Assembly: GCA_043719295.1 (NCBI GenBank)
Contig: JAYSUD010000008.1
Coordinates: forward strand, 8,216 to 72,215
Source of the DNA: a bacterium
GTDB lineage: Bacteria > Patescibacteriota > Minisyncoccia > Phycocordibacterales > UBA918
Direction of reading: 5' to 3'
Length of the DNA: 64,000 nucleotides
In this document: one piece after another, positions 1 through 64,000 of the stretch
Numbering within the stretch: position 1 is the first letter of the stretch
Layout of the letters: each line of letters begins with the position of its first letter
Notes under the pieces: model-generated
Database searches by the model: none
Told to the model about the DNA's origin: nothing
Seen by the model: only the letters and a program-made list of their open reading frames with translations
Translations under genes and position numbers: made by a program

Positions 1-98
1 GTGCTGGGTTAACACAAAGTGATTTAGCAAAAAAGATTAAAACAACTCAAAGCGCCATAGCACGCATTGAAAGTGGTAAACAAAACATAAGCACCGAT

Positions 99-1460
99 AT
101 GATTAAAAAAATTAGTAAAGCACTCAATAAAAACCTTCTTACTCCAACTCCTGGTTCAATGAATCTTGAAATTCACGGTGGTAAAAAACTCGGCGGGATC
201 ATAGAGACAAACACCTCTAAAAATGGCGCAGTAGGACTTCTGTGTGCATCACTCCTTAACAAAGGAAAGACAACACTCTTGCACATGCCGAGGATTGAAG
301 AAGTCTACCGACTCATTGAGGTACTTGAGAGTATTGGTGTCAAAATTGAATGGAATGAGAACAATATCACCATCACTCCTCCGAAAGTCTATAACCTTAA
401 GAATATTGACGTTGAAGCTGCTCGAAAAACACGAAGTATTGTGATGTTTATTGGTCCGCTTATGCACCAGCTAAAAAAGTTTTCACTTCCGCAGTCAGGT
501 GGATGCAAACTTGGAAGTCGAACAGTGCGTCCACATTTCTATGCATTGGAACATTTTGGAGTACACATAGAAACAACAAACGATGCCTTTAAAGTAACCT
601 CAGAACCTGTATGTCCATCTGAAATCATATTGTACGAGTCAGGTGACACGGTCACTGAAAATGCACTCCTTGCTGCTTCGTTAACTAACGCTACAACAAC
701 CATCAAATACGCTTCTGCAAACTATATGGTTCAAGAGATGTGTGCATTCTTAATAGCTTGCGGAGTACAAATAGAAGGAGTTGGGACAACCACCCTTACC
801 GTGATAGGAGTTTCAAGTATCAATACCGACATTACCTACACACTAGCTGAAGATCCTACCGACAGTATGTTCTTTATCGCAGCTGCCATTGTCACGCACA
901 GTCCAATTACTATTACTCGTTGCCCAATTGAGTTTCTTGAACTTGAACTTCTCGTACTTGAAAAAATGGGGCTCCAATACTCAAAATCAAAAGTATATTT
1001 GTCACACAATGGCGTTACAAAACTTGTAGATCTTAAACTAAAACCAAGTAAGCTCACTGCGTCAGCTGAAAAAATCCACTCACGGCCCTACCCTGGTTTA
1101 AATGCTGACAACCTCCCTTTCTTTGCAGTTATCGCAACGCAAGCCACAGGTCAAACACTCATTCACGACTGGATGTATGAAAAGCGAGCAATTTACTTTA
1201 CCGAGCTAGACAAACTAGGTGCAGACACCGTCCTTGCAGATCCCCATCGAATTTATATCAACGGCCCAAGCAAACTGCGAGCAAATGAACTTGTCTGCCC
1301 TCCTGCGTTGCGCCCTGCTACGATACTTCTTATTGCAATGCTCGGAGCGTCAGGTCGCTCTGTCTTACGCAACATTTACAGCATCAACCGAGGCTACGAA
1401 AACCTAGTTGAACGCCTGACTTCATTAGGTGCTGAGGTACGATACTTAGAGGAGTTTTGA
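99..1460 (+). CDS. murA: UDP-N-acetylglucosamine 1-carboxyvinyltransferase (MurA). The reading frame is open from window position 3 and encodes an XRE-type HTH segment in frame upstream of the MurA domain.
   Basis: Product LEIHGGKKLGGIIETNTSKNGAVGLLCASLL... aligns with the MurA N-terminus and runs full length to YLEEF. Translation of positions 3-158 gives LTQSDLAKKIKTTQSAIARIESGKQNIS, a classic HTH_XRE, with no stop before the MurA domain. Confidence 0.9.
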   Translation: MIKKISKALNKNLLTPTPGSMNLEIHGGKKLGGIIETNTSKNGAVGLLCASLLNKGKTTLLHMPRIEEVYRLIEVLESIGVKIEWNENNITITPPKVYNLKNIDVEAARKTRSIVMFIGPLMHQLKKFSLPQSGGCKLGSRTVRPHFYALEHFGVHIETTNDAFKVTSEPVCPSEIILYESGDTVTENALLAASLTNATTTIKYASANYMVQEMCAFLIACGVQIEGVGTTTLTVIGVSSINTDITYTLAEDPTDSMFFIAAAIVTHSPITITRCPIEFLELELLVLEKMGLQYSKSKVYLSHNGVTKLVDLKLKPSKLTASAEKIHSRPYPGLNADNLPFFAVIATQATGQTLIHDWMYEKRAIYFTELDKLGADTVLADPHRIYINGPSKLRANELVCPPALRPATILLIAMLGASGRSVLRNIYSINRGYENLVERLTSLGAEVRYLEEF

Positions 1461-1470
1461 AGTGAGTAAA

Positions 1471-1600
1471 CGAGCGTAGCGACTATTACGAACTTCCGTC
1501 CAAGTTTCTGCTGCTGACCTAGAACATAACTGTCTGCCTCAGCGTTAGCTGTGCAGACAGTTATGTTCAGCAGAAACTTCTGGACGTCTCCAACGCTTAA
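1471..1600 (+). repeat. Intergenic hairpin repeat element, copy A (family also at 53631-53765 and, inverted, at 54301-54592).
   Basis: gagcgtagcgac...tttctgctgctgacctagaacataactgtctgc[ctcagcgttagctgt]gcagacagttatgttcagcagaaa: long imperfect hairpin with a conserved loop. Confidence 0.7.
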
Positions 1601-1681
1601 TTAACTCTACACTCTCGAAGTATGAGTCAATAAGAAGCTATCTTTTCTCGTTACGTAGCTATTTTGCTATACTGAACATCC

Positions 1682-3568
1682 ATGTTTGTTATTGAGGTTA
1701 TTCCCCTAAAACGAGGTATCGGTATTGAATCACTTTCCTACTATTCTGCGTTGTCATACAACGCGGGTACTATCATCTCTATTCCACTTCGAAATCAAGA
1801 GACAATGGCTGTAGTAATTGGATTTAAGCCAGTATCTGCTGCGAAAACTGCCCTTAAAACAGCAACGTTTTCACTCCGTAAACTGCAAGCACAACCTGAT
1901 GCACGAACACTTCCCCTTTCAATTATCAAAACAGCACAAAAACTTTGTCTTCAAAATCCTGCAAGTTTAGGTGCAATTTTATTTTCATTACTCCCGCCAC
2001 AGATCCGCAATGGTGAACGAATGTATCCTAAGGCAGAATCGAAGATAAATTCAGAAGATACTATTCCTAAAATATTAACGGCAATTGCATCGCATCGTTA
2101 CACTGAATACAAAAGCTGTATCCGACAAACCTTTGCCCATCGGGGGTCAGTTGTTTTTATTGTCCCTACTTCAATTGATGTGGAACACGCAAAGAAAAAA
2201 TTAGAAAGTGGGATTGAGAGTCGTGTCGTTACGTTTTCAAGTACCCATACAAAAAAGCAACTTGATGCATCATATGAGGCGTTTGAAGATTATCGACAAG
2301 CGAAGCTTTTTATTGTCACTCCAGCGTATTCGTTTTTAGACAGACACGACATTACCTCAATAATTATAGAAGGCGCTGGAAGTCAAAACTACATTATGCG
2401 AAGTCGTCCGTACTTAGACACTAAAGATGCATTAAAAATATTTGCAAAAGAAACAGGGCGTTCAATCCTACTTGCTGATGCGGTTGTTAAAACAGAAGAC
2501 GAAATCAAGCGAAGAGACGACATCTATACCACCTATAATGAACACACAATCCGTCTTGAACTCGGAGGTTTAGTCACCTTAGCTCACCATAAGAAACTTG
2601 AAGAGGGTGAGACGTTTTCACTCTGTACAGCTGAACTTAAAGAGACAATATCCCGAGTACTCTCAAACCGTGGACATGCTTTTTTGTATGCAGCGCGCAG
2701 GGGCTTGGCACCTGCAATTACGTGTTATGACTGCGGTCACGTGTTTCGCTGTCCTGATTCTGGTGCACCATACTCACTTCTTCGAACGTTTAAAGAAGAC
2801 GTAGAAGAGCGATGGTTTGTATCACACACCTCAGGCAAACGAGTACGGGCCGCTGACGTGTGCCCTAACTGTGGTGGATGGCGATTGCGGGAGCAAGGAA
2901 TTGGAATCCAGCAGGTATACGATGAGATTCGAAAAATCTTCCCAAAAATACAAATCTTCCTATTTGATCACCAAACAGCAACTACTAGTACGAAAGCAAA
3001 AAAAATCATAGCTGATTTCTATGATTCAAAAAAAGGAATCCTTATCGGTACGAATATGGTACTTCCGTATCTTCAGAAACAAGTTGATATTTCTGCAGTG
3101 ATCTCATACGAAGCAACCCGCACAGTTCCAACCTGGCGCGCTGATGAGACAATTTTTTCACTCCTTATTACACTCCGCGAACTGACGCTCAAGGATCTTG
3201 TGGTACAACTTCGAACTGAGGAAGACGAGTTACTCCAATTTGCATCAAAAGGACTTATTGATCAATTTTATTCAAACGAAATTGACGTGCGTAAAGCACT
3301 TTTGTATCCCCCGTATTCAGCATTTATTTTACTTTCCTTCAAAGGAACAAAAGATCAAACTGAAGAAATGGAAGACATGCTTGCGCATGTGCTTCAAGGC
3401 TATGAGGTTCAATTTTACAGTGCTCCCCTTTCAAATAAAAATGAAACATTACGATATGGACTCCTTCGCATTGAAGCCTCAAAATGGCCAAAAGCAGATC
3501 TTGTTGAGCGACTTCGGTCGTTACCGCCCTACATCAAAATTGAAGTCAATCCCGATCGCATAGTTTAA
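1682..3568 (+). CDS. priA: Primosomal protein N' (PriA)-like replication restart helicase with a degenerate Walker A region.
   Basis: 628 aa. PriA-like N-terminal 3' DNA-binding region and the Cys4 zinc ribbon CYDCGHVFRCPD...CPNCGG. Reads HRGSVVFIVPT where GSGKT is expected. Confidence 0.7.
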   Translation: MFVIEVIPLKRGIGIESLSYYSALSYNAGTIISIPLRNQETMAVVIGFKPVSAAKTALKTATFSLRKLQAQPDARTLPLSIIKTAQKLCLQNPASLGAILFSLLPPQIRNGERMYPKAESKINSEDTIPKILTAIASHRYTEYKSCIRQTFAHRGSVVFIVPTSIDVEHAKKKLESGIESRVVTFSSTHTKKQLDASYEAFEDYRQAKLFIVTPAYSFLDRHDITSIIIEGAGSQNYIMRSRPYLDTKDALKIFAKETGRSILLADAVVKTEDEIKRRDDIYTTYNEHTIRLELGGLVTLAHHKKLEEGETFSLCTAELKETISRVLSNRGHAFLYAARRGLAPAITCYDCGHVFRCPDSGAPYSLLRTFKEDVEERWFVSHTSGKRVRAADVCPNCGGWRLREQGIGIQQVYDEIRKIFPKIQIFLFDHQTATTSTKAKKIIADFYDSKKGILIGTNMVLPYLQKQVDISAVISYEATRTVPTWRADETIFSLLITLRELTLKDLVVQLRTEEDELLQFASKGLIDQFYSNEIDVRKALLYPPYSAFILLSFKGTKDQTEEMEDMLAHVLQGYEVQFYSAPLSNKNETLRYGLLRIEASKWPKADLVERLRSLPPYIKIEVNPDRIV

Positions 3569-3600
3569 TGAGCAAACGAGTGAGAAAGTCTAGTAGACTT

Positions 3601-3655
3601 TTGCAAGAGGTTGACTACTATTTTGAAGTATGAAAAATACTGACAACCTGAACAG
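3601..3655 (+). repeat. ~50-nt nested-hairpin module (TTGCAAGAGGTTG-[inner hairpin]-CAACCTGAACAG). Related copies at 26608-26656 and, inverted, 28254-28302.
   Basis: The outer stem AGGTTG/CAACCT and the flanks GCAAG...GAACAG are conserved. The inner hairpin differs between copies. Confidence 0.6.
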
Positions 3656-4089
3656 CTTCTGTAAGAAGTAAGCGACTTTTGCATTTAGCAGAAGCAGGAC
3701 GCTAAGCGTATAAGCTTCCTTGGAGGTCGCTTATACGAAGCGTCTACATAAGATACATATAGTCTCACTGTCGTGATACTTATGTATCTAAACTGCTGGA
3801 CGTCTCTTATATTAGGAGATTATGACTCATACGCATAAATATAAAAAGTAGTTTTTCCATAAAATTAGGTTATAGTACAACTATATCTATAGGACAAAGC
3901 TTGCACGAAAAAATCATAATGTCCTCAGGCTATTGCAGAAGAAGTGAGCTAAAATTAAAAAAACACATAAAACTGCCTTAAGAGGCGGTTTTAGTGCGAC
4001 AGAGCATCATCTGACATATACACAAGCAAAACGTTTAAAGCTGTAGGGTTGAAAATCATATTCCAACTGAGGTAATACGCTACGTTTTC

Positions 4090-4215
4090 TGGTGCAGTTA
4101 CGCAGGCTTCTTGTCTGACATCTTCTTTTTTTCTTCTTCACTCATACTTTTATTCTTATCATCGTGAGAGGCATTTTTTTGATTTGAATCCTTGTTTGAG
4201 TTTGAGTTTTTATTT
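4090..4215 (-). CDS. Possible small hydrophilic protein (41 aa, MEQNKNSNSNKDSNQKNASHDDKNKSMSEEEKKKMSDKKPA).
   Basis: Short ORF below the ORF-track cutoff, inside a 760-nt non-coding gap. Low-complexity and very uncertain. Confidence 0.15.
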
Positions 4216-4328
4216 TGTTCCATAATTTTCATATATTAATGTATGTGGTTAATGAACTATCGACCGTCTTATAGTGTTGCCGAGGCAGTGAGATTATTAT
4301 TGCAATTATAGCTTTCTACTAGGTGTTT

Positions 4329-4841
4329 TTATTCTTTATTGAACAACAACTTTAATTTCTCCAGACCCCGATGCGTTTTAACGGTAACCATATTTTTACT
4401 CTGCCCAGTTAGCAGTGCAACTTCAGCTACCGAAAGTTCCTGTACATAGCGCATGTGGACGATTGATTTGTATGATGGGGGTAATAACTCAATCATTTTA
4501 ACTGCAGACGCTCCATCGAGTTGATTTATCATTTTTGTAGATGAATCGACTCCAAGTTCAAGTCCTTTTTCAATAAGCTCTTCAAGCGAAACAGTTTTGC
4601 GCTTTCTATATTCATCAATAATCAAGCAATTTAAAATATGATACAGGAATGGTTTCATCAGATGAATTTTGCCCGTGTTGATCATATACTTCCAAGTTTT
4701 CATATACGCCTCTTGTACCAAATCATCACACAAAATATTGTCACCCACTTTAAAAAGCGCATATTTTTTGAGTTCCATCTCAAACTCGTTGTGAGCACTG
4801 ATCATGGTTAATTGTAGATCAGCTTTTTTTTGCGTATCCAT
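4329..4841 (-). CDS. RNA polymerase sigma-70 factor, ECF subfamily.
   Basis: 170 aa. Region 2 (DDLVQEAYMKTWKY) and a region 4 HTH (LSVAEVALLTGQSKNMVTVKTHRGLEKL). Confidence 0.75.
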   Translation of the reverse strand: MDTQKKADLQLTMISAHNEFEMELKKYALFKVGDNILCDDLVQEAYMKTWKYMINTGKIHLMKPFLYHILNCLIIDEYRKRKTVSLEELIEKGLELGVDSSTKMINQLDGASAVKMIELLPPSYKSIVHMRYVQELSVAEVALLTGQSKNMVTVKTHRGLEKLKLLFNKE

Positions 4842-5119
4842 TTACAATAGCCGTTTTATATAAGTTGATATTACAAAATTTTTTATAAGAATATGGATTA
4901 AAAATGGTATATGAAATATTTTTAATTCTTGTTCGGCACCTATATTGAACCCTCTCATATACAAACAAACACATCAGAAAAGATGTTGGAATGTTTTAAC
5001 GAGGTAGCTATGTGGTGAACAAAAAATGTCCCAACTTTTTATTTTGACTATTGTTGTCTACACATAGGTGCCCAAGTGATAGGAGTTGTACTAGGCTTAT
5101 TAACATAAAAAAACAACAT

Positions 5120-6205
5120 ATGACGTCAAAAATTGTAACGAAATCAACAAGTGCTATCGCCATCTTGGGTATGTTGGCGCTTGCTACTCCAACTGCTTTT
5201 GCGGGCACTATAACTGTAGAGACTAATAACACTGCTGAGGTGACAAATGACATCACGGTGATGGCTCATAGTGGTGGAAATACTTCACGTGGAAGTCGTG
5301 CTGCGCGAGGAGGTGATGGAGGAACTGTATCTACTGGAGCTAACGGTAGTTCTAATACCGCAGGCATGGGGGGTATAGGAGGCAATGGTGGTAACGGTGG
5401 CTCTATAACAACAGGTGATGCAATTGCTACAGCTGATATCAGCAACGATATCAATACTACCGAAACCAATGTTACTGAAGCACACATGACTGATACATTT
5501 AATGAAACACATCGTGTTCGGTCTTCTATTGGTATGGAATACGACGAATCAGCTACTATGAATTCAGATTATGGAGATAATTCATCTCATGAGTCTTCAC
5601 AAAGTGCATCAGAGGCATCAAGTGATTCAATGAGCGAATCTGGAGACAAAGATTCAAGTGCGAGTCAATCAGATTCAAGCACTGATGCTGCAACATCAAG
5701 CAATGATTCATCTGAAGAAAGTGCTTCAGAGAACAGTGCAAGTGAAAGTTATGCACTTGAATCAGACAGTGCACAGTCAAGCAGTAGTGAATCAGCTGAA
5801 TCACACACTAACGATATTTCTGATGTTCGAAGCACTTCATACGACAACACTGGAAGTGAATATGAAAACTATGAAATGGATTACACACGTACCTATGTTA
5901 ATACACAAGGTGACATTATGGTGACAAACACTAATGATGGCGCTGTTGGAAACACCGGTGCAGTTGATGCGCGAACAGGTGAAAACACATCAACAGGTGA
6001 CGAAGGTGCAATGGGATCAGATGGTGGTGATGTTACCCAAAGTGGAGCAGGTAGTACTACAACTACAGGTAGTAACACTGCAGGTAATGGTGCCAACGGT
6101 GGTGCTGGAGGTATGGGAGGAACCATACTCACTGGTATTTCTGACTCACTCCTTAAATTAGTGACGACTTCAGGTCGAACTATGACACGTATCGTTCGTA
6201 ATTAA
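5120..6205 (+). CDS. Secreted Gly/Ser/Asp-rich low-complexity protein.
   Basis: Signal peptide MTSKIVTKSTSAIAILGMLALATPTAFA, GGNGGNGG-type glycine repeats and a long acidic Ser/Asp-rich middle. Start taken at Met24 of the 5051 ORF. Followed by a hairpin terminator. Confidence 0.6.
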   Translation: MTSKIVTKSTSAIAILGMLALATPTAFAGTITVETNNTAEVTNDITVMAHSGGNTSRGSRAARGGDGGTVSTGANGSSNTAGMGGIGGNGGNGGSITTGDAIATADISNDINTTETNVTEAHMTDTFNETHRVRSSIGMEYDESATMNSDYGDNSSHESSQSASEASSDSMSESGDKDSSASQSDSSTDAATSSNDSSEESASENSASESYALESDSAQSSSSESAESHTNDISDVRSTSYDNTGSEYENYEMDYTRTYVNTQGDIMVTNTNDGAVGNTGAVDARTGENTSTGDEGAMGSDGGDVTQSGAGSTTTTGSNTAGNGANGGAGGMGGTILTGISDSLLKLVTTSGRTMTRIVRN

Positions 6206-6215
6206 ACAATACTCT

Positions 6216-6238
6216 AAAAACAGGCATCTCCTGTTTTT
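6216..6238 (+). terminator. Rho-independent terminator.
   Basis: aaaaacaggcatctcctgttttt: hairpin plus T-run after the Gly-rich gene. Confidence 0.6.
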
Positions 6239-6261
6239 AGATATCACTTTATACAGTTGAA

Positions 6262-8700
6262 GTGATGTCTAAAAACAGGAGCCCACACATCAATATGAAT
6301 TACAAAAATATAAAAAAGAGAGCATCACGCACAGCAAGTTTTATGCTTCTAGTAGTATCACTCATTGCACCACTAACTTCAATGAACGTAGTAATAGTAT
6401 CCGCAGAGGAGATAGAAGTGAGTGAAAATACTGCCATAGACGAATCTGCATCTGAAACGAATTTAAATACAGTGAATGTTGAGAGTTCTGAAATAGGAAG
6501 TGAGAAAACTACTACTACAACAACGGACGAAATCACTCCACACATACCAAATGCCACAAGTACAGAAATCGAGAGTTCTGAAACTACATTACAAAATGAT
6601 ACTGTAACTGCAAGTTCAACAGTTGCGATAACAACTGGAGACACCATTGCGTTAGCAAATATTCTCACAATTGCAAATACTAACTTAGTTAATTCAACCG
6701 GTACTATTATTTTTTCAAATCTAATTGAAGATCAAGTATCTCCAATTGATTTTCGAACAAACAATACAGCATCGACTTCTTGTGCGCTCGTGTACTGTGA
6801 AAAAAATTCAGGAGTTGAAGTTGCTGTTGTTAATGATGCCTACATACATAATATATTGATGATTGAAGCACAAAGTGGCGACAATAGTGTAGAGGGCACT
6901 CTGACAGAAACCTCAGGAGCAATTGTAACGGGCAATGCGTACGCAGGTCTAAACTTGGTTAATGTAGCTAATTCAAATTTTATCGATTCTCATTACCTAC
7001 TCATTACACTAAACGCGTTTGAAGATGTACATGGTGACATTATATTTCCAAGCTTAAGCAATCTTTTAAGCAATCAAGCGATGGCACTATCTCAAACAAC
7101 AGTGCAGACTAATGTAGCAACTGTTGAGAATTCAACAAACGTTACTGCAGAAACTGGTGCCAATACCTCAAACAGTTTGGTGACGGAGATTATTACAGGA
7201 CAAAGTATTGCAACAACCAATGTACTTAATTTGATTAACAGCACACTCTCAGGTGGCGAGAGTATCTCTATTTTGTTACGGGTTCATGGTACGTGGCTTG
7301 GAACAATTTTTGGAGGTGATCCGCGTCTAAACATAACCGACGCGGGTGATGGGTACTACTATATAACTTCAAATAACGTTGACACCTCAGGTCAAAATAA
7401 TTCGCTTGTAACCGGCACTAGTACTGCCTTAATACACAACGATATCAAAGTACTTGCGGGCACTGGAAATAACACACTATCCGACGTTGAGTCAGGGTTA
7501 ATTGAGACAGGAAATGCATTTTCTGGGGCAAATATTGTCAATATTGCTAACACCAATATCATCGGTAGAAATTGGACCTTAGCAATTATTAACATCTTTG
7601 GAGATTTTATTGGGAACCTTTCTTTTGGACAGCCTGATGTATGGATTGGAGAAAAAATTGCAGTACCAAAGGTTGTTCAAAAAGGTAGTGAAATCACCTA
7701 CACGTTCACGGTAACAAACAATGGTGACGCACCATCAACGCGTACACGAGTTAGTGACGCCTATGCAGCTTCAAATTTAAGCATACTTGAAAGTTCAAAT
7801 CCGTACTTACTCGACGCTGATAACAAATTGGTTTGGGAAATAGGAACTCTGCCTGCGGGAGCAACATCTTTAATTACGTACAAAGCCGTTGTAACTTCAG
7901 ATATTCCCGCAACTAACATCACAAATGTCGTTACCGTTACTTCATACGAAACGGACTTCAATGATAGCAATAACACAGATACAGGCACAGTTAAAACATC
8001 AGTGGTAGGAAATACAACTCAAGGGAGTACTGCAAAACGTGCACAGGTATCTTCTCTAACCGCGCCAGATGTTTTAGAGACAAGGGATTTCGTTCCTCCG
8101 ATGGTCACTCGACTAAACGCTATTTCACGTGTAGCCGAAAGTACTAGTGTCTCTACGCAGACACTTGTTATCAAAAATCAAAGTGAAAAAAGTATTCCAA
8201 ATATTGTCCTTCATGATTATGTAATAAGTCAAAGCGGTGCACAGATAGCAGACGAAGTCTGGTCTATTGGCACACTCCTTCCTTATGAGGAAATTACACT
8301 TAGTTATGATATTTCATTTACACCAGATGCACCCAATGGTCACTATACGCTTTCTACGGCACTTATTATGGAGGATGCCGATATATCGTTTTATGGTAAT
8401 GGTTCTATAGATGTACTCCGCAATTCCCTACCGCTTGCGGATGAAGATTCAGTTGTTTTCTTATCAACTGCAATGATAGAGAGTGTGACACCAAATGAGG
8501 ACACTATCACAGACGATGTTTTCGAGCCAACCTTTGCTTCAGCAATTGGACTTACACCAAATATTGCAGAAGCTGCAGATACAACACAATTGGCATCAGT
8601 TGCTGCATCAAAAACGAATATCCCTTTATCACTTATAATAATCTTTGGAGTAATTGGGTTTCTCGTTCTTATAAGTGCCTACCGTGAGCTTCGTGACTAA
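6262..8700 (+). CDS. Large surface protein with a DUF11-like repeat region and a C-terminal membrane anchor.
   Basis: 812 aa. N-terminal signal/TM, Thr/Ser/Asn-rich beta-type repeats, the segment ITYTFTVTNNGDAPSTRTRVSD typical of DUF11/'conserved repeat domain', and a C-terminal hydrophobic anchor IIIFGVIGFLVLISAY. Start may be Met12 at 6295. Confidence 0.6.
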   Translation: MMSKNRSPHINMNYKNIKKRASRTASFMLLVVSLIAPLTSMNVVIVSAEEIEVSENTAIDESASETNLNTVNVESSEIGSEKTTTTTTDEITPHIPNATSTEIESSETTLQNDTVTASSTVAITTGDTIALANILTIANTNLVNSTGTIIFSNLIEDQVSPIDFRTNNTASTSCALVYCEKNSGVEVAVVNDAYIHNILMIEAQSGDNSVEGTLTETSGAIVTGNAYAGLNLVNVANSNFIDSHYLLITLNAFEDVHGDIIFPSLSNLLSNQAMALSQTTVQTNVATVENSTNVTAETGANTSNSLVTEIITGQSIATTNVLNLINSTLSGGESISILLRVHGTWLGTIFGGDPRLNITDAGDGYYYITSNNVDTSGQNNSLVTGTSTALIHNDIKVLAGTGNNTLSDVESGLIETGNAFSGANIVNIANTNIIGRNWTLAIINIFGDFIGNLSFGQPDVWIGEKIAVPKVVQKGSEITYTFTVTNNGDAPSTRTRVSDAYAASNLSILESSNPYLLDADNKLVWEIGTLPAGATSLITYKAVVTSDIPATNITNVVTVTSYETDFNDSNNTDTGTVKTSVVGNTTQGSTAKRAQVSSLTAPDVLETRDFVPPMVTRLNAISRVAESTSVSTQTLVIKNQSEKSIPNIVLHDYVISQSGAQIADEVWSIGTLLPYEEITLSYDISFTPDAPNGHYTLSTALIMEDADISFYGNGSIDVLRNSLPLADEDSVVFLSTAMIESVTPNEDTITDDVFEPTFASAIGLTPNIAEAADTTQLASVAASKTNIPLSLIIIFGVIGFLVLISAYRELRD

Positions 8701-8764
8701 TCAAACAACTGTTTGTAATCTGTATATGTATGTAATACAAAACAACCTATTACGGCATACAGTC

Positions 8765-9334
8765 ATGATTAAATCAAAAGTGAAAGTCCAAAAACATGGT
8801 GCAGATTATTTTGAACAATTATGGGAAGAAAGTTGGACCTACATCAAAACCGTAGTTGATGTTGTGCGAGAGCCTGTAGTTATCTTAGATAAAAATCTCT
8901 GTGTTTTGGCAGCAAATGATCCGTTCTATAGCACTTTCCAAGTAGACCAAAAAGAAACAGAAAACACGCTTGTGTACAAACTAGGTAATGGACAGTGGGA
9001 CATTCCCGATTTGCGTCGACTCCTTGAAGATATCCTCCCAAAAAATACTTTTTTCAAAGGTTTTAAAGTGATGCACGAGTTTCCAGCTATCGGACGAAAA
9101 ATCATGATTCTTAATGCACGGCAAATTCATTATCGAGGTGATAGTAGCTCTGAAAAAGTCCCCCCAATTATCCTCCTTGCCATGGAAGACGTAACCGAGA
9201 TGATGGATGTAGCAGAATCGTTTGCAGGACACATAGAACAAGTAGAGAAAAAATTCTTTGAACGAGTTGATGGTTTTGAAACACAGTTGAAAACGCTTCA
9301 AGCTGAACTTGCACAGCTTAAGAGGAAGTCATAA
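8765..9334 (+). CDS. PAS-fold domain protein with a C-terminal coiled coil.
   Basis: PAS-like core VVREPVVILDKNLCVLAANDPFYSTFQV...GNGQWDIPDLRRLLEDIL. The start is uncertain because the ORF overlaps the previous gene; Met31 was chosen. Confidence 0.45.
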   Translation: MIKSKVKVQKHGADYFEQLWEESWTYIKTVVDVVREPVVILDKNLCVLAANDPFYSTFQVDQKETENTLVYKLGNGQWDIPDLRRLLEDILPKNTFFKGFKVMHEFPAIGRKIMILNARQIHYRGDSSSEKVPPIILLAMEDVTEMMDVAESFAGHIEQVEKKFFERVDGFETQLKTLQAELAQLKRKS

Positions 9335-9461
9335 TAAATACTAGTACTACTGTATATTGGCAAAATTAAATTGAAAAAGTTATTGCTGTAACTAAAAAAC
9401 AGAGTTCCGTATGGTTCATTTTTGGGCAGTTTTGTTGTATAGTTATTCTTAACTAGAGATT

Positions 9462-10013
9462 ATGGCAAAACTTGTACCAGAAAACCATCCTGTCTTACAC
9501 GCAATTGCAGAGGAAGTCACCCAAGATGAAATACAAAATGGCTTTGTTACAAAGCTGATTAAAGACATGAAAGGTGCCTTAAAAACCTATAGTGTTGATG
9601 GTTTTACTGCGGTTGCTATTGCAGCACCGCAAATTGGAGTTTCAAAGCGCCTTTTTATTATTGAGGATCAAAGTAAAGACCGCGATTCCCTTCCCTCACT
9701 TATTGCCATTAATCCCAAAATTATTAAGTCCTCTAAGAAAACGCACATCGTTGGAGAAGGTTGTTTATCACTTCCAGACTATTATGGTGAAGTAAAACGT
9801 CATACCAATGTCACTATGCGCGCTTTAGACGAACAAGGGAAACAGTACGAACGTGGCGCTGGAGGCTTATTAGCCCAAATCATCCAACATGAATACGACC
9901 ACCTTGATGGAATTTTATTTACCGACCGTGCAGAAAAAGTTTGGACAAAGAAGGAGTTAGACGCACTAAAAAAGAAAGAAGAAGCTGTGGCAAAAGAAGC
10001 ACACCATGAGTGA
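9462..10013 (+). CDS. def: Peptide deformylase.
   Basis: The three PDF motifs are present: GVSKRLF, EGCLSLP and QHEYDHLDG. Confidence 0.9.
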   Translation: MAKLVPENHPVLHAIAEEVTQDEIQNGFVTKLIKDMKGALKTYSVDGFTAVAIAAPQIGVSKRLFIIEDQSKDRDSLPSLIAINPKIIKSSKKTHIVGEGCLSLPDYYGEVKRHTNVTMRALDEQGKQYERGAGGLLAQIIQHEYDHLDGILFTDRAEKVWTKKELDALKKKEEAVAKEAHHE

Positions 10014-10863
10014 GAAAAAACTAAGAATTGCCTTTTTTGGAACGCCATACGTTGCGCGTGATACGTTCATGAAACTCGTTGCATCAGGTTTTGCACCCGA
10101 AGTTGTTATAACAAACAACGACACCAAACAAGGTCGAGGGCAGACACTCCAAATGTGTGTCACCAAAGTCTGGGCAACAGATGCGAAGATTCCTACCTTC
10201 TCGCCGTCTACAATTGACGATGTTGCAATTGAGGAAATCAAAAAATACAACTGTGATTATGCAGTTGTAGTAGCGTATGGAAAAATACTCCCGCAAGCAC
10301 TTATTGATACCTTCCCTAAGGGAATACTCAACATCCACTATTCCCTCTTACCAAAATACCGCGGTGCATCGCCTGTTGAAAGTGCTTTACTTAATGGAGA
10401 AACGGTAACAGGAGTTACCATACAAAAACTTGTACTTGCTATGGATGCAGGTGACATTATTGCTCAAAAAGAACTCACCATTGGTAAAGATGAAACAGCA
10501 CTACTTCTTAAAGAGCGTCTTATCACACTTGGTACAGAAATGCTTGTTGAAACACTTCCCCTCTTTGAAACAAACGAAGTAACATTCATCTCACAAAATC
10601 ATGAGAAAGCGACGTTTGCAAAGAAAATCAAAAAAGAAGAGCGGGAATTGAAAATTAGTGAAAACTCCCAAGAAAACTGGAATAAATACAGAGCATATGC
10701 TGAATCGCCAGGTACACACTTTTTTGTTCAAAAAAACGGTAAACCTACACGAGTAAAAATTGTTAGCGCTGAACTTACAGACGGAATCTTTACCCCTCTT
10801 CGAGTGATACCCGAAGGAAAGAAAGAAATGGACTTTACAGCATTCTTAAAGAGTTCTACTTAG
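10006..10863 (+). CDS. fmt: Methionyl-tRNA formyltransferase.
   Basis: 285 aa, overlaps def by 8 nt (conserved def-fmt pair). Formyltransferase core NIHYSLLPKYRGASP. Confidence 0.85.
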   Translation: MSEKKLRIAFFGTPYVARDTFMKLVASGFAPEVVITNNDTKQGRGQTLQMCVTKVWATDAKIPTFSPSTIDDVAIEEIKKYNCDYAVVVAYGKILPQALIDTFPKGILNIHYSLLPKYRGASPVESALLNGETVTGVTIQKLVLAMDAGDIIAQKELTIGKDETALLLKERLITLGTEMLVETLPLFETNEVTFISQNHEKATFAKKIKKEERELKISENSQENWNKYRAYAESPGTHFFVQKNGKPTRVKIVSAELTDGIFTPLRVIPEGKKEMDFTAFLKSST

Positions 10864-10864
10864 G

Positions 10865-11230
10865 TTATCTCCCAAAGCGCAACATTTCTTTGATTTTTCT
10901 ACTTCCTTTACGCATGAGGCTTTCACTTTTCTTATGCCGACGGAGTATCTCACTATCAAGCTCCCCTCGTACACGAGCTATTGCTTTTTCAAAAGAATCT
11001 TCCGTTGCTTCGGCCCTGTATAGTTTGCCCTTTAACCACACATTTGCTTCAAAGCGGAATACATTACCATGTTGATGTGGCGCTTCTTTCTCAAATTCAA
11101 CCTCAATTTTAACGTCAGTTGCATCGCCAAAATATTTCTGAAGTGTTCTAAACTTCTCTTCAACTTGATCTTTAAGATGATTTTTTAATTCAGTATTTGT
11201 AGCCTTGTATTTAATAGTTGGAAATGTCAT
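10865..11230 (-). CDS. hpf: Ribosome hibernation promoting factor / RaiA (S30AE family).
   Basis: TIKYKATNTELKNHLKDQVEEKFRTLQKYF...VEFEKE...FRFEANVWLKGK: typical short HPF. Confidence 0.8.
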   Translation of the reverse strand: MTFPTIKYKATNTELKNHLKDQVEEKFRTLQKYFGDATDVKIEVEFEKEAPHQHGNVFRFEANVWLKGKLYRAEATEDSFEKAIARVRGELDSEILRRHKKSESLMRKGSRKIKEMLRFGR

Positions 11231-11326
11231 AGAAATTTTCAATTAAACGATTAAATCCTATATACCGTCTAGAAATAAATTGAGTTTTGAGTGTTCTAAG
11301 AATGACGTAATTTCAAGATGGTATTT

Positions 11327-11635
11327 CTATTGGCAGGTATCACAGACTTCAGGACTTTGGTGGATCCTCAGTCCTCCAAATGAATTGCTAACTTGGGGAA
11401 TGTTACAGTGTTCATTGAGGTACGCAATAATGTCTTGGGATTCATACATTTTTTCCCCACGTTCTGTATCTACTAGATACGGCACCTGCTTCTTTCCACC
11501 CAGTTTTACAAGCTCGTCTATAAGGGCTGGATCAGCAGAAATATCTTTAAGAGTAACTTTAATAGATAACGCCTCAATTTCACCAAGCACCGCTTGGCAA
11601 TAGGGGCAACTGGGACGGTAATAGAGTGTAAGCAT
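11327..11635 (-). CDS. Glutaredoxin-like protein (CPYC active site) with a Cys-containing C-terminal tail.
   Basis: MLTLYYRPSCPYCQAVLGEIE...KKQVPYLVD: glutaredoxin fold. Confidence 0.7.
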   Translation of the reverse strand: MLTLYYRPSCPYCQAVLGEIEALSIKVTLKDISADPALIDELVKLGGKKQVPYLVDTERGEKMYESQDIIAYLNEHCNIPQVSNSFGGLRIHQSPEVCDTCQ

Positions 11636-11788
11636 GATAGATTTACTTATATCTTGTATGTATACAGTATACAACGTTTATTCAAACCTGTCAGACAGTG
11701 CTAAACCATAAACACCATAAGGTTGAAAACCCCACAGTTTTCTGTACAATAGCCCTACTTGAAGTAATTCAAGTATAGATTCTAAAGC

Positions 11789-12116
11789 TCCGGTGTAGCT
11801 CAGCGGTAGAGCAATCGACTGTAACATTGAACAATGTTCAAAATAGCAGCCTTATCGAGAAATTGATATTGCAAACAAGGTGAATTGCTGGAACCCCCAC
11901 GACACAAGTCAGGGCAATCAGCAGCCAAGCTTTTGGAGAAATCCAATTGAAGGTCCAGAGACTATCCCTTCGGGGAGTAGAATGCTCACAAATGCATTCG
12001 AAGCGCCTTGCACCGTCAGTGTAGTAATACAACCGGTGATGATATAGTCCACGCCATACAGTAACGTATGAATAAGTGTAATCGATTGGTCGCAGGTTCG
12101 AATCCTGCCGCCGGAG
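11789..12116 (+). tRNA. tRNA-Asn (anticodon GUU) interrupted by a group I intron in the anticodon loop. No CCA is encoded.
   Basis: Exons tccggtgtagctcagcggtagagcaatcgactgt + taatcgattggtcgcaggttcgaatcctgccgccggag fold into a 72-nt cloverleaf. Acceptor TCCGGTG/CGCCGGA, U8, T-loop TTCGAAT, G73, and a 5-nt variable loop that excludes Tyr. Confidence 0.75.
11823..12078 (+). ncRNA. Group I self-splicing intron (~256 nt) within tRNA-Asn.
   Basis: CCAAGCTTTTGG (P5-like), GTCCAGAGACTA (J6/7-P7) and ATATAGTCC (P7'/J8-7) match the group I consensus. The intron ends in G. Boundaries are good to about 2 nt. Confidence 0.7.
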
Positions 12117-12132
12117 CTTTAGAATTTAGAGA

Positions 12133-12153
12133 CCACCCGCAAGGGTGGTTTTT
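12133..12153 (+). terminator. Rho-independent terminator downstream of tRNA-Asn.
   Basis: ccacccgcaagggtgg followed by ttttt. Confidence 0.7.
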
Positions 12154-12162
12154 AAAATTCTT

Positions 12163-12184
12163 AGCTCCGGCGGCAGGATTCGAA
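12163..12184 (+). repeat. Perfect inverted copy (22 nt) of the tRNA-Asn 3' end.
   Basis: agctccggcggcaggattcgaa is the exact reverse complement of the tRNA 3' end ttcgaatcctgccgccggagct. Together with the tRNA it makes a ~35-bp inverted repeat enclosing the terminator. Confidence 0.85.
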
Positions 12185-12238
12185 GACCTTGCCTGATATC
12201 TTTTTGAGGTACGAAATAAAATAGTGACAAGGTGTACT

Positions 12239-12268
12239 GGTCGTGTAACGACCGAAATTCCTGCCGCC
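12239..12268 (+). repeat. tRNA-flanking module: hairpin with TGTAA loop, then GAAATTCC, then a direct copy of the tRNA 3' strand.
   Basis: ggtcgtgtaacgacc-gaaattcc-tgccgcc. The tail is complementary to 12170-12182. Homologous modules at 58386-58413, 62436-62462 and 63420-63456. Confidence 0.6.
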
Positions 12269-12282
12269 TAAACATCCATATT

Positions 12283-12291
12283 CGTGGTATA
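12283..12291 (+). promoter_or_regulatory. Extended -10 promoter element (TGGTATACT) upstream of the HNH gene.
   Basis: tggtatact lies ~16 nt before the ATG at 12307. Pattern only. Confidence 0.4.
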
Positions 12292-12306
12292 CTAAACAAA
12301 ACATAC

Positions 12307-12636
12307 CACATGACCCGTAAAGAAACACGCACCTACGCCGATCGAGCTGAGTATATGAAACTCGCTGTCATTAAACGTCGCAAAAAAGTGCGTGACATGG
12401 CACTTGAATACAAAGGTGGAGTCTGCCAAATCTGTAGATATAGTAAAAGTAAACGGGCACTCTCCTTTCATCACATCAATCCCAAAACAAAAGAATTTGG
12501 TATTTCATACAGAGGCTTTACTCGATCATGGGACAAGACAAAAGCAGAACTCGATAAATGCATTCTGCTTTGCATGAACTGTCATATGGAGATACACGAT
12601 GGAATTACAAAGTTACCAGAACTTTGCATTACCTGA
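12307..12636 (+). CDS. HNH endonuclease (zinc-finger HNH); likely a homing-type endonuclease tied to the adjacent intron-containing tRNA.
   Basis: MTRKETRTYADRAEY...CQICRY...SFHHINPK...CMNCHMEIHDG: HNH motif with CxxC pairs. Start taken at the internal Met after the promoter-like box. Confidence 0.7.
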   Translation, partial: HMTRKETRTYADRAEYMKLAVIKRRKKVRDMALEYKGGVCQICRYSKSKRALSFHHINPKTKEFGISYRGFTRSWDKTKAELDKCILLCMNCHMEIHDGITKLPELCIT

Positions 12637-12682
12637 ACACACCCCTTAACAATACATAAAAATACTATATACTACTCACTAT

Positions 12683-12817
12683 ATGACACGACAAATTGCA
12701 TTAAGCCCAAACAAGAACACTAAAACACGTCCTTATAAATCACCGAAGCGTTTAGAAGCAAAAAGAGTATTGCTTGCAAAGAAAACTAACAAGACAGGGG
12801 CAAAGAAAGCAAAGTAG
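12683..12817 (+). CDS. Small basic protein (44 aa, MTRQIALSPNKNTKTRPYKSPKRLEAKRVLLAKKTNKTGAKKAK); function unknown.
   Basis: Clean ATG..TAG ORF, pI >11, followed by the terminator at 12836-12861. Confidence 0.35.
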   Translation: MTRQIALSPNKNTKTRPYKSPKRLEAKRVLLAKKTNKTGAKKAK

Positions 12818-12835
12818 TAAGAATGAATAAAAAGT

Positions 12836-12861
12836 AAAAACCACCCACAAGGGTGGTTTTT
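12836..12861 (+). terminator. Rho-independent terminator.
   Basis: aaaaaccacccacaagggtggttttt. Confidence 0.7.
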
Positions 12862-13086
12862 ACTTTTTATTGATTTTCTAGTCTCTACAGTTTTGCTAAG
12901 GCAAGTTTATACGTATTACACCCACTGTCATAAAAGTAACGTACTCACGGCATTAGTATGTGGATAGAGAGCATCAAACATACTCACACACTACCTGCAA
13001 TATGCAGTGTGTATAAACAGGGAAACAAGCAGTTTACAAGCAATACTCCATTATAAAATAAACTATCGATTTAACCCTAAAACAAT

Positions 13087-13623
13087 ATGAAAAAGACAAT
13101 TTTTGCTTTATTCGACAATATTGATGTAGCTAATAATGCCATTAATAAATTACACAACCAATTCAACATTTTAAGTGATGATATTTCATATGTTTACAAA
13201 AATAAAGATGGACAGAAAGTTTCAGGTACAAACGACGATACAGAAGAAAGTACTGCCGCTGAAGGAGCGGTTACAGGTGCGACAACAGGAGGTATTATCG
13301 GTGCAACGGTAGGATTAATAGCTGTTGCTGGGCTACTTGGCCCACTTGGTCCTATTGTGGTTGCAGGACCACTTGCTACTTTTCTCGGTATTACAGGTGC
13401 TACTGGCGCCGTAATTGGAACAGGTATAGCTGGAGCAACCATTGGTGGACTTGTTGGAGCACTTATGTCAATGGGGGTAAGTGAACCGCAGGCACGTAAT
13501 TATGAAACACGCGTGGACGGAGGAGACGTGCTTGTGAGCATCACCGCTGAAAACACTGACGATGTAACTGCAATTTTGCGTGAATTTGATGCAAAAGAAA
13601 TAACGGTAGTTGAGAAAAATTAA
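13087..13623 (+). CDS. General stress protein 17M (YflT-like) with a glycine-zipper membrane segment.
   Basis: N-terminal YflT-like domain, long GxxxG repeats (TGGIIGATVGLIAVAGLLGPLGPIVVAG...), and a C-terminal small domain. Confidence 0.5.
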   Translation: MKKTIFALFDNIDVANNAINKLHNQFNILSDDISYVYKNKDGQKVSGTNDDTEESTAAEGAVTGATTGGIIGATVGLIAVAGLLGPLGPIVVAGPLATFLGITGATGAVIGTGIAGATIGGLVGALMSMGVSEPQARNYETRVDGGDVLVSITAENTDDVTAILREFDAKEITVVEKN

Positions 13624-13819
13624 TTGCAACACAATGAAGAAATACCATGACAAAGCCACTACTCTATAGTGGCTTTGTTAATTTATTTTTTAGGAAAGTT
13701 AATACTGAAAGGAATTGAAGTGCGGTAGAGAAGCAAATTCAGCAGTTGCATAGTTCATTCATGAAGAATAAAAACTTTCTGATATTCAATATGAGTCATA
13801 ACAAACCAACTATAAAACT

Positions 13820-14065
13820 TTACTTCGAAACTTTTTTTATTGGGTAGTCTTTATTTTCATGTGCAGCTTCCATATGCTCAATAGCAGCATCAATGTGCAC
13901 CTCAGCGGCTTCCTTGTGCACTTCAGCTGCTTCAATATGTATATCAGAAACAGTTTTGTGAGCTCCTTCCACTTTTCTCTCTACTTTCTCAGCTTTTATC
14001 TCAGAGACTTCAACGTCTTTATTATCAATTACTGGGCAAGACTGTTTTTTTGTATCGTTTGTCAT
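13820..14065 (-). CDS. Small His/Glu-rich protein with EAAEVH repeats.
   Basis: 81 aa: HIEAAEVHKEAAEVHIDAAIEHMEAAHE. Possible metal-binding function. Confidence 0.35.
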   Translation of the reverse strand: MTNDTKKQSCPVIDNKDVEVSEIKAEKVERKVEGAHKTVSDIHIEAAEVHKEAAEVHIDAAIEHMEAAHENKDYPIKKVSK

Positions 14066-14254
14066 AGTATTTGTTTAAAACTTTCATTAAAAATGTCCCT
14101 CCTGGGCTTGTTAGCACAAAAAACTATTTCCTATATGAGGGATAGTATCAAGCCGAACAGAACGAGGATCTATTACATACAAGAAAAACTACTATAAAAA
14201 TCTATGTTTACATCTCAGATTCGCATAAATATAAAATCTTTAATGTTTTTACAC

Positions 14255-14509
14255 TCAAGCCCGATGTGAACAACCTGCCCAACAACAGGGTCTTCGCTTC
14301 CCTTTTACAAGGTTCTCAGACATTATTCTTATTCGACGCTCTCTGGTTTCTTGTTGCTTTGCTGAAGTAATCCAACAAAGCCATTCATTGCGCGCAAGTG
14401 GAGTTATGTCTTCCCATACAGCCAATACAGCCTTTTTTGAAATAAGAAGTTTTCGCACATCAACCGGAACGTTGTGCACTACACCATTGGATATTCCTGC
14501 TTTACTCAT
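14255..14509 (-). CDS. YdeI/OmpD-associated (OmdA-like, bacteriocin-protection) family protein.
   Basis: LAVWEDITPLARNEWLCWITSAKQQETRERRIRIMSENL matches the OmdA-domain pattern (...REY..WI..AK..ETR..RI...). Confidence 0.45.
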   Translation of the reverse strand: MSKAGISNGVVHNVPVDVRKLLISKKAVLAVWEDITPLARNEWLCWITSAKQQETRERRIRIMSENLVKGKRRPCCWAGCSHRA

Positions 14510-14545
14510 AGCTACAGTATATCAAAACAATTGACCTGAGTATTT

Positions 14546-15076
14546 TTACCTTGTTTGCTGCTTAAGTTCTAGCAACTGTTGCAAAAGTCCCACTAACTCA
14601 GTGAGTAACTTTATCCGTAACTGTAGTTGCTGAATATTGGAACTTGCGACTTGTGGCAATACCGCAGGAATACACTCTTTCCATGGTGCTGTGCCTTGTT
14701 GTGTATATACATGCCGTGCATATCCCAAATTCCCTTCAACTGTCTTTAAGTCAAATCCGAGCTTTGCTGCTCCGTTACTATGGATACTTTCAAAGAATTG
14801 AAAAATCCCAACCATACCACCACCTGCTCCACCCCTTAAAACAGCACCACTGTCAGTAAACTGTCGAAACTTGGATTCACATTTTGCAATTTCTATCATC
14901 ACGGGAATATCGGCAAAGTACTCTCGGACCTGCTTTTCAATTGACTGTGCTGTTTGGGTTGTTGTAGCCAAACTCGAAGTAGCAACTACCTTTTTTTCAG
15001 CTGCAAAAGTAGCTTGTACCTGCACACAAAAAATACCAATAAAAAGCAACACTCCCCCTCCAATAAATTTATACAT
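14546..15076 (-). CDS. Secreted transglycosylase-like (Rpf-type) domain protein with a C-terminal coiled coil.
   Basis: Signal peptide MYKFIGGGVLLFIGIFCVQVQA, then IAKCESKFRQF...GGMVGIFQF...GTAPWKEC (the Rpf/transglycosylase-like CES...FQF...W pattern). Start taken at Met39 of the 15190 ORF. Confidence 0.55.
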   Translation of the reverse strand: MYKFIGGGVLLFIGIFCVQVQATFAAEKKVVATSSLATTTQTAQSIEKQVREYFADIPVMIEIAKCESKFRQFTDSGAVLRGGAGGGMVGIFQFFESIHSNGAAKLGFDLKTVEGNLGYARHVYTQQGTAPWKECIPAVLPQVASSNIQQLQLRIKLLTELVGLLQQLLELKQQTR

Positions 15077-15227
15077 AGTCCTCAGTATACCATTGTACGA
15101 ATCATGACTTGATACAGTAATATGTTTTTTACTATAGAAAATGGAGGCATGTGTAAGTGCCTCCATCATACCGTTTACACTCTCCGTCACTCCTTATCTA
15201 AAGGTAGAGAGTTATTTCAAATTTGGA

Positions 15228-15758
15228 TCAGGCCGCTTCAAGAAGACTGCCTTCGGCGGACGAGCCCAGCAAGGTCGCCATTGTCGCTTTGAGACCCTTA
15301 GATATAAAGATGCGATACGGAACCTTTGCTTCGATAGGAACCCGGTTGAGCACGCCGATGAAAAATTCGGCCAATTCCTTTGACTTATCGATATAGGCCG
15401 AGTAGTCCTGATAACGTGCTTTGTACACCTGCGCCAGTTCGTCGTCAAAGACTGACCACGTCTGTGCCGGTGTCATACTTCTGATTTCAGCAGATGTAAG
15501 CCCAGCCGACCGCAAAACAGCATTCACTTGACGTTGCCCAGATCCAACTGGCAGCACGGACTTAGCGTAATTGACACCACCTTTCATGACTGCGACAATC
15601 CAAGCAACTTGGCCCCAGCCACAACCACGAAAGCTGTAACCCTTACCAGTTTTGTCGATGCTTTCAACCCATTGGAATGGGACGAACTCACCAGCTTCAG
15701 CGGCTTGCCGCAAACCTTGGCTTGTGGCGTTCAAATGATTACGATTCCAGCTCATCAT
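15228..15758 (-). CDS. Hypothetical protein in a GC-rich segment, probably foreign.
   Basis: 176 aa with no recognised motif. Local GC is well above the window average. Confidence 0.4.
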   Translation of the reverse strand: MMSWNRNHLNATSQGLRQAAEAGEFVPFQWVESIDKTGKGYSFRGCGWGQVAWIVAVMKGGVNYAKSVLPVGSGQRQVNAVLRSAGLTSAEIRSMTPAQTWSVFDDELAQVYKARYQDYSAYIDKSKELAEFFIGVLNRVPIEAKVPYRIFISKGLKATMATLLGSSAEGSLLEAA

Positions 15759-15911
15759 CTAGCTCCAATCTGTTAATCTAAGAATCAGCGGATGCTGACC
15801 CTACATCCAAGTTTACACATTAAAATGTCTCTGTAAAGAAAATTTAGCTTTTAATCTTTTTTTAGAATTATCTACAATTACCCTGTTATACTTACCACAT
15901 ACAATACGCAT

Positions 15912-16449
15912 ATGGATTTTATTACTTCTCTTTCACTCTCACCATATGCCGTACTCACCCAAGTAATCGGTTTTCTTGCTTTTTTTTGTAGGAATATATG
16001 CGTTCACAAACAAAGACGACAAAAAACTACGTATTTGGCAAGCGGCTCAGTGTTTTTTACTTTCACTCCACTTTTTTCTTCTTGGCGCTCAGTCAGGAGC
16101 AGCAATAACCTTGCTAGCAGGTATACGTAATCTGATTTCGCTTCATAAACACACTACTCATGTAGGTGTTATATTTCTTGTACTTTACGTAGTTATTGGA
16201 ATAATTCGCTACGAAGTTCCACTTGATATTCTCCCTGTTTGCTCAGCACTCTTAGGCACTACTGCAATCTTTTACCTCTCTGGTATCAAAATGCGCATAT
16301 TCCTGATGGCAGGAACCTCGCTCTGGATAATTCATAACGCGCTCGTTTTTTCTATCGGCCCGTTTTTTATGGAATTCCTTATTCTCGGAGTTACACTCCA
16401 CACGACATACCAATTATGGAAAACCTCCCGTCTTAATCGTCATACTTGA
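15912..16449 (+). pseudogene. YgjV-like inner-membrane protein split by a frameshift in a T8 homopolymer.
   Basis: ORF 15912-16130 (MDFITSLSLSPYAVLTQVIGFLAFF...) and ORF 15976-16449 are adjacent frames of one membrane protein. They join if the T8 run at 15980-15987 were T7. Confidence 0.5.
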
Positions 16450-16525
16450 TTTTTTCATTGTATACGCGCACTATGGGCTCTGAAGACCTTGATCCTTCTA
16501 TAACACACAAGCGGGAGAACAGACC

Positions 16526-17662
16526 ATGTGTGCACATATTACCCCAACGAAGCCATGCGTTGCCAAAACGGTTATGAGTGTTGCAAGCATGACTCATCCT
16601 CATGCAAAAACAATCACGAATCGTGCAATCCCTCTTTCGGTGGATTTTGTACAAAAAATACTTTCCCTAACTCACTTTAGCTTTAGTGGTCGCAAACCAA
16701 GAAAGCAAAAAAACAAACGTGGAGAGAAGCGACCTACTGATATGGATCTCGCGTCCTTCTTGATCGGACTTTTGCAAAAGCCAACGATATTGGAATTGCC
16801 AGAGTACACGACTGCACTTCCGCGAACTGTCATTGCAGGCGAACGTCACCTAGACACCCGCCGGTATGGGCAACTCCTTAACCTTGTCTCACACAAAAGT
16901 CGACTTTCTTTTGGTGTCCGCATTCATGACGCAACTATAAAGCGACGTTCGTCTCTTGAAGAAGACAGGCTTGGAGCGCCACGAACCTTTATGATCATCA
17001 ATTACGAAGGCAAGTGGCACAGCGGATGGAAAGGTACATCATGGGACTTCAGAAAGGCCGAGCGGGGTTTCCGTGAACGGTATGACTTAAGTGCTGACAT
17101 ACACCATCTTGGATATAAGTATTTTGTACACCTTAACCGTCGACACAGCATTTTTAGCTACTCCCACTTGCTCTTGAAGCTTGTGTGGCAACGCATCGAA
17201 GATGAATTGGCATTCTACCGAGAGGAGCTGAAGCGTCTTGGCAATTACAACACCAATCCAAATAGCGATTACTTTAATGTGCTTGAAGTTGGTGCAAGCA
17301 CAAGTGTCATGGTTCCAAGCTTTGTCATGGCGCTTGAAGGCTATTCTTATACTGGTGAATATTCGCCAGTTGAAGCAAGTGAAGAAGGCTACAAAAAAGC
17401 CCAAGCACATGTTGATTTTCTTCAGTACCAACTTCGTCCACGCGTGCAATTTGTCGTTCGTGCAAACGAAGCCGCGTTTTATCATTACGGCAAACCTCAA
17501 GGGTATGTCGCAGGATGGATACGTGGTGTCTATTGGGAAAAAACTGGTGTGAATGATCAGTATCAGCAAGAGGCAACGTTTGCTTTCTCTGATTCGTTCA
17601 TCATGCGCTACAAATGCGATACCGTCTCGCAAGTGGTAGCACCTTCATACACAGGGGTCTAG
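16526..17662 (+). CDS. Hypothetical protein with elevated GC; no recognisable domain; start uncertain (possibly Met at 16742).
   Basis: 378-aa ORF with Trp/Tyr-rich composition, followed by a GC-rich terminator. Looks horizontally acquired. Confidence 0.4.
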   Translation: MCAHITPTKPCVAKTVMSVASMTHPHAKTITNRAIPLSVDFVQKILSLTHFSFSGRKPRKQKNKRGEKRPTDMDLASFLIGLLQKPTILELPEYTTALPRTVIAGERHLDTRRYGQLLNLVSHKSRLSFGVRIHDATIKRRSSLEEDRLGAPRTFMIINYEGKWHSGWKGTSWDFRKAERGFRERYDLSADIHHLGYKYFVHLNRRHSIFSYSHLLLKLVWQRIEDELAFYREELKRLGNYNTNPNSDYFNVLEVGASTSVMVPSFVMALEGYSYTGEYSPVEASEEGYKKAQAHVDFLQYQLRPRVQFVVRANEAAFYHYGKPQGYVAGWIRGVYWEKTGVNDQYQQEATFAFSDSFIMRYKCDTVSQVVAPSYTGV

Positions 17663-17672
17663 ATTGACCCCA

Positions 17673-17702
17673 AAAGCCGGCGTCACAACGCCGGCTTTTT
17701 TC
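17673..17702 (+). terminator. Rho-independent terminator.
   Basis: aaagccggcgtcacaacgccggcttttttt. Confidence 0.75.
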
Positions 17703-17740
17703 TGTAACAGAGTACAAATCAACTTTTTACTACGTTGCCT

Positions 17741-18208
17741 CTACCGCGTCAAACAATACGCGACACTTCCTGCAATGGGAGCTTCGGCATGTTTTGGTGC
17801 ACAGACGGTAAACCGTCCGAGCGTATCTTTTAATACGGTATAGAGTGTGTCGCCTGCTGTACCTCCATCGGGATCAAACGGTATTGCACTTGGGATGTAT
17901 GTTGGTACTAAACAAGAGAAATCGATGTTAGAACCCGCGATACCAATGTTGGTTGCAGTTCCAGAAACTGTTGTTCCGACACAGGTAAAAGTGCCTTTAT
18001 TATCTGCAATATTTTGTCCAATAGCATTAAGGAGTGTAGAGACGTTAGACTCGCGTTGTGTGTTTCGTGCTTGCGCAAATTGTCGCGAAGGGTTAATTGC
18101 AACAACGACAATGGAGGCCAGAATTGCAATTACGCCAATAACGATCAGTAGCTCTATGAGTGTAAAACCTTGGTCACGACGAACTTTTTTAATTGATGAG
18201 GTGGTCAT
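17741..18208 (-). CDS. Type IV pilin-like protein (prepilin N-terminal cleavage/methylation domain).
   Basis: Start at MTTSSIKKVRRDQ-GFTLIELLIVIGVIAILASIVV: canonical class III signal with Gly-1, Phe+1 and Glu+5. Confidence 0.8.
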   Translation of the reverse strand: MTTSSIKKVRRDQGFTLIELLIVIGVIAILASIVVVAINPSRQFAQARNTQRESNVSTLLNAIGQNIADNKGTFTCVGTTVSGTATNIGIAGSNIDFSCLVPTYIPSAIPFDPDGGTAGDTLYTVLKDTLGRFTVCAPKHAEAPIAGSVAYCLTR

Positions 18209-18315
18209 ACAAATTATGTGATGAACGTTACAACATTTAATAAGGACAGTGCGTTTATGGATAGCAGTATAAGTATATGCCTGTATAGAAAAAAAGAATT
18301 TTTTCTTGTGCACAT

Positions 18316-18804
18316 CTAAGGTAGTGACGGGAGTTCTTTCCAAGAAATAAGTTCACTCTCAAAAGAAGGTAATGGTGATAAAGGTGTATTAAGGGGAGGC
18401 GTTGCGATTTCATCAATTCGTATATCATGCATATCAAACTGCAGTTCAAGATTAGTAACAGAGTCACGAACCTTCCCTTGTACACGAAGTGTTACAAAAC
18501 CTGCTGTTGGAGTGTGCAGAGCTACTGGAAATACATAACACGTTCCCACGGCACTCGAGGTTGTGGCACCACCTTGGAATTCTGGATTTGCTATAAGCTC
18601 ACCAAGTGCCCTCTGTCCACACCCTTTCGCAAGTGTCTCTGACTGTTCTTTTGCTTCAACACCCAAGAGAGTGAATCGTGCTCGTGATCCAAACGTAGTA
18701 ATACTCACCGTCAGCACAAGCAAGACAGCGCCAATAACAATAGTTGCCATCAGTGCAATGTACCCATCAGAAACTTCCGGTGATTGTATATGTAAGTGTC
18801 GCAT
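18316..18804 (-). CDS. Pilus-associated protein (minor pilin or pseudopilin-like) with an N-terminal hydrophobic segment.
   Basis: 162 aa, SDGYIALMATIVIGAVLLVLTV... It overlaps both neighbours, so it lies in the same operon as the pilin and the giant protein. Confidence 0.4.
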   Translation of the reverse strand: MRHLHIQSPEVSDGYIALMATIVIGAVLLVLTVSITTFGSRARFTLLGVEAKEQSETLAKGCGQRALGELIANPEFQGGATTSSAVGTCYVFPVALHTPTAGFVTLRVQGKVRDSVTNLELQFDMHDIRIDEIATPPLNTPLSPLPSFESELISWKELPSLP

Positions 18805-21800
18805 TATAATTTCCAGCTTCAGTTAAGCTTTCTACATTTGCAATATAACGAAGGTCATACACAGAGACAGTCTCATCTCCTACTCCCGTTGCAACTAAAT
18901 CAGGAAACGACGCGCTGTCAAAGGCCCACAATAGTGAATTATAGGGTGACTGAGGAATACCATTACCTGAGGAGGTTGCAATTCGCATACCAAATTGCTC
19001 AGTACCGAGCAATGTTGCTGAAGGAGTGGCACCAATAGGAAGAAGCGTTGTATCAACGCACGCAGTACACGTGAGTGTATTTCCTGAAAGAGTGATGGTA
19101 TATCCGCCTGGCGCATTGGTAATTGCTGAAATAGTGTGAGCAACAGTTGTTGATGTTGTATTTCCAAGAGTATCTCCTGTTGCATATTTAGTAGTCACTG
19201 AAGATAATCCACCAAAACCAACAGTTGTATCTGAAATAGCCATAGTTATGTATTGTTCAGGTCTTTTTTTAAGATACCGCACACTCATCATTGCAAAATC
19301 CCACGCACGCGTGTCCCCTGCGGCTAATCGAGTTGAGGCTGAGCTACGAAGACGCAAGTTCATCAAATTATTAACCGTATCTACAAAATCATCAGGACCA
19401 TTTTGTTGTTCTACTATTCTAAAGGTATCGAAATACCCATACGTTGTTGCAGCGTTTACGTCAGTTCCGGGGGTACTTTGCCACCCTGCTCCTGTTGCCT
19501 CTCCACCTAAACCTGAAGTCCCTGCATAGTTTTTAAGCTGTACGTCACTTGTGATTGTGGTCACATTCGAACGAAACTTTGCTGCATAGTGGATACCCGT
19601 AATTGCTGTTGAAGATGGAACGGTAATAGGAAATGAAATGTTTGCCGAATGTGCGTACTCTGCATTTACCGCATCGTCGTCGTTATCAAGCGCATAGTAT
19701 GTGGAAGGATATTCAATGGCACTTGTTTGTTGCCAAGTTGCCGTTGATGAAGTTGCCGTAACTGCTTCACTCATTGTGCGCGTATTGGCACAATTAGCTG
19801 CTGTTCCCGTACCCCACGAAATTTCACATAAAGCACTGTTACTGTTTACTGATCCGAGCATTAAGTACATACGATCAAACTGAAGATTGTACACAACTCC
19901 TGGAGCATTAGTTAAAAAGCGAACGCGTACCTCCCCTGTTGAGGAAATGTGGTTAGCCATATTAAATCCACCTATAGAAGTATCGTTGAAGGTAAAGGCC
20001 ATATCTGCATCAGTTGCACAAGTAGCCCCGCCTATAGTCGTTGAGGCGTGTTGCGTCCAGGTTGTATTTTGAAAGTCATAGAGATATATGCCGAACGTCA
20101 AAGCAACGTTTGAGCGACAGATTTCAGCTGAGAATAAAATGGTATTCATGCCAGTGTATGTTTGCACATTTTTAAATGAGTAGTAGAAATCGGCTGCAGT
20201 TGAAATTGCAGTCATAGGGACCGTCATTTTGGTTGCATCACTTCCCGTGACGGTAGTATAGATACCTCCAAGTGTGTCAGAGATGAAGTTTGTCGTCACG
20301 CCGGCTGACGTTGTTGCAAAACCTGCGGGTTCGTAAATTGGATCGATAGCGACCTCTACTTGCGCGAAGTCAATACGGTGTTCAACGGTGTTGTTAACTG
20401 TTGAGTATGAACGGAGAATAATACGTCCACTTGTTGACGAAGCGAAGTTTGAAAGTGGTGTTGCAATGATTGTTCCAGGAGACGTCACACGCGTAGAGAA
20501 GTATCCGTCATATATTTCATAGACGCGTGTTATGTCAGTGGTATCAGTAAGGTTTGCGTCTTGTGGCTCGAGGTTGCGCCAACCACCTCCGGTACAACCT
20601 GCAGTTGCTGCGTTATCAACACCAGTATTGTCTACCCAATCACAAATTTGGTGTTGGTAGTTACTTCCAGTAGTAATATTGCCTGACTCTATTGTCAGCA
20701 AAAGCTTATTTGCACTATAGAGTTCAACATTGTCAAAATACAGCTGTGCGTCAAAACCAGTTGTTGTCCGTCTAAACGACCAATAGTTAGAATCGTTACC
20801 GAGTGTGCCTTTATAGTCTCCGGCGTTTACAAAAGAAGAAGACGAAGCGGTTCCAACTACAAGTGAACCACCTGTTGCAATATACTGACTCCGCAACGTT
20901 ACCCTACTTTGTTCATTGATAAAACGAACACTCATCATCGCAAAATCAATATCGCGAGTATCGCCTGACGCAACTCGAGTAGAGGCTGAGGTACGGATTC
21001 GCATGTTCATCACGTTGTTCTTAGTATCAACAAAATCATCAGAACCGTTTTGTTGTTCTACTATTCTAAATGAATCGAAATATCCATAGGTTGTAGATAA
21101 GTTAATATCGGCCCCTGGAGTACTTTGCCAGAATGACCCTGCTGCTTCGCCCGATACTCCTGAAGTCCCCGCGAAGTTCTTAATTTGAATGTCGTTGGTG
21201 ATAGTTGTCACGTTCGACCGGTGTTTTACTGCATAGTGAATACCCGTAATAGAGGTAGTTGAAGCAAGCGTAATTGGAAATGACAAGTTTGAAGAGTATG
21301 CATACTCAGCGTTGACCGCATCATCGTCATTATCAAGTGGATAGTATGTTGACGGATACTCAATGGCACTTGTTTGTTGCCACGTTGCGGTTGTCGGTGT
21401 GTCAGTAATTCCCTCTGCCATAGTGCGCGTATTTGAGCAATTGGCTGCCGTTCCCGTACCCCACGAAATTTCACACAAAGAACTATCAGTATTAACTGAT
21501 CCGAGCATCAAGTACAGTTGATCGAACTGCAAGTTATAGACGACTCCAGGGCCATTGGTTAAAAAACGCACACGTATTTCACCTGTAGAGGAAATATGGT
21601 CTTCCATATTAAAACCACTAACTGATGTATCGTTAAAGGTAAATACCATGTCTCTGTCAGTTGCACAGGTACTTGCACCAATAGTTGTTGATGCATGCTG
21701 CGTCCATGAAGTATTTTGAAAATCATACACATATATTCCAAACGTCAGCGCAGTGTTTGAGCGACAAATTTCTCCTGAGAACAAAATCGTATTCATCCCC

Positions 21801-22699
21801 GTATACGTTTTCACATTTTTAAATGAAAAGTAGAAGTCTGCTGGGGTTGAAACTGCAGTCATGGGCACAGTTAGTTTGTTAGCATCACTTGCCGTTAACA
21901 GGGTGTAGGTAGGAGGCCCAACCAAGTCAGAGATAAAGTTTGTCGTTACACCCGCTGACGTTGTTGCAAAGCCTGCGGGTTGATAGACCGGGTCAACAGC
22001 AACTTCTACCTGTGCGAAGTCAATACGATGCTCAACGGTGTTGTTAACTGTTGAGTACGAACGAAGAATAAATCGACTATTGTTTGAAGCATTGATAAAA
22101 TTTGACAACGGAGTACTTACGACAATTCCAGGCGACGTCACTCGTGTTGAAAAATAACCATCGTAAATTTCATAGACCCGAGTGTTGTCGGTTGTATCAA
22201 CAAAGTTTGTCCGTCTTGGTTGGAGTGTTCGCCATCCGCCTCCAGTACATTGTGCATCAACCGCGTTATCAACCCCTGTAGTTGAGACAAAGTCACAGAT
22301 TTGATGTACGTAGTTACTTCCTGTTGTGATGTTCGTTGATTCAATAGTGATAAGTATTTTATTGGCACTGTAGAGTTCTACATTGTCAAAATACAGTTGT
22401 GCATCAAAGCCAGTTGTAGTACGTCTAAACGACCAATAGTTAGAATCGTTACCAAGTGTTCCTTTATAATCGCCCGCGTTAACAAAAGATGAGGACGATG
22501 CGGTTCCGACAACAAGTAAACTTCCCGTTGCCCGATACTGTCCTGTTGCAAGTGCTGTTTCTGGAAGTAATGAATCGGCCGTTTGAGTACCTGACCCCAA
22601 ATCAAAAAAACTAAGTCCTCCAAAACCAACAAAAAGTGCCATAAGAAAAAAGAAAGTTCCTATAGACCACTGTACTTTTTTTTCAGAGGATATACTCAT
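18767..22699 (-). CDS. Giant (1310 aa) surface or pilus-associated adhesin-like protein made of two ~550-aa tandem repeat units.
   Basis: N-terminal signal-anchor. The blocks SLLVVGTASSSSFVNAGDYKGTLGNDSNYWSFRRTTTGFDAQLYFDNVELYSANK... and ...ILRSYSTVNNTVEHRIDFAQVEV... occur twice in the same order. Thr/Ser/Asn-rich beta-type composition. Confidence 0.7.
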   Translation of the reverse strand: MSISSEKKVQWSIGTFFFLMALFVGFGGLSFFDLGSGTQTADSLLPETALATGQYRATGSLLVVGTASSSSFVNAGDYKGTLGNDSNYWSFRRTTTGFDAQLYFDNVELYSANKILITIESTNITTGSNYVHQICDFVSTTGVDNAVDAQCTGGGWRTLQPRRTNFVDTTDNTRVYEIYDGYFSTRVTSPGIVVSTPLSNFINASNNSRFILRSYSTVNNTVEHRIDFAQVEVAVDPVYQPAGFATTSAGVTTNFISDLVGPPTYTLLTASDANKLTVPMTAVSTPADFYFSFKNVKTYTGMNTILFSGEICRSNTALTFGIYVYDFQNTSWTQHASTTIGASTCATDRDMVFTFNDTSVSGFNMEDHISSTGEIRVRFLTNGPGVVYNLQFDQLYLMLGSVNTDSSLCEISWGTGTAANCSNTRTMAEGITDTPTTATWQQTSAIEYPSTYYPLDNDDDAVNAEYAYSSNLSFPITLASTTSITGIHYAVKHRSNVTTITNDIQIKNFAGTSGVSGEAAGSFWQSTPGADINLSTTYGYFDSFRIVEQQNGSDDFVDTKNNVMNMRIRTSASTRVASGDTRDIDFAMMSVRFINEQSRVTLRSQYIATGGSLVVGTASSSSFVNAGDYKGTLGNDSNYWSFRRTTTGFDAQLYFDNVELYSANKLLLTIESGNITTGSNYQHQICDWVDNTGVDNAATAGCTGGGWRNLEPQDANLTDTTDITRVYEIYDGYFSTRVTSPGTIIATPLSNFASSTSGRIILRSYSTVNNTVEHRIDFAQVEVAIDPIYEPAGFATTSAGVTTNFISDTLGGIYTTVTGSDATKMTVPMTAISTAADFYYSFKNVQTYTGMNTILFSAEICRSNVALTFGIYLYDFQNTTWTQHASTTIGGATCATDADMAFTFNDTSIGGFNMANHISSTGEVRVRFLTNAPGVVYNLQFDRMYLMLGSVNSNSALCEISWGTGTAANCANTRTMSEAVTATSSTATWQQTSAIEYPSTYYALDNDDDAVNAEYAHSANISFPITVPSSTAITGIHYAAKFRSNVTTITSDVQLKNYAGTSGLGGEATGAGWQSTPGTDVNAATTYGYFDTFRIVEQQNGPDDFVDTVNNLMNLRLRSSASTRLAAGDTRAWDFAMMSVRYLKKRPEQYITMAISDTTVGFGGLSSVTTKYATGDTLGNTTSTTVAHTISAITNAPGGYTITLSGNTLTCTACVDTTLLPIGATPSATLLGTEQFGMRIATSSGNGIPQSPYNSLLWAFDSASFPDLVATGVGDETVSVYDLRYIANVESLTEAGNYNATLTYTITGSF
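19050..22540 (-). repeat. ~1.65-kb tandem duplication (2 units, ~70-75% nucleotide identity) inside the giant CDS.
   Basis: cactcatcatcgcaaaatc at ~20935 matches cactcatcattgcaaaatc at ~19274. gtaccccacgaaatttcaca(c/t)aaag occurs at ~21463 and ~19812. Period ~1.65 kb. Confidence 0.75.
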
Positions 22700-24255
22700 A
22701 TACGCATTCTTTCAGGTACAAAATCAATTTTGATTGTACTTGTATCGACACTAACCTCATATTCCCCTGTTTGGAGTTCTATAATATTCTCTTGTCTACT
22801 ATTAGTGTTAAGTGTCTGCGAAAATAACGATTTACTCACAATATCAAAGCCCATCACTGTATCACTTTGTGCTGTTGTCCAAAACAAAACTCCTGCTTTA
22901 AATTCAAGAATTGGATTTTTCATCATGACTGTTTCATCGGTAATTTTCTCAAAACTGCGGACGGTACCTGAGGCCATTTCTTGTAACCAGAGCGTCTGAA
23001 AACCTGAAGCGTCAGCAACTACTGTAGCAAAACTTGTTTGTGTCAGTGGTTTGAGACTGATAACCGTGCCGTCAATGGTAAAGATGTGGTACGAAACATA
23101 CTCTTGACCCTTAAAGATGATACGGAGTTCAAGTGCATGTTCTCCTACGTCAAATACACCTTGGGTAAAGGTAACTTGTAGCATACCAACTCCATCGTCA
23201 ACAAATTCTATCGGAGCTTTAGTTCCATCAACCAATGCAAAAGATGTAAGCACCACAGGGTTCGTTATTGCAATAATTTCTACTCCATCTTCTTCTGTTA
23301 CTACTGGAGAAAGCGCGATACTGACAGCTTCTATTTGATCATCCACAACAACATCACTACTTCCTTCTGAAGGATCGGTAGAAACTTGAGGGAGAGCATC
23401 AACTGGTATATCTACATCAATAGTTTCTTGGGTTCCCGAAGCTACTTCTTGAGGTTGCTCTACTACTTCAGATAGTTCTGTACTTGTTGCTTCTACATCT
23501 GAATTTTCTGGAGATACAACTTGCTCTGGTTCAGGTTCTGGTTTCGATTCAGATTCAGATTCAGAAACAACTGCAGGTGGAAGCTCCTGTCCTTCTGCTG
23601 TGGGAATGAGAAAATCAACTACATTTGAGAACGTTTCAGTCACGACATCAACCACAGCTTCAACAACACTCCCTTGATACGCATCAACAATAGCCTCCCC
23701 AATAGTATCAACAACCGTCTCTATAAACGTCGACAAAACTGTCCCCGTGGCCTGCTCTGCAGCTGTATACGAAAAAGTAAACGAGGGTATTTCATTAATT
23801 GCAAAGTTCATCTTTTCTGATCCAAGAATAAACGGAAGATCAACATTTGAAGTAGAAGAGGCCCTAGTGCGTTCAATAAGTGAATCCACAACAATAACTG
23901 GTTCAATTATTGGAGACCCAAGTGACTCATCCTCTTTGCTTGCGCTCTCACTTGTAGTTGAATTCTGAATATCTTCTTCGAACACAGGTGCCAAGATTTC
24001 ACCCTCAATAGGTGAAGAAGGCTCTATGGGCCCAATTAGCGGTAGAGTATCTCCTTCAGCATGATCACCTCCCTTACTGTCTGTTACTTCTATTTCTTGT
24101 TGTAAAGGCAGAGCAACTTCGGGTTCTGTAACCAGCACTTCACCTTGTTGTGCAAATGCAAAGGTATGCGGAATAACCGTTTCAACTACCAGTAGAAAAG
24201 CCAACAATACCTGCCCAATTTTGTACCTATATCCCATTGTTGTATCAGTATACAA
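22696..24255 (-). CDS. Secreted acidic protein (519 aa), first gene of the pilus/adhesin operon.
   Basis: Signal peptide, a SESESESKPEPEPEQ acidic linker and a C-terminal beta-rich region. Its stop overlaps the giant CDS start. Confidence 0.5.
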   Translation of the reverse strand: MYTDTTMGYRYKIGQVLLAFLLVVETVIPHTFAFAQQGEVLVTEPEVALPLQQEIEVTDSKGGDHAEGDTLPLIGPIEPSSPIEGEILAPVFEEDIQNSTTSESASKEDESLGSPIIEPVIVVDSLIERTRASSTSNVDLPFILGSEKMNFAINEIPSFTFSYTAAEQATGTVLSTFIETVVDTIGEAIVDAYQGSVVEAVVDVVTETFSNVVDFLIPTAEGQELPPAVVSESESESKPEPEPEQVVSPENSDVEATSTELSEVVEQPQEVASGTQETIDVDIPVDALPQVSTDPSEGSSDVVVDDQIEAVSIALSPVVTEEDGVEIIAITNPVVLTSFALVDGTKAPIEFVDDGVGMLQVTFTQGVFDVGEHALELRIIFKGQEYVSYHIFTIDGTVISLKPLTQTSFATVVADASGFQTLWLQEMASGTVRSFEKITDETVMMKNPILEFKAGVLFWTTAQSDTVMGFDIVSKSLFSQTLNTNSRQENIIELQTGEYEVSVDTSTIKIDFVPERMRI

Positions 24256-24290
24256 GAGAGGAGAAGCTAAAAACGTAACTTACTCACTAA

Positions 24291-25040
24291 CTATTCTAAG
24301 CCTAAAACCCTTTTCCGCTCTACAAGTGCTTTTACAATCTCTGCATCTGTCTCTTCATAGGCACCCTCACCAATATGGTCGTACACAATATTTCCATGTA
24401 TATCAATCAAATATTTTCTAGGCCAAAATCGGTTGCCATATGCATTCCATGTCGCATATTCATTATCCATAATAACGGGATACGTAATGCCGAACTTAAG
24501 CATTGCTTCTTCGACATTATCCTTATCTTTTTCAAACGCAAACTCAGGAGTATGAAGCCCAATAACAATCAATCCATCATCTTTATATGCTTCATACCAT
24601 GTATTCACATACGGAAATGTCGCCTGACAGTTACTACACGAATAGGTCATCACGTTAAGTACGATTACTTTTTTACCCACATATTCACCAATTGTAATAG
24701 GTTGATTATTACTGTTCACAAATCCTGATGGACGGACAATCTCAATATACTTTTTAAAATTGTTTGTACCTGTTTTTGGTAGTGCATTTTCTGTGACAAC
24801 AGAATCGGTTTGAGGAAGACCAGTACGTTCATTTGAATCTTTTTGAATACACACGGAACTTGTAGATGAGGTACTGCAACTTACGGAAGACTCTTCTTTC
24901 AAGTCCTTGGTATTTGGACTCATATCAGATAGAGAGACAATGTCTTGTTCGTTGTTTTTGATAGTAAATGCACCTGTAGCAACAAGACCTATAGAGGCGA
25001 GCCCAATTAGAAAGAGTGTAATACCAAGAACATACCGCAT
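24291..25040 (-). CDS. TlpA/ResA-like thiol-disulfide oxidoreductase (redoxin fold, membrane-anchored).
   Basis: N-terminal TM, CxxC site in VLNVMTYSCSNCQATFPYVNTWYEAYKDDGLIVIGLHTPEFAF: AhpC/TSA-redoxin pattern. Confidence 0.7.
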   Translation of the reverse strand: MRYVLGITLFLIGLASIGLVATGAFTIKNNEQDIVSLSDMSPNTKDLKEESSVSCSTSSTSSVCIQKDSNERTGLPQTDSVVTENALPKTGTNNFKKYIEIVRPSGFVNSNNQPITIGEYVGKKVIVLNVMTYSCSNCQATFPYVNTWYEAYKDDGLIVIGLHTPEFAFEKDKDNVEEAMLKFGITYPVIMDNEYATWNAYGNRFWPRKYLIDIHGNIVYDHIGEGAYEETDAEIVKALVERKRVLGLE

Positions 25041-25041
25041 A

Positions 25042-25764
25042 CTAAATTTTTTCTAATAGCTTGTGTTCAATTTTAGTAACGTCAAAGTAACCACGTTCAA
25101 TTAAGTTCGTTTCAAACTTTTTTTCAAGTCCTAACATAATTGAAAGACCAAGAAGAATAAAGAGCACCCCAAGTGAACGCTTAAACCAACCTCGTCCATC
25201 TGAGACGTTTGTCAGTTTTGCGGTAAATTTTTCACCTAACAATGCAATGAGTAAAAGGACTAACGATAAGCCCAATGTGTAAGCGAGCAAATACGTTGTA
25301 CCGAGCAAGAAACTTGCAGGCAGTACAGACGCTAAGATGACAAAGTACGTTGGTGAACAAGTAGAGAAAATTGGACCTAACGATGCTCCAACAATTACGT
25401 CACCCCAAACAGTTTTTTTAAGATGCCCTTTGCCAAGTAATTTATTTGAGCCAATAGAAAGTTTTGAAATGTACGGTATACGCTCCCACAAAGAAGGAAA
25501 CGAAAGTACCAGCCCAAACACGAAGATGATGCCTCCTGAAAGATACGTCCAGAATTCTTGTGGCACCGTAATAAACACTGTGGAGACTTTTAGGATAAAC
25601 GTAAACGCAATAATTGAAAGCGCTAACGATCCGACAACAATGTATGGTGTGTATGGACTTCTCCCTTGTGAAGACGTACCAATAACAACAGGTAATAACG
25701 GCAAAATACACGGTGCCAAGACCGTGAGAATGCCTGCTAAAAACGATACTATGAGTAACGTCAT
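25042..25764 (-). CDS. ccdA: Cytochrome c-type biogenesis protein CcdA (DsbD-family membrane thiol-disulfide transporter).
   Basis: LAGILTVLAPCILPLLPVVIG and a second conserved Cys (IFSTCSPTYF); six TM helices. Confidence 0.8.
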   Translation of the reverse strand: MTLLIVSFLAGILTVLAPCILPLLPVVIGTSSQGRSPYTPYIVVGSLALSIIAFTFILKVSTVFITVPQEFWTYLSGGIIFVFGLVLSFPSLWERIPYISKLSIGSNKLLGKGHLKKTVWGDVIVGASLGPIFSTCSPTYFVILASVLPASFLLGTTYLLAYTLGLSLVLLLIALLGEKFTAKLTNVSDGRGWFKRSLGVLFILLGLSIMLGLEKKFETNLIERGYFDVTKIEHKLLEKI

Positions 25765-25771
25765 ACTACTA

Positions 25772-26401
25772 TTATTTTACACTTGTCATCAAAGAAGCCA
25801 ATGTTGGTGAACCACTCCATTTAGCAATCTGTGTCCCGTTACTATCAACTTGCACAAACGTGTGTTGGTAGGTTACGCCATACTTTGTTTTAAGTGCCTG
25901 TGAGTTGTCGTAGTCAACTTCTAAAATAGTGAGACCGTCTTTGATTGAAGTTCTATTTGCCTTGATGTCTGCGTCAACTGCTTTACATGAAGGACACCAT
26001 GACGCTTTAAAAAATAGCACAACGTCACCTTTCTCTGCACGCGCAAGCTTACTTGCATCATAGGTCTCATAACTTCCCTTCTCCATCATTGTAGCTTCTG
26101 CTGGCTTAGCCATTGCATCTGTCTTCATCATAGAGTCATCTTTTTTCATCATTGCATCATCTTTCATCATAGAGTCTGCGTCTTTTGACATTGAGGTGTC
26201 ATCTTTTTTCATTGCCTCTGCTTCCATAATTGACTTTTCCTCCATAGCTTTTTTCTCCATCATCGCTTTTTCTTCCATCTCTAGCTTTTCTTGCATCACC
26301 TTTTGTTCTTGTGCCTTTGTATCAGTAGCGTTGTTTTGTAGTAAAAAATACCCAACTCCCCCGAGTACCACAACTCCCCCAATAAGTAACAAATTTTTCA
26401 T
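25772..26401 (-). CDS. Membrane-anchored thioredoxin-fold protein (WCPSCK) with a Met-rich repeat region.
   Basis: TM anchor, then MMEKKAMEEKSIMEAEAMKKDDTSMSKDADSMMKDDAMMKKDDSMMKTDAM, then a thioredoxin fold with the WCPSCKA active site. Confidence 0.7.
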   Translation of the reverse strand: MKNLLLIGGVVVLGGVGYFLLQNNATDTKAQEQKVMQEKLEMEEKAMMEKKAMEEKSIMEAEAMKKDDTSMSKDADSMMKDDAMMKKDDSMMKTDAMAKPAEATMMEKGSYETYDASKLARAEKGDVVLFFKASWCPSCKAVDADIKANRTSIKDGLTILEVDYDNSQALKTKYGVTYQHTFVQVDSNGTQIAKWSGSPTLASLMTSVK

Positions 26402-26607
26402 GTGTTTTGTATATATAATTGACAATACAAAAAGCATATACCATCGTATACAAAATGTAAAGTTAACTTTACATTTTATCTGTGGAAAAACTTAGGGGTG
26501 ATAAAATCAGAGGATTTATGAAAACGAGTGAGAAGTGATACAAAATCCACCACAAGAGTATTTCCATTTTTATAGTCGTCTTACGACTCCATAAAAATTA
26601 GGTCACT

Positions 26608-26656
26608 TCGCAAGAGGTTTCCTACTCTTTTGGAAAAAGAGTGAGAACCTGTACAG
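26608..26656 (+). repeat. Nested-hairpin module (same family as 3601-3655 and 28254-28302).
   Basis: tcgcaagAGGTTtcctaCTCTTTTggaAAAAGAGtgagAACCTgtacag. Confidence 0.6.
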
Positions 26657-26708
26657 TTCCTGTAAGGAACAAGAGAGATTAAGAAGTGTGCCGTTTCCAT
26701 AAAACCTG

Positions 26709-27068
26709 CTAATTGTAGGTGTCGGCAAACAACCTCGCACACAACTTTGAAATAACCATCACACCTAAGGTTACTGCAATCCATGGGTCAATTGCGTGAG
26801 AAAGTCCTTGAATAATAAGAGCGAGGGTCAATGTACCAATACCAGACAAGTACGCTACCCTTCCCGCATTCATACGATGCTGTAGTTCGCGTTCATCTCC
26901 ACTTTTTTCATACATGACAAAACCAGCCCAAATCAACAGTAATGAACACGCACCAAGCAATGCGAGCATTTGCGCCATGTCAGGCATCCAAAATGGAATC
27001 AGATCTGCAAGTGCAAGAAGTAATACTACTAAAACTAAAGCTACGACAATTTCAATTGTGTTATTTTT
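26709..27068 (-). CDS. Small membrane protein (DUF2178-like) paired with an XRE regulator.
   Basis: Three or four TM helices. Overlaps the upstream HTH gene by 8 nt, the typical HTH_XRE + membrane-protein pair. Confidence 0.45.
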   Translation of the reverse strand, partial: KNNTIEIVVALVLVVLLLALADLIPFWMPDMAQMLALLGACSLLLIWAGFVMYEKSGDERELQHRMNAGRVAYLSGIGTLTLALIIQGLSHAIDPWIAVTLGVMVISKLCARLFADTYN

Positions 27069-27273
27069 CATAAGCAATTTTAAAAACTTCTTCAACAGTA
27101 ACACCAAAAACCCGCGCAATCTTTATTGCGAGCAATACTGACGGCGTGTAATTCCCTTTCTCGATAGCAATTACCGTCTGCCGGCTAACGCCAATTTTTT
27201 GTGCAAACTCTTCTTGAGTAAAGCTTTTTTTACTACGGAGTGCGTGCACGTTATTTTTAATATATTCTGTCAT
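27061..27273 (-). CDS. XRE-family HTH transcriptional regulator.
   Basis: KSFTQEEFAQKIGVSRQTVIAIEKGNYTPSVLLAIKIARVFGV: Cro/C1-type HTH. Confidence 0.85.
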   Translation of the reverse strand: MTEYIKNNVHALRSKKSFTQEEFAQKIGVSRQTVIAIEKGNYTPSVLLAIKIARVFGVTVEEVFKIAYEK

Positions 27274-27324
27274 ATAAGACTTCCTCAGTATACTATGTGT
27301 TCAAACAAAGATGTCAAGTCAACT

Positions 27325-27696
27325 TCACACTGCTTGTTTTTTCTTCTTTGGCTTCGGTTTTGGTAATGAAGCAGAGAGTAACTGTAGAATTTCTGACAAA
27401 TTTTTAATCGAACGTATCTGTTCCTCTTCAACAACGTAATGTAATTTTGCACCAGTATAGGGAGAATCTTTTTCGCACATACTTTCAAGTTCAGAACTTG
27501 AAGGTACAATTTTTACATACAACAAATCATCACAGATAAGCGCCACAACTTTCCCGTCACAATACAAAGCATACTCCCCAAACATCGCTCTTGCTGTAAA
27601 AATGTGTGGTTTACGAGACCCCACATCGAAGACACCACCTTGTTGCCCTTCAAGAGTTTCAAGAATATGCGCAACAGTTTCTTTGTGGGTACTCAT
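27325..27696 (-). CDS. TfoX N-terminal domain protein.
   Basis: HILETLEG...ARAMFGEYALYCDGKVVALICDDLLYVKI matches the TfoX_N consensus. Confidence 0.65.
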   Translation of the reverse strand: MSTHKETVAHILETLEGQQGGVFDVGSRKPHIFTARAMFGEYALYCDGKVVALICDDLLYVKIVPSSSELESMCEKDSPYTGAKLHYVVEEEQIRSIKNLSEILQLLSASLPKPKPKKKKQAV

Positions 27697-27705
27697 TATA
27701 AGTAT

Positions 27706-28191
27706 CTATAAATAACTATCAAAATAGATTGCATGGCAAGTATAGCCACCCACATTCTTCTGCAAATAGTCCTGATGGTAACTTTCAGCAGGCCAAAAAC
27801 GTGTATACGGTTCAAGTGATGTAACAACAGGATTGTCCCAACGTTCACTCTCATTCACTACCTCAATCATCTCCTCTCCAATTTCTTTTTCTTTCTCATC
27901 TTTGTAGAAAATTGCAGAACGATACGAAGTGCCTTTGTCATTTCCCTGTTGATTTAAGGTTGTCGGGTTATGAACCTGGAAAAAGAAATCAAGAATTTGT
28001 TTGTATGAAATTACATTCTCATCATAGGTAACAAGAAGTGCTTCGGCGTGACCTTCATGTGATTCATACGTTGGATTTTCACCTTTGCCACCACTGTATC
28101 CAGCTTCAGTATCAAGAACACCTTTAAGATCACGAAAGAGTTCTTCCAATCCCCAGAAACACCCGCCAGCTATGATTGCTTCTTTTTGCAT
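27706..28191 (-). CDS. msrA: Peptide methionine sulfoxide reductase MsrA.
   Basis: MQKEAIIAGGCFWGLEELF... GCFWG active site. 161 aa. Confidence 0.9.
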   Translation of the reverse strand: MQKEAIIAGGCFWGLEELFRDLKGVLDTEAGYSGGKGENPTYESHEGHAEALLVTYDENVISYKQILDFFFQVHNPTTLNQQGNDKGTSYRSAIFYKDEKEKEIGEEMIEVVNESERWDNPVVTSLEPYTRFWPAESYHQDYLQKNVGGYTCHAIYFDSYL

Positions 28192-28250
28192 AGTTATTAT
28201 TATATTAAGAATTAACTTCTATTCTTTACTATCACCAGATAGCGACTCAG
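28151..28250 (-). repeat. Promoter/5'-CDS unit of msrA (copy 1, functional). Duplicated at 28487-28590 and, diverged, at 28321-28405.
   Basis: ~100 nt (ccccagaaacacccgccagctatgattgcttctttttgcatagttattattatattaagaattaacttctattctttactatca) recur nearly identically 336 nt upstream. Confidence 0.85.
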
Positions 28251-28320
28251 AATCTGTTCAGGTTGTCGCTCTTTTTCCAAAAGAGCAGGCAACCTCTTGC
28301 GAAGTGACATTTAGTCACTT

Positions 28321-28405
28321 CTCACCCCAGAAACATCCCCCTGCAAGTAAGGCTTCTTTTTGCATATAGTCTGATATATAAATTATGTACTTCTATTCTT
28401 ACAGA
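28321..28405 (-). pseudogene. Diverged decoy copy of the msrA start (would encode MQKEALLAGGCFWGEK*).
   Basis: On the minus strand reads ATGCAAAAAGAAGCCTTACTTGCAGGGGGATGTTTCTGGGGTGAGAAGTGA, then a hairpin and the nested-hairpin module. Confidence 0.6.
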
Positions 28406-28486
28406 ATCTGTCCACTCATTGGATTTTTTATTTCACTTCGTTCATAAAAACTCACAATGAGTCTTGCGACAGTCCCCCGGACTGTC

Positions 28487-28590
28487 TCACCCCAGAAACA
28501 CCCGCCAGCTATGATTGCTTCTTTTTGCATAGTTATTATTATATTAAGAATTAACTTCTATTCTTTACTATCAGTAGATAATGACTCAGG
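28487..28590 (-). pseudogene. Near-identical decoy copy of the msrA promoter plus first 14 codons, followed immediately by a hairpin and a U-run terminator.
   Basis: Minus-strand RNA: ...ATGCAAAAAGAAGCAATCATAGCTGGCGGGTGTTTCTGGGGTGAGACAGTCCGGGGGACTGTCGCAAGACTCATTGTGAGTTTTTAT. Confidence 0.7.
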
Positions 28591-28633
28591 ACCTGTCAAT
28601 TTGTCACTATTTTTAAAATAAAGTCACCTGACT

Positions 28634-29248
28634 TTATTTAATTTCTACTTGTACTTCATTACGATTCATCCAAGGTGGTGTCCATGGTGCATTGTATCCT
28701 GCGTACGAAGGTGTACCCACAATCACAACGCCATCTTTTGAAAGTGCATCTTGCAATAGTCTTTGTTTTTCAATTACACGTGATTCAGAACGAAACCAAG
28801 AAAAACGAAGTACCGCTATTTTTTGTGCTGGCACTTCTTTTAGGCTCACTCGTGCATCATTTGGAACAGGGAGTGTTGCCAATGTATATGAAGCTGGCAT
28901 CACAAATGAAATAACACGAGACGATCCTTCTAAACTCGCAACAACAGGGGCTGTCATTGCAATTTTTTCAGATGTCTTTTGAGTAACAGGAGCCGTCATT
29001 GCAATTTTTTCTTGAGCAGTATTGTCTCCAAAAATATATCCTGCAATAATACTAAATCCTTTGTTTAACGATTCGTCGTACGAACCTTCAACAGTGGTCT
29101 CTGCCACAATTCGAGCTTTATATTCCCGCACTTCATACATGCCTTCTTTTTTAAGAACCCCGTACTGTGCCTGTTCAACATTTGACCCAAAGTAACCCCA
29201 CACAGACCAAAGTACTAAAACAAGTACAACAATAATTAAAAATTTCAT
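28634..29248 (-). CDS. SOUL/HBP heme-binding family protein with an N-terminal membrane anchor.
   Basis: YEVREYKARIVAETTVEGSYDESLNKGFSIIAGYIFGDNTAQEKIAMTAPV... is SOUL-domain-like. A second IAMTAPV repeat is present. Confidence 0.5.
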   Translation of the reverse strand: MKFLIIVVLVLVLWSVWGYFGSNVEQAQYGVLKKEGMYEVREYKARIVAETTVEGSYDESLNKGFSIIAGYIFGDNTAQEKIAMTAPVTQKTSEKIAMTAPVVASLEGSSRVISFVMPASYTLATLPVPNDARVSLKEVPAQKIAVLRFSWFRSESRVIEKQRLLQDALSKDGVVIVGTPSYAGYNAPWTPPWMNRNEVQVEIK

Positions 29249-29405
29249 TGTTTTACTATAGCATTTTTTGCTTAACAGGTGGTGCGATTTTGTAACTGTA
29301 ATAATAAGGCAACCTATACGTCTATACTAAAGAGACTCCAACTTTTACTGTGTCTGTATAAATACAGCTCCACATCTCTATCATCTAATATATTTTAACT
29401 ACATT

Positions 29406-30332
29406 ATGGAAGACCCACAAAACCACAAAGAAGATACAACACATGATGGTCTTATATCGCCTGTAACATCACTCCAAACTGTCCCCAAGACTGCTACACA
29501 GAGCTCTTTATATCGTTATATTTTCTACGCAATTGTTGGATTAGTGCTTATTGGCACCGCATTTGTTGCATTTGCAATGCAAAGTATCCCTGGTGACACG
29601 CTCTATAGTGCAAAAACTTCAGTAGTTGAAAATGTTGCAGAGAAACTGTACCTTAGTAACAAAAGTAAAGCATCATACCAATTAACACTACTGCAACATC
29701 GACTCGCTGAAATCAAAGAACTATCAAAAAAAGAAACGGTACCTGAAGCTGATACACTCATTTTATCATCTCATATTGATACCCACACGGCGTCGCTTGA
29801 GTCGTTAATTGGAGCATCAATTGATAGTGCGTTCCCGAAAACAGAGGTTCTTAATTTACTGAACGAATTTGCAAGTGTTGCAGGCGCAATTGAGACCATT
29901 GGTGAAGGGACGCCAAAGCTTCAATCTGTTGGTGATACTGCAGAAAATGCACGAAGTGCATCTGTTTCACTCTACAAAAAACGAGCACTGAGTTTTGTGC
30001 AAACTGAAGCACCAACTGATGTGTATGCGTATATTGCTCTACAACTTAAAACCGTTAAAGACGATTTAAGCGAAAATGCAGTAAGTGAGGATGCTGCCGA
30101 AAAAGTTGATACCTATTTAGACAGAGTTGATCCTGCAATTGCCAAAAGTGACCTAACTAAAGTAATTGTATCAATTGCCGAAGCATACCGATTTATTGCT
30201 ATGGAAGTCTACAGTGGTGTCGTTCCTACAGAGGAACAAACTGTTCAGGACAGCACACAAGCAACATCAACAGAAACGGATACGAACGCTTCAACATCAG
30301 ACTCTAAAGTTAATGATGTTGTTGTTCCATAA
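29406..30332 (+). CDS. Hypothetical membrane-anchored protein (one TM, alpha-helical ectodomain, Thr/Ser-rich C-terminus).
   Basis: 308 aa with TM at residues ~40-62. No recognised motif. Confidence 0.4.
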   Translation: MEDPQNHKEDTTHDGLISPVTSLQTVPKTATQSSLYRYIFYAIVGLVLIGTAFVAFAMQSIPGDTLYSAKTSVVENVAEKLYLSNKSKASYQLTLLQHRLAEIKELSKKETVPEADTLILSSHIDTHTASLESLIGASIDSAFPKTEVLNLLNEFASVAGAIETIGEGTPKLQSVGDTAENARSASVSLYKKRALSFVQTEAPTDVYAYIALQLKTVKDDLSENAVSEDAAEKVDTYLDRVDPAIAKSDLTKVIVSIAEAYRFIAMEVYSGVVPTEEQTVQDSTQATSTETDTNASTSDSKVNDVVVP

Positions 30333-30531
30333 AATATGTTCGCAGAAAAATGACTCATAATTGAGTCATTTTTCTACACATTTTAATCACTTGTACAAAA
30401 TCCTATATAACCTAGACAAATGAGTGCAATTCGAGACGCACAAACAAAAAAGGACGAGTCGTACGCATAGTACGGTGAGGAGTATTTTCGTGCAGTGCAA
30501 CGAAGAAGTGTGCCATTTGTGTAGGTTATGT

Positions 30532-31134
30532 TTACTTCCCTTCAACCAAATACCTATACACCTGGAATCCAAGTATTGCGCCGATAATCGGCGCAAACAA
30601 ATACACAAAAGTAAGTGAATTGAGCGCAAATGCTACTGCGGGGTTTAATATTCCCGAAGCGCCTAAAAATGAAGCAATTAAAATTCCGAACAGAAGTGAT
30701 CCTCCTACCACCATTCCTGACATTTGTTCTTTGGCTTTCCCGTATACAACCGATGCAATCCCAAAGTTAAAGAAAAATGCTCCAAGCATCTCAGCTAAAA
30801 AAACCGTCACTTCAAACGGTGCAACTATAGCCGGAGTGACCGTGAAAAAAACTTTTGCAACAACTATTGCGCCAACTGCTCCAATGATTTGTGCAACAAT
30901 GTACCGAATTCCCTCAATACGTGAAATTTTTCGAACTGACATAAGTCCAAGTGTCACTGACGGATTAATGTGACAACCTGATACTGCTCCAATTGTGTAA
31001 ACAAAAAGACCAAGGGTAAAACCTGCGATAAGTGGTACCGCCATTGGAAGTGTTCCTGTAAATGAAACTGCTCCTAACACAACGGTTGCAAGTGCAAATG
31101 TTCCAACTGCTTCAGCAATATATTTTTGATACAT
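30532..31134 (-). CDS. Aquaporin / MIP-family channel.
   Basis: Two half-helix motifs HINPSVTLG and ILNPAVAFA (NPS/NPA), six TM helices. 200 aa. Confidence 0.8.
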   Translation of the reverse strand: MYQKYIAEAVGTFALATVVLGAVSFTGTLPMAVPLIAGFTLGLFVYTIGAVSGCHINPSVTLGLMSVRKISRIEGIRYIVAQIIGAVGAIVVAKVFFTVTPAIVAPFEVTVFLAEMLGAFFFNFGIASVVYGKAKEQMSGMVVGGSLLFGILIASFLGASGILNPAVAFALNSLTFVYLFAPIIGAILGFQVYRYLVEGK

Positions 31135-31196
31135 GAATTTAACTGTTTGTTATTAATACCTATAATGGTAGCACTCTTTATTTTGCAATTTAGAGC

Positions 31197-31430
31197 TTAT
31201 TTGATTTTTGAAGCGGTACGCATGCGATGCAGATAGAGCTTTTCAACTTTTTCCCGTGCCCAGGGGGTTTTACGTAAAAAAGTAAGACTTGAAGCTATGC
31301 TTGGGGTATCAGTAAAACACTTTATACGTATCTTTCTTCCAAGCTCTTCAAACCCAAGGTCATTAACAAGATACTCAAGTATCGCCTTGAGCATAATTCC
31401 ATGTAATGGGTTTTTAGGTTGTATTACCAT
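31197..31430 (-). CDS. Small conserved protein (DUF2132/VF530-like).
   Basis: NPLHGIMLKAILEYLVNDLGFEELGRKIRIKCF...LRKTPWAREKVEKLYL. Confidence 0.4.
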   Translation of the reverse strand: MVIQPKNPLHGIMLKAILEYLVNDLGFEELGRKIRIKCFTDTPSIASSLTFLRKTPWAREKVEKLYLHRMRTASKIK

Positions 31431-31446
31431 AGGTATATCAAAGTAT

Positions 31447-32295
31447 TTATTTAGAAGATGCGCTACGGTATGTAAGTGGAGCCTGCATCGACGGAGCTAC
31501 TCGAGCCCAAGTTATTTTACCATCAGAGATGTACGCATCAGAGACAACTTCATCAACCTCAATAGTTCGCTCTTCAACAATTGCGTTACATCGTCGCAAT
31601 GCTTCAAGAATAAAATCTCGCTCATCATCAACATCTACATCAATTCTATGTGAGGCTCTATACGTAAGCGGTGTAAAACCAAAACCAATATCTCGTGAAG
31701 CAGCTCCAACCCACGTAATTGGTTTCGTTAAATCAACTGAGTGTCGCGTAATCCAGTATCTGAAATCGCGTAAACCTATTCGAGGGTCTACGTTTGCTGC
31801 CCAAAAGCGTACATGGTGACGTTTACGAGGACTGTTGCCAATAGCGCGCTCAAACCCGTAATCCTGTTTACGACCAAAAAGAAATAATGGACTAAACGGA
31901 GCTTGGGGATAGGGTTTATTAAGCGCAAAGCAAACTACCAATTTAAAACCTGTTTTAATTGTTAACGGATCAGTTTCATACCATCCTGCATTTCTAAATG
32001 CATGAATAAGCTCAGGTGCAGTTGCTTCAAACAATAAGTTAACCGGGTCTGCAACAAGTCCGTCACCGGCTCTGGTCATTCGAGGAATACGTCCGCGACG
32101 TAGAAGTGTCACACCGATATTGATAAAAAGTGGAAGAACTACATAGAGCGGTACCATGTACGCAAGCAAAAGTGCAACAAACATTGGCAACTGTTCATCT
32201 AACGTTGCAAAAACACGCGTGACAAAAAACCAGACAATGCCGATCCCAAGCACAAACCAAATTGAACGTTGAAATACTCGACTGAGAAAATGCAT
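31447..32295 (-). CDS. Hypothetical membrane protein (N-terminal TM pair plus soluble domain; possibly LssY-C-like).
   Basis: 282 aa with hydrophobic N-terminus. Family assignment is weak. Confidence 0.35.
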   Translation of the reverse strand: MHFLSRVFQRSIWFVLGIGIVWFFVTRVFATLDEQLPMFVALLLAYMVPLYVVLPLFINIGVTLLRRGRIPRMTRAGDGLVADPVNLLFEATAPELIHAFRNAGWYETDPLTIKTGFKLVVCFALNKPYPQAPFSPLFLFGRKQDYGFERAIGNSPRKRHHVRFWAANVDPRIGLRDFRYWITRHSVDLTKPITWVGAASRDIGFGFTPLTYRASHRIDVDVDDERDFILEALRRCNAIVEERTIEVDEVVSDAYISDGKITWARVAPSMQAPLTYRSASSK

Positions 32296-32339
32296 AGTAT
32301 GCCAAGTATACCATTACTACAATATGCTAGAACAAATGT

Positions 32340-32744
32340 TTACCAATTCAAATACGTAATAGTCAGTTGCAATATAGTCGCAAAGGAAACCCAGAGTGTA
32401 TAGGGAATGTTTATGTAAGAAACCCATTTTATGTATGGATAAATTGCGATAAGCCCCCACACCAACGTTACCAAGACCAATAGAATATCAATTGATGCAA
32501 GCAAGTTATTTTGTAAGCCAAACTGAAGTGGAGTAAAAAGCGCATTGAAAATCAAGTTTAATGCAAATGGAACCGCAACCTTTTGTGGTATCTCTTTTTT
32601 ATATACTTTGTAAAAAACGGCAAAAAAAGAAACGGCGATGATTGCGTACAACACTGCCCACACAGGACCAAATAACCATGCTGGAGGTGCCCATTCTGGC
32701 TTAACCAATTCTGTGTACCAGTTATATGTTGTATTCATAATCAT
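32340..32744 (-). CDS. tspO: TspO/MBR family tryptophan-rich sensory protein.
   Basis: LVKPEWAPPAWLFGPVWAVLYAIIA..., five TM, many Trp. Confidence 0.8.
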   Translation of the reverse strand: MIMNTTYNWYTELVKPEWAPPAWLFGPVWAVLYAIIAVSFFAVFYKVYKKEIPQKVAVPFALNLIFNALFTPLQFGLQNNLLASIDILLVLVTLVWGLIAIYPYIKWVSYINIPYTLWVSFATILQLTITYLNW

Positions 32745-32835
32745 AGTATATCACTTTAAAGTACAAGAAATTGAAAAAGGGTGCGTCCGCAGATAGCGAT
32801 CGCACCCCTTCGTACTGGCATAATCCCAGCACTAG

Positions 32836-33090
32836 TCATAGCGACACCTGCCCGAACTCAGCGAGCAACAATGCCTCGGCTTCAGTATGAGAAAGTCCAG
32901 GTGTATGAACCCACAACAACATGAGGTGCATCACAACCTGTTTAGTCACCCCCTCAAAGCGCTCACGGAGCACTGATTCAGCATGGTGTGGGCGAAGACG
33001 GTAGCACCGCTTTGCCAACACCAATGCATTTTCTCTGAAGGTGGGGTGCTCCTTCGCGTATTCATGCAGACATTTTTCCCTAACTTTCAT
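32836..33090 (-). CDS. Hypothetical protein in a GC-rich (~55%) patch.
   Basis: 84 aa. The surrounding 32.8-33.6 kb has overlapping short ORFs on both strands, typical of degraded GC-rich DNA. Confidence 0.25.
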   Translation of the reverse strand: MKVREKCLHEYAKEHPTFRENALVLAKRCYRLRPHHAESVLRERFEGVTKQVVMHLMLLWVHTPGLSHTEAEALLLAEFGQVSL

Positions 33091-33496
33091 TCTTACACCC
33101 TTTCATGCAAGCCGGCGTATCCCAACAACTTGGAAAACTTCTCCCGGAATTGGTATTTGTACAATACTGTACCAATAGCAATTCCGAGGGGCGATGTTTT
33201 TAGCATCGCCCAGGGAAATAGTTTTGCTCTACCAGTGCCTTGTTCCTGTGGAGAGGTCGAGACGTCCTTTCCCACGCGGGTTTTTTGGATTATCCACGAA
33301 CGTCACTCTCTCCATTACTTTTGATGCAACAGGAAGATCCCCGTCTTCTCCGCATTGCATCAACCCAAACGTCCGAAGCGCTGGGTCAGATGAACAATCA
33401 TCTGACGGCACTCCGTCAGATCCAAAATCATGTTCTCTTGGCATTTTTCATCTTTCTTGAATTATGTACGTATCCCATACACGCACACCCGAGCCT

Positions 33497-33558
33497 CCCT
33501 GTAGCGACTCGGTGTACAGAGCTTTACTTGAAAGCTTCATACACCGAGTCGCTACAAC
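33497..33558 (+). repeat. Perfect 17-bp inverted repeat with a 28-nt spacer.
   Basis: tgtagcgactcggtgta...tacaccgagtcgctaca. Confidence 0.7.
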
Positions 33559-33855
33559 TATTTCCTATTCTTTTAAATGAACACGTACGTCATCTCTAAA
33601 CAAAAAACAAGTTCTACGCTTAGGTAGAACTTGTTTTTGTTTAGAGCACTTGTGCAAACTCATCGTAAAACAGTTCTATCTAGGTAGGTAAGACAGACAT
33701 GAGAAGCACGATTGAACGTGAACCCTGTGTCAAACTGTTTTTATTACGACGTTGCATACCTTCAGAATATACCCTTTCATAAAAAATCTGTCAAATAGAA
33801 AGACAAGTACGGCAAAACACTCACTACATTAATCTTTCTAGCTTCCCTTTTCGTT

Positions 33856-34212
33856 TCACAATGTTTTTATAGTCCCACTGGATTTCTTTTGATTTTTAAG
33901 CCACCGTCGTACGTCTTTAGAGTGGACCTCATCAAGCTTCGTATACCGTGCATCAGCAGCCTTAAAACTCCCTTCGTTTTGTAACCCCTCTTCTTCAAAC
34001 GATTGCCCGCTCCAAAACAGTAATCGGACAGAATCTTTTAACTTGCCATACCCAACAATTGGATTCCCTTTCAAAAACCAAACTGGGTGTCCATGCCACA
34101 CTTTACTTTCAGCGTTCTTAAGCACTCCTTCGATAAGTGACAATAATAAATCGCATATTGCTCTGTCCTCTTTTTTGAGTGCTTTGTTATACATACTAAT
34201 ATCTTTTGTCAT
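33856..34212 (-). CDS. DUF1801 (YdhG-like) domain protein.
   Basis: AESKVWHGHPVWFLKGNPIVGYGKLKDSVRLLFWSG. Confidence 0.45.
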   Translation of the reverse strand: MTKDISMYNKALKKEDRAICDLLLSLIEGVLKNAESKVWHGHPVWFLKGNPIVGYGKLKDSVRLLFWSGQSFEEEGLQNEGSFKAADARYTKLDEVHSKDVRRWLKNQKKSSGTIKTL

Positions 34213-34238
34213 GTATATTTTTTGCTTCGTTAAAGTTT

Positions 34239-34493
34239 TTAGAGTTTTTCAATTTCTTTAAGATCGTGATCAGGGATATATAAAAGAAGAACTCCGATTA
34301 TAATTCCAGCAAGTCCTGTCCAAAATAAATCCCCACCAAAGTAGAGTGCCTCAACAACATCAAGCACATGCCAAATACCCCGCCAAATCATCACAAGTCC
34401 AACTACAATAGAAAGTGTACGGACAAAGTATCTAAAGTCTTTATGTTTTTCCTTTCGCATATTTAGTATTGTATCACGCAGATACATACACAA
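34239..34493 (-). CDS. Small membrane protein.
   Basis: 84 aa, two TM. Confidence 0.35.
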   Translation of the reverse strand: MCMYLRDTILNMRKEKHKDFRYFVRTLSIVVGLVMIWRGIWHVLDVVEALYFGGDLFWTGLAGIIIGVLLLYIPDHDLKEIEKL

Positions 34494-34505
34494 GATGAAG
34501 AATAT

Positions 34506-35522
34506 CTATGTACGGGCAAGAAGTTCCACTTTTTGTTCTTGCGTTAAATTGGTATCAAGCATCTTGGATGCGCCGTATGTTTTAAGTGTGTATACAAATG
34601 CGTTATCTCCGTAATTTTTATCAGTTGCCGCTTGAAACGCTGTGTGTGCAAGCATGTAGTACACATCAAACCCTGTTAAGAGCTCCGATTGAGAGAGTGA
34701 TTCAATGGTGTCACTTTTTGTCCTAAATTCCCCATCAAACCACTCCAATACATTAGCCATAGTCCCCATCCCCGCAAAATAGGCATTGATAAAAAATGGT
34801 ACATAAAACTCTTTCTCAAAACGAACTGTATCACCATCAAAGAAGTTTAGTCTAATCCGTTCTAGAGCCTCACCACAGCGTGATTGAAAATAACTATTAA
34901 TTTGCGACAGGTATTTGTTAATCACAAACATTTGATCAGTAAGCGACTGTGGGTTCATTCCTGCATCTTTATGTTCGTTCCACACAAAAGACATAATCTG
35001 CATTAAGCTACGAGCACCATCTTCACTCACCTCCCCTGCATCATAGCCAGACTCAACAATCGGAAGTGCCTGAAATAACTTCTTAAGTTCTGTTTGTACC
35101 ACAAACGACACACCGTTAACTACAAGTGTCTCGCCTATATACTGCATTCGAGATCTATTATGTACATCATTTTTTGTGATCTCTGATGCAAAGGGTAAAA
35201 CATGTGGTAACTCTCTTTTATATACAATTGCATACGCATCAACGTCAGTATTAAACCAAATCGATTTTGATTCTTCATGAACAACTTCATGAGTATCTTC
35301 AAGATGACCTGAAAGTGACTCATCTTCTTCCTCAGCTACATCAAGTTTTGGTTCTGGTACGTCCACATCTTCATTTATATTTTCAATAGGCTGATTTAAA
35401 AGTGCAAATCCCCCAACCGCACCAACCGCCGCATTAGCTCCTAGTGCTCCCATAAACCATCTTCTTGTGACGTTTGGTGTCTCCTTTTTTGTACCACTCA
35501 CACGTTGTGGTTTTTCTGACAT
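34506..35522 (-). CDS. Secreted protein with a twin-arginine (Tat) signal peptide.
   Basis: N-terminus ...TRRWFMGALGANAAVGAVGGFALL: S/T-R-R-x-F-hydrophobic Tat motif. Confidence 0.5.
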   Translation of the reverse strand: MSEKPQRVSGTKKETPNVTRRWFMGALGANAAVGAVGGFALLNQPIENINEDVDVPEPKLDVAEEEDESLSGHLEDTHEVVHEESKSIWFNTDVDAYAIVYKRELPHVLPFASEITKNDVHNRSRMQYIGETLVVNGVSFVVQTELKKLFQALPIVESGYDAGEVSEDGARSLMQIMSFVWNEHKDAGMNPQSLTDQMFVINKYLSQINSYFQSRCGEALERIRLNFFDGDTVRFEKEFYVPFFINAYFAGMGTMANVLEWFDGEFRTKSDTIESLSQSELLTGFDVYYMLAHTAFQAATDKNYGDNAFVYTLKTYGASKMLDTNLTQEQKVELLART

Positions 35523-35715
35523 ACCTCTATTCTACCTAAAAAGTTTATTAACTGTAAATGTCATCACCAATATGGAAAATTTGATAGCTACAACTGGAAT
35601 CAGTGTAGCTATCAAAACCAAAAAAATCAAGACTGGAGGGGAGATTTTTTTGCCTATTTACTATGATTGATGCTTATAAAGCATTATTTTCACCAGTTGC
35701 TGCTGCTGTCAAAAA

Positions 35716-36900
35716 TTATTGGTACTGTATAAAAATTGGCTTCGGATTCAGTTGTAGAGCTTCAGAAGGTGTAAAAATACCAGTACTTGGTGCTTTAAGG
35801 TCATTTTTATAGAAAATCTTGAGCCCTGCAAACTGTACTGGTTCAGGTTGAATTACTTGTGCATAGGTCCCTCGTTTAAGATCCTTTGGGCCCCAACCAT
35901 CCATTACGATAATCACCTGCACTTCGGGTGTCGGCGTAATCAAAGCAGAGTCTTTCACCATATTTTGGGTAAACCGGTGGACCAAGAGTACCTTTGGCGA
36001 TAATTTATTGGTGCGAACAATTTCTGACATGTAGTTGATCACGTAGTTGATATCAGCAGCATTATGCGAGCCAATGACTGTACCAGGCTTATCCCCTGTT
36101 TTCATCGAAAACTCTGGGTCGAGTGCTAAATGAACTTCCGGACGTTCTAAATAGGTTTTAAATTTGGGCAACTCTCGCTCAATAGGACTAAGGCCAATTT
36201 GCATATCCAAAATGAGTATTGCATCTGCCTTCAGAGCCAAGGCATATGCTTTTTCGATTTCAGTTGCAGGCATCATTGCCCGATACATCCCATCCCTTCC
36301 GCCATCGGCCTGCGCTACCATCGCAATATATTCAATTGCCAATTGTACGGGAGTATTTGGATCAGCCGCTTCCCATAAGGCTTTAGTAGCATTGAGACGA
36401 CGCAAAACTTCATCCGGTTCATACTCACCTAAAATCCCCATGTGCCGTGAGTAGAAATTTCCATAGTAAGAAAGGATTCTTTTAAATGGCAAAATCGCCC
36501 CACCATGGGGATACAAAGCCGAAGCTGGCCAACGCTTCCCTTCAATAGTGACATTACTGCTACTACTGTACGTTGGAAGAATGGCTTTAAATACCGGTAC
36601 TGTAGTAGAACTTGATGTCCCTGAAGTAGTAAGAGGCTTTGGGGCAACGTAGTTTGCAAGTACAAGTAATCGCTTATCGTAATCTTCCGTATCAAGGGGT
36701 AATGGCCACGAAGGAGCCGCCACTTCTGTAACTACTTCAGAATCAGTTCTTGAGAGCGCTGAACTTGTGCCACTTTGTACAGCACTTTTATCATAACTGA
36801 CTTTACTCACACTCAAAGCTTGCACCCCAAACGCCCCCGCAAACAAAACCGGAATGGCAAGCGCAAACAACAACTTATATTTTTTAGCATCTTCAATCAT
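35716..36900 (-). CDS. Hypothetical exported protein (signal anchor; glycosyl-hydrolase-like C-terminal region uncertain).
   Basis: ~395 aa, TM KLLFALAIPVLFAGAFGV, Ser/Thr-rich linker. Confidence 0.4.
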   Translation of the reverse strand: MIEDAKKYKLLFALAIPVLFAGAFGVQALSVSKVSYDKSAVQSGTSSALSRTDSEVVTEVAAPSWPLPLDTEDYDKRLLVLANYVAPKPLTTSGTSSSTTVPVFKAILPTYSSSSNVTIEGKRWPASALYPHGGAILPFKRILSYYGNFYSRHMGILGEYEPDEVLRRLNATKALWEAADPNTPVQLAIEYIAMVAQADGGRDGMYRAMMPATEIEKAYALALKADAILILDMQIGLSPIERELPKFKTYLERPEVHLALDPEFSMKTGDKPGTVIGSHNAADINYVINYMSEIVRTNKLSPKVLLVHRFTQNMVKDSALITPTPEVQVIIVMDGWGPKDLKRGTYAQVIQPEPVQFAGLKIFYKNDLKAPSTGIFTPSEALQLNPKPIFIQYQ

Positions 36901-36953
36901 ATATGTGATGATATCACAGTACCAAAGCATATGTACAAAATACAGGTACTGCT

Positions 36954-38384
36954 TTAGATGTGTATAGATGAATCAGTAACACTAAAGGTAATTTTTGAAT
37001 TCTTCTTAAGAATATGAGATGAGAGAATCCGATAGGTATCAAAGTCAAACGGCTGATTGATCTCCTCTTCTACGTACCCTTCTGCAGTATATTCATATTT
37101 TTTAATAATCTTCCATTGATTAATTACATACGCAGTACCCTCTGTAGCCTCCTGGTCTTCTGGTACAACTATTGAGCCCTTAAATGGCCACGAACGAAGA
37201 CGCATCTTATTAAACGCTTCTTCAAAACGTTTATTATACAAACTGACATCTTCTTTCCCAATACAGGCACCTTTACACTTTCCTAACTGATATTGAAAGC
37301 AAGCACCGCTACCTGTTTCAAGTCCAGATAGCTTAGGACAAAGTTGGTGTGTAGCTAGTAACTGATGAATTACCGCCTTTCCACTTGAGAGTGTGCGGAA
37401 TATCCCTTCGATGTTGGTAAGCTCAACGATATCCGATTTGTTTTGATACAAGAGAGTACTTGTTTTATAACCGAGTGTATTGAAACTACTTTTATGAACC
37501 GCGAGCTTTGAAGCTGACCTTAATCGCCGATTAAAGACCGGCTGTAATTCTTTAATAAGAGCTGACTCTTTAAGTAACGCTGAAAGTTCCCCTGAGGTAG
37601 TCTCACAATCAATATGCGTAACCTGGTTAGTAAGCATACGTTCTTTAGCACTCATGTAGTCTTGACCAAAGTGTGAACGAACTCTGTTTTTTATATCAAC
37701 ACTTTTGCCGATGTACAAAAGAGTATCGTCTTTGTCATAAAAGAAATACACTCCAGGAGCATGGGGTAATTGCTCAATGATTTTAGGATCCATAGTCGAC
37801 GGTAATGTGTACGTCAAAAGACATTTTGTTACACACTCCTTAACTACTTCAGGTGTTAGTTTGCGCTCCGCTACACGTAAAAAATCGACCATTGCTTCTG
37901 CATCTGCCAACGCTCGATGTCGATTTTTAACCTTGATACCGTGGGATTCTATAATTGATTGAAGGCTGTGACTTTTTTGCTCACTAAAAAGTTGACGTGA
38001 CATTTTTACTGTGCAGAGTGTTTTTGCATTCCATACGATACCTAAACGCATAAACTCATTTTTGATAAAGCCATAATCAAAGCGGACATTGTGTGCAACA
38101 AACACAGCTCCCGCTAAAAGCTCTTGTATGTGTAACGCGACTTCATCAAACCGAGGCTTCCCCTCCAGATCACTATCTTTAATGCCCGTTATATCAGTTA
38201 TAAATGAAGGTAAGATTCTATCTGGCTGGATTAAGGTCTCAAATGTTTCAACAATTTCCCCATCTTCAACACGAATAATACCAACCTCAATTATTTGTCC
38301 GTATCGTGAATTAGCTCCTGTTGTTTCAACATCAACAAAAGCATATGAAGCGCCTTTTAAAGATTGAAGTATTACTGAAACCAT
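36954..38384 (-). CDS. Fusion of a DnaQ-like 3'-5' exonuclease (DEDDh) with a GIY-YIG nuclease domain (Cho/UvrC-N-like).
   Basis: N-terminus FVDVETTG...IIEVGIIRV and HNVRFD (exo motifs I-III). Middle PGVYFFYDKDDTLLYIGKSVDIKNRVRSHF (GIY-YIG). Confidence 0.7.
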   Translation of the reverse strand: MVSVILQSLKGASYAFVDVETTGANSRYGQIIEVGIIRVEDGEIVETFETLIQPDRILPSFITDITGIKDSDLEGKPRFDEVALHIQELLAGAVFVAHNVRFDYGFIKNEFMRLGIVWNAKTLCTVKMSRQLFSEQKSHSLQSIIESHGIKVKNRHRALADAEAMVDFLRVAERKLTPEVVKECVTKCLLTYTLPSTMDPKIIEQLPHAPGVYFFYDKDDTLLYIGKSVDIKNRVRSHFGQDYMSAKERMLTNQVTHIDCETTSGELSALLKESALIKELQPVFNRRLRSASKLAVHKSSFNTLGYKTSTLLYQNKSDIVELTNIEGIFRTLSSGKAVIHQLLATHQLCPKLSGLETGSGACFQYQLGKCKGACIGKEDVSLYNKRFEEAFNKMRLRSWPFKGSIVVPEDQEATEGTAYVINQWKIIKKYEYTAEGYVEEEINQPFDFDTYRILSSHILKKNSKITFSVTDSSIHI

Positions 38385-38584
38385 ACAAATGAACTAGTAA
38401 TTGTAATTGAATTTACCAATTGAGTACAGTTTGGCCACGTACCTCGTGGAAGTGTCCTGTTCTAGCAGAAACAAAAGTTATTTTTGAATAAAGATATTAA
38501 TTTTTAATTGCTTAATAAGTTCGTGAAGATACGCATCAAAGCACCACAAGCAACCAAAACTCTCACTACAAAGTTATAAAGAGT

Positions 38585-38884
38585 ATGAAATGGAATCCAC
38601 TTGTACATGCACTCGCTGCATCTTTATACATTGGCCTTGTAGCCCTATTTATGCGTTTTATTGAATCTATTCGTCACGATACTCCTGATACCTTTGTTGA
38701 TGGACTCGGCTTTTTATCACTTTTTGTTTGTTCTGTTGCAATAATGGCATTTCTTTTTTTCTACCAACCCGTAGCATTACTCATTGAGGGAAAAAAGAAA
38801 GAAGCACTAGTGTATTTTATAAAAACCATTGGTAGCTTTGCACTTATTACGGTTTGCATCTTAATACTTACAAGCCTTCAGTGA
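38585..38884 (+). CDS. Small membrane protein (3 TM).
   Basis: 99 aa, hydrophobic. Confidence 0.4.
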   Translation: MKWNPLVHALAASLYIGLVALFMRFIESIRHDTPDTFVDGLGFLSLFVCSVAIMAFLFFYQPVALLIEGKKKEALVYFIKTIGSFALITVCILILTSLQ

Positions 38885-39033
38885 GTAGTTGTTACGGCTA
38901 CCTGTGATAATGCCAGAAAAGTAAAAATCCCCTCTTCGGGGATTTTGTGCTAAGAGCTGGCTGTATGGGAGGATGTTAGAACCTATTTACATAAAATTCA
39001 TCAAGATTTCTGATATCTCAAAAAAATAAGAAA

Positions 39034-39864
39034 CTACTCACTAAAAACAATTGGAACTTTTTGTTGTACTTTATTTAAGTAATCAATCAAAGATACACTG
39101 CTATTCTTGTATTCATTTAGCCAGCTATATTCTTCTGGTAAAGGTTTAGAAAAATCTGTAGAAAAGATATCGAGGCCTACATCACTGTAATAGTCAAACC
39201 TTAGTGCGCCTGAGTCGCTAACTCGTATAATTCTTTCATCGCTTCCAGAAGAAAAGACTAAGAATTGGTAATTAATACCAGCACTTTGCAAAAGTTGTTG
39301 TAACTGTAGTCCATCAACATGTACTAGAGCAGTTAATTTAGGAGCACTTGCGACAATGGTTGCTCTATCTCTAATACCACTAGGTAAACTTGAGGGCAGT
39401 GTGGCAAATATAGTGTTTAAGCCATCAATATTTTTTTGCAAACATGAATCTAGATATTCAAATTCTGCTTGCGAAAACTTATACTTAATATCATTGTGTG
39501 ATGCTAGTTTTTCATTTGGCATAAAAAGCACCAAATCATTATTTGTGTTTGAAGATGTATAGGTTGATATATTTATATCTGTATTTATAGGTAGAATATA
39601 ATTCCACTCACTCGAATTAATCAAAGGTCCTCCGCCCAGAGTGATATTTTTTATTGCACTTGTACTGTACTGAATTTTATATGAGGCACCATCTCCTTCT
39701 AGCGCATTTGGTCTCAAATCCAAACGGACATCAATTTTTGAAAGATTACAATCAATCGTACCAATCAATTTTGTGTTTTGCTGCTTTTCAAAATAATTGA
39801 AACCGACCCAAATTAAAATAACAAATCCTATTAAAGTAAATACTACAATCCTATTTTTTGACAT
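39034..39864 (-). CDS. Hypothetical membrane-anchored extracellular protein.
   Basis: 276 aa, N-terminal TM IVVFTLIGFVILIWVGF. Confidence 0.4.
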   Translation of the reverse strand: MSKNRIVVFTLIGFVILIWVGFNYFEKQQNTKLIGTIDCNLSKIDVRLDLRPNALEGDGASYKIQYSTSAIKNITLGGGPLINSSEWNYILPINTDINISTYTSSNTNNDLVLFMPNEKLASHNDIKYKFSQAEFEYLDSCLQKNIDGLNTIFATLPSSLPSGIRDRATIVASAPKLTALVHVDGLQLQQLLQSAGINYQFLVFSSGSDERIIRVSDSGALRFDYYSDVGLDIFSTDFSKPLPEEYSWLNEYKNSSVSLIDYLNKVQQKVPIVFSE

Positions 39865-40016
39865 ACCTATACTATATCACCCTTGACTTTGTTGTAGCTT
39901 CGATGTCTGGGATGAGGTTAAAACTTTTTTATTAGAAAAACACTCTACCTAAACCAGTTGATTATTACTGGAATTGCAAAGACCTAAAATAGCAAGACGA
40001 GTGTTCGCGGGGACTT

Positions 40017-40238
40017 TTAGAGTGTAACTGAAACCTCACTCGAACTTTCTGTACGCAAAATACGCTTTGGAAGGAGCCGATTAAAGAAAGCTAAACGAAT
40101 GCCCAAAAATTCAAGTCCGAGCACAGCGAACAAGGCTCCGGGCAAAATGGGAAGAATGAGGCCAATTATGCCCAAAATAATAAGGAGTATCCCTATTGTT
40201 TTGCGTAACCAGTTTCTTGAATAGATATATGTTTTCAT
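40017..40238 (-). CDS. YbaN/DUF454-family inner membrane protein.
   Basis: TIGILLIILGIIGLILPILPGALFAVLGLEFLG. Confidence 0.5.
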   Translation of the reverse strand: MKTYIYSRNWLRKTIGILLIILGIIGLILPILPGALFAVLGLEFLGIRLAFFNRLLPKRILRTESSSEVSVTL

Positions 40239-40383
40239 ACCTGCCTCTATACTCCTTCTGACGTGTATAATCTTTATTTCTTACAGAGAATGCAGATTTT
40301 TCCCGTGATTCGGCAAGCAACGGCAAACGCCGTAAACAAATACTTGTTTACGGCGTGCCGATTGCTGACTGTCTGGGATGAGG

Positions 40384-40620
40384 TTAGAACTTTTTGTAGA
40401 GATACAAACCTCCAGAAACCAACAATAATGCAATTCCCGCTTTAAAAAATAAACTCGCGTAAGCTGGTGAAGTGAGGAGTATAAATCTACCAAAATCAGT
40501 TGCTGATGAAACTACGGATAAAATTCCAAAGGGCTTTAAGTTTGTCCATAGAAAACTTAATAGAAAAAGAAATAAACCTACACTGAAAGTGATTTTAACT
40601 AATTTAAATTTTTCAATCAT
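40384..40620 (-). CDS. Small membrane protein.
   Basis: 78 aa, two or three TM. Confidence 0.35.
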   Translation of the reverse strand: MIEKFKLVKITFSVGLFLFLLSFLWTNLKPFGILSVVSSATDFGRFILLTSPAYASLFFKAGIALLLVSGGLYLYKKF

Positions 40621-40656
40621 AGAAATTCATTGTAACACCTTTAGCTCAACCGTTTG

Positions 40657-40709
40657 CTGCCAGACTTGGACTCGAACCAAGATAACATCCTCCAGAGGGA
40701 TGTGTCCTA
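40657..40709 (-). pseudogene. Partial copy of tRNA-Gln (anticodon arm through 3' end, lacking acceptor 5' and D arm) ~55 nt downstream of the intact gene.
   Basis: Minus strand: ...gtaggacacatccctctggaggatgttatcttggttcgagtccaagtctggcag matches the intact tRNA from the D-loop end to the 3' end. Confidence 0.65.
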
Positions 40710-40767
40710 CAGTCAAATGAGTGAGCGAAACGAGGAAATGGATATTTCTTATTATTTACGTGCTTTG

Positions 40768-40838
40768 CTGCCAGACTTGGACTCGAACCAAGATGATATC
40801 CTCCAGAGGGATACATCCTACCATTAGATGATCTGGCA
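40768..40838 (-). tRNA. tRNA-Gln (anticodon CUG); no encoded CCA.
   Basis: Minus strand tgccagatcatctaatggtaggatgtatccctctggaggatatcatcttggttcgagtccaagtctggcag. Acceptor TGCCAGA/TCTGGCA, anticodon loop CUCUGGA, T-loop TTCGAGT. Confidence 0.7.
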
Positions 40839-40908
40839 GCACAGCACACAAATTATGAAATATTCATTTACTCATTTCCGAACGAAAGCAGATTGTATGG
40901 TTTCCATA

Positions 40909-40926
40909 CCATTAGACGATCTAGCA
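40909..40926 (-). repeat. Short imperfect copy of the tRNA-Gln 5' end, upstream of the intact gene.
   Basis: ccattagacgatctagca versus ccattagatgatctggca (2 mismatches). Confidence 0.35.
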
Positions 40927-41114
40927 ATGTGTGTGTCTGTTTGTTTGTTTCTTATTTGTCTTTAACCTACCAATACAGCTTCATGTGAAGCGCTACTTTT
41001 CATGAAGCCTGTTTGGTACATTTCTTGCGTTTTTGACGTAAGCAACACTATAGTGCCAAAATTCCTCGATAAATCAAGCTTTGTATGTCCTTAAGTCCTC
41101 AACTCTTCATACAC

Positions 41115-41744
41115 TCATTCCGCAAAGTGCGCGTGGTCGTTCCACATTTCTAGATGCCATGAGCTCTTATCGAAGGTAAAAGTGCTGATACTTGTATTAC
41201 TCATAGAAGAAATTGCATTTTTAAAATCAATATTTTCTGAAGGTGTTTGTGCTCCATGATGCAGTATGAAAATTAGAATTGATTTAATCAACGATTCATG
41301 ACTTACTACTAAAATGTGTTCTTCAGGATGACTTGCTAATTTGGCAAGCCCTAACTCTATTCTCTTATGTAGATCAGTGTAATTTTCTGCATCCTCATAC
41401 CTGGCACCTGTAACTTCATAGCACTGCTTTAGGTTTTCAAAGTATTCTTTTGCTTCAGGTCCGTTTTTTGGCTTGCCATGCATTGATGAAGCAAATTTAA
41501 TGCCACTAAAACAGTCTTCTATCTCAATCGGCAAACCAGTTACATTACTAATATATTCTGCAGTCTGGATTGTTCGTTTTAGTGATCCTGCTAGGAGTGT
41601 GGTTATGGGTAGCGATTGAATACGTTCTGCAATAAACTTTGATTGCTGATGTCCAAGTTCAGTCAATACAGCTGTCGGAAGTTTGAAAATCTTTTCTAAG
41701 TTTCCTTCAGCTTGACCATGCCGGATAAAGTAAATTGTTTTCAT
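41115..41744 (-). CDS. Histidine phosphatase family protein (phosphoglycerate mutase-like), paralog 1.
   Basis: MKTIYFIRHGQAEGN... (RHG catalytic motif) ...SHESLIKS. Ends WNDHAHFAE, the same as its neighbour. Confidence 0.75.
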   Translation of the reverse strand: MKTIYFIRHGQAEGNLEKIFKLPTAVLTELGHQQSKFIAERIQSLPITTLLAGSLKRTIQTAEYISNVTGLPIEIEDCFSGIKFASSMHGKPKNGPEAKEYFENLKQCYEVTGARYEDAENYTDLHKRIELGLAKLASHPEEHILVVSHESLIKSILIFILHHGAQTPSENIDFKNAISSMSNTSISTFTFDKSSWHLEMWNDHAHFAE

Positions 41745-41748
41745 ACAC

Positions 41749-42384
41749 TCATTCCGCAAAGTGCGCGTGGTCGTTCCAGAGGACCAATCGCCATCCCCTA
41801 TCTTCACTGTACTCAAATAAGGTAATGCCTGTGTTACTAATTTTAAAAGTAGAAGCAAGGTTGTGCCATACGTGAGTAGTTGATTCTGCTTTAAGTAGTA
41901 CAGCTGACGCAAAACACATCATAAAGAAACTATGGGAAACAACTAAAATTGTTTCTGCGTCATCTGTTTCAAGAAGTGATTTTGCTTGTTGTACACGAGC
42001 AAAAATGTCTTCGAAGTTCTCTCCGTCTTCTTGTCGCCACGTTGGGTTTTCTACATTTGCATTTCTGTTTTTACGGTGCGACAGAACTCGCTCATCTTCT
42101 TCAGATATATTGAACAATGAAGATGGTTCAATTACCTCTCCAAAGACTGGAGCGGTATTTGGAACAATGTTTTTCAATAGAGCAATTGGCTCTGTTGTCT
42201 GCTCAGCTCGGAGAAAATCACTTACGTATATTTTCTTAATTTCTAAATCTTTCACACGCGATGCAACAAGTTCTGCTTGTGCGAATCCATTAAGATTTAG
42301 CGGTTCAGCTTTACTCGGCACGTACCGCTCTACATTCGAATCAGTCTCTCCATGTCGTACAAAATATATTCGTTTGGTTGTCAT
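41749..42384 (-). CDS. Histidine phosphatase family protein, paralog 2 (tandem).
   Basis: MTTKRIYFVRHGETDSN... ...VSHSFFM. The last ~32 nt (cactcattccgcaaagtgcgcgtggtcgttcca) are identical to paralog 1. Confidence 0.75.
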   Translation of the reverse strand: MTTKRIYFVRHGETDSNVERYVPSKAEPLNLNGFAQAELVASRVKDLEIKKIYVSDFLRAEQTTEPIALLKNIVPNTAPVFGEVIEPSSLFNISEEDERVLSHRKNRNANVENPTWRQEDGENFEDIFARVQQAKSLLETDDAETILVVSHSFFMMCFASAVLLKAESTTHVWHNLASTFKISNTGITLFEYSEDRGWRLVLWNDHAHFAE

Positions 42385-42395
42385 ATGTATTTAAA

Positions 42396-43430
42396 TTATT
42401 TGGTACAACTCTCGATAATTGCTAACTCGAGCGGTAACTGGGGTAATACTGTTTTTCCTATTTGTTCGGACGCACCAAGAAGTGCCACAAGGAGATGTGA
42501 ATTTAAGTTTGATGGAGTAGCTTTTGCAAGTGTTTTTAAAAGTTCAGCATCTGCAACGCTAAATGCTGAAAGCAACTTTGCTTCGCTTTGTGGTGCATTT
42601 CGTAACAACATCACCGCACGTACACGCTCAAGCAACAAACACATGAAAAGTTTCATGTCAGCGTTTGCTTCAATCGCCTCCCCAACTTCGTTCAAAGCGG
42701 ATTCAACGTCTTTTTCATGAAGTGCCTGTAACAAGTTCTGCAGCGTCTTTGCTTTTGGTGCACCAATAATTCCTGCTACTTCGTCAGCATTTCCAATAGT
42801 GTCCCCCGACGCCATAATCACCTTTTGCGTTACACCAATTGCGTCACGAAACGAACCATCAGCAGCAATTGCAATTAAGTCTGCAGCATCGGGTGAAAGT
42901 TCAAAACCTTCTTTTTTTGCAATGTCAGTTACAGTTTTTGCAAGTACTTCCCGTGAAGGCGAATGCATACGGAATACCTGACAACGTGACAAAATTGTAT
43001 CGAGCAACTTTTCTTCTTCAGTTGTTGCTAAGATAAACACCACGTGCGACGGAGGTTCTTCAAGCGTTTTTAAAAGCGCATTAAAAGCTTCTTTAGTGAG
43101 CATGTGAACCTCGTCAATGATGTACACCTTTCGTTCACTTTCATACGGTAGTGTATAAACTGCTTCGCGAAGTTCACGAATGTCATCAATACCGCGGTTA
43201 CTAGCAGCATCAATTTCATAGAGATCAACATCACTTACACCAATTGCTTTTGCAAAAATGCGCGCAAGGGTTGTCTTCCCTGTTCCTCTGGTACCTGAAA
43301 ACAAAATCGCATGAGGAATAGTCTTTTTTGCAATTGCACCTTTAAGAACTGACACAATGTGATCTTGATCACGAACATCGTCAAAAGAAAGTGGCCGGTA
43401 TTTTCGATAGAGCGCAAGATTTTCTGACAT
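42396..43430 (-). CDS. dnaX: DNA polymerase III gamma/tau subunit, short form (344 aa).
   Basis: AILFSGTRGTGKTTLARIFAKAI (Walker A), DEVHML, and the SRC sensor motif (LSRCQVF). Confidence 0.85.
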   Translation of the reverse strand: MSENLALYRKYRPLSFDDVRDQDHIVSVLKGAIAKKTIPHAILFSGTRGTGKTTLARIFAKAIGVSDVDLYEIDAASNRGIDDIRELREAVYTLPYESERKVYIIDEVHMLTKEAFNALLKTLEEPPSHVVFILATTEEEKLLDTILSRCQVFRMHSPSREVLAKTVTDIAKKEGFELSPDAADLIAIAADGSFRDAIGVTQKVIMASGDTIGNADEVAGIIGAPKAKTLQNLLQALHEKDVESALNEVGEAIEANADMKLFMCLLLERVRAVMLLRNAPQSEAKLLSAFSVADAELLKTLAKATPSNLNSHLLVALLGASEQIGKTVLPQLPLELAIIESCTK

Positions 43431-43591
43431 ATTTTTTTAAATTTTCATTAGTATAGAACTTTCACAAATGGATGCAATTCGAGACGTACAAATAAAATAT
43501 GACGAAACGTACTTGATGTACGTTGAGGATTATTTTTTGCAGTACAACGAAGAAGTGCGCCGTTTGTGTAGGTTCTATATAGTATAACAGA

Positions 43592-44449
43592 TTACTCTAA
43601 TCTGACCTTTTGCTGTACTTCCGCTCGCAAAAGCTGTATATCGCTTTTTATGTGTTCGCTTTTAAGAATCACGTAACACACAAGTATCTTCTGTCCTGTA
43701 GCTAGTGTTTCTTCAAAAATTGCTACATCGGTACGTCCTGCTTCTTTTGTAAACCCATGTTTACCCCCTTTGTACCCATCCTCTTGAACTAGAGGGTTAT
43801 TGTTACGCCAACCGGTGTTGCTCCCAATAAACTGCGTCAGACGGGTGATGTCAAAAATGTGTGGATACGTGTCATACAAATGCATACTCAATAATCCAAG
43901 CTCTTGTGCAGATGAGGTGTCTAGAGCAGATAAGCCTGAAGTGTCGGAAAAAGTCGTATCTGTAAGACCTTTTTCTTGTACATACGCATTCATTTTTATG
44001 ACAATATCTGGTGACACTCGATCAACCACAAACGCTGCATCGTTTGACGATTCAAGAAGTAATGGGTACATGAGTTCTCGATATGTATAGACATCACCAT
44101 ACCCAAGTCTGCCTGCCTCTCCTTCGTTTGCAATGTCAGCCCACGTAATGGACGTTGTTGCTTTAAGGTTTACATCACGATAAAAAAGTGCCGCTGACAG
44201 TAGTTTTGTTATCGAGGCTATTGGCAAGACTACGTTTTCATTCTTTGTGGCGATAACTTCCCCTGTCTCAACTCTGATCACATACAATGAAGTAGCGGAA
44301 ACTAAAGAGGTATCAAATTGATGCGAAGTCAATGTTGGCGTGTATGTTACCGCATCTTCAACACTCCATACTGCAATGGAAAAAAGTCCGATACCAAGTG
44401 TCGCAAACAATACGGTAAAGACAGTAATTCTGCCAAGAGTTTTTCGCAT
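43592..44449 (-). CDS. D-alanyl-D-alanine carboxypeptidase (peptidase S11, PBP5-like).
   Basis: SxxK (ASITKLLSA), SxN (LLESSNDAAF) and KTG-like (KGGKHGFT) motifs; signal anchor. Confidence 0.8.
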   Translation of the reverse strand: MRKTLGRITVFTVLFATLGIGLFSIAVWSVEDAVTYTPTLTSHQFDTSLVSATSLYVIRVETGEVIATKNENVVLPIASITKLLSAALFYRDVNLKATTSITWADIANEGEAGRLGYGDVYTYRELMYPLLLESSNDAAFVVDRVSPDIVIKMNAYVQEKGLTDTTFSDTSGLSALDTSSAQELGLLSMHLYDTYPHIFDITRLTQFIGSNTGWRNNNPLVQEDGYKGGKHGFTKEAGRTDVAIFEETLATGQKILVCYVILKSEHIKSDIQLLRAEVQQKVRLE

Positions 44450-44517
44450 TAGTTAATAATACAGCGTTGATCTCTAAACGAGACCAACGCTGTATTATCT
44501 TCTGTGTATAGAGAAAA

Positions 44518-45000
44518 TTAGTTCTTTGCTACAACTTTCTTAGCTGGAGCTTTTGCTACAGCCTTCTTAACAGCTGGTGCAACTTTCTTTGCAACCGTTG
44601 TTGCCTTTTTAACTACTTTCTTTGCAGGTGTAGCTGCTTTCTTTGCCTTGTTTACCTTAGCCATTCCCATCTTAGCTAATCCTCTCCAGTTTTCACTCAT
44701 TTCATTTTTGAAGTCACTGAGTTCATTTCGAGAAATCTTTTGTGCATTGCTGTATGTAGCTACAACAGTACTTACTAAGTTGTTAAACTCTTCTTCAGTA
44801 ATTTTTTCTGCCTTTTCAATTGCTTCAAGTACTTCACCTTTAGCTTTAATAGCCCAACTTTTTACCACTTTTCGATTTTTTGCAGCCCCCTTACTTCCGT
44901 ATAAAAAGTATGCTCCTGCAGCAGCAACTGCGGCGGTAGTAAGTCCTACACCAATACCGAGTTTTTGTGCGTTTGAAATTGCTGGTTGTTTCTTTACCAT
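44518..45000 (-). CDS. Histone H1-like Lys/Ala-rich DNA-binding protein.
   Basis: C-terminal KKAATPAKKVVKKATTVAKKVAPAVKKAVAKAPAKKVVAKN repeats. Confidence 0.6.
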   Translation of the reverse strand: MVKKQPAISNAQKLGIGVGLTTAAVAAAGAYFLYGSKGAAKNRKVVKSWAIKAKGEVLEAIEKAEKITEEEFNNLVSTVVATYSNAQKISRNELSDFKNEMSENWRGLAKMGMAKVNKAKKAATPAKKVVKKATTVAKKVAPAVKKAVAKAPAKKVVAKN

Positions 45001-45028
45001 ATTGTAGTCTTAGTTACGTATAATTAAA

Positions 45029-45304
45029 TTACTCTTTTTTCTTGCGTGTCGCCTTTCGTGCTTTTGTCCCCATGACAAAACTCAACACTTGTGAGACGAG
45101 ACTTCCTTCGGTTACATACGCACGTAATTGTGATACATCTTCGGCAATCACCTCACTTCCTTCATCTATCCGAGCGACAATGCGTCGAATCGACTTGAGA
45201 ATTTTGATTACCTGATATATCGCAACGCATAGTAACACTGTAAACAGTACTACAGACGCACTTGTTATTGCGAAGAAAATATTTGTTTGTAATATCTCAC
45301 TCAT
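45029..45304 (-). CDS. DUF948-like small membrane-anchored protein.
   Basis: N-terminal TM then a coiled coil. 91 aa. Confidence 0.35.
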   Translation of the reverse strand: MSEILQTNIFFAITSASVVLFTVLLCVAIYQVIKILKSIRRIVARIDEGSEVIAEDVSQLRAYVTEGSLVSQVLSFVMGTKARKATRKKKE

Positions 45305-45470
45305 AAGTACAGTATACCTTACAGGTACTGTCTACTCACTTGTTTTTTATCCACTCCGTTCCCAAAAGACTCAGTGAGTCTTGCGAAATGCTTCAAGCAT
45401 TTCTCACCATGCACCAGTAGCGAACATGTTGCTATGTGTGGATGAATACTCTGAAAGTGATACAGAATAA

Positions 45471-46601
45471 TCACTTCATTGAAGCCGTATGAAGTTCCAA
45501 TATATTTCCAACTTCACTCGCATTTTCTGCAACCATTAATAAAGCACGTAGTTCCACCGCACCCTCAAATCCATTGATATACGCTTTGTAGTGTTTTTTC
45601 ATCAGTGCAAAGCTTTTGTGTGGCAAGAGTTCCTCAAAAAGCTGTGTGTGTTCTATTACTGCTTCAAATCGTTCTGTAAGAGTAACTAACTCAATTTCAG
45701 ATTGCAATATACTCAAAGCGTTTTCCTGAGGTGAAGAGCGAGGAAGAGCAAAGTTGTGAAGTGAGTCGTACGTTGTAGTACGGCGATCGAGCAACAAAGA
45801 CTCTGACGAAGTTATTCGCTCAGGTAAACGCTTTGAGGGATGGAACAACCACGGGTTGCCAAATATGGCTCTCCCAAGCATCACTCCATCAGCTCCTGTT
45901 GCTGTTATTTTCTCTTTTGCATCCTCAAGTGATAGCACATCGCCATTACCAATAATTAATGTCTCACTTTTAAGTTCATCTCGAATCTCTACCGCACGCT
46001 TCACGCGTTCCCATCGCGCAGGAACTTTACTCATTTCTTTTCGGGTGCGTGCGTGGACCGTAATTGCCGCTGGATTTGCCTTAAGTAAAAACGGAAGCCA
46101 CGTTTCAAGTTCGTCAGTGTTATATCCTAACCGTGTTTTAACTGATACCGGTAATCCATTACTACCTTTCTTAGCTGCCTCAATAACCGCTTCTGCAATC
46201 TGTGGAGTTTTAATCATCGCCGACCCACACCCTTGCTTTTCAATCCCTTTATCAGGGCACCCCATGTTGATATCAATTCCATCAAAACCAAGTTCGCGAC
46301 ACAGTCGTGCAGCTTTCTCCATGTATTCTGGATGACTTGAAAACAGTTGTGCAACAATTGGTCGTTCTTCTTCGGCATAGAGCAAGTCAGCCATAAGCTT
46401 TTTCTTCCCTTCTTCGGTTGCACGAATGAGTCCATCAGCAGACACGAACTCTGTCCACATAACGTCAGGCCCTCCAACAGTTCCGTCCTTTCGCTCATGA
46501 GCCGAGCACTTTGCAATCATGCGTCGAAACGACACATCAGTAACATCCGCCATAGGCGCAAGTACAAAAAACGGTTTTGGGAGATCTTGCCAGAAGTTCA
46601 T
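45471..46601 (-). CDS. dus: tRNA-dihydrouridine synthase (Dus family).
   Basis: LAPMADVTDVSFRRMIAKCS...INMGCP...VKTRLG: FMN TIM-barrel Dus motifs; extended C-terminus. Confidence 0.8.
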   Translation of the reverse strand: MNFWQDLPKPFFVLAPMADVTDVSFRRMIAKCSAHERKDGTVGGPDVMWTEFVSADGLIRATEEGKKKLMADLLYAEEERPIVAQLFSSHPEYMEKAARLCRELGFDGIDINMGCPDKGIEKQGCGSAMIKTPQIAEAVIEAAKKGSNGLPVSVKTRLGYNTDELETWLPFLLKANPAAITVHARTRKEMSKVPARWERVKRAVEIRDELKSETLIIGNGDVLSLEDAKEKITATGADGVMLGRAIFGNPWLFHPSKRLPERITSSESLLLDRRTTTYDSLHNFALPRSSPQENALSILQSEIELVTLTERFEAVIEHTQLFEELLPHKSFALMKKHYKAYINGFEGAVELRALLMVAENASEVGNILELHTASMK

Positions 46602-46652
46602 AAGAATAGTACTGTACTCGCCGGGTTCAAAAAAGCAAGAGGGGCTATATCA

Positions 46653-46895
46653 ATGACAGAAAATTCCAAAGGACCGATTGTATTCGTTATGATTGCATTG
46701 TTTCTTCTATCGTTAATACTGCCAGTGGTATTAACCCCAATAGCAGTTTACACGAATCAAATCCTGATTTGGCAAACAGCAAATGTTGCGTCGCTCATAT
46801 TAGAAATTTTGGCTCTATTGGGAGCAATCGCTTTAGCAGGCGGAATCACAAAAGAACAATACTTCAGAGTTGTAAGGCTACTGCCCTTACTCTGA
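46653..46895 (+). CDS. Small membrane protein (2 TM).
   Basis: MTENSKGPIVFVMIALFLLSLILPVVL... Start at the internal Met of the long 46347 ORF, which otherwise runs antisense to dus. Confidence 0.4.
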   Translation: MTENSKGPIVFVMIALFLLSLILPVVLTPIAVYTNQILIWQTANVASLILEILALLGAIALAGGITKEQYFRVVRLLPLL

Positions 46896-47012
46896 CAAAC
46901 CGCCATCTGGCGCTCGGGGAGTCCGCGCGTTTGTGGCGGTCTTTTCATTTAATTTTAGTACGATATATCGTACTAAATAAAAACCGTTTTTAAGTCCTAA
47001 AAACAGAATAGT

Positions 47013-47912
47013 CTATTCTGTCACAGAGTTTTCTTCACTTATTTCTACTGAACTTGTTGCTGTTACTTCTTTTGCTTCATTTACAAAAACCTTATCACCA
47101 AACCGTAAGTCAATGTATTGAAACGATCCTGGTTCTGTATCAACAAATTCCTTTGAGTTTAGAATTGTTTCTAAGTTTTCAAATGTTTTCTCCATGGGAA
47201 TAGTCTGTGAAACTTTAATAATCGCCCCACCAGAGATAGTATATTCAACATCATAATTCCCCACTTTTGTGACGTGTGTTACATACAGAGACAACTTCTC
47301 TTTGAGGTTTTCTATAAAAGTATTGGTTTGTTTAATATATTCTCCATCAAAAGAAGCATTCTTAATTTGAGGAGTAACTCCATTTTCTACATATCTAACA
47401 AAAGCACTTCCTTCTAGGGAAGGTGCGGGGGAAAATGCATAGCCAACGCTATCAATAAACAAACAAGATTCAGTGTCTTTATGTTCGCACCACAGAGCAT
47501 AAGGAGTGTACTCTTCAAAGACTACTGCAAGTGTTTGATTATCACTTCTTTCAATTGCAACATTCTTTACACGATTAAATGCGAACACACTTTCAACCAA
47601 CGCATCGTGCGGATAAAATGGAATAAACCGCTTAGGTACTAATTTAAAATACGAACCTTCAATCCCGCCTTCTACCACCTTCACAATTGCATCATGTGGA
47701 ATTGTTTGACCACCAACAACCTCAACCGTGCGTAATTGAAATGACTCAACGCGCGTAATGAAATACACAAGTGTAAAAAGGATTGTAACAACTACTACAA
47801 TCGAGCATCCAGTGAGGATTTGCAGTTGCAGTTGTGTGAGTCTTCGCTTTGCAACTTTTTTACGCAATACAACCGGTTGTGTATTCCGTTTAAATTTTTG
47901 AAAAAAGGCGCG
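47013..47912 (-). CDS. ftsQ: Cell division protein FtsQ/DivIB-like (POTRA domain).
   Basis: Basic N-terminus, one TM, then FQLRTVEVVGGQTIPHDAIVKVVEG...: POTRA_FtsQ pattern. Confidence 0.6.
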   Translation of the reverse strand, partial: RAFFQKFKRNTQPVVLRKKVAKRRLTQLQLQILTGCSIVVVVTILFTLVYFITRVESFQLRTVEVVGGQTIPHDAIVKVVEGGIEGSYFKLVPKRFIPFYPHDALVESVFAFNRVKNVAIERSDNQTLAVVFEEYTPYALWCEHKDTESCLFIDSVGYAFSPAPSLEGSAFVRYVENGVTPQIKNASFDGEYIKQTNTFIENLKEKLSLYVTHVTKVGNYDVEYTISGGAIIKVSQTIPMEKTFENLETILNSKEFVDTEPGSFQYIDLRFGDKVFVNEAKEVTATSSVEISEENSVTE

Positions 47913-48088
47913 CATCGAAGTATGGTAGCACACGGAAAATACCTTTTTTGAAACTATCACTAAACTACAACACAATAAAAGTCCTCAGATACGCGAAGCA
48001 CAAAGAAATTTTTGCGAGCCCTACTTGATGTAGGGTAAGAAAAAATTTCTGCAGTGCGACAAAGTAGCTGATACTTTTAGTGAGTTAT

Positions 48089-49354
48089 CTATGCTATTTC
48101 TGTACGGCCGGCCATGTACTTCTGCAATGGCTCTGGAATTCTAATGCTACCATCTTCTTGCTGGAAGTTTTCAATCATTGATACGAGAATCCGTGGGGTC
48201 GGAATTGCAGTACAGTTAAGTGAGTGTGCATAGCGCATTTTTCCCTCTGCATCTTTATACCGAATGTTGAATCGTCGTGTTTGGAAATCGTGGAAGTAAG
48301 ACGCACTACTAATTTCACGATACTTTCCTTCAAGTGGCACCCACAATTCAACGTCATACTTCTTTACCTGACCTTGTCCAATGTCGCCTCCACAGTTTAA
48401 AACAGTATGGTATGGAATCCCGAGTGACTCAATAAACTCTTCAGTGTTTCGATTGATTTCTTCGTGCAATCGTACAGACTCAACGTGTGACGCTTCACAA
48501 ATAACTACCTGCTCTACTTTATAAAATTCATGTACCCGAATGAGTCCTTTAGTATCCTTTCCATGACTTCCTGCTTCACGTCTAAAACATGGGGAGAATG
48601 CTAAGTGCTTAATTGGAAACAAGCTTTGTTCAAGTACCTCGTCGGCATAGTACCCCATAGTTGATACTTCACTCGTGCCAATTAAGTAATCTTCGTCTTG
48701 AGTGTTGTATACATCCTCCGCATCGTTTGGTAAGTGTCCTGTTCCATACAAGTTACTCTTTCGGACAATTGCGGGGACCAACATTGGATCAAATCCTTTT
48801 GCTCCAAAAAAATCATTTGCGTAATTCCATATTGCCCATGACAGTCGCGCTCCGTCGCCAAGTAGATAGTAGCCTCGAAATCCATGCACCTTTGTTCCTC
48901 GTTCAAAATCAACCATTTTGAGTTTGGTCATTATTTCCACATGGTCTTTTGGAGTAAACCCAAACTTCGGTTTTTCTCCCCACGCTTTAACTTCAACGTT
49001 ATCAGCGTCACTGTCTCCATCGGGAACTGACATGTCGGGGACATTAGGTACCTGCAACATCAATGCCTGCCACTCTTGCATCACTGGTTTTAACTTTTCT
49101 TCATCTACCCCAATCTCTGCCTTAAGTGCTTGCATCTCTCCAATAAGTTGCTGTTTAATCACTGGTTCTTGCGCGCCTACAATGTCAACAGAAACACGAT
49201 TCTGTTCTGCCTTTTTTGTTTCGATAGTTTGCATCAATTCTTTACGGGAATCGTCAACAGCAATCAATCTGTCTAAGTCAATTTTGATATGCTTCTTTGT
49301 TGCCGCCATCTTAACGATGTCGAGATTCTCCCTGATGAATTTAATGTCTAGCAT
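48089..49354 (-). CDS. serS: Seryl-tRNA synthetase.
   Basis: 421 aa, N-terminal coiled coil, class II motifs (FRREAGSHGKDTKGLIRVHEF, GIPYHTVLNCGGDIG). Confidence 0.9.
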   Translation of the reverse strand: MLDIKFIRENLDIVKMAATKKHIKIDLDRLIAVDDSRKELMQTIETKKAEQNRVSVDIVGAQEPVIKQQLIGEMQALKAEIGVDEEKLKPVMQEWQALMLQVPNVPDMSVPDGDSDADNVEVKAWGEKPKFGFTPKDHVEIMTKLKMVDFERGTKVHGFRGYYLLGDGARLSWAIWNYANDFFGAKGFDPMLVPAIVRKSNLYGTGHLPNDAEDVYNTQDEDYLIGTSEVSTMGYYADEVLEQSLFPIKHLAFSPCFRREAGSHGKDTKGLIRVHEFYKVEQVVICEASHVESVRLHEEINRNTEEFIESLGIPYHTVLNCGGDIGQGQVKKYDVELWVPLEGKYREISSASYFHDFQTRRFNIRYKDAEGKMRYAHSLNCTAIPTPRILVSMIENFQQEDGSIRIPEPLQKYMAGRTEIA

Positions 49355-49451
49355 AAATATGTAATGAAATTACACTCTACTATATCTAGAGACAAACGAA
49401 AAGGCCACACAAGTGATGCAGCCTTCGCGCAACACTGCATGGCCTGTAGAT

Positions 49452-50222
49452 CTAGAACACCAACTTGAGACCTCCTTTAAGGATCCACTCATCAGCGTTT
49501 ACTTCGCCGACAAGTGTCTTACCCCAAATATCAACACTCTCTTTCATGCCGAATTCTGGAAAAGAAATCCCCACGTCGTAACTTAGGCTCAAACGCCCTC
49601 GCCCTCGATTTGGACCTCTGTGCTCAAAACTAAGTCCAGGCACAAACATGTCCATACCCCAGCCGTCGTGACAACCCATAACTTGGAAACTTGGGGAATT
49701 TCCAAATACACATAGTGACATCTCTTTTCCGACAAGTCCTGCAGTGGCAAAAAGTGCATCGTTTGGAGTAAGGAGTACTCCACCACGAATACTCAATTCT
49801 GCAGCGGCCGTCTGACTGTATCTGACACCAATAGTGTATTCATCGTAGGTCCAGGAAGTTGAACCTCGGACACTTCCCTTTCGATACGTTCCTTCAGCAC
49901 CCAAAATAAATGGTGAGTTTGGAATCTGCCAAAGCAAAACAGCTGTGCCTCCTGACATAGAGCCACTGTACGAGAGCTTATAGAGCTCCGCACCAAGGCC
50001 GTATTCAGGAAGAGCAAGTGACGTCGTCTGCTCTCCTTGAGTATAATCAGCAGACACCCCAATGCTAAGACCATTCCAGTTTGGCGCATCTTGAGGAAAC
50101 ACTCGCGTCGCGAAGACGCAAGAACCCAAAACTGCCGCAATCAGGAACCCAATCGCCGAAGCAATGAATCCACCTAAATTAGACGGAACTTCCTTCACAC
50201 TGTTTCTACCATCACGCATCAT
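49452..50222 (-). CDS. Putative beta-barrel outer-membrane-like protein (signal peptide; C-terminal aromatic residue).
   Basis: Signal peptide, alternating amphipathic beta-strand pattern, ends ...GGLKLVF (terminal Phe, the OMP assembly signature). Confidence 0.4.
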   Translation of the reverse strand: MMRDGRNSVKEVPSNLGGFIASAIGFLIAAVLGSCVFATRVFPQDAPNWNGLSIGVSADYTQGEQTTSLALPEYGLGAELYKLSYSGSMSGGTAVLLWQIPNSPFILGAEGTYRKGSVRGSTSWTYDEYTIGVRYSQTAAAELSIRGGVLLTPNDALFATAGLVGKEMSLCVFGNSPSFQVMGCHDGWGMDMFVPGLSFEHRGPNRGRGRLSLSYDVGISFPEFGMKESVDIWGKTLVGEVNADEWILKGGLKLVF

Positions 50223-50331
50223 CCTGCCCCTTTTCAAATTGCTGCGTTGCACTATTGCGAACGCTTGTGTATACTATACTACATTTTTAGCTAAAAGTCA
50301 ATCTACACCTCTCCGTGCTACCATTTTATAT

Positions 50332-51207
50332 ATGTCCTTTCCTATATATGAAGTGAAAGAAAATGAGTTTCCACCACTGTTACGTGAGATTCCTCAGGTA
50401 CCGAAATCACTTAATTACCGAGGGATACTTCCCTCTTCCTCTATGAAACTCCTCGCTGTTGTAGGGTCACGAAAACATACCACCTATGGCAAACAAGTTG
50501 TTGAGCACCTCCTTGCAGGATTAGAAGGATACGATGTCGGCATTGTTTCGGGTCTGGCACTCGGCATTGATTCGCTCGCACACGAGAGTGCACTTACTCA
50601 CCATCTCTATACGCTTGCTGTTCCTGGTTCAGGAATAGACGACAGTGTCATCTACCCAGCTTCACACAAACCGCTTGCACGAAAAATTCTTGAGGGTGGT
50701 GGTGGACTTCTTTCAGAATTTGATCCTACCTTTACCGCGACGAAGTGGTCGTTCACGCAACGTAACCGCATCATGGCAGGAATCGCACATGCAACCTTGC
50801 TTATTGAAGCAGGCGAGAAATCGGGGACGTTAATCACCGCACGCATGGCAACCGACTACAACCGCGAACTTTTAGTAGTACCAGGAAACATTTTTTCTCA
50901 AAACAGTATCGGGACGCATCAATTTTTAAAATTAGGAGCAACGCCGGTTACAGACGCTTCTGATATTTTATACGCACTCGGTTTTAGTCAAGAAGAAGTG
51001 GAACAAAAACAAAAAACTTTTACACCACATACAGACCTAACTTCAGATGAACAGAGAGTACTTACTCTTCTTCGTGAACCAACTGATAAAGACTCACTCA
51101 TACGCGGACTCATGCTTCCCTCCCACACTGCAAATGCACTTTTAATGCAGATGGAAATGAAAGGTTTGATTCATGAAGACAACAACCAGTATAAAGCTGT
51201 GAGTTGA
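50332..51207 (+). CDS. dprA: DNA processing protein DprA (Smf).
   Basis: LAVVGSRKHTTYGKQVVEHL...VSGLALGIDSLAHESAL...: Rossmann DprA core plus C-terminal winged helix. Start at the internal Met (MSFPIYEVK). Confidence 0.8.
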   Translation: MSFPIYEVKENEFPPLLREIPQVPKSLNYRGILPSSSMKLLAVVGSRKHTTYGKQVVEHLLAGLEGYDVGIVSGLALGIDSLAHESALTHHLYTLAVPGSGIDDSVIYPASHKPLARKILEGGGGLLSEFDPTFTATKWSFTQRNRIMAGIAHATLLIEAGEKSGTLITARMATDYNRELLVVPGNIFSQNSIGTHQFLKLGATPVTDASDILYALGFSQEEVEQKQKTFTPHTDLTSDEQRVLTLLREPTDKDSLIRGLMLPSHTANALLMQMEMKGLIHEDNNQYKAVS

Positions 51208-51255
51208 CATACATTGACATATATTAGTAAGGGTAGTATTTGTTATCCAATATAT

Positions 51256-53619
51256 ATGGCAAAAACAGCGACAAAGACAACATTGGTGATTGTTGAATCC
51301 CCTGCAAAGGCAAAAACTATCGAGAAATATCTAGGACCTGGATTTAAGGTGCGTTCTTCTATTGGTCACGTACGTGATTTACCTAAAAGCAACAAAGACG
51401 CCGTTGACATTGAAGCAGGGTTTGTTCCTCGCTATATCATTTCTCCAGGAAAAGAAAAGGTTATTGCTGAACTTCAAAGAGAGGCTAAAAATGCTGACTT
51501 GGTACTGTTGGCATCTGACCCCGACCGTGAAGGAGAAGCTATTGCGTGGCATGTAGCTGAACTCATAAAAAAAGAAAACAAAAATCAGAAGCGAATTGTA
51601 TTTCATGAAATCACCGAAGACGCGGTTAAAGAAGCCCTCCTCCATCCCCGTGCAATTGATGTAAACCTTAAAGAGGCACAAGAGGCACGTCGGGTGCTTG
51701 ATAGACTCGTGGGGTATGACCTTTCGGGACTCATATGGAAAAAAGTTCGGTATGGACTTTCTGCCGGAAGAGTACAGTCCCCCGCGTTACGAATCTTGAT
51801 GGAACGTGAACGAGAAATACGTGCATTTAACCCTGAAGCTTTTTTCGTACTCACCGCACATACAGAGAAAGCAAAAATGCAGATTCCTTTTACCTGTGCT
51901 GAAGAACCAAAGGTACAGAAGGAGGCTGACCGCATTAAAACTGTCGGAGAAAAAAATAATTGGGAGGTTACTTCTATTAAAGAGACCGAAGCAAAGCGAT
52001 CTCCAAAACCTCCTTTTACTACTTCAACCTTACAGCAAGCTGCATCAACTCGACTTGGTTTTTCTCCATCACGCACCATGGGTGCTGCTCAAAAGCTCTA
52101 TGAAGCGGGACACATTACCTACATGCGAACAGACAGTACAACCATGAGCAAAGTTGCGCTTACACAAATTCTTGCACTTATAAGCAAGGACTATGGGAAA
52201 GAATATCTCCAACCACGAACCTTTAAAACTAAAAGTAAGTCGGCCCAAGAAGCGCACGAAGCGGTACGTCCAACAAACTTCAAACATCGATCTTCAGGAT
52301 TAACCGGTGATCAAAAAGCACTCTATGAACTTATTTGGAAACGTTCTGTCTCTTCTCAGATGGCAGATGCTCGGCTATTGCGCACGAAAATATTAACCAA
52401 CATCACAAATGACAAGGAGCCAATTCCTGATTTTAGTGTGAACGGATCACGAGTAATCTTTGACGGATGGCTCAAGGCTGACGTTGGTGCACGTGGCGAA
52501 GATACAGAAGTCCCAAAGCTAACCATAGGCGACACGCTTACGCTCAAAGAAATTGAGATTGAAGCAAAACACACACAACCTCCAAGTCGCTATTCCGAAG
52601 CAGGACTTATTAAAGAACTTGAAAAGCGAGGTATTGGTCGTCCTTCAACCTATGCTTCAATCATGAAGACTATTATTGATCGGGGATATACTATCAAAGA
52701 GGGACGCACACTTATTCCAACCGACACCGGAGACGTTGTCTCATCATTCCTTGAAGAGCACTTTAGTGAATACATTGGGGACGACTTTACAAGTGGAATG
52801 GAAGACAAACTCGACTTAATTGCAGAAGGCAAAGCACAGTATAAAAAAGTGTTAACCGATTTTTATAAACCTTTCTCGAAAGCAGTTGAAGCAAAAGAAG
52901 ATATTCCAAAACTCACCAATCTAGGTGATGGACCAAAAGAATTTCCTTGTCCAAAGTGTGGCAAACCTATGGTCATAAAGTTAGGGCGTGGTGGAAAGTT
53001 TCTCTCATGTGGCACCTTCCCCGATTGTGATGGAGCGCGCACCCTTGAAGGTGGAGAAGTTGGAGAAAGTGAATCACTTGGAAATCACCCAGAAACAGGT
53101 GAAGCAATATTTGTACTTGATGGTCGTTTTGGACCCTATGTACAACTAGGATCAACTCCTGATAAAAAAGACAAGAAAGCTCCGAAGCCAAAACGCGCAT
53201 CGTTGCCTGACGGGAAACTCCCCGCTTTAGTCACACTTGAAGAAGCAGTTCATTATTTAATTCTGCCGCGTGAACTCGGGATACATCAAGCAACGGGAGA
53301 ACCAATCCAAGCGAACACCGGAAAGTTTGGTCCCTATGTAGTACATGCAGGTGACTACCGTTCACTTAAGGGTGCAGATAACCCATACGACATTACGCTC
53401 GAACGGGCACTCAAAATCTTCGCAGAACCAAAACAAGGACGTAAAGGTGAAAAGCTTGTAAAAGAACTCGGACTAAACCCTAAAACAAAAAAGATGGTAA
53501 ATGTGTACGAATCAAAATCAGGAAGGTATTTACGCAAAGGTTTCAAACGATTGTCACTACCTGATGATGTAGATCTAGAAAAGTTTACTATTGAAGATGC
53601 GTTACTTATTTTAAAATGA
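51256..53619 (+). CDS. topA: DNA topoisomerase I.
   Basis: MAKTATKTTLVIVESPAKAKTIEKYLG (Toprim), active-site Tyr region, C-terminal zinc ribbon CPKCGKPMVIKLGRGGKFLSCGTFPDC. Confidence 0.9.
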   Translation: MAKTATKTTLVIVESPAKAKTIEKYLGPGFKVRSSIGHVRDLPKSNKDAVDIEAGFVPRYIISPGKEKVIAELQREAKNADLVLLASDPDREGEAIAWHVAELIKKENKNQKRIVFHEITEDAVKEALLHPRAIDVNLKEAQEARRVLDRLVGYDLSGLIWKKVRYGLSAGRVQSPALRILMEREREIRAFNPEAFFVLTAHTEKAKMQIPFTCAEEPKVQKEADRIKTVGEKNNWEVTSIKETEAKRSPKPPFTTSTLQQAASTRLGFSPSRTMGAAQKLYEAGHITYMRTDSTTMSKVALTQILALISKDYGKEYLQPRTFKTKSKSAQEAHEAVRPTNFKHRSSGLTGDQKALYELIWKRSVSSQMADARLLRTKILTNITNDKEPIPDFSVNGSRVIFDGWLKADVGARGEDTEVPKLTIGDTLTLKEIEIEAKHTQPPSRYSEAGLIKELEKRGIGRPSTYASIMKTIIDRGYTIKEGRTLIPTDTGDVVSSFLEEHFSEYIGDDFTSGMEDKLDLIAEGKAQYKKVLTDFYKPFSKAVEAKEDIPKLTNLGDGPKEFPCPKCGKPMVIKLGRGGKFLSCGTFPDCDGARTLEGGEVGESESLGNHPETGEAIFVLDGRFGPYVQLGSTPDKKDKKAPKPKRASLPDGKLPALVTLEEAVHYLILPRELGIHQATGEPIQANTGKFGPYVVHAGDYRSLKGADNPYDITLERALKIFAEPKQGRKGEKLVKELGLNPKTKKMVNVYESKSGRYLRKGFKRLSLPDDVDLEKFTIEDALLILK

Positions 53620-53630
53620 ACTGAGCTACA

Positions 53631-53765
53631 GAGCGTAGCGACAATAGCGAAGTTCGTTCCTAATTTTCTGCTGCTGACCTAGAACATACTGTAGAACCTC
53701 GGCGCTAGCCGTGTTCTACAGTATGTTCAGCAGAAAATAGGAACACCCCAACGCTCAGATATCTC
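53631..53765 (+). repeat. Intergenic hairpin repeat element, copy B.
   Basis: gagcgtagcgacaatagcgaagttcgttcctaattttctgctgctgacctagaacatactgtagaac[ctcggcgctagccgt]gttctacagtatgttcagcagaaaataggaac. Confidence 0.7.
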
Positions 53766-53870
53766 CGCCACTTACAACAACTAATTATTTCGAGTTTATC
53801 CTAATTTTGAATTAACAAAGGGCACACATGACGTGCGCCCTTTTGGCATCTGCTCGATGCCCTCATATTA

Positions 53871-54227
53871 TCAGAAAACCGTGCCACAAGCTCCGATTTT
53901 CTTAGGCCCTAAAGAAGTCGTAGTCGCAAGAATTTTCCCTTGCCAACCGTTTCGCTCCGTATTAGCGCGATTGATTGCGTCAATGGCTTGACGCGTCTGA
54001 CCTGCAAAAGGCTTCCGCACAACCAACAGTGTTTGAACAGGAGCAACAGGCTCTGCTACAATCCGCACCGGTGCCAAAGCAACTTTTTTCTTAGGCTTTT
54101 TTGGCACCTTTGATGCATCCAAGGCAGGCAAAATTGAATTTTCGCCAAAATATTTAAGCTCTTGCCTTGCTGGTATACGTGGACTTCCTTTAGGCATTTT
54201 GCCCCTCACTTTCTTTTGTTTAAACAA
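53871..54227 (-). CDS. Hypothetical basic protein.
   Basis: 118 aa, Lys/Pro-rich, no recognised motif. Confidence 0.3.
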   Translation of the reverse strand: MFKQKKVRGKMPKGSPRIPARQELKYFGENSILPALDASKVPKKPKKKVALAPVRIVAEPVAPVQTLLVVRKPFAGQTRQAIDAINRANTERNGWQGKILATTTSLGPKKIGACGTVF

Positions 54228-54300
54228 ACTGGTCTTTCCAGCAAGTGCTATTTAACCATACTAACTGTTTTTGTCAACTTTTTGCATCATTGTATATGTG

Positions 54301-54592
54301 TATGCGGAGGTCTATTGTTATTGGAGAGTTCCAGCAGTTTCTGCTGAGCCTAGTGTAGGACACTGCTAACGCTGAGGTCCTACACTTGTCTCTAGGTCAG
54401 CAGCAGAAACTGTAAACAAAGTTCGCCATTGTCGCTTGCGTATATGCGGAGTCATATTGTTGTTGGAGAGTTCCAGCAGTTTTCGCTGAGTAACATTCAA
54501 AGCACAGCTAACGCTGAGGCTTTGAATGTTACTCTGGGTCAGCGCAAAAACTGGGTGAAAAGCGAATACTTGGAGCTTCGCAAGACTCATTG
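54301..54592 (-). repeat. Two tandem copies (C 54301-54440, D 54441-54592) of the hairpin repeat element in inverted orientation; a third partial unit at ~54640-54675.
   Basis: Both units share the tatatgcggag...gagagttccagcag leader and the ctcagcgttagc(a/t)gt loop (rc). Their stems differ but stay complementary (covariation). Confidence 0.7.
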
Positions 54593-54724
54593 AGGTTCTA
54601 TGGAACGAAGTGGAGTAGAATCCAATGAGTGGACAGCTTCTGTAAGAAGAGGAGTTCGCCATTCTCGCTTGCGCTCTGTGGCTCACTCCTTGCTAACAAA
54701 CCGTTACGGCCATACAATGAATTT

Positions 54725-56275
54725 ATGCGAACGGTTAAAGAAATACTGGTTGAACTTAACTCTCCTACCGAGGCTGATACGGTCCTTATTAATAAGGCCT
54801 ATGCACTCACCTCTTTGGCTTTTAGAGACATTAAACGCTACTCAGGTGAACCGTACATGTCACACATTTCTGAGGTGGGCTACAAGCTTGCAAAAATGGG
54901 TATGGGGCCACGTACTATCGCGGCTGGTTTGCTTCACGATATCATTGAGGATACCCCAACTACAGCTGACGACATCAAAGAACAGTTTGGAGAAGAAATA
55001 CTCTTTTTGGTTGAAGGGGTTACTAAACTAAGTTCTGTACGCTACTACGGAACGGATCGCCACAACGAAAGTCTCCGAAAACTTTTTGTCGCTACTTCTC
55101 AAGATATCCGTGTGTTAATCATTAAGCTTAATGACCGGCTCCACAACATGGAAACGTTACAGTTCGTTCCCAAAGAAAAGCAAATGCGTATCGCACGCGA
55201 GACCCTAGAAATCTACGTACCAGTTGCCCACCGTCTTGGAATGGGGCGAATTCGTAAGGAACTTGAGGACCTTGCCTTTCCCTATGTGTATCCAGAAGAA
55301 TATAAAAAAGTATGTGACCTTCTTGCAAAGAGCACTGAGAAGTCACTTCTCATGCTTGAGCGTGAGCGTAAATCAATGCAAAAACGTCTTGCTGATTCTG
55401 GACTCCTTAAGTTTAATACCTCATATCGAGTAAAAGGTCTCTATAGCCTCTTTCACAAACTCAAGCGAAAAGATTGGGATATTCATGACGTATACGACCT
55501 CCTTGCGATGCGGGTTGTAGTTAACTCTGTTGAGGATTGTTACAAGGCACTTGGTGTCATTCACGAAATGTGGCGACCATTGCCAAAACGAATGAAAGAC
55601 TACATTGCATTTCCAAAACCAAACGGCTATAAATCAATTCACACAACAGTTACGACACCTCACGGGACAATTCTTGAAATTCAAATTCGTACTCAACAGA
55701 TGCATCACGAATCAGAGTACGGAGTTGCATCACACTTGATCTATAAACAACAGGCAGTGCAAGGTGACCAAATAGCTTCAACAAGTTCTTGGTTTAGTAA
55801 CCTTATTCCATCACTGTTTAAACCATTCGCATGGAAAGAAAGTAAAAATTCTGTTCCGATTAAAAGTGCGAAAGATGTGCCCCATACAGAAAAAATTCCC
55901 TATTGGATAAACCAGATTGGTGAAATGTACGCGTCGGAAAAAACTACTGGTGAAGAGTTCATGTCCGACATGCGTAAGGATTTCTTCAGTAACAGAATCT
56001 TCGTTTTTACTCCAAATGGCGACGTTGTTGATTTACCCATGGGTGCAAACCCTATCGACTTTGCATACGCCATCCACTCAGAAATTGGTGACCATATTGC
56101 GGGGGTTCATGTAAACAACAAACTCGTGCAGTTTGATACAGAACTTAAAAATGGTGACATCGTGCGCGTTGAAACAAAGAAGTCTGCACACCCAACTGCA
56201 AAGTGGATTTTGATGGCACAGACGTCGATTGCAAAACGGAAGATTAGAGCGTACCTTGCTGAACATTCAGTGTAG
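54725..56275 (+). CDS. Small bifunctional (p)ppGpp synthetase/hydrolase (HD + RelA/SpoT synthetase + TGS, no ACT domain).
   Basis: HD motif (LLHDIIEDT), synthetase region (DLLAMRVVV...YKSIHTTV), TGS (VFTPNGDVVDLPMGANPIDFAYAIHSEIG). Start at MRTVKEIL, after the repeats. Confidence 0.8.
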   Translation: MRTVKEILVELNSPTEADTVLINKAYALTSLAFRDIKRYSGEPYMSHISEVGYKLAKMGMGPRTIAAGLLHDIIEDTPTTADDIKEQFGEEILFLVEGVTKLSSVRYYGTDRHNESLRKLFVATSQDIRVLIIKLNDRLHNMETLQFVPKEKQMRIARETLEIYVPVAHRLGMGRIRKELEDLAFPYVYPEEYKKVCDLLAKSTEKSLLMLERERKSMQKRLADSGLLKFNTSYRVKGLYSLFHKLKRKDWDIHDVYDLLAMRVVVNSVEDCYKALGVIHEMWRPLPKRMKDYIAFPKPNGYKSIHTTVTTPHGTILEIQIRTQQMHHESEYGVASHLIYKQQAVQGDQIASTSSWFSNLIPSLFKPFAWKESKNSVPIKSAKDVPHTEKIPYWINQIGEMYASEKTTGEEFMSDMRKDFFSNRIFVFTPNGDVVDLPMGANPIDFAYAIHSEIGDHIAGVHVNNKLVQFDTELKNGDIVRVETKKSAHPTAKWILMAQTSIAKRKIRAYLAEHSV

Positions 56276-56339
56276 AAAAAATATGGATATAAAAAATGGA
56301 AGGCAAAGCCTTCCATTTTTTATATCCATATACCTACTC

Positions 56340-57920
56340 CTACAACCCAAAGTTCTTCATTGAATACAAGTCATCGTCATCATCTTTTTTTGCTGGAGTT
56401 GGTTCTTTAGTTTCTGTGACAACAGCTTGTTGTATAGGTTCACTTTGCACAACTTCTTGCATAACGATTACGGGTTCAATTTTTTGTTCGAAGTTTGTAG
56501 CACGTGGTGTTAAGAAATCAGTGCCTTCAAAAGAAGGAGCTTCTGCTTTCGCTTCATTGTTCAATTTTTGCATATTTGCCTTTAGAGCATCTTGCATACC
56601 ATCTCCGTTTTGATCTGTCCCGTTTGAGCTTTGAGGTTGCATAACTGCATTTGAAACAACGGGATACGTTGTATACGAAGTACCGTACGCCTCTTCTTCA
56701 ACAACAGGACGTTCATAGGCTACATACCCACTTGGTGGTACTTTCATATCTTCTCGTTCTTGCATCTGTGCCTGTGTCTCACTTCCTTCTTGGTAACTGG
56801 TATGAACTTCATTTGTATCAAGTGCATGGCGTTGTGTACCATCTCTTGATGGTTCTTGTGTGGCGTTAGAAAGTCCTGCAAATTCTGCATTCTCTGCAAT
56901 CACATTCTCAAGCTCCTCCCTAACTGCTTGCTCTGCCTCAAGTGCGTCTTCAACCCGAATCTCATCTTCTACGCGCTCAGGCTGTGGTTCTACCAACTCA
57001 AGTACGGTAGCATCTGTAATCTTTTCAAGTTCTTGGATATGGGTAGTGCTACTTTCTTCTTCACCTCCCGCCATATGGAAATCAGTAATCTTTCCTTGCG
57101 ACTTCATAATTGCCAACAGTTTCTGAAGGTCTTCATCAGAGAAGTAATCAATAGTGAGCTTTCCCCCAAAGTCAGTTTTAAGAATTTGCACACGCGTGCC
57201 TAATGTATCGGTAAACTCTCGTTCAATCTCAATCAAGACTGCATCCGTGTTTGCCCAGTTCTTCTTTCGCACTTTGTCTGATGCAATTTTTCGAACAATG
57301 CGTTCAACTTCACGTACTGAAAGTTTTTTCAAAAGAATCTCACGGAAGATAACGTCCTGCTCTTCAGGTTTATCATTAAGCATCAACAGCGTCCGCGCGT
57401 GACCCTCGCTAATGTCAGCAGTTCGAAGCGATGAGAGCATATAGTCAGGCAATCCCAAAAGACGAATGGTATTTGAAACGTACTCACGACTTCGTCCTAC
57501 TTTTTTTGCAACAGCTGCATGCGGAAGATTAAACACGTCAGCTAACTGTCGAAACGCAAGAGCTCTGTCAACAGCGTTTAAGTCCTCTCGCTGTAAGTTT
57601 TCAATAATAGCAAGTTCAAGTTTTTCCTGCTCAGAGTTTTCACCCGTTCGGATAATAACAGGGACTTGCTCCATGCCTGCAAGGCGTGATGCACGTAACC
57701 GACGTTCACCAGCGATAAGTTCGTATTGTGTGAAAAAAGCACCGTCTTTGGTTTGTATTTCTTTTCGTGTAACGGTCAGAGGTTGCAGAATCCCGTACAT
57801 GCGGATAGACTCCGACAATTCTTTGAGTTTTGATTCATCAAATTCCCGCCGTGGTTGAAACGGATTGGGAACGATTTTTTCTACCTCCACCCAAAAAATT
57901 GAATCTCCTTGAAAAGCCAT
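56340..57920 (-). CDS. parB: ParB-like partition protein with a long low-complexity acidic C-terminal extension.
   Basis: ParB/Srx box GILQPLTVT...YELIAGERRLRASRLAG...VPVII, HTH region, then ~250 aa of E/Q/T-rich disordered sequence. Confidence 0.7.
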   Translation of the reverse strand: MAFQGDSIFWVEVEKIVPNPFQPRREFDESKLKELSESIRMYGILQPLTVTRKEIQTKDGAFFTQYELIAGERRLRASRLAGMEQVPVIIRTGENSEQEKLELAIIENLQREDLNAVDRALAFRQLADVFNLPHAAVAKKVGRSREYVSNTIRLLGLPDYMLSSLRTADISEGHARTLLMLNDKPEEQDVIFREILLKKLSVREVERIVRKIASDKVRKKNWANTDAVLIEIEREFTDTLGTRVQILKTDFGGKLTIDYFSDEDLQKLLAIMKSQGKITDFHMAGGEEESSTTHIQELEKITDATVLELVEPQPERVEDEIRVEDALEAEQAVREELENVIAENAEFAGLSNATQEPSRDGTQRHALDTNEVHTSYQEGSETQAQMQEREDMKVPPSGYVAYERPVVEEEAYGTSYTTYPVVSNAVMQPQSSNGTDQNGDGMQDALKANMQKLNNEAKAEAPSFEGTDFLTPRATNFEQKIEPVIVMQEVVQSEPIQQAVVTETKEPTPAKKDDDDDLYSMKNFGL

Positions 57921-58054
57921 AACAAAAACACATAACCACGAAAAAATGCCTCTCATTTCTTCGCTTTTCCTCCTAACTCCCCCATTCTACCACAGCAAAG
58001 TTTTTGAGTGGCTGTTTATAACTTTCAAAGAATCTGTTACACTTGCCCTTGCCT

Positions 58055-58136
58055 GCCTCGGTGGCGGAATTGGTATACGCGCACGACTCAAAATCGTGTG
58101 CCGCAAGGCTTGAGGGTTCGACCCCCTCCCGAGGCA
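58055..58136 (+). tRNA. tRNA-Leu (anticodon CAA), type II with a long variable arm; no CCA.
   Basis: gcctcggtggcggaattggtatacgcgcacgactcaaaatcgtgtgccgcaaggcttgagggttcgaccccctcccgaggca. Acceptor GCCTCGG/CCGAGGC, loop CUCAAAA. Confidence 0.75.
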
Positions 58137-58145
58137 CAATAAAAC

Positions 58146-58167
58146 AGCACCTTTTGGTGCTTTTTTA
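58146..58167 (+). terminator. Rho-independent terminator after tRNA-Leu.
   Basis: agcaccttttggtgcttttttat. Confidence 0.7.
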
Positions 58168-58317
58168 TGTGACGAGGAGAAAGCAAACTTCTTTGCTTTT
58201 GTGAGGGTGTCGAAAGACGGAACGATGCCGAAGGCAAGTGAGCCGGGGTCGCAGAAATTTCTGAAAGAAATTATCTGTGACCGCCCACCGAGGAACAAGT
58301 GACTGAATGTCACTTGT

Positions 58318-58413
58318 GGGAGGGGGTCGAAAAGGTTGCCTGATATTTTGTGACGTAAGGAAACAAAATATCGATAACCTGTACTGAACATGTAATGTTC
58401 GATTCCCCTCGAC
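58318..58413 (+). repeat. tRNA-Leu flanking modules: inverted copy of the tRNA T-loop/acceptor (58318-58331) followed by the TGTAA-hairpin module (58386-58413).
   Basis: gggagggggtcgaa = rc of ttcgaccccctccc. Then gaacatgtaatgttc-gattcc-cctcgac. Confidence 0.55.
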
Positions 58414-58500
58414 TTTCCCCAATTTTTCTATAAGCTACTGTACAGACCAGTCCTTTGTAAGCAGGAGCTGGTTTCCTCACAATTTAACCGAGCACTGGAG

Positions 58501-59256
58501 GTGCAAATGCCCATATTCCTTACTTCCAAAGACCTAGGTTGTGGTATCTGGCTCGCATTGGACATGGACAACTTCGAGGAAGCTCTCGACTTGACCGGTC
58601 AAACCGGCGAATATATTGATGGTGTCAAAGTTCATGGCATCGTTGAAGACGCTATGAAGGAAAAACTTGGCAAGCTCCGTAAAGTTGGTGCAAAAAAAAT
58701 TTGGCTCGACCGAAAGGTCGATGACACCCCAGGGACCGTCAAGATCGTTTCGAGGAACGCTCACGACTGTGGTGCCGACAGAATGACCGTCATGGCATCT
58801 GCTGGCATTGAGGCAATGATGACTGCCATCAATCATGGTCCTGCCGAAATTGTCGCCGTCACCGACCTCACTTCACTTTCAAAAGCCGAAATTGGAATGT
58901 CGCGTGGAATGCCGGCCGACGCCTCTGTGCTTCAAAAAGCACAATGGGCAAAGCTTGCTGGAGTTAAGCTTGTTGTCTGTTCAGTTGAGGAGGTGGCTGA
59001 ACTGGACAAACGCCGAGGATATTCCAGACTGGCAGATTGCCATCTGGAACTGAATGGAATGAAGTTTACAGTCCCAGGCAGCAGAACCATCACGGACATT
59101 CTGAAAGGACAAGTGCGGAGCAACACCGCAATGGCGACCCTTGCTGCCGGAGCCGATGAACTGGTGCTCGGGAGCGAAGTTTGGGAAGCCAGACAGCCCT
59201 TCGATGCACTTCAACAGGTCTATCATTCAATTCTAGAATACATGAACAAACAATAA
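58501..59256 (+). CDS. Orotidine 5'-phosphate decarboxylase-family (PyrF/KGPDC-like) protein, in a GC-rich island.
   Basis: IWLALDMDNFEEALDLTGQ...KIWLDRKVDDTPGTV resembles the OMPDC-family (ALD..., D-K-D-P-T) motifs. GC ~55% versus ~40% for the window. Confidence 0.45.
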   Translation: MQMPIFLTSKDLGCGIWLALDMDNFEEALDLTGQTGEYIDGVKVHGIVEDAMKEKLGKLRKVGAKKIWLDRKVDDTPGTVKIVSRNAHDCGADRMTVMASAGIEAMMTAINHGPAEIVAVTDLTSLSKAEIGMSRGMPADASVLQKAQWAKLAGVKLVVCSVEEVAELDKRRGYSRLADCHLELNGMKFTVPGSRTITDILKGQVRSNTAMATLAAGADELVLGSEVWEARQPFDALQQVYHSILEYMNKQ

Positions 59257-59487
59257 AACCCTCCGGCGAGATTCTGCATACATTCACGAAGCTGAATGTA
59301 TCCAAAATCTCGCCGGACACCTCAAACCGTCGGTTTTGGAAAGTATACACATCGTATATTTCCCCAAGCCGACGGTTTTTTCTTTTCTTGTATTTTTTAT
59401 ATTTTAGAGTAGTCTACAATTCATCACCAAACCGTCACACATGTGACTTTATCGGGAGGATTGTACCTTGAGAGCACTTACAGAAGT

Positions 59488-60160
59488 TATGGCTGAGGCT
59501 CATACCGTCGCTGAAGTTTTTACCGACAAACACTTTATCTACACGGGAGGAGATCACGGCGATGGATACGTGAACTACAGACCACTTGGGGCTGTGGGGT
59601 CTGAGTTCCTTCTTCGCGAGGTATGTGTGCATCTGGTCCGCAATATGCTCATTGGAGTTCCTGTTGAGAAATACAGAAACATTGTCATCATTGGCCCAGA
59701 AACGATGGGTGCAAAAATGGTAAAGCAAATCGGTTGCACCTTGGAAGATGAGCTTCCTTATATCATCCATACGAGGACTTTTGTCAAAGACCCCAACAAG
59801 GCAAAAAGCTTTTTGTGGAATGCTGATCCGGAAAAACTGCTCGATGAAGATTCTCTGGTTTTGTGGATTGACGATCTCCTGAACGGAGGGACGACGTTTG
59901 AAGCAACCGCACCGATGATTCACTACTACGATGCACAGGTGTACGGCATCGGGGTTATCGGCGACCGCAGTGGACTTACTCCAGAAAAGCTTAGCGTTCG
60001 CCGTATCACATCGCTTGAGCAGTTTAGCCTCAAGAGATACCCTGAGGCAGAGTGCCCTTCTTGCCGCGACCACATCCCAATTGTTGATAATCTTGGACAC
60101 GGTGCGAAGTTCAAGGCAACTCATCCAAGCTATCAAGGTGGATTCATTCCTGCCAGATAG
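59488..60160 (+). CDS. Type I phosphoribosyltransferase (orotate PRTase-like), in the GC-rich island.
   Basis: PRPP-binding motif LVLWIDDLLNGGTTF. Start may be TTG at 59468. Confidence 0.5.
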
Positions 60161-60239
60161 CATGCATGACCTTCAACGGGCGGACTATACACTCTCAGAT
60201 GAGAATACATTGTCAGCCCGTTGGAGAAATACGACGCCG

Positions 60240-60285
60240 TTACCCTTCATCGGATACGGCGTTTCTTTTTTTCTAAAATTCAACA
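60240..60285 (+). terminator. Rho-independent terminator closing the GC-rich island.
   Basis: acgacgccgttacccttcatcggatacggcgtttcttttttt. Confidence 0.6.
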
Positions 60286-60525
60286 ACGAGAATTTATAAT
60301 AACAATACCAGTAAGGAAATTAGATTCTTCACGTCATCACGAATAACATGTACATACGCACACAAAATTATTGGATGATGAAGACCTTTACCTCACGTAC
60401 GCCTTTTTGGCGACTGGTTTTGTTTCGGTATATCATCTAACTCCCCTTTTTTTGAAATAACACAACAGAACCAGTCTCTAAGACTGGTTCTGTTCTTTTT
60501 GGTTCTTTAAATAAGGAGGAAGCCT

Positions 60526-60828
60526 ATGTCCGAAATTTGTTTTGTTCCTGTAATTGGGTATGTTCCAAGTATGCATCCAAATCAACAACTTGGATATGAA
60601 ATCTGGGTAAGTAATCCACAACGTGCAGTACCGTACATCTTCAAAACAACACTGCAAGAATATAACAAACAACAAGGTGGTAATCTGTTTGGACAAGAGT
60701 GCATGATATATGGTTTATATCTTCATGTATCTCCCTTAGCTTTGTACGCAACAAAGGAACAGGCCTTGTTTGCACTCGGGGTTTTTATTCCTACAAAAAC
60801 AATGTACGATCTTGATGCCGCGCGTTAG
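60526..60828 (+). CDS. Hypothetical small protein.
   Basis: 100 aa, no motif. Preceded by a hairpin/T-run at 60465-60500. Confidence 0.35.
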   Translation: MSEICFVPVIGYVPSMHPNQQLGYEIWVSNPQRAVPYIFKTTLQEYNKQQGGNLFGQECMIYGLYLHVSPLALYATKEQALFALGVFIPTKTMYDLDAAR

Positions 60829-60870
60829 CGCGGCATTTCTTTTTCCTGTTTCTTTGCTACACTTCCCAAA

Positions 60871-61797
60871 ATGGAATCACACAAAAAACCTAAAGTTATC
60901 GTTATAGTCGGCCCAACCGCTTCCGGAAAAACGGCGCTTTCTTTAATGCTTGCAAAACAATTAAAGGGCGAAGTGATTAACGCTGATTCACGCCAAGTAT
61001 ACAAAAGACTTGATGTTGGTACCGAGAAAATTACGTATGAAGAAATGGAAGGAATCCCTCACCACTTGTTAAGTATCGTCGACATCAACACAGTCTACAC
61101 CGCCATGGATTTTAAAAAAGATGCAGAAACTGCAATTACAGAAATTACAGAACGTGGCAATATCCCCATTATTGCAGGGGGTACTTTTTTCTACATTGAT
61201 ACGTTGTTAGGAAAGATGGGTACTTCTCCTGTAGAACCAAATTGGGAACTTCGGGAAGAACTGGAAAAATATTCGACAGAAGAATTGTTCACGTTATTAC
61301 AGAAAAAAGATCCACGGCGTGGAGATACCATTGAAAAGGATAATAAACGACGTCTCATTCGTGCACTTGAAATTGTCGATAAGCTTCAAAGTGTCCCCGC
61401 ACAAAACCCAAATGCAGAATGCCCATACGATGTCCTTACAATCGGTATTTCTGTTGAAAAAGAAGTCCTCAAAGAACGTCTTCGCATACGTGCGCAAGAC
61501 GCACTCACAAGAGGACTCATTGAAGAAACACAATCGCTCCTAGCCTGTGGAGTTTCAAAGGAACGGCTTTTAGAAATCGGCCTGCAGTACAAAGTTGTCA
61601 TGGAATACATTGACGGGATAATCACCGATACAGAACTAATCCAAAAACTTGGAGAAAAGAACTGGCAGTACGCAAAGCGCCAACTGCTCTGGTTAAAACG
61701 AAATGAGGATATTGTCTGGTTTAAACGCGAAGACACAGATGCTCTATCTGGAGTTGTATCAGAATTTCTCAAAAACTATCCAAAATCAATTCGTTGA
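60871..61797 (+). CDS. miaA: tRNA dimethylallyltransferase.
   Basis: VIVIVGPTASGKTALS...DSRQVYK...GGTFFY: MiaA P-loop and conserved blocks. Confidence 0.9.
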   Translation: MESHKKPKVIVIVGPTASGKTALSLMLAKQLKGEVINADSRQVYKRLDVGTEKITYEEMEGIPHHLLSIVDINTVYTAMDFKKDAETAITEITERGNIPIIAGGTFFYIDTLLGKMGTSPVEPNWELREELEKYSTEELFTLLQKKDPRRGDTIEKDNKRRLIRALEIVDKLQSVPAQNPNAECPYDVLTIGISVEKEVLKERLRIRAQDALTRGLIEETQSLLACGVSKERLLEIGLQYKVVMEYIDGIITDTELIQKLGEKNWQYAKRQLLWLKRNEDIVWFKREDTDALSGVVSEFLKNYPKSIR

Positions 61798-61855
61798 TTT
61801 TTAACCTATTTTCACATACACTGTTGAACACCAAGAAATTGGTACAAAGAACTAC

Positions 61856-61987
61856 GGGCCTATAGTTCTATGGAAAGAAATCAAAGATTTCTTCCTTCCA
61901 GCACTCACTCGGAAATGTAAGCGAGCTTCCATTTCTCTCGTGTCGTTTGGAAGGAGAATTTCCGGTTTCCAAAACCGTAGATCGAGG
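61856..61987 (+). pseudogene. Partial tandem copy of tRNA-Trp (5' end through T-stem 5' strand) carrying an ~83-nt structured insertion in the D-loop; lacks T-loop and 3' acceptor.
   Basis: gggcctatagttctatgg + [aaagaaatcaaagatttcttcc...ggaagg] + agaatttccggtttccaaaaccgtagatcgagg. The intact gene follows 18 nt later. Confidence 0.6.
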
Positions 61988-62004
61988 ACTTGTAGAAAAT
62001 ATTG

Positions 62005-62075
62005 GGGCCTATAGTTCAATGGTAGAATTCCGGTTTCCAAAACCGTAGATCGAGGTTCGAATCCTCGTGGGCTCG
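62005..62075 (+). tRNA. tRNA-Trp (anticodon CCA); no CCA.
   Basis: gggcctatagttcaatggtagaattccggtttccaaaaccgtagatcgaggttcgaatcctcgtgggctcg. Acceptor with two G-U pairs, loop UUCCAAA. Confidence 0.7.
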
Positions 62076-62462
62076 CTCGAGTAAAGAAAAAACATAATGC
62101 TGAAGCATTATGTTTTTTCTTTAGAACCTGACCTGCGTCAGGTTCGTGCTCGAGCGAGAGACGGAGACATGTCGCCTGCGACAGTCGAGTCGGGGTCGAG
62201 AGTACTTATGATTTGAGGAGGTACGACGATAATCATTAGTAACTCGTGACCGCAGTGAGCCCACGAGGCATAGCTTTTTGAAAAAATGCGTAGTGCGATT
62301 CGAAGCCCGATTGAGATAATTTTGGAGCGAAGCGAACAAAATTATCCAATTGGGATACTGGTCGTGTAAGCAAAGCTTTCTTTCACTGCATTCCTATTAC
62401 AAATAAAAATGAACTTTTCTTTGAATACTCATTTGTGAAAGTAACGACCGAAATTCCTCGTT
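62076..62462 (+). repeat. Highly structured tRNA-Trp 3' flank: nested stems pairing with the tRNA 3' end, then the TGTAA-hairpin/GAAATTCC module.
   Basis: gctcgctcgag (62071-81) pairs ctcgagcgag (62151-60). gagcccacgagg (62257-68) is the exact complement of the tRNA 3' cctcgtgggctc. Module gtgaaagtaacgaccgaaattcctcg at 62436-62462. Confidence 0.55.
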
Positions 62463-62466
62463 GTCT

Positions 62467-62859
62467 CTAACACTCACCAATCTCATTCCACTGTCCAAAT
62501 CCAGATTCAGCACTCACCAGTCCTTTCATAACAGTATCAATAATCAACCAACCTGCAATAATGATTACAAACCCAATAATGATATTACTTACCATCCCTT
62601 TTGCTTTCTCCATTGCTCCACTATTGCCTTGAGAGATAACTAACTGAAATCCGGCATACATCACCATCATCACCGCTGCTAAAGTCAGAAGTACAAACAA
62701 AAAATCAAAAACACGATCAACCATCTGTACGAGAGTACAAAAATCACAATTAGGTTGACCTGCGTTGCCACAGGTAACCAGTCCGTCAGCGGCAAACGTA
62801 ACGTGAGCCAAAAGACTTGTGACAAAAAATATCAAGGAAAATAGCAATACAAACTTCAT
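62467..62859 (-). CDS. Small secreted/membrane protein resembling TrbC/VirB2-type (type IV secretion) pilins.
   Basis: Signal peptide, Cys-containing segment, then ...MMVMYAGFQLVISQGNSGAMEKAKGMVSNIIIGFVIIIAGWLIID...: hydrophobic helix - polar loop - hydrophobic helix layout typical of VirB2/TrbC/PrgF pilins. Confidence 0.35.
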   Translation of the reverse strand: MKFVLLFSLIFFVTSLLAHVTFAADGLVTCGNAGQPNCDFCTLVQMVDRVFDFLFVLLTLAAVMMVMYAGFQLVISQGNSGAMEKAKGMVSNIIIGFVIIIAGWLIIDTVMKGLVSAESGFGQWNEIGEC

Positions 62860-62981
62860 ACGTAATACAATAATACTAGCACAGCACTACTTCAAATTTG
62901 ACACCCCTTTCCTATCCCCTCCTAATATGATAGTTTATAAGCCTTGTGGTCTCACTAAAATTTGACTCAAGAGTTGCTAAA

Positions 62982-62996
62982 TACAACTATGCGTCG
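62982..62996 (+). repeat. 15-nt copy of the tRNA-Tyr 5' end, ~170 nt upstream of the intact gene.
   Basis: gcgtcggtggcagag is identical to the first 15 nt of the tRNA, followed by the hairpin gatgaaaagtgaatagtttcacttttcatc. Confidence 0.55.
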
Positions 62997-63165
62997 GTGG
63001 CAGAGCGGATGAAAAGTGAATAGTTTCACTTTTCATCTGGTCTACGAGCGAATGCGAGTAGATTGGTCGCTGTGAGTAATTGCGAAGCTTTTATGAACAG
63101 ACCAAAGGAGGAAGACGAGTCCAACGCTCAGAAACATAAAAACGTTCTTGAGCAAGCATAACATT

Positions 63166-63248
63166 GCGTCGGTGGCAGAGTGGTCAATTGCAAGAGACTG
63201 TAAATCTCTCGGCTTCGGCCTACGAAGGTTCAAATCCCTCCCGGCGCA
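63166..63248 (+). tRNA. tRNA-Tyr (anticodon GUA), type II with a long variable arm; no CCA.
   Basis: gcgtcggtggcagagtggtcaattgcaagagactgtaaatctctcggcttcggcctacgaaggttcaaatccctcccggcgca. Acceptor GCGTCGG/CCGGCGC, loop CUGUAAA, A73. Confidence 0.75.
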
Positions 63249-63260
63249 CAAAATACCAAA

Positions 63261-63285
63261 ACCCAAAGCGGATGCTTTGGGTTTT
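63261..63285 (+). terminator. Rho-independent terminator after tRNA-Tyr.
   Basis: acccaaagcggatgctttgggttttgtt. Confidence 0.7.
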
Positions 63286-63295
63286 GTTGTATTTT

Positions 63296-63456
63296 GGCGT
63301 CGGGAGGGATTTGCACCACAAGAGTATTTCCATTTTTATATTCCCTTCAGTCATTAAAAATTAAGTCAAGACCTTTTGAGATAGATTTGACTGAAAGGAA
63401 AATATACCCAAAAGGTGTACCGGTCATGTAATGACCAAAATTCCCTCCCGGCGCAC
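63296..63456 (+). repeat. tRNA-Tyr flanking modules: inverted 3'-end copy (63296-63313), a 27-nt block shared with 26546-26572, and the TGTAA-hairpin module ending in a direct copy of the tRNA 3' strand (63420-63456).
   Basis: ggcgtcgggagggatttg is close to rc of caaatccctcccggcgc. caccacaagagtatttccatttttata is repeated at 26546. ccggtcatgtaatgacc-aaaattcc-ctcccggcgcac. Confidence 0.6.
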
Positions 63457-63497
63457 TTTTTAAAAACGAGCGTCTACTTTTGTAGGTGCCGTTTTTA

Positions 63498-63878
63498 TTA
63501 GTGTTTAATTAATTCCCAAGTATTGTATAAAACTGGATATGATCCATCTATAAACCAAGCAAGCAAAACTATACTAACTAAAACTAGCGAAATGCCAAAT
63601 ACCATCTTATCTACTTCTCTAGGTGAATTTTTAAGAGATTTGAAACTTAAAATAAAAGCCAGAAGATAACTCGCGTGGATAATAAATATTCCAAAATTAA
63701 CAGATAACTGCATCCATGCTAAATGGGCAGTAGTTGGAACAGAAAAGAATGTCAGTATTTTTGAAAATACACCATTAAAAGTATCTATTGACGCCAATCC
63801 GGAAATTGTCACTATGATTCCAGCGAAAAACAAAACAAACGATAATTTATATTTTTTCATGCAATAAAATTTTAGCAC
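63498..63878 (-). CDS. Hypothetical membrane protein (4 TM).
   Basis: 126 aa, hydrophobic, no motif. Confidence 0.4.
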   Translation of the reverse strand: MLKFYCMKKYKLSFVLFFAGIIVTISGLASIDTFNGVFSKILTFFSVPTTAHLAWMQLSVNFGIFIIHASYLLAFILSFKSLKNSPREVDKMVFGISLVLVSIVLLAWFIDGSYPVLYNTWELIKH

Positions 63879-64000
63879 AAAGTTGTCTAATCAACTCCAG
63901 CTCGGCGCACAAGTCCCACCACTTGACCATCTCTCATTAAACGTTAAGCTTAGTTGGTTAACTGCACAGCTGTCACAAGGGAGGACCCCAGCATGCGTTT

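Follow-up and report, generated by a model that had tools for sequence, protein, structure and literature searches.

The window, that is, the whole stretch of 64,000 nucleotides analysed here, carries a tRNA-Asn(GUU) gene into which a group I intron, its core helices P1-P9 intact, is inserted between anticodon positions 35 and 36, and a free-standing HNH endonuclease gene lies downstream on the same strand. Apart from the inverted repeat at 12143..12184 and the bidirectional terminator-like hairpin at 12826..12871, to which no strand is assigned, the features described below are on the plus strand. A tRNA-Asn(GUU) gene split by a 256-nt group I intron had been proposed in the earlier note, and ARAGORN, run with introns allowed, returned the same gene as tRNA-Asn(gtt) with i(35,256), i.e., a 256-nt intron at 35/36. 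Exon 1 (11789..11822, tRNA positions 1-35) ends in CUGU, with U35 preceding the 5′ splice site, and this CUGU was invariant in 80 related genes. Exon 2 (12079..12116) extends from U36 to the discriminator G73, and CCA is not encoded. As the note had expected, the joined exons form a canonical 72-nt cloverleaf, with a U1-A72 pair, the discriminator G73 and the anticodon loop CUGUUAA; the predicted ligated junction reads ...GACUGU joined to UAAUCGAU... The default ARAGORN run missed the gene, and no further tRNA-Asn gene was found in the 64-kb window by ARAGORN or Rfam cmscan. For annotation, this means that the gene is invisible to default tRNA finders, and without intron-aware tools an essential tRNA would be counted as absent from a genome of this kind.

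Upstream of the gene, a sigma-70-type promoter-like site was identified at 11723..11750 (TTGAAA, 16-nt spacer, TACAAT; 10/12 in the consensus scan), which leaves a leader of about 30 nt. The same TTGAAA...TACAAT arrangement was present 5′ of the orthologous tRNA-Asn genes at the related loci L206, L209 and L211. The leader segment 11776..11788 is complementary to the trailer at 12117-12128 and lengthens the acceptor stem by about 12 bp; this pairing corresponds to the inverted repeat I4 (18 nt, 94% complementary). An equivalent leader/trailer pairing of 24 nt, with a different sequence, occurs at L028. Directly 3′ of the tRNA lies a terminator-like hairpin (12133..12155; ACCACCC-GCAA-GGGTGGT followed by TTTTT; repeats D1 and I1), which was not listed by the consensus scan, probably because its stem continues into a 42-nt inverted repeat. 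The tRNA-Asn gene would be transcribed from its own promoter, with transcription ending at the hairpin and T-run past the tRNA. Maturation would then follow splicing, which would yield the anticodon loop, and would proceed by end trimming and CCA addition.

The intron (11823..12078), as delimited by ARAGORN, ends in a G at 12078. The covariance check suggested in the note gave a match to RF00028 (Intron_gpI) at 11828-12071 on the plus strand over the full model length, with 80.4 bits (E 7.7e-19) against a gathering score of 50 bits. The group I motifs reported in the note were located at 11925-11936 (CCAAGCTTTTGG), 11953-11964 (GTCCAGAGACTA) and 12042-12050 (ATATAGTCC), together with the terminal G. 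The conserved core, with GCCAAGC...AGAGACUA...GAUAUAGUCC, resembles that of the Azoarcus intron. Only two ORFs, of 55 and 64 aa and both unmatched, were found within the intron, and neither encodes an endonuclease.

Specifically, the manual structure model comprises a P1 extension hairpin (11823-11838), the internal guide sequence GCAG (11846-11849), which pairs with the exon CUGU and forms a U-G wobble at the splice site, P2 with a GAAA loop (11853-11868), P3 (11876-11882/12004-12010), P4 (11886-11891/11918-11923), P5 (11894-11896/11912-11914), P6 (11924-11926/11952-11954), P7 (11958-11964/12045-12050), P7.1 with a UUCG loop (11965-11976), P7.2 (11980-11999), P8 (12011-12038) and P9 (12055-12070). 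The model was scored on an alignment of 80 related introns, with 500 shuffles and slid-partner controls. In total, 83.1% of the cells were paired compared with 64.5% in the shuffles, none of the 500 shuffles equalled the model, and the slid partners reached 36-43%. Changes on both sides were seen in 60 of the 73 pairs, and the P1-P9 model, including the P3/P7 pseudoknot, is therefore supported by compensatory changes. Individual helices were paired at 97.9% (P2), 86.8% (P3), 97-100% (P4), 92% (P6), 99.8% (P7), 89.9% (P8) and 83.8% (P9); for P7.1 and P7.2 the value across the MAFFT alignment was 61-64%, with gaps there in 29-40 of the 80 sequences. U(-1), the guide sequence GCAG and the terminal G were all invariant in the 80 introns. 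The alternative junction with the anticodon GUA (Tyr), which the note had named as a possible refutation, is ruled out by this invariance, as the intron would then end in U instead of the invariant G. The intron would remove itself by the standard two-step, guanosine-initiated reaction, in which CUGU pairs with GCAG and the 3′ splice site is set by the terminal G at 12078.

The classical group I introns of tRNA genes in bacteria reside in tRNA-Leu(UAA) and tRNA-fMet (cyanobacteria), tRNA-Ile(CAU) (Azoarcus) and tRNA-Arg(CCU) (Agrobacterium). They belong to subgroup IC3 and are inserted at 33/34, 34/35 or 36/37. The window intron shares with them the self-splicing class, a site in the anticodon loop and a P1 formed with anticodon-loop nucleotides, but it differs in its position at 35/36 and in its P7.1/P7.2-like hairpins, which would place it in subgroup IA by the published classification. 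The remark in the note that Asn is not a classical host holds for this classical set, but such a host is no longer unrecognised since Nakagawa et al. (mSystems 2026; PMC13011429; preprint 10.1101/2025.07.03.662931) described subgroup IA introns at 35/36 within genes for tRNA-Asn and tRNA-Asp of Patescibacteria. Two of these introns, in tRNA-Asn of GCA_016700035.1 and tRNA-Asp of GCA_001029755.1, self-spliced in vitro (PMC13011429). The window intron agrees with the published ones in its host tRNA, the U35/U36 site, the U that precedes the 5′ splice site, the terminal G and its length (256 nt; published mean, 257 nt), and the two additional hairpins modelled between P7 and P3′ would fit subgroup IA. 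Moreover, both the published introns and most of the related loci examined here cause the tRNA to be missed by default finders, and it is often mis-called Thr(UGU) at 33/34. A separate ARAGORN call at L013, a “tRNA-Phe with a 271-nt intron” that might have represented a second intron-containing tRNA, was discarded as false, with a poor cloverleaf and no Rfam match. HNH genes lay inside the intron in 4 of the 15 published tRNA-Asn introns, and the remaining introns, being without endonucleases, were considered hardly mobile (Nakagawa et al. 2026, PMC13011429). The HNH family PF01844 is common to those introns and the window. However, the HNH genes of that study were solely intronic, and its text makes no mention of free-standing or neighbouring copies, whereas the window copy lies outside the intron, 193 nt downstream. 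The intron is thus of an already published kind and in itself adds nothing to the 2026 description, and what had not been described is the minority arrangement with a free-standing HNH gene.

The HNH gene (12310..12636) starts 193 nt past exon 2, in close agreement with the roughly 190 nt given in the note, runs from an ATG at 12310 to a stop ending at 12636, and encodes 108 aa of a family that is normally found inside the tRNA-Asn intron. A GTG start at 12232 (134 aa) was rejected because the start of every homologue coincides with ATG 12310. The protein matched Pfam PF01844 with 24.5 bits (cut-off, 21.4) and PHROG HNH families with E-values down to 2.4e-27. All 34 family-invariant residues are kept, including C39/C42/C88/C91, H54-H55, N90 and H96, and H92 is likewise invariant in the family alignment. 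The AlphaFold model (pLDDT 88.7) shows two strands followed by a helix, the beta-beta-alpha metal-finger fold, and a long basic N-terminal helix at residues 9-34. In a fold search all matches were weak, with E of at least 0.04, the majority being to nuclease domains of the HNH type (Cap5, Cas9, the Gme nicking HNH and T5 SciA), and a sequence profile against the PDB gave weak matches in which HNH proteins were mixed with ribosomal proteins. As judged from its invariant residues and from the pN/pS values given below, the protein is probably functional. An exact look-up of the protein in the assembly collection gave no record, and at least 400 homologues with up to 92% identity were found, those named being all from Patescibacteria. 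Pairwise comparisons gave pN of 0.05-0.24 and pS of 0.77-0.86 (saturated), i.e., pN/pS of about 0.06-0.3, and in the closest pair the synonymous sites were saturated even at 92% protein identity (pN 0.05 vs pS 0.79). The HNH family is under strong, long-lasting purifying selection; since pS is saturated in all pairs, these values show purifying selection alone and do not allow a recent horizontal transfer to be dated.

The extended -10 box that the note had assigned to the HNH gene was found as TGgTATACT at 12285-12293. The consensus promoter scan, which requires a -35 element, did not list this site, which has no recognisable -35. Together with a hairpin at the ATG, it makes up a putative control region at 12284..12309, in which the 5′ arm of the hairpin (GTGGTAT, 12284-12290) is formed from bases of the box and the 3′ arm (ATACCAC, 12303-12309) abuts the ATG. 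The extended -10-like motif was detected in 69 of 81 loci with a strict pattern, in intronic and free-standing copies alike, and a stem of at least 6 bp between box and start codon was present in 69 of 73 loci (mean 8.0 bp, compared with 5.3 bp in shuffles). The gene is probably expressed in a manner similar to I-TevI of phage T4, the precedent for such promoter/hairpin control (PMC2988022). In read-through RNA the hairpin would abut the start codon here, and cover it in many relatives, and transcripts from the internal -10 box would lack the 5′ arm of the hairpin and be translatable. As in I-TevI, one arm of the hairpin coincides with the internal promoter-like box and the other lies at the start codon. 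Unlike in I-TevI, there is no Shine-Dalgarno sequence to hide, the predicted hairpin abuts or covers the start codon itself, and the promoter-like site is of the extended -10 type instead of a T4 late promoter.

The HNH protein had at least 549 matches in GTDB, of which the best 80 loci were analysed. The MAG labels of the HNH relatives were mostly Paceibacterota, Kaiserbacteria, Nomurabacteria, Minisyncoccia, Saccharibacteria and Patescibacteria group, the exceptions being three Burkholderiales or Gammaproteobacteria and several unclassified ones; going by these relatives, the host is probably a member of Patescibacteria (Paceibacteria-type). The HNH gene lay inside the tRNA-Asn intron at 65 of the 80 loci, and at 14 it was free-standing next to a tRNA-Asn gene whose intron has no ORF, in four orientations. 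One locus was cut off, so that all 79 assessable loci (79/79) had the gene inside or adjoining a tRNA-Asn group I intron, and no copy away from such an intron was found among these best 80. In the intronic copies, the gene occupies the P1 loop and its 3′ end overlaps the internal guide sequence, which is supplied by the last codons, encoding the conserved tail GITQLP. In the window protein the tail reads GITKLP and the guide-sequence bases are gone. Whether or not the guide sequence is embedded in the last HNH codons is a clean marker of the inside or outside state, as GCAGC was present in the C-terminal codons of 64/64 intronic and 0/16 free copies. The closest relatives of the window protein are the free-standing P0001 (92%) and the intronic copies of L002 (88%) and L003 (83%). 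On these sequence comparisons, the HNH gene is to be identified as the intron's own putative homing-endonuclease gene, placed outside the intron. The view in the note that HNH gene and intron form one mobile unit is thus strongly supported with respect to linkage, although the gene proved to belong to the intron's own family and not to be a separate neighbour.

The neighbourhood def-fmt-HPF-grx-tRNA-Asn is shared by several relatives and the window, and the tRNA-Asn gene in it was found in different states. L211 has an intron-less tRNA-Asn gene (GAGCAGTTGACTGTTAATCAATTGGCCGCAGG), an allele of the kind that the note had recommended looking for, L206 and L207 have the ORF-less intron alone, L003 has an intron with the HNH gene inside, and the window has the ORF-less intron plus the free HNH gene. 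The presence and absence of intron and endonuclease at an orthologous site is a signature of mobility. Additionally, the core of the window intron is 86% identical to that of L051 and 80% to that of L002, whereas for the HNH protein the order is reversed (67% and 88%, respectively). This discordance is suggestive of separate histories of the intron and the HNH gene, but too weak for a claim to be made. Among unselected ORF-less tRNA-Asn introns, an HNH gene adjoined 5 of 45 (about one in nine), and none of 63 had it downstream as in the window. The rarity of such neighbours indicates that most ORF-less introns persist without an endonuclease, which speaks against the homing reading favoured below.

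We consider it probable that the locus comprises an ORF-less tRNA-Asn intron and its displaced cognate endonuclease, which escaped from the intron and works by homing in trans. Fitch parsimony on the HNH protein tree gave an intronic root with at least 10 state changes, and it is from this root that the window copy is read as an escape from the intron. The inferred direction of the move, from the intron to the outside, is not secure, since the tree was built from about 100 columns and carries no support values. The nuclease would cut or nick intron-less tRNA-Asn genes near the insertion site, and repair of the cut allele would bring in both the intron and the endonuclease gene linked to it, i.e., trans or “collaborative” homing, while the host's own gene would be protected because the intron splits the target site. 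Such trans homing by the HNH nuclease is likely; we infer it from the 88% identity to intron-encoded copies.

Collaborative homing is a phage model, in which a free-standing nuclease mobilises an ORF-less intron (PMC3984707, PMC2790892). In cyanophage S-PM2, for example, F-CphI is free-standing next to the psbA intron, which is ORF-less (Zeng, Bonocora & Shub 2009; reviewed in PMC3984707), and mobE of T4 mobilises the nrdB intron (Wilson & Edgell 2009, PMC2790892). The window resembles these systems in having an ORF-less intron and a free endonuclease gene adjoining the interrupted gene, and the same logic would be expected, with the nuclease targeting the intron-less allele and the intron protecting the host copy. 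However, the phage systems concern protein-coding genes and the window a chromosomal bacterial tRNA gene, and cleavage of the target by the HNH protein is here a prediction. Unlike in the phage systems, one HNH family occurs both inside and outside the intron, and the free state appears derived instead of ancestral.

The opposite direction would make the free-standing state ancestral, with an HNH nuclease that targets the insertion site and has not yet recombined into the intron, the route by which phage introns have been proposed to be invaded. An intermediate of this type is predicted by the collaborative-homing model (PMC3984707), the likeness between GITKLP and GITQLP could equally have provided the micro-homology by which the gene entered the intron, and resolution of the HNH protein tree is weak. 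In contrast, the insertion point and the in-frame overlap with the guide sequence are identical in all 64 intronic copies, as after one ancient entry, the free copies occur in four orientations scattered among intronic ones under a root that is intronic by parsimony, and the window gene is nested beside the intronic L002 and L003. We regard this direction as improbable. That the split gene is dead, its intron non-splicing and a second, uninterrupted tRNA-Asn elsewhere in the genome doing the work, is very improbable. The genome is visible over 64 kb only, but the conserved core is intact in each position and helix, the joined exons give a canonical tRNA that has the Asn identity elements, the window holds no other tRNA-Asn gene, and interrupted and uninterrupted copies of the same tRNA rarely share a genome according to the published survey (PMC13011429). 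An HNH gene unrelated to the intron, be it a prophage remnant or a McrA-like nuclease of restriction or defence, that came to its position by chance or by integration at a tRNA gene, is effectively refuted by the linkage data: of the 80 closest loci, 79 have the gene within or next to a group I intron of tRNA-Asn. Many homologues are labelled “5-methylcytosine-specific restriction endonuclease McrA” by JGI, the best family matches are phage HNH families, and part of the tRNA 3′ end is repeated nearby, which is also seen at integration sites. However, integrase or phage genes were not found nearby, and a blastn search of phage genomes with 11700-12700 aligned no more than 65-135 nt of the intron core, in phages of Alteromonas, Pseudomonas and Vibrio, and thus gave no evidence of a prophage at the locus.

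Domestication of the HNH protein, which would now serve the host or the intron as a splicing helper or in another nucleic-acid task, with homing lost, is in our estimation unlikely, though it has several observations on its side. The purifying selection is strong and long-lasting, down to the closest pair, the HNH protein is 61-92% identical over hundreds of species while its neighbours reach 40% (fmt), 43% (HPF) and 70% (def), the linkage to tRNA-Asn is kept in every orientation, and the long N-terminal helix is basic. Selfish endonucleases that are fixed in a lineage are expected to decay, and a function useful to the host would account for the long-term purifying selection no less well than continuous homing. 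Nevertheless, 40 of the 45 ORF-less tRNA-Asn introns have no HNH gene nearby, the catalytic and zinc-binding residues of a nuclease are all kept, and presence and absence at the orthologous locus are as expected of a mobile element. We know of no HNH-family maturase. The two relatives that self-splice in vitro do so free of protein (PMC13011429), so that a helper is not generally required.

If the displaced nuclease does home in trans, the locus would be the first case known to us of collaborative homing in a chromosomal tRNA gene of a cellular organism, and some of the “endonuclease-less” tRNA introns now held to be immobile would actually be mobile. A broader reading, in which the tRNA-Asn intron and HNH gene of Patescibacteria form a loose partnership with repeated exits in any orientation and continuing spread in trans, is offered only tentatively and with some doubt. 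At the level of observation, the single orthologous locus provides a natural series of an empty site, an intron alone, an HNH gene inside and an HNH gene outside, and these four states offer material for studying the ways in which homing endonucleases get into introns and out of them. The published inference that such introns are hardly mobile is qualified by the HNH gene that adjoins about one in nine of the ORF-less introns sampled here, and it is notable that a nuclease supposed to be selfish has been strongly conserved for so long in very small genomes.

The region between the two genes is rich in repeats. The 42-nt inverted repeat I1 (left arm, 12097-12138; right arm, 12143..12184; 83% complementary) includes, at 12165-12184, the T-loop and 3′ acceptor strand of the tRNA copied in inverted orientation, and an equivalent inverted T-arm copy is present at L084, the closest free-standing relative. 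The tRNA-fragment copies at 12165-12184 and 12259-12268 could serve as operator-like decoys of the homing site. Such decoys have been described for I-TevI. The spacer 5′ of the HNH promoter (12169..12268) folds at -46.8 kcal/mol (z -4.5), with a stem GGCGGCAGGA/TCCTGCCGCC that encloses the hairpins CCTTGCC...GACAAGG and GGTCG-TGTAA-CGACC. It is about 80-90% conserved at L082 and L084, and its first hairpin occurs twice at L209, the spacer being single copy in the window. The spacer showed no significant similarity to the intron, and its interpretation as a decayed second intron/tRNA copy (12185-12284) was unsupported, as 43 of 300 shuffles reached the score of a gapped alignment to the tRNA and the intron; the 42-nt inverted repeat, by contrast, is genuine. 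A permissive Rfam scan of 12117-12900 gave chance-level hairpin matches only.

Downstream of the HNH gene lies a small basic ORF of 44 aa (12683..12817), preceded by a promoter-like site at 12646-12673. This ORF had no family match in PHROGs or NCBIfam, and tblastn detected it with 58-73% identity at L103, L051, L028 and L086, near tRNA-Asn at L051 and L086. In some relatives it is conserved next to tRNA-Asn, and it probably does not belong to the intron/endonuclease unit. The ORF is followed by a bidirectional terminator-like hairpin (12826..12871; repeats D1 and I3), which was listed by the consensus scan and in which 12828-12862 is an 83% direct repeat of the post-tRNA terminator region at 12120-12154.

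By default, ARAGORN reported tRNAs for Gln, Leu, Trp and Tyr in the window, four in all, and none at 11789-12116. When introns were allowed, a tRNA-Asn(gtt) gene with a 256-nt intron after position 35 was identified on the forward strand, comprising exon 1 (11789-11822), the intron (11823-12078) and exon 2 (12079-12116; CCA not encoded). The joined exons form a canonical 72-nt cloverleaf with U1-A72, a discriminator G and the anticodon loop CUGUUAA. Based on cmscan against all Rfam families, the single strong non-tRNA match in the window was RF00028 (group I intron), which spanned the full model at 11828-12071 on the same strand with 80.4 bits, above the gathering score of 50 (E 7.7e-19). The canonical tRNA-Asn and the 256-nt group I insert described in the earlier note were thus both confirmed. 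The alternative junction, which would give a Tyr(GUA) anticodon, was rejected because the intron would then end in U instead of G. ARAGORN gives most tRNA-Asn genes of the related loci L002-L081 the label Thr(tgt) and places the intron at 33/34; some others are labelled His, Glu, Ser or Tyr. These calls correspond to the two-base shift of the intron boundary described by Nakagawa et al. (mSystems 2026; PMC13011429).

The secondary structure of the intron was drawn manually, with the Rfam alignment as a guide. It contains P1, formed by exon CUGU and GCAG (11846-11849, forward strand), a P1 extension hairpin, P2 with a GAAA loop, P3-P9 including the P3/P7 pseudoknot, and two extra hairpins between P7 and P3'. 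When the structure was scored against 80 related short introns aligned with MAFFT, standard pairs occupied 83.1% of cells versus 64.5% after shuffling (0 of 500 shuffles as high), and pairing was 36-43% in a control in which the partners were slid by 1-3 columns. Many double changes were found in each of P2, P3, P4, P6, P8 and P9, and P1 and P7 hardly varied at all. Subgroup IA is expected to have two peripheral hairpins, which form cleanly in the window; because pairing at these positions reaches only 61-64% in the alignment, where many sequences are gapped, subgroup IA is regarded as likely. In A4, the alignment of 80 related tRNA-Asn introns, the ORF-less introns of L006, L014 and L190 carry an extra ~45-75 nt in the 5' strand of P4 (columns 113-183), which is absent from the other 77. 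Additionally, the P3-P7 core (11845-11979) is 75-82% identical to short stretches of phages (the Alteromonas AD45 group, Pseudomonas phage ZC08 and a Vibrio phage). These stretches carry the annotation HNH endonuclease in one record and hypothetical protein in four, and three records leave them unannotated; they probably represent related phage introns.

In 95 complete Patescibacteria genomes, 15 tRNA-Asn(GUU) and three tRNA-Asp genes were reported to carry 35/36 group I introns, which were assigned to subgroup IA, and precise in vitro self-splicing was shown for two of them (PMC13011429). HNH (PF01844) endonucleases were encoded by four tRNA-Asn introns; from the prevalence of tRNA introns without endonuclease genes, the authors inferred that horizontal transfer is probably infrequent, and their text does not mention free-standing or adjacent endonuclease genes (PMC13011429). 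The window intron belongs to this kind, and the locus is real and had been read correctly. That Asn is no classical host, as the earlier note remarked, was historically right and has been overtaken by the same study (PMC13011429). Having the endonuclease gene outside the intron is the less common layout; that study does not describe it, and it has close precedents in phages.

The HNH endonuclease gene proposed downstream of the tRNA was recovered as an ORF at 12310-12636, starting with ATG and encoding 108 amino acids that pass the Pfam HNH cut-off; GTG 12232 was rejected as the start. More than 400 close homologues of about 105-110 amino acids were found, with identities reaching 92%, and every one with a named organism comes from Patescibacteria. 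No variation occurs at the two CxxC pairs or the His/Asn/His residues in the family alignment, and PHROG HNH families match the protein (best 2.4e-27). The AlphaFold model (pLDDT 88.7) shows a long helix at the N-terminus and a core of two strands plus a helix; its fold matches were weak and mostly to HNH domains, and no close solved relative was found in the family and structure searches. By these searches, the predicted protein is a member of the HNH nucleases. What the intron is and that its architecture is intact, the tRNA identity and the nuclease family are established.

Scanning one genome per GTDB species yielded at least 549 HNH matches, and the best 80 loci were examined with ARAGORN and Rfam. 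The HNH gene lies within a tRNA-Asn 35/36 intron of about 530-720 nt in 65 loci. Two free-standing copies, L028 and L033, share the window's layout, with the tRNA upstream on the same strand; in the others the tRNA is upstream on the opposite strand (six loci), downstream on the same strand (five) or downstream on the opposite strand (one). One locus was cut by a contig end. None of these best 80 was unlinked to a tRNA-Asn intron, demonstrating that the HNH gene is exclusively linked to it. Specifically, the intronic ORF starts about 30-50 nt past the 5' splice site, within the P1 loop, and in 64 of 64 intronic copies examined the last codons (tail G-I-T-Q-L-P) contain ACGCAGC, the guide sequence of the intron, with P2 coming next. 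This motif was found in the C-terminal codons of 0 of 16 free-standing copies. The window protein ends in GITKLP, encoded by ACAAAGTTACC, which is recognisably the same tail, apparently freed from the RNA constraint.

To estimate frequency, metagenome contigs were scanned without bias using a pattern for short tRNA-Asn introns. An HNH homologue was near 11 of the 93 intron-containing tRNA loci found and near 5 of the 45 flanked by 700 nt or more on each side; among the 63 with enough downstream sequence, none had the gene downstream as in the window. According to these counts, ORF-less tRNA-Asn introns are mostly solitary, in line with Nakagawa et al., a minority have an adjoining HNH gene, and the window orientation is rare. 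One metagenome contig, L132, carries a pair of intron-containing tRNA-Asn-type genes separated by about 3 kb (7431-7682, forward; 10390-10657, reverse); such genes normally occur as a single copy, so this pair is unusual.

The nearest relative of the window HNH protein is the free-standing P0001 (92% identity), in whose contigs no ribozyme was seen downstream. The next nearest are the intronic L002 (88%) and L003 (83%), and the window-like free-standing L028 and L033 are far more distant (69-70%). A neighbour-joining tree with Fitch parsimony gave an intronic root and at least ten state changes. Because this tree is short and carries no support values, escape of the HNH gene from the intron is rated as likely rather than proven. 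Four states were found in one gene order, def-fmt-HPF-grx-tRNA-Asn: an uninterrupted tRNA-Asn gene and no HNH gene (L211; grx 62% identical to that of the window), an ORF-less 283-nt intron and no HNH gene (L206/L207; grx 79%), an HNH gene within the intron (L003; grx about 44%), and the ORF-less intron with a free HNH gene of the window itself. L211 thus supplies the intron-less allele in a related genome. Such a patchwork at one site is the usual mark of a mobile intron and endonuclease pair. The suggestion that the intron and the HNH gene form one mobile unit is supported by the exclusive linkage and by the patchwork at the orthologous site, with homing as the presumed means of spread.

The HNH gene has a pS of 0.77-0.86, saturated even in the pair with 92% protein identity, and a pN of 0.05-0.24, indicating strong and long-lasting purifying selection on the protein within and outside the intron. 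Between the window and L003, identity is 83% for HNH, 70% for def and 40-44% for fmt, HPF and grx. A decaying HNH gene is ruled out by this selection and by conservation above the neighbours. Ongoing homing is compatible with the conservation, and the main rival explanation, that the gene is kept for a role useful to the host, fits equally well: it would account for both the long-term selection and the far better conservation than def, fmt, HPF and grx. In the proposed mechanism, the intron would self-splice to give tRNA-Asn, as its relatives and established group I chemistry suggest. The free-standing nuclease would still target intron-less tRNA-Asn genes, as expected from its intron-encoded homologues and phage precedents, and repair of the targeted gene would copy the intron together with the linked HNH gene, i.e., trans or collaborative homing, for which there are precedents in phages (PMC3984707, PMC2790892).

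A consensus scan placed a promoter-like site, TTGAAA-16-TACAAT, upstream of the tRNA (11723-11750, forward strand), which recurs upstream of orthologous tRNA-Asn genes, and a hairpin with a T-run follows the tRNA (12133-12155, forward strand). The extended -10 box ascribed to the HNH gene, TGgTATACT, is present at 12285-12293 (forward strand). The generic consensus scan did not list it; that scan requires a -35 element, and none can be recognised at this site. In 69 of 73 box-bearing loci, intronic and free copies alike, a stem of 6 bp or more (mean 8.0 bp versus 5.3 in shuffles) has the box as its 5' arm, with the 3' arm at or over the start codon. The intron endonucleases of phage T4 have the same layout; there, the hairpin blocks translation of read-through RNA, and a promoter within it gives translatable RNA (PMC2988022). 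Similar control is proposed for the HNH gene, with read-through RNA blocked by the hairpin and internally started RNA translated.

The stretch from the tRNA terminator to the HNH promoter carries a 42-nt inverted repeat (12097-12138 and 12143-12184), within which is an inverted copy of the tRNA T-loop and 3' acceptor strand. By pairing with TCCTGCCGCC (12259-12268), a short copy in direct orientation, this inverted copy forms a stable three-way fold just upstream of the HNH promoter (z -4.5). The window contains a single copy of the fold, which is conserved in the closest free-standing relatives. L209 has two copies of one of the hairpins, beside a truncated 5' tRNA-Asn copy that includes its promoter (260-450). 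An intron remnant was considered and rejected, as the fold has no recognisable intron similarity. An inverted tRNA-Asn 3' end is also present in L084 (1-100), and a partial 3' copy lies upstream of the tRNA-Asn gene of L013 (3905-3930). The tRNA fragments may be left over from imprecise repair at a nuclease target, or they may be binding or operator-like sites.

In addition, the pre-tRNA leader and trailer are complementary in the window (11776-11793 and 12111-12128) and in L028 (3530-3553 and 3877-3900), lengthening the acceptor stem by 12-17 bp. The two pairings differ in sequence, and the difference looks compensatory. Scanning of further related loci for inverted repeats detected no such pairing in L015, L033, L051, L065 or L068. 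The stem might hold the exons together in splicing or be a processing site.

The HNH gene of the window sits between the tRNA and a lysine/arginine-rich ORF of 44 amino acids (12683-12817), for which no family match was found. This ORF is 58-73% identical in L103, L051, L028 and L086, near tRNA-Asn in L051 and L086. The terminator hairpins after the tRNA and after this ORF are 83% direct repeats. Short-read contigs often break in or beside the tRNA/intron/HNH block: the Logan contig matching the window (L001) ends at 11815 within exon 1, the L082 and L083 contigs begin 102 nt before the HNH gene, and many GTDB contigs end at most a few hundred nucleotides from it. The breaks might stem from the inverted repeat, from strain polymorphism at the locus or from repeats also present in other tRNA genes. 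A large protein of 812 amino acids, with a signal-like N-terminus and a C-terminal hydrophobic anchor, is encoded at 6262-8700, upstream of the def-fmt operon, and Pfam CLIPPER-family matches are recorded for its gene in the matching Logan contig.

Follow-up and report, generated by a model that had tools for sequence, protein, structure and literature searches.

A structured module with tRNA-matching arms behind tRNA genes of Patescibacteria, possibly a family of mobile cassettes

What kind of element repeats the end of a tRNA gene directly behind that gene, inverted around a terminator-like hairpin and then once more in direct orientation? The question is raised by the 3' flank of a tRNA-Asn gene in a stretch of 64,000 nt (hereafter the window) from a Patescibacteria genome, for which an earlier note had considered a processing or regulatory device, a recombination footprint and the tail of a mobile element. 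The reading we prefer, at a probability of about 0.45, is that this flank represents one copy of a Patescibacteria-wide family of mobile, protein-less, structured cassettes of ~130-170 nt, which are inserted precisely at tRNA 3' ends and whose arms derive from their target.

The tRNA-Asn flank and its relatives in the window

ARAGORN, run over the window, calls no tRNA at the tRNA-Asn locus, because a group I intron interrupts the gene (80.4 bits against the Rfam gathering score of 50 bits). The intron bounds were read from the sequence, a U ending the 5' exon and a G the intron, and the exons, delimited by the same reading, give 73 nt after splicing, which fold as a cloverleaf with the anticodon GUU (Table 1). 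The inverted repeat noticed around the terminator is real, and measurement gives it a perfect core of 21 nt (TTCGAATCCTGCCGCCGGAGC in segment a, against a') with a gap of 46 nt, lying within arms of 42 nt (12097-12138 and 12143-12184) that are 83% complementary and enclose a loop of 4 nt; its apex hairpin reads CCACCC-GCAA-GGGTGG and is followed by a T run. The direct copy of the tRNA behind the TGTAA hairpin is likewise present, but only in part: ten nucleotides (TCCTGCCGCC, 12103-12112) return at 12259-12268, directly after GGTCGTGTAACGACC-GAAAT and lacking GGAGC. Positions 12169-12178 of the inverted arm are also able to pair with this downstream tail.

Table 1 Features of the tRNA-Asn locus and of related elements in the window
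Feature	Position	Strand	Basis or remark
tRNA-Asn(GUU) exon 1	11789..11822	+	spliced cloverleaf fold
Group I intron, anticodon loop of tRNA-Asn	11823..12078	+	Rfam RF00028 at 11828-12071
tRNA-Asn exon 2	12079..12117	+	end of tRNA gene = 12117
Segment a (T loop, T-stem 3' strand, acceptor 3' strand)	12097-12117	+	last 21 nt of tRNA-Asn
L, intrinsic-terminator-like hairpin with complementary A/T-rich flanks	12118..12163	+	apex of long inverted repeat
a', perfect reverse complement of tRNA nt 54-74, GCTCCGGCGGCAGGATTCGAA	12164..12184	+	inverted-repeat analysis
P2 helix ACCTTG...CAAGGT with inner hairpin	12185..12233	+	compensatory changes
Junction GTACT and P3 hairpin GGTCG-TGTAA-CGACC	12234..12253	+	motif search
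GAAAT and direct copy TCCTGCCGCC (T-stem 3' strand and first acceptor nt)	12254..12268	+	repeat analysis
Composite module after tRNA-Leu(CAA) (58055-58137)	58138..58413	+	84 bits
Composite module after tRNA-Trp (62005-62076)	62077..62385	+	53 bits
Module after tRNA-Tyr (63166-63249)	63250..63456	+	59 bits
Two arm-less generic elements, each with a pseudo-copy of the 5' end of msrA before it	28207..28490	-	43.6 and 17.9 bits
Generic element directly upstream of RelA/SpoT-family gene	54553..54663	+	28.2 bits
Generic element, H1 loop with same optional insert as Tyr module	26530..26683	+	37.7 bits
Generic element in 3' intergenic region	3580..3682	+	28.4 bits
Generic element between dus and small ORF	45301..45407	-	16 bits

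Exact matches to TACYGNNCRTGTAA occur four times in the window (12235, 58382, 62356 and 63418), each 117-279 nt downstream of a tRNA gene on the + strand (Asn, Leu, Trp and Tyr); with one mismatch allowed there are five matches, where 0.92 are expected and none of 100 shuffles reaches five. That tRNA-Tyr, tRNA-Leu and tRNA-Trp are followed by the same layout holds for the shared plan, but the Leu and Trp modules possess an extra upstream domain, and in the Trp type-1 unit P3 is truncated after TGTAA, as is also found at locus L111, and the direct copy is missing. Behind tRNA-Leu the order is terminator, a', type-2 core (58215-58285) and type-1 unit (58319-58413), behind tRNA-Trp it is terminator, H1, type-2 core (62159-62253), a' (62254-62268) and type-1 unit. 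The Tyr module consists of the L1 terminator (63250-63295), a' (63296-63317) and an optional insert in its 5' part, followed by P2 (63371-63416), GTACC with P3 (63417-63436) and AAAATT with the direct copy CCCTCCCGGCGCAC (63443-63456), and a second terminator lies 3' of it at 63457-63503. No module accompanies the tRNA-Gln gene, which lies on the minus strand; this gene does have a partial duplicate in the window, 52 nt long and of the anticodon-loop type.

In addition to these four arm-bearing cassettes, the 64 kb hold six arm-less relatives, those at 28207..28490 following the pattern GTGAGA-H1-CGCAAGA-P2-TGRACAG-P3. An arm-less form addressing a target in trans was considered and dismissed, the window containing no TCTTGCG...TCTCAC site, and so was the idea that the big nested element serves the RelA/SpoT-family gene as its leader: the copy in the window is situated upstream of this gene, those at L073 and L049 are not. 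The conserved TTCGCCATT...GCGCTCTGTG tail belongs to the RNA-like nested element and not to the RelA/SpoT-family coding sequence.

Distribution, arms and core

A search with the exact 20-nt motif yielded 101 loci, ~98 of them in Patescibacteria (CPR); as the loci were gathered by the exact P3 motif, conservation of P3 is given by construction and the sample is biased. Fifty-eight of 102 motif matches lie 91-344 nt behind a tRNA gene on the same strand, covering ~15 amino-acid specificities, and more are found behind intron-split tRNA-Asn genes. The arm-bearing form is linked to tRNA genes, as had been supposed, while the core has an arm-less relative found away from them. Among the tRNA genes of module-bearing genomes, 49 of 118 (~40%) have no module; tandem arrays exist at L053, L057, L085 and L037, and at L082 an Ala-specific module lies apart from tRNA-Ala, with a 1.25-kb island in between. 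Every copy contains GTAC(T/C)G 5' of P3, the search key, and the L hairpin at its other end.

The arms follow whichever tRNA adjoins, the same core and terminator variants standing beside different tRNAs. At 58 loci the direct as well as the inverted copy matches its neighbouring tRNA, but not the remaining tRNAs, so that the correspondence predicted from the window extends to other loci: the longest common substring is 10 between the tail and its own tRNA as compared to 4.55 with other tRNAs, and 8 as compared to 5.0 for the inverted arm. Where the loci could be parsed (38), a' pairs with the adjacent tRNA at 6.3 of 7 acceptor and 4.55 of 5 T-stem nucleotides, and it mirrors variants of the T loop (ACTCGAA for TTCGAGT, AATCGAA for TTCGATT). 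Its match to the tRNA amounts to ~91%, that of the tail to 84%, the tail identity averaging 10.1/12. The hairpin H1 often splits a' at the acceptor/T-stem boundary. A perfect tail accompanied by a poor inverted arm is seen at L114, L077 and L079, the converse in the Asn module of the window and at L061; insertions thus do not strictly depend on the arm, nor do they always produce it.

Each of the 13 pairs of P2 shows compensatory changes (52 sequences), with 198 double-change cells and 95.2% of cells paired, compared with 70.3% for shuffled sequences and 25-49% for slid controls, and the closing pair of P3 covaries between A-U (31) and G-C (21). On the tRNA strand G.U outnumbers A.C both in P2 (33 vs 11) and in the arms (35 vs 8), and the cassette folds as a single strand of tRNA-sense polarity. 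Mean P2 identity is 0.68 within and 0.63 between genomes, and P2 of a Saccharibacteria Gln-type module is 98% identical to that of a Paceibacteria Tyr module; judged from these comparisons, the core is not inherited together with the tRNA type. Between L111 and L112, H1, a' and type-2 core agree at 150 of 151 positions and type-1 P2 at 43 of 47, whereas the coding flanks, at 83.5-86.9%, remain below the identity of the module. The core is evidently under purifying selection.

Insertion and the competing readings

At L129 a block of 156 nt, comprising terminator, a' and core, is bounded by duplicated CCACGTGGGCCCGC, with the ancestral trailer TCGAGTAAA after the second copy, and this block is absent from L125, L121, L103 and the window. 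Orthologous tRNA-Trp flanks occur with no module, with type-1, with type-2 or with both in either order. The terminator hairpin is part of the inserted DNA in L129, and one variant of it is common to modules at different tRNAs. These sites show the cassette to be a discrete insertion, by which the end of the tRNA is duplicated while the tRNA itself stays whole and keeps a terminator. Of the options left by the earlier note, a footprint of recombination or a mobile element is thus favoured, in a sharper form, by the empty, filled and multiply filled tRNA-Trp sites and by the L129 insertion; that block also contradicts the notion of a tail of some larger mobile element, the whole two-part layout being a self-contained insertion.

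The inserted DNA measures 130-300 nt and has no ORF. Pfam scans of 30 window proteins detected no integrase, transposase or reverse transcriptase, and ORF clustering across the 101 loci found no recurrent partner, only housekeeping families in 12 loci each at most. Since no such enzyme was found in the window or near modules, mobility rests on comparative presence and absence and not on mechanism, and the idea of an integrase or recombinase that uses the modules as att sites fails, none accompanying them; the modules are therefore not ordinary att sites. No Y1 (HUH) transposase was seen in the window or in the 8-kb loci, and the exact type-1 motif has no match among the 2.9 million viral contigs of IMG/VR. 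Phage carriage according to the generic pattern was rejected, the 25 IMG/VR matches being chance matches in coding DNA. An HNH ORF adjoins the Asn module and does not recur at other loci.

According to the mobile-cassette reading, the element would run along the tRNA strand as terminator L, arm a', junction core and direct repeat of the last 15-22 nt of the tRNA, the core probably being a three-way junction (P2, GUACUG, P3 with UGUAA loop) or the alternative type-2 core. The direct repeat would represent the duplicated target, either att-like or as a long target-site duplication, and the inverted arm would confer site specificity or form the terminal hairpin of a single-stranded intermediate. 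This arm might pair with the tRNA's own end, stacked on L, or alternatively with the tail, in which case a helix imitating the acceptor/T-stem would close the core. The insertion enzyme presumably acts in trans, and the cassette may also encode an RNA that matters in situ. How a new inverted arm arises on a change of tRNA is not accounted for by this reading. Recent spread within a genome was dismissed, same-genome copies of P2 being old (~68% identity) and showing no sign of bursts.

The strong in-situ conservation at L111/L112 agrees at least as well with an RNA useful to the host as with selfish DNA, and we regard a host-functional, tRNA-linked non-coding RNA as the foremost alternative, albeit an unlikely one. 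Its closing helix would copy the acceptor/T-stem stack of the neighbour, it would be acted upon by RNase P, RNase Z, the CCA-adding enzyme or another reader of acceptor arms, its junction core would be functional (protein binding, decoy, regulation), and presence or absence would reflect duplication and loss. The strand order a1'-H1-a2'...a2-a1 indeed corresponds to acceptor 5' strand, stub hairpin and T-stem 5', then T-stem 3' and acceptor 3', and the isolated module is predicted to fold as a closed three-way junction; very strong covariation, the G.U bias of the + strand, identity of 150/151 where flanking genes are ~85% identical, near-identical cores across CPR classes and arm-less relatives in 5' regions of a RelA/SpoT-family gene and msrA speak for such an RNA as well. 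Against it stand the terminator 5' of the module with no promoter identified, many truncated tails that leave the closing helix incomplete (10 nt in the Asn module of the window), a left arm that does not copy the 5' strand and T loop of the tRNA but is a true reverse complement and runs on into the trailer, and the patchiness at orthologous sites, where arrays occur; moreover, to borrow tRNA processing no mimicry of a specific neighbour is needed. Somewhat more doubtful still, the cassettes could be programmable elements, whose split arm a1'-H1-a2', borne on a conserved junction RNA or single-stranded DNA, pairs with the ~20 terminal nucleotides of a particular tRNA gene or of its transcript and directs either their own insertion at the 3' boundary of the tRNA (trans-acting or RNA-catalysed) or a tRNA-specific activity in trans as guide or decoy.

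A cis-acting fail-safe or regulatory device, which we consider improbable, would let a' pair with the 3' half of the tRNA in read-through RNA, the duplex of >40 bp blocking maturation and marking the RNA for a double-strand-specific RNase and the downstream copy acting as competitor. The minimum-energy fold predicted for the read-through RNA (-112.8 kcal/mol) is a long hairpin that destroys the cloverleaf, the inverted repeat extends without a break over tRNA and trailer up to the terminator, and a' is better kept against the tRNA than the tail, but P2/P3 or type-2 cores, arm-less copies, tandem arrays and insertion polymorphism find no place in it. The sequestration of the tRNA 3' end proposed earlier thus survives as a predicted fold and is not supported as the primary role, because the terminator precedes the antisense arm, the arm can pair with the downstream copy and ~40% of tRNAs manage without a module. 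The stretch from T loop to 3' end is the classic identity block of tRNA-targeting integrases. The direct repeat covers this stretch, and together with the island at L082 and the tRNA-Gln duplicate of the window it could suggest ordinary integrase scars, i.e. attR/attL remnants of deleted prophages or islands amid unrelated local sequence; we give this slightly less credence than the fail-safe device, as between the repeats lies a conserved covarying 150-nt structure in ~100 genomes and not random remnants, no integrase is nearby, the inverted copy is left without account and the motif is absent from the viral contigs. Least likely of all appears an unprogrammed origin through template switching during replication, in which an inverted triplication (a, a', a) arose at two short palindromes (the terminator and the T-loop TTCGAA) and was elaborated later: the direct-inverted-direct order and the junctions at a hairpin and a palindromic T loop are, from the anatomy, what fold-back events would yield, yet the same architecture and cores recur at the same junctions of dozens of tRNAs and lineages, the cores are under selection and the terminator variant travels with the cassette.

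Likeness to known systems and implications

The mobile-cassette reading finds partial parallels in several systems. Integrative elements that target tRNAs (tyrosine-integrase att, T-loop crossover) likewise insert at and regenerate a tRNA gene, are bounded by a direct repeat from T loop to 3' end and build arrays by successive insertion; unlike them, the cassette is ~150 nt long, has no integrase, is not found on viral contigs and possesses a conserved folded core and, stacked on a terminator, the att block in inverted form. REP/REPIN (mobilised by RAYT), pneumococcal BOX, Rickettsia palindromic elements and MITEs share its small, protein-less, modular and hairpin-rich character, the many intergenic copies per genome and nested insertions in hairpin loops, and the GTAC just 5' of a hairpin may be likened to GTAG in REPs. 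In contrast to these repeats, its arms are copied from the local target and are not fixed terminal repeats, its copies are old and diverged within a genome with variants conserved across the superphylum, and its direct repeats are long (15-130 nt), with no Y1/HUH transposase seen. In the CTX-phage attP(+) and the integron attC a single strand folds and two inverted arms rebuild the duplex of the chromosomal target; the order expected after integration of such a folded att (target, loop, inverted arm, element, target) is that of the cassette, the rest of which, unlike in these systems, is an RNA-like core of 80-110 nt with no identified recombinase.

Some guide-bearing mobile elements home to tRNA genes. 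The bridge RNA of IS110, the homing crRNA of type V-K CAST and the EBS of group II introns have a target-complementary segment as the cassettes seem to, and a1'-H1-a2' may resemble the guide, hairpin, guide layout of a guide loop; unlike in those elements, the two arm halves pair with one and the same strand, and no DEDD recombinase, Cas12k/Tns, intron-encoded protein or Rfam intron/omega-RNA match goes with the cassettes. The tRNA-like domain of tmRNA, YrlA (bacterial Y-RNA-like), viral tRNA-like structures and mascRNA also have ends forming an acceptor/T-stem stack, with the anticodon domain replaced and a foreign domain attached, and the ends of the cassette do pair as an acceptor and T-stem minihelix with H1 at the junction. 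The cassette differs from them in having neither T loop nor encoded CCA, in copying its specific neighbouring tRNA and in a left strand that continues as complement of the tRNA trailer, and Rfam tRNA/tmRNA models do not match it.

At gathering threshold the matches of Rfam 15 in the whole window were the group I intron plus four tRNAs and nothing else, and at E<=10 the four modules gave only spurious miRNA-hairpin matches far below threshold. Several further candidates were discarded: hammerhead and other small ribozymes (compared by eye; CUGAUAU instead of CUGANGA and the wrong helix order), class C group II introns (no Rfam intron match, tRNA complement starting right after the terminator), T-box riboswitches (no Rfam match, position downstream of tRNA genes, complementarity to nt 54-74 and trailer and not to CCA) and a retroviral-type primer-binding site, a' being complementary to the genomic trailer and not to CCA. 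Nor does H1 represent the remains of an anticodon arm, since identical H1 loops, CUGGGAG among them, accompany many tRNA types, and CCA in the tails is no sign of an RNA intermediate (3 of ~20 tails with a CCA absent from the gene vs ~1.25 by chance, not significant). Derivation from a MITE or IS was rejected both with regard to fixed terminal inverted repeats, as the arms vary from each tRNA to the next and agree with the local one, and with regard to near-identical copies (same-genome P2 identity of 0.68 vs 0.63 between genomes). In full-text literature of partial coverage no description of the cassette was found and, with no Rfam match either, the family appears to be previously undescribed.

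CPR/Patescibacteria account for a large share of bacterial diversity and have genomes of ~1 Mb with little spare DNA; to our knowledge, they mostly lack CRISPR and almost nothing is known on their non-coding RNAs or mobile elements. The cassettes are kept across anciently diverged classes, above the level of neighbouring genes, and yet are gained and lost at single tRNA genes. If mobile, they would home to tRNA ends with no encoded protein, through arms copied from the target; if functional RNAs, they would constitute a large new family paired one-to-one with individual tRNAs; and should the programmable reading be true, CPR would have a guide-RNA-like system of their own. Either way, annotation of tRNA genes in MAGs is affected by pseudo-tRNA fragments, partial duplicates and long palindromes able to break assemblies, and the cassettes are usable as a lineage marker for Patescibacteria. 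The only module-bearing contig binned outside this group (L032) has a CPR-type intron-split tRNA-Asn and may be mis-binned.

The tRNA-Asn flank and the family it belongs to

ARAGORN called no tRNA upstream of position 12117, though a tRNA gene is present, split by a group I intron (Rfam RF00028 at 11828-12071, 80 bits); because this intron sits in the anticodon loop, tRNA finders miss tRNA-Asn(GUU). Since the joined exons (11789-11822 and 12079-12117) give a 73-nt cloverleaf with the anticodon GUU, the earlier note had named this tRNA correctly. Its account of the flank stands as to the inverted copy, the terminator, the module and the recurrence at four tRNAs, while some details differ. Including the trailer, the inverted repeat has 42-nt arms of 83% complementarity with a terminator-like hairpin at its apex, and the direct copy closing the module is able to pair with the inverted arm. 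The sequence TACYGNNCRTGTAA occurs exactly four times in the 64 kb, always 117-279 nt 3' of a plus-strand tRNA (Asn, Leu, Trp, Tyr); allowing one mismatch, five matches are found in this window vs 0.92 expected. The HNH endonuclease ORF beginning 42 nt past the Asn module does not recur as a module neighbour in other loci.

Features located in the window
Feature	Position	Strand	Remarks
Intron in the anticodon loop of tRNA-Asn(GUU)	11823-12078	+	group I
tRNA-Asn last 21 nt	12097-12117		T loop plus the 3' strands of T stem and acceptor stem
Perfect reverse complement of these 21 nt	12164-12184		
P2 helix, Asn module	12185-12233		
GTACT junction, Asn module			between P2 and P3
P3 hairpin, Asn module	12239-12253		GGTCG-TGTAA-CGACC
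Direct tRNA-Asn copy TCCTGCCGCC	12259-12268		10 nt, after GAAAT
HNH endonuclease ORF	12310-12636	+	108 aa, Pfam PF01844
msrA promoter region and first 14 codons	28170-28625	-	three copies, two of them upstream pseudo-copies
tRNA-Gln partial direct duplicate	40655-40706	-	52 nt, anticodon arm to 3' end
Type-2 core	58215-58285, 62159-62253	+	AGACGGAG-hairpin-GAGTCGGGGTCG-long hairpin-GTGACCGC; also ~30 other loci
Pseudo-tRNA-Trp	61856-61990	+	directly 5' of the real tRNA-Trp
tRNA-Tyr 5'-end copy GCGTCGGTGGCAGAGCGG	62990-63007	+	18 nt, 160 nt 5' of the gene, then hairpins
Optional ~55-nt insert	63318-63370, 26545-26600		CCACCACAAGAGTATTTCCATTTTTATA...AAAAATTAGGTCA; also L021, L108

In contigs representing one genome per species, a scan with GTACYGGTCRTGTAAYGACC matched 101 loci (labelled with L numbers below), all except about three assigned to Patescibacteria (CPR), among them Saccharibacteria, Paceibacteria, Kaiserbacteria, Nomurabacteria, Lloydbacteria and others. 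Two candidate members outside this phylum, L031 and L069, were rejected as chance matches within coding DNA; L032, carrying a CPR-type intron-split tRNA-Asn, probably is a mis-binned contig. A same-strand tRNA ends 91-344 nt (mostly 110-146 nt) upstream of 58 of the 102 motif hits, and these tRNAs represent about 15 amino-acid specificities. Several of the other hits lie 3' of intron-split tRNA-Asn genes, several are truncated at the locus edge, some are preceded only by a decayed tRNA 3' fragment and five fall within a larger nested element. Counted from the tRNAs of the window and of the loci that the motif had selected, only 69 of 118 are followed by the P3 motif. An intron-split tRNA-Asn followed by a module is also seen in L006, L020, L025, L032 and L070.

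The common anatomy begins with the tRNA, a terminator hairpin (L) between complementary flanks, the inverted arm segment a1', which is the complement of the acceptor 3' strand, and often, not always, the hairpin H1. Then come a2' with the T-loop complement, P2, GUACUG, P3, a short junction and finally a direct copy of the T-stem and acceptor 3' strands (the tail). In L053, L057, L085, L037 and L101, two or three units stand in an array, and each is closed by a tRNA-end copy of its own.

Fold, arms, cores and insertion

The module is a discrete, structured and strand-specific cassette. Across 52 cores, 95.2% of cells are paired at the 19 predicted pairs, compared with 70.3% after shuffling of columns and 25-49% with slid partners, and two-sided changes affect all 13 P2 pairs (198 such cells in total); the conservation of P3 carries no weight, P3 having been the search key. 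Because G.U exceeds A.C in P2 (33 vs 11) as well as in the arms (35 vs 8), the data point to the plus strand as the one that folds, be it as RNA or as single-stranded DNA. The isolated module is predicted to form a closing helix, P2 and P3 (-39.5 kcal/mol); for a read-through transcript the predicted fold (-112.8 kcal/mol) prefers a long hairpin between the tRNA and the inverted arm, with loss of the cloverleaf.

Copied segments match the adjacent tRNA elsewhere too, as the earlier note had demanded: the tail and the last 17 nt of its own tRNA have on average an exact block of 10 nt in common, vs 4.55 nt for other tRNA types (at least 15 nt in 20 of 58 tails), and the inverted arm scores 8 vs 5.0 by the same measure. 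Within 38 single modules, the positions paired average 6.3 of 7 in the acceptor for a1' and 4.55 of 5 in the T stem for a2'. T-loop variants have their exact complement in the arm (ACTCGAA/TTCGAGT, AATCGAA/TTCGATT, ATTTGAA/TTCAAAT), so that the arm is a reverse complement proper and does not reproduce the tRNA 5' strand.

P2 variants, in turn, are common to different tRNA types and CPR classes; the P2 of L012 (Saccharibacteria, Gln-type) matches that of L035 (Paceibacteria, Tyr) at 98% identity, and copies from the same genome are no closer (identity 0.68 vs 0.63 across genomes). The slot between the inverted and direct arms also holds the type-2 core, which has no match in Rfam and is near-invariant across CPR classes, being nearly identical in the Paceibacterota locus L009 and the MiaA-syntenic loci. 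Arms follow the local tRNA, and cores can be exchanged between tRNAs. Between L111 and L112, whose coding flanks are 83.5-86.9% identical, identity extends to 72/72 positions in tRNA-Trp, 38/38 in H1 plus a1', 112/113 in the type-2 core, 43/47 in the type-1 P2 and 45/50 in the terminator, with one compensatory stem change; the cassette is under purifying selection in situ.

Orthologous sites were obtained by a metagenome scan with the MiaA protein; in the 43 syntenic loci it gave, tRNA-Leu is followed by miaA and tRNA-Trp, and in many of them by tRNA-Tyr further downstream. Their tRNA-Trp flanks show a terminator only, type-2 only, type-1 only, type-1 then type-2, or type-2 then type-1, the last being the state of the window. 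Aligned with L125, L121, L103 and the window, the L129 flank contains a clean 156-nt block: terminator AAAATACAAAAC...TTTTAA, inverted arm GAGGCCCACGTGGACTCGAAG, P2, ATACTG-P3 and CGAGATT. After it comes a second CCACGTGGGCCCGC, past which the ancestral trailer TCGAGTAAA, common to the aligned loci, resumes. The cassette is an insertion at the 3' edge of the tRNA gene, one that duplicates the tRNA end, and the terminator is part of it. One terminator variant, AAAATACCAAAAC...GTTTTGTTGTATTTT, stands beside modules at tRNA-Tyr (window, L037), Trp (L129, L120), Ser-GGA (L023, L036) and Ser-GCU (L067).

Possible nature of the cassette

We favour, at a probability of about 0.45, a composite reading: an insertion cassette of tRNA ends, with target-derived arms and an RNA role of its own. 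The direct copy would be the duplicated target and the inverted arm either the terminal hairpin of a single-stranded intermediate or a guide; after insertion, the matched arm may be maintained through quasi-palindrome correction or selection for pairing, and the cassette RNA might have its own function. The parts are ordered target, loop, inverted arm, element, target, as left by CTX/attC-type folded-hairpin integration. This reading is weak on the lack of recent copies and on loci in which the arms disagree, a perfect tail accompanying a poor inverted arm or the reverse, nor does it explain how a cassette that switches tRNA comes by a new arm. Its main rival, a host ncRNA whose closing helix imitates the acceptor/T helix of the neighbouring tRNA, we consider rather unlikely; the two are not mutually exclusive. 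The end-to-end helix is shared with tRNA-like RNAs, from which the cassette differs in having neither CCA nor T loop.

An att-like direct repeat is shared with integrase elements, but these would be expected to bring a recombinase, which the cassette lacks; no transposase, integrase or reverse transcriptase was found in a scan of 30 window proteins, the modules have no protein family as a recurrent neighbour, and 2.9 million viral contigs contain no exact copy of the motif. REP, BOX and Rickettsia palindromic elements likewise are hairpin-rich, protein-less and modular, yet the cassette has neither the fixed terminal repeats nor the near-identical copies of that type. It matches nothing in Rfam, and the literature searched holds no description of it. 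We regard it as a variant of a tRNA-targeting insertion element or structured repeat; a truly new guide-type system is less probable still than the host ncRNA.

Arm-less relatives, nested units and partial duplicates

A covariance model detected six more copies in the window (16-44 bits), none adjoining a tRNA. These arm-less, generic elements take the form GTGAGA-H1-CGCAAGA-P2-TGRACAG-P3, and several have, on their 5' side, a truncated copy of the 5' end of the following gene: each upstream msrA pseudo-copy ends at TTCTGGGG and directly abuts such an element, and the 17 nt that begin tRNA-Tyr lie 5' of one in L086 and L037. Insertion of arm-less elements thus is accompanied by direct target duplication of 15-130 nt on either side.

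Units are also found in the hairpin loops of other units. The larger nested element (L045, L049, L073, L078, L091) starts with GGTGAGAAATGGG, contains a type-1 unit nested in a generic unit's H1 loop and then more P2/P3-like units, and has a conserved tail, TTCGCCATT..GCGCTCTGTG, which is also present 3' of the window's generic element upstream of a RelA/SpoT-family gene. The optional ~55-nt insert suggests yet another small inserting module; its placement varies among units, once in the H1 loop and once after the inverted arm.

The pseudo-tRNA-Trp consists of the acceptor/D-arm 5' part, a structured D-loop insert of ~83 nt and the anticodon arm through the T-stem 5' strand, and is truncated at the T loop. 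Related remnants occur in L111 and L112, the latter with an additional ~320-nt duplication and a minus-strand generic element at the junction. At 797-2330 of L082, a 1.25-kb island with two small ORFs parts tRNA-Ala from a decayed tRNA-Ala 3' fragment and an Ala-specific cassette, whose inverted arm fits the distant tRNA-Ala better than either flanking direct copy does. The tRNA-Gln duplicate, lying ~60 nt 3' of its gene (40767-40838) and accompanied by no cassette, has a compensatory change in the anticodon stem and resembles an anticodon-loop-type att scar.

Follow-up and report, generated by a model that had tools for sequence, protein, structure and literature searches.

PamT, FimH, PapG and CsuE each possess an acceptor pilin domain and have no donor strand of their own. 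[quoted passage not shown] The same preprint describes no adhesin of the kind reported here, and for the gene neighbourhood it names just a “tail fibre-like protein”. In Firmicutes, WxL/Csc clusters encode a small WxL protein, a large WxL protein and a WxLIP with the architecture DUF916-DUF3324-TM (PMC9772566, PMC10599100). Unlike Pam pilins, WxL proteins are thought to bind peptidoglycan and not to polymerise.

We analysed a 64-kb stretch of DNA (hereafter, the window) and found the four minus-strand genes that had been claimed for it, all present as intact ORFs (519, 1310, 162 and 200 aa). The features of the locus are the following:

22696–24255, minus strand: gene of the 519-aa acidic secreted protein (from ORF, pI and gene context).
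18767–22699, minus strand: gene of the 1310-aa predicted adhesin, with an N-terminal hydrophobic signal/anchor, two tandem 545-aa modules and a C-terminal Pam-pilin domain.
20909–22540, minus strand: unit A of the 1310-aa protein, aa 54–597 (from identity to unit B).
19250–20887, minus strand: unit B of the 1310-aa protein, aa 605–1150 (from AF2 model and Foldseek).
18770–19249, minus strand: Pam-pilin C-terminal domain of the 1310-aa protein, about 160 aa (aa 1151–1310), predicted to be Ig-like (from NCBIfam and AF2).
18316–18804, minus strand: gene of the 162-aa minor-pilin-like protein (from invariant residues and homologue operons).
17741–18208, minus strand: gene of the 155-aa type IV pilin (from Pfam N_methyl and TIGR02532); the mechanical 200-aa ORF runs from 17741 to 18343.
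17676–17695, minus strand: intrinsic terminator hairpin at the end of the transcription unit (from sequence inspection and RNAfold).
18766–24276, no strand assigned: 5.5-kb segment without counterpart in the closest relative, corresponding exactly to the 519-aa and 1310-aa genes (from blastn).

The pilin gene, presented by the original prediction as the first of the four, is the last to be transcribed. The start-to-stop overlaps are real for two of the three junctions: an ATGA joins the 519-aa gene to the 1310-aa gene, and the first 13 codons of the 162-aa gene lie in a different frame within the 3′ end of the adhesin gene (38 nt of overlap). The 162-aa and pilin genes overlap only if an upstream TTG is the start; the likely pilin start is ATG 18208, giving 155 aa as in all relatives, and it leaves a 107-nt spacer from the 162-aa gene. 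For the 519-aa gene, the true start is probably ATG 24237. The terminator (GCCGGCG-TTGTGA-CGCCGGC, then TTTT; −20.4 kcal/mol by RNAfold) may be bidirectional, since an A-run flanks the hairpin. Today, the four genes are probably co-transcribed.

The C-terminal domain of the 1310-aa protein was compared to the NCBIfam model NF058581 (CPR_Pam_pilin_C), whose curated cut-off is 55 bits. Searched alone, the domain scored 57.0 bits (E 2.2e-15), while within the whole protein the match was just under the cut-off (50.5 bits, E 2.2e-13); all 28 aligned homologous C-terminal domains match the model (28/28). These profile matches place aa 1151–1310 in the Pam pilin C-terminal domain family. The domain also shares homology with the C-terminal halves of 355-aa pilins adjoining the orthologues, and the one beside the L004 orthologue reaches 83 bits on CPR_Pam_pilin_C and also matches PamT. 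The AF2 model of the domain has a pLDDT of 95. Foldseek against the PDB gave no match at E≤0.001, the best folds being Csu, CfaB, HdaB, PapG-pilin and Fim subunits at E 0.017–0.3 and TM 0.36–0.48; thus, the resemblance to the Csu, Pap, Fim and CFA/I subunits is weak (TM ≤0.48). The sequence upstream of the domain showed no recognisable PamA/B-type N-terminal domain or linker, which would fit an acceptor-only subunit. Unlike in Pam pilins, about 1100 aa of CBM-like modules replace the nine-strand N-terminal domain and linker of PamA/B. In the 1310-aa protein, neither a class III signal nor an N_methyl match (Pfam) was found, and the hydrophobic stretch at its N-terminus could remain uncleaved and anchor it to the cell.

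The gene neighbourhood of the orthologues points in the same direction. In 17 related loci, the genes downstream of the adhesin and its acidic partner encode Pam-type pilins, membrane-anchored chaperones that resemble WxLIP, and proteins of dockerin/cohesin-like type. The order acidic partner, adhesin, Pam-type pilin, membrane-anchored Ig-like chaperone, dockerin-like protein and cohesin-like protein is kept in nine loci (L001, L002, L004, L005, L006, L015, L016, L017 and L019). ATP-synthase genes lie close to the L001 locus, and pam neighbourhoods with such genes have been reported (Troman et al., doi 10.64898/2026.03.03.709456). The acidic partner in the window is the 519-aa protein, for which the claimed acidic and secreted character holds (pI 4.05, D+E 17%, hydrophobic N-terminus). 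It has no family match in Pfam or NCBIfam, and in L001, L002, L004, L005, L006, L015, L016, L017, L020 and L021 the gene of its homologue immediately precedes the big gene. It diverges rapidly, with 36–40% aa identity where the adhesin has 74–79%; its upstream position is conserved, and it would be a dedicated partner of the adhesin, to which it is coupled in translation.

On these grounds we consider, with moderate confidence, that the 1310-aa protein is a Pam-pilus tip adhesin sitting here without its operon. Indeed, unlike in pam operons, the rest of the operon is absent: tblastn and NCBIfam searches of the 64-kb window gave no Pam pilin, chaperone-like gene or other Pam family match. Pam pilins and chaperones would presumably be encoded elsewhere in this genome; as the window has none, the adhesin may have no filament in this genome.

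A different reading of the same neighbourhood is a complex of the WxL type, in which the 1310-aa protein would be cell-bound, its C-terminal domain docked on a membrane-anchored, WxLIP-like Ig protein in the manner of the large WxL proteins of Firmicutes, and the CBM array would serve as adhesin or for glycan capture. The cluster grammar is that of the WxL/Csc clusters: a small protein with a given domain, a large one with the same domain at its C-terminus and binding domains at its N-terminus, and a transmembrane Ig protein, as in the published layout. The chaperone-like transmembrane proteins beside two orthologues match Pfam WxLIP_PGBD above its gathering cut-off of 27.3 bits (34.6 bits in L003, 28.5 bits in L017); five further ones have sub-threshold matches, one of them matching also WxLIP_HBD, and hhalign and BLAST connect these proteins of the orthologous loci to one another. 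The possible membrane anchor at the N-terminus of the 1310-aa protein would agree with this. On the other hand, a WxL domain was sought at the C-terminus and rejected: none of the 28 aligned domains has a Pfam WxL match at E≤1 (0/28), and neither the Trp positions nor the dual Trp-x-Leu motif is conserved. Furthermore, the domain matches a pilin model whose family polymerises. We therefore regard the WxL-type complex as rather unlikely, and note that, should WxL and Pam prove to be related systems, it may be compatible with the Pam reading.

The original prediction had assigned the protein to a type IV pilus, as a tip adhesin or sheath on a filament of the adjacent pilin and minor pilin. A pilus tip adhesin remains plausible, while the type IV link is improbable. 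The pilin itself is well recognised: it exceeds the cut-offs of Pfam N_methyl (E=2.2e-8, 33.8 bits; cut-off 21.2) and NCBIfam TIGR02532 (33.3 bits; cut-off 16.3), so the canonical prepilin signal that had been reported is confirmed. This signal, a 14-aa leader and GFTLIELLIV, reads MTTSSIKKVRRDQG and then FTLIELLIV, with RRDQG preceding the cleavage point. The 162-aa protein is also minor pilin-like, as proposed, with an invariant G14 before the hydrophobic helix YIALMATIIIGAVLLV and two invariant Cys, although Pfam and NCBIfam searches gave no N_methyl match. It lacks E+5, position +5 being Met or Leu, and in this is like tip-located minor pilins. Compared to L012, dN/dS is 0.10 for the 155-aa pilin and 0.16 for the 162-aa protein, and such purifying selection on both pilin genes speaks for the type IV link, as do the adjacency of the genes and their probable co-transcription, with the 162-aa ORF starting inside the adhesin gene and one terminator after the pilin.

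Against it stand the lack of a prepilin signal in the adhesin, its C-terminal domain from a different pilus family, and the context of both gene pairs in other genomes. No prepilin ORF was found within 10 kb in any of 18 related loci (0/18), so that the adjacency is peculiar to this lineage. The 162-aa homologues are the penultimate gene of T2SSE-T2SSF-pilin-505aa-pilin-X-pilin operons, and in 3/3 relatives with enough flank they lie between pilin genes, downstream of T2SSE/T2SSF; these operons are complete and have their own protein of about 505 aa. In relatives, the 162-aa homologue and the pilin are the last two genes of compact operons for type IV (Com-like) filaments, as known from CPR bacteria. 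Unlike in those operons, the pair stands apart from ATPase and platform genes both in the window and in the nearest relative, and lies downstream of thioredoxin-DsbD-redoxin genes; within the 64-kb window there is no pilus ATPase (T2SSE), platform (T2SSF) or prepilin peptidase gene, whereas relatives carry these beside the homologues.

The closest relative (82–88% nt identity) has the arrangement redoxin-162aa-pilin without the adhesin pair. By blastn, L012 647–2797 corresponds to window 26490–24277 and L012 3044–4067 to window 18765–17742, with 246 nt of unrelated spacer between the redoxin gene and the 162-aa gene, and the junction is the same in L014. The homology of the 162-aa gene with the nearest relative begins exactly at the Gly-1 codon (window 18765). 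Since the adhesin pair is missing in the closest relative, window 18766–24276 is a 5.5-kb indel, and the position of the adhesin beside type IV pilin genes is most likely a recent, lineage-specific rearrangement. More speculatively, and in our view very improbably, the adhesin of this lineage could by now work with the type IV pilus, linked to it by the 162-aa minor pilin; the leader peptide of that protein has its codons within the adhesin gene.

The 1310-aa gene contains the internal tandem duplication with units of about 1.65 kb that had been noticed. Compared against itself, the gene has 76.1% identity between nt 160–1775 and 1813–3422 (over 1618 nt), with a repeat period of 1647–1653 nt; units A and B share 430/544 residues (79% aa identity), with 2 gaps. 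The duplication had been considered recent and a possible recombination hotspot. This does not hold in the window: the units are separated by a dS of 1.36 at a dN/dS of 0.10 and share no exact run longer than 32 nt, from which it follows that the duplication is neither an artefact nor a hotspot here. The duplication is old, and both units are under purifying selection. An assembly artefact behind the two units or behind the arrangement of the genes is extremely improbable: tandem 1.65-kb repeats are difficult for short-read assembly, and single-unit forms (about 770 aa) are the nearest kin of two-unit forms with about 99% identical units, the pattern expected from collapse, but the units here differ at 24% of nucleotides, which makes repeat collapse or expansion implausible in this window, two units occur in 134/171 family members, including proteins from complete genomes, and an independent Logan assembly (L027), 100% identical to window 12235–20798, carries unit B together with the C-terminal domain, followed by the 162-aa gene, the pilin gene and the 378-aa gene beyond it.

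Among the remaining members of the 171-protein family, which come mostly from Parcubacteria/Paceibacterota-type and other CPR lineages, 33 have one unit, one has four and none has three. The two-unit architecture is ancient and the norm of the adhesin family. It is at this level that the idea of a recent, recombining duplication stands, as the units of some orthologues are 99.6–100% identical in nucleotides, those of L004 and L015 being 100% identical. Across the family, unit-pair identity within one protein ranges from 37% to 99.8% aa, and the nearest relative of a unit is its own partner in 34/86 proteins. Such a wide spread (37% to 100%) indicates repeated homogenisation. The two modules would have been made alike again and again, either through gene conversion or through the loss of one unit and a new duplication of the other, and the last homogenisation in this genome would be old.

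The protein is Thr/Ser/Asn-rich and beta-structured, as anticipated (T+S+N is 31%; the AF2 model is all-beta). Structure prediction of one unit, which had been proposed as a check, gave three CBM-like jelly-roll beta-sandwiches (pLDDT 91, pTM 0.79). Foldseek matched the unit model to reelin repeats, Cry protoxin domains, GH101 CBMs, a CBM22 tandem, SGBP-B and MAM (E 1e-11 to 1e-5), and to phage tail proteins with CenC-like CBMs (E 1e-14 to 1e-7); the phage matches are multi-domain and their TM-scores low. Pfam gave no CBM family match for the units, in which a Cys pair, a GGWR motif and a DNDDD acidic loop are invariant. The units are probably binders of host-surface glycans, perhaps with Ca2+. 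By fold, the unit model is similar to phage tail fibre and receptor-binding proteins with CenC-type CBM arrays; unlike these, the 1310-aa protein has a C-terminal pilin domain and no phage context. The family may be the “tail fibre-like protein” of the pam neighbourhoods.

Taking up the Pam-pilus tip adhesin again, the locus would combine parts of two surface-filament systems that are unrelated to each other. In this view, the 519-aa and 1310-aa genes would represent the front end of a CPR Pam-type cluster, encoding a donor-strand-exchange pilus, and the 162-aa and pilin genes the last part of a compact operon for a type IV filament. A recent rearrangement would have set the latter beside the adhesin pair, making them co-transcribed neighbours now and not conserved partners. 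The 1310-aa protein would be exported and display two tandem modules of three CBM-like jelly-rolls each. Following the logic of PamT, FimH, PapG and CsuE, its C-terminal domain would receive a linker strand from the first Pam pilin, and this predicted donor-strand acceptance would put six binding domains at the distal tip of the Pam filament; both the acceptance and the tip location are drawn by analogy. As in FimH, PapG and CsuE, an N-terminal receptor-binding part would be combined with a C-terminal acceptor-only pilin domain. Compared to those proteins, with which the 1310-aa protein shares no detectable sequence homology, its binding part is duplicated and about 7 times larger, and unlike in chaperone-usher systems, the host cell is a monoderm without an usher.

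What is new here is an adhesin variant of the just-described Pam pilus system. Tentatively, and as a possibility for the whole family, these proteins could be the missing host-recognition subunit of the Pam pilus, with modules kept matched by recurrent gene conversion, and the Pam and WxL/WxLIP complexes could be branches of one ancient monoderm donor-strand system, in which WxLIP would correspond to PamC/D.

Four intact ORFs, all on the minus strand, occupy window positions 17741-24255. In transcription order, and followed by a terminator, they are:

22696-24255, minus strand: 519-aa acidic protein (first)
18767-22699, minus strand: 1310-aa protein (second)
18316-18804, minus strand: 162-aa minor-pilin-like protein (third)
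17741-18208, minus strand: type IV pilin with an ATG start (fourth); the mechanical ORF reaches a TTG at 18343
17676-17695, minus strand: strong hairpin terminator (-20.4 kcal/mol) 3' of the pilin

The first two genes overlap by ATGA, and the 1310-aa and 162-aa genes by 38 nt. The most likely pilin start is the ATG at 18208, giving the N-terminus MTTSSIKKVRRDQG/FTLIELLIV; every relative has this 155-aa form annotated, preceded by a spacer of the same ~107 nt. The pilin exceeds the Pfam N_methyl cut-off (33.8 bits vs 21.2) and also passes TIGR02532, and Pfam detected no other family in the four proteins. The 519-aa protein has a pI of 4.05, 17% D+E and a hydrophobic N-terminus; used as a query, this low-complexity sequence returned two matches only. 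Thr, Ser and Asn make up 31% of the 1310-aa protein. The 64-kb window contains no T2SSE or T2SSF gene. The ORFs, the N_methyl and TIGR02532 matches and the alignment of the repeated units confirm the layout described in the original prediction, namely a four-gene minus-strand locus with a prepilin and an internally duplicated big gene. Its interpretation, a type IV pilus/adhesin operon with a recent tandem duplication, was partly supported: the pilin stood, while the recent date and the type IV carrier of the adhesin did not.

Within the 1310-aa gene, nucleotides 160-1775 align to 1813-3422 with 76.1% identity across 1618 nt and a period of 1647-1653 nt; the encoded units A (aa ~54-597) and B (aa ~605-1150) share 79% amino acid identity with two gaps. 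Over 545 aligned codons (Nei-Gojobori), we obtained pS 0.63, dS 1.36, dN 0.14 and dN/dS 0.10, and the longest exact nucleotide match between the units is 32 nt. Given this dS and this longest match, the duplication, or the last homogenisation, is old. Both copies are under strong purifying selection and too diverged to be an efficient recombination substrate or an assembly artefact, and the recombination hotspot that had been proposed is rejected for the window by the same values. Collapse or expansion of the assembly, considered as a possible source of the repeat, was not borne out: the units are divergent, with a longest shared run of 32 nt, and window 12235-20798, a stretch running from unit B and the C-terminal domain through the 162-aa gene and the pilin to the gene after it, is reproduced at 100% identity in an independent Logan assembly (L027).

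In 5.8 billion proteins searched, 139 relatives of the 1310-aa protein were found; the sources assign their carriers to Parcubacteria, Doudna-, Dojka-, Falkow-, Nomura- and Wolfebacteria, and a few to Omnitrophota. An exhaustive phmmer search with one unit against 1.84 billion 50%-identity representatives returned only 129 proteins at E<=1e-3, so the family is small and essentially restricted to CPR; it is spread across many CPR lineages, with 1.8 billion representatives yielding about 120 clusters at 50% identity. When the unit HMM was run on 171 proteins of at least 700 aa, two units were found in 134, one in 33, four in 1 and three in none. The two-unit architecture is ancient and strongly preferred. 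Units A and B of the same protein are between 37% and 99.8% identical, with at least 98% in 11 of 86 proteins. The nearest relative of a unit is its own partner in 34/86 proteins, and in 45/86 A is closest to the A of another protein and B to another's B. At the nucleotide level, unit identity is 76-82% in the window and in two related loci (L005 and L017), and the units of two complete genomes (L002 and L003) are barely alignable. Three orthologues carry nearly identical 1.6-kb units:

L004, 4551-8459: 100% nucleotide identity over 1609 nt
L015, 8087-12061: 100% nucleotide identity over 1637 nt
L001, 8001-11924: 99.6% nucleotide identity

These three proteins are only 57-75% identical to that of the window, and their units indicate very recent homogenisation in separate lineages. 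The continuum of identities is the signature of repeated homogenisation, via gene conversion or via unit loss and re-duplication. The closest relatives of the single-unit forms (~770 aa) are typically proteins with near-identical units; these forms may be real one-unit alleles or may be collapsed assemblies. A strict two-module architecture with episodic homogenisation makes the family a clean natural case of concerted evolution inside one gene. Some members reach 1450-2135 aa, with the two units fused to enzymatic or toxin-like domains, namely a C25 cysteine peptidase, a ribosome-inactivating protein (PF00161), an M23 peptidase or a peptidoglycan-binding domain (proteins P0082, P0090, P0092, P0095, P0100, P0101, P0110, P0120, P0093 and P0022); in several of them, an insertion of ~400 aa splits each unit.

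The AlphaFold2 model of unit B plus the C-terminus (713 aa, 56-sequence alignment) is all-beta, with pLDDT 91 and pTM 0.79, and each unit reads as three predicted jelly-roll sandwiches. Foldseek against the PDB retrieved arrays resembling carbohydrate-binding modules (CBMs) and galactose-binding domains (E 1e-11 to 1e-5): reelin repeats, Cry protoxin domains, GH101 CBMs, a CBM22 tandem, SGBP-B and MAM domains, with TM-scores that are low because the targets are multi-domain. Among viral models, the matches were receptor-binding and tail proteins that carry CenC-like CBMs. The invariant residues of the alignment include a Cys pair, the motif GGWR and an acidic loop, DNDDD, which is a putative metal site.

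The C-terminal domain (aa 1151-1310) shares homology with the C-terminal halves of secreted proteins of ~355 aa encoded beside the orthologues (E 1e-28 to 1e-34). Its profile had no match among PDB sequences and none in Pfam. On the NCBIfam release 20 model NF058581 ("CPR_Pam_pilin_C, Pam pilus system pilin subunit"; cut-off 55 bits) the window domain scores 57.0 bits alone and 50.5 bits within the whole protein, and the 355-aa neighbour in L004 scores 83 bits. All 28 aligned homologous domains (28/28) match this model and 27 of the 28 match the PamT model. The domain is modelled with pLDDT 95, and its best PDB folds are weak matches (E 0.017-0.3, TM 0.36-0.48) to chaperone-usher pilins, namely Csu, CfaB, HdaB, the PapG pilin domain, FimG and FimA. 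No further Pam family member occurs in the window, and in this genome the adhesin has neither Pam pilins nor chaperones beside it.

Pam pili were described in a 2026 preprint as CPR-specific filaments of Ca. Mycosynbacter amalyticus, in which the membrane-anchored, PapD/FimC-like chaperones PamC/D contribute to assembly and PamT is a single-domain pilin with a predicted tip position (doi 10.64898/2026.03.03.709456). The preprint describes no adhesin, states host recognition as unexplained, and mentions neither WxL nor DUF916 (doi 10.64898/2026.03.03.709456).

Gene context was compared in 18 loci with homologues: exact-protein look-ups supplied L001-L006, and L015-L026 came from scanning GTDB species genomes. 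The recurrent order is the acidic partner, the two-unit protein, and one or more Pam-type pilins of 327-392 aa or a 210-aa PamT-like protein, then an Ig-like protein of ~304-384 aa with a C-terminal transmembrane helix, a dockerin/Big_6 protein and a cohesin-like transmembrane protein. ATP-synthase genes lie within 8 kb at L001. An ORF with a prepilin motif was found in 0/18 of these loci, four of which translate poorly under table 11 and three of which are short contigs. The homologues of L021, L022, L023 and L024 break up into 70-90-aa ORFs under table 11, likely reflecting UGA-recoded CPR lineages (code 25 or 4); these records are labelled Saccharibacteria or Paceibacterota despite the apparent recoding.

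The transmembrane Ig-like proteins are mutually related (BLAST E down to 3e-7, hhalign E 3e-5) and match Pfam WxLIP_PGBD, above the 27.3-bit gathering cut-off in L003 (34.6 bits) and L017 (28.5 bits) and below it in five more, one of which also matches WxLIP_HBD. The matches are:

L003, 6843-7997
L017, 5354-6502
L019, 14931-15947 and 17059-18030
L001, 13257-14171
L015, 13297-14253
L005, 13401-14357

The published WxL clusters of Firmicutes comprise a small WxL protein, a large one with N-terminal binding domains and a WxLIP with a transmembrane helix, a strand of which is predicted to insert into WxL; the grammar of the CPR Pam-type clusters is the same. Unlike WxL proteins, the window C-terminal domain has no Pfam WxL match and no WxL motif, which rules out a bona fide WxL domain there. 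Recurring WxLIP matches in the partner proteins suggest an evolutionary relationship of Pam pili with the WxL surface complexes found in gut Firmicutes, in which the Pam chaperones would likely be linked to WxLIP.

Only 13 relatives of the 162-aa protein were found, and from these and the big-protein homologues the context of the window was inferred. Invariant in this family are the Gly before YIALMATIIIGAVLLV and two Cys; position +5 is not Glu, and the end SWKELPxLP is conserved. In three loci with flanks present (L007, L009 and L011) the order is T2SSE - T2SSF - pilin - ~505-aa protein - pilin - 162-aa homologue - 155-aa pilin, the 162-aa homologue being the penultimate gene of the operon. 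The nearest relatives (L012, L013 and L014; 82-88% nucleotide identity) have thioredoxin - DsbD - redoxin - 162-aa homologue - pilin - Amidase_3, and adhesin genes are absent from this order. By blastn, L012 647-2797 corresponds to window 26490-24277 and L012 3044-4067 to window 18765-17742, leaving one segment:

18766-24276: 5.5 kb that comprise precisely the genes for the 519-aa and 1310-aa proteins; in L012 an unrelated 246-nt spacer stands in its place

Directly after the adhesin stop codon, at the codon for Gly-1 of the 162-aa gene, the homology with L012 picks up again; the 13-residue leader found in the window, MRHLHIQSPEVSD, is therefore encoded by the last codons of the adhesin in another frame. 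The homology breaks off once more at the pilin stop codon. These junctions, and the lack of a prepilin ORF in the related loci, rule out a conserved pilin-adhesin operon. Against L012, dN/dS is 0.10 for the pilin and 0.16 for the mature 162-aa protein (dS ~0.45), and purifying selection still acts on both. A more distant relative from one metagenome (L006) also carries the adhesin cluster 3' of these thioredoxin/redoxin genes, which favours a deletion in L012 over an insertion in the window; the sample of L006 also contains the L007 contig with the full type IV operon. The sequence 3' of the pilin differs as well: L012, L013 and L007 have Amidase_3 and the window does not, which implies more than one event. 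A 378-aa ORF (16526-17662, plus strand; in a stretch of locally raised GC, 0.45 vs ~0.40; no Pfam or NCBIfam match) is convergent with the pilin and, standing where relatives have Amidase_3, marks a second rearrangement breakpoint.

Other features of the window are:

11828-12071, plus strand: group I intron (Rfam RF00028, 80.4 bits) splitting, in the anticodon loop, a tRNA gene at 11787-12113
12232-12636, plus strand: HNH-like ORF just downstream of the split tRNA gene; it may be a homing endonuclease
5051-9334, plus strand: second cluster of uncharacterised proteins (384, 812 and 219 aa), probably surface-located
62467-62859, minus strand: T4SS_pilin-family protein (PF18895)
50164-51207, plus strand: DprA
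27325-27696, minus strand: TfoX_N protein

Joining the exons (~11787-11820 and ~12077-12113) yields a tRNA-Thr(UGU) by ARAGORN, a gene missed on the raw sequence. The 812-aa protein has a DUF11 repeat domain, and none of the three proteins of its cluster matches a Pam family model. The last three genes are competence- or conjugation-related, yet the 64 kb hold no type IV pilus ATPase or platform gene.

The best-supported reading is that the 1310-aa protein is a Pam-pilus adhesin, encoded at a locus in which the front of a Pam-type cluster is joined to the end of a type IV filament operon. Following the logic of PamT, FimH, PapG and CsuE, its acceptor-type C-terminal pilin domain would put all six CBM-like domains at the tip of the filament. 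In the main rival reading, the protein would stay on the cell in a WxL-like complex, anchored via a WxLIP/PamC-like protein; should the Pam and WxL systems be related, both readings would come together. The type IV pilus tip adhesin of the original prediction is disfavoured: the C-terminal domain family is that of a Pam pilin, linkage of the adhesin to type IV pilin genes is not conserved, and a near relative has the pilins without the adhesin.

For the window itself, the adjacency of the genes proves a misleading guide: two operons of different filament systems, both truncated, have been fused. At the family level, the interest lies in the obligate two-module architecture with concerted evolution and in the likely link between Pam chaperones and WxLIP. 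The kinship of Pam and WxL systems, if true, would give mechanistic insight in both directions, WxL complexes being poorly understood. As a probable Pam-pilus adhesin, the window protein adds a candidate host-recognition subunit to the just-described Pam system: a Pam pilin domain and six CBM-like domains in one conserved protein make a concrete, testable candidate for Pam host recognition.
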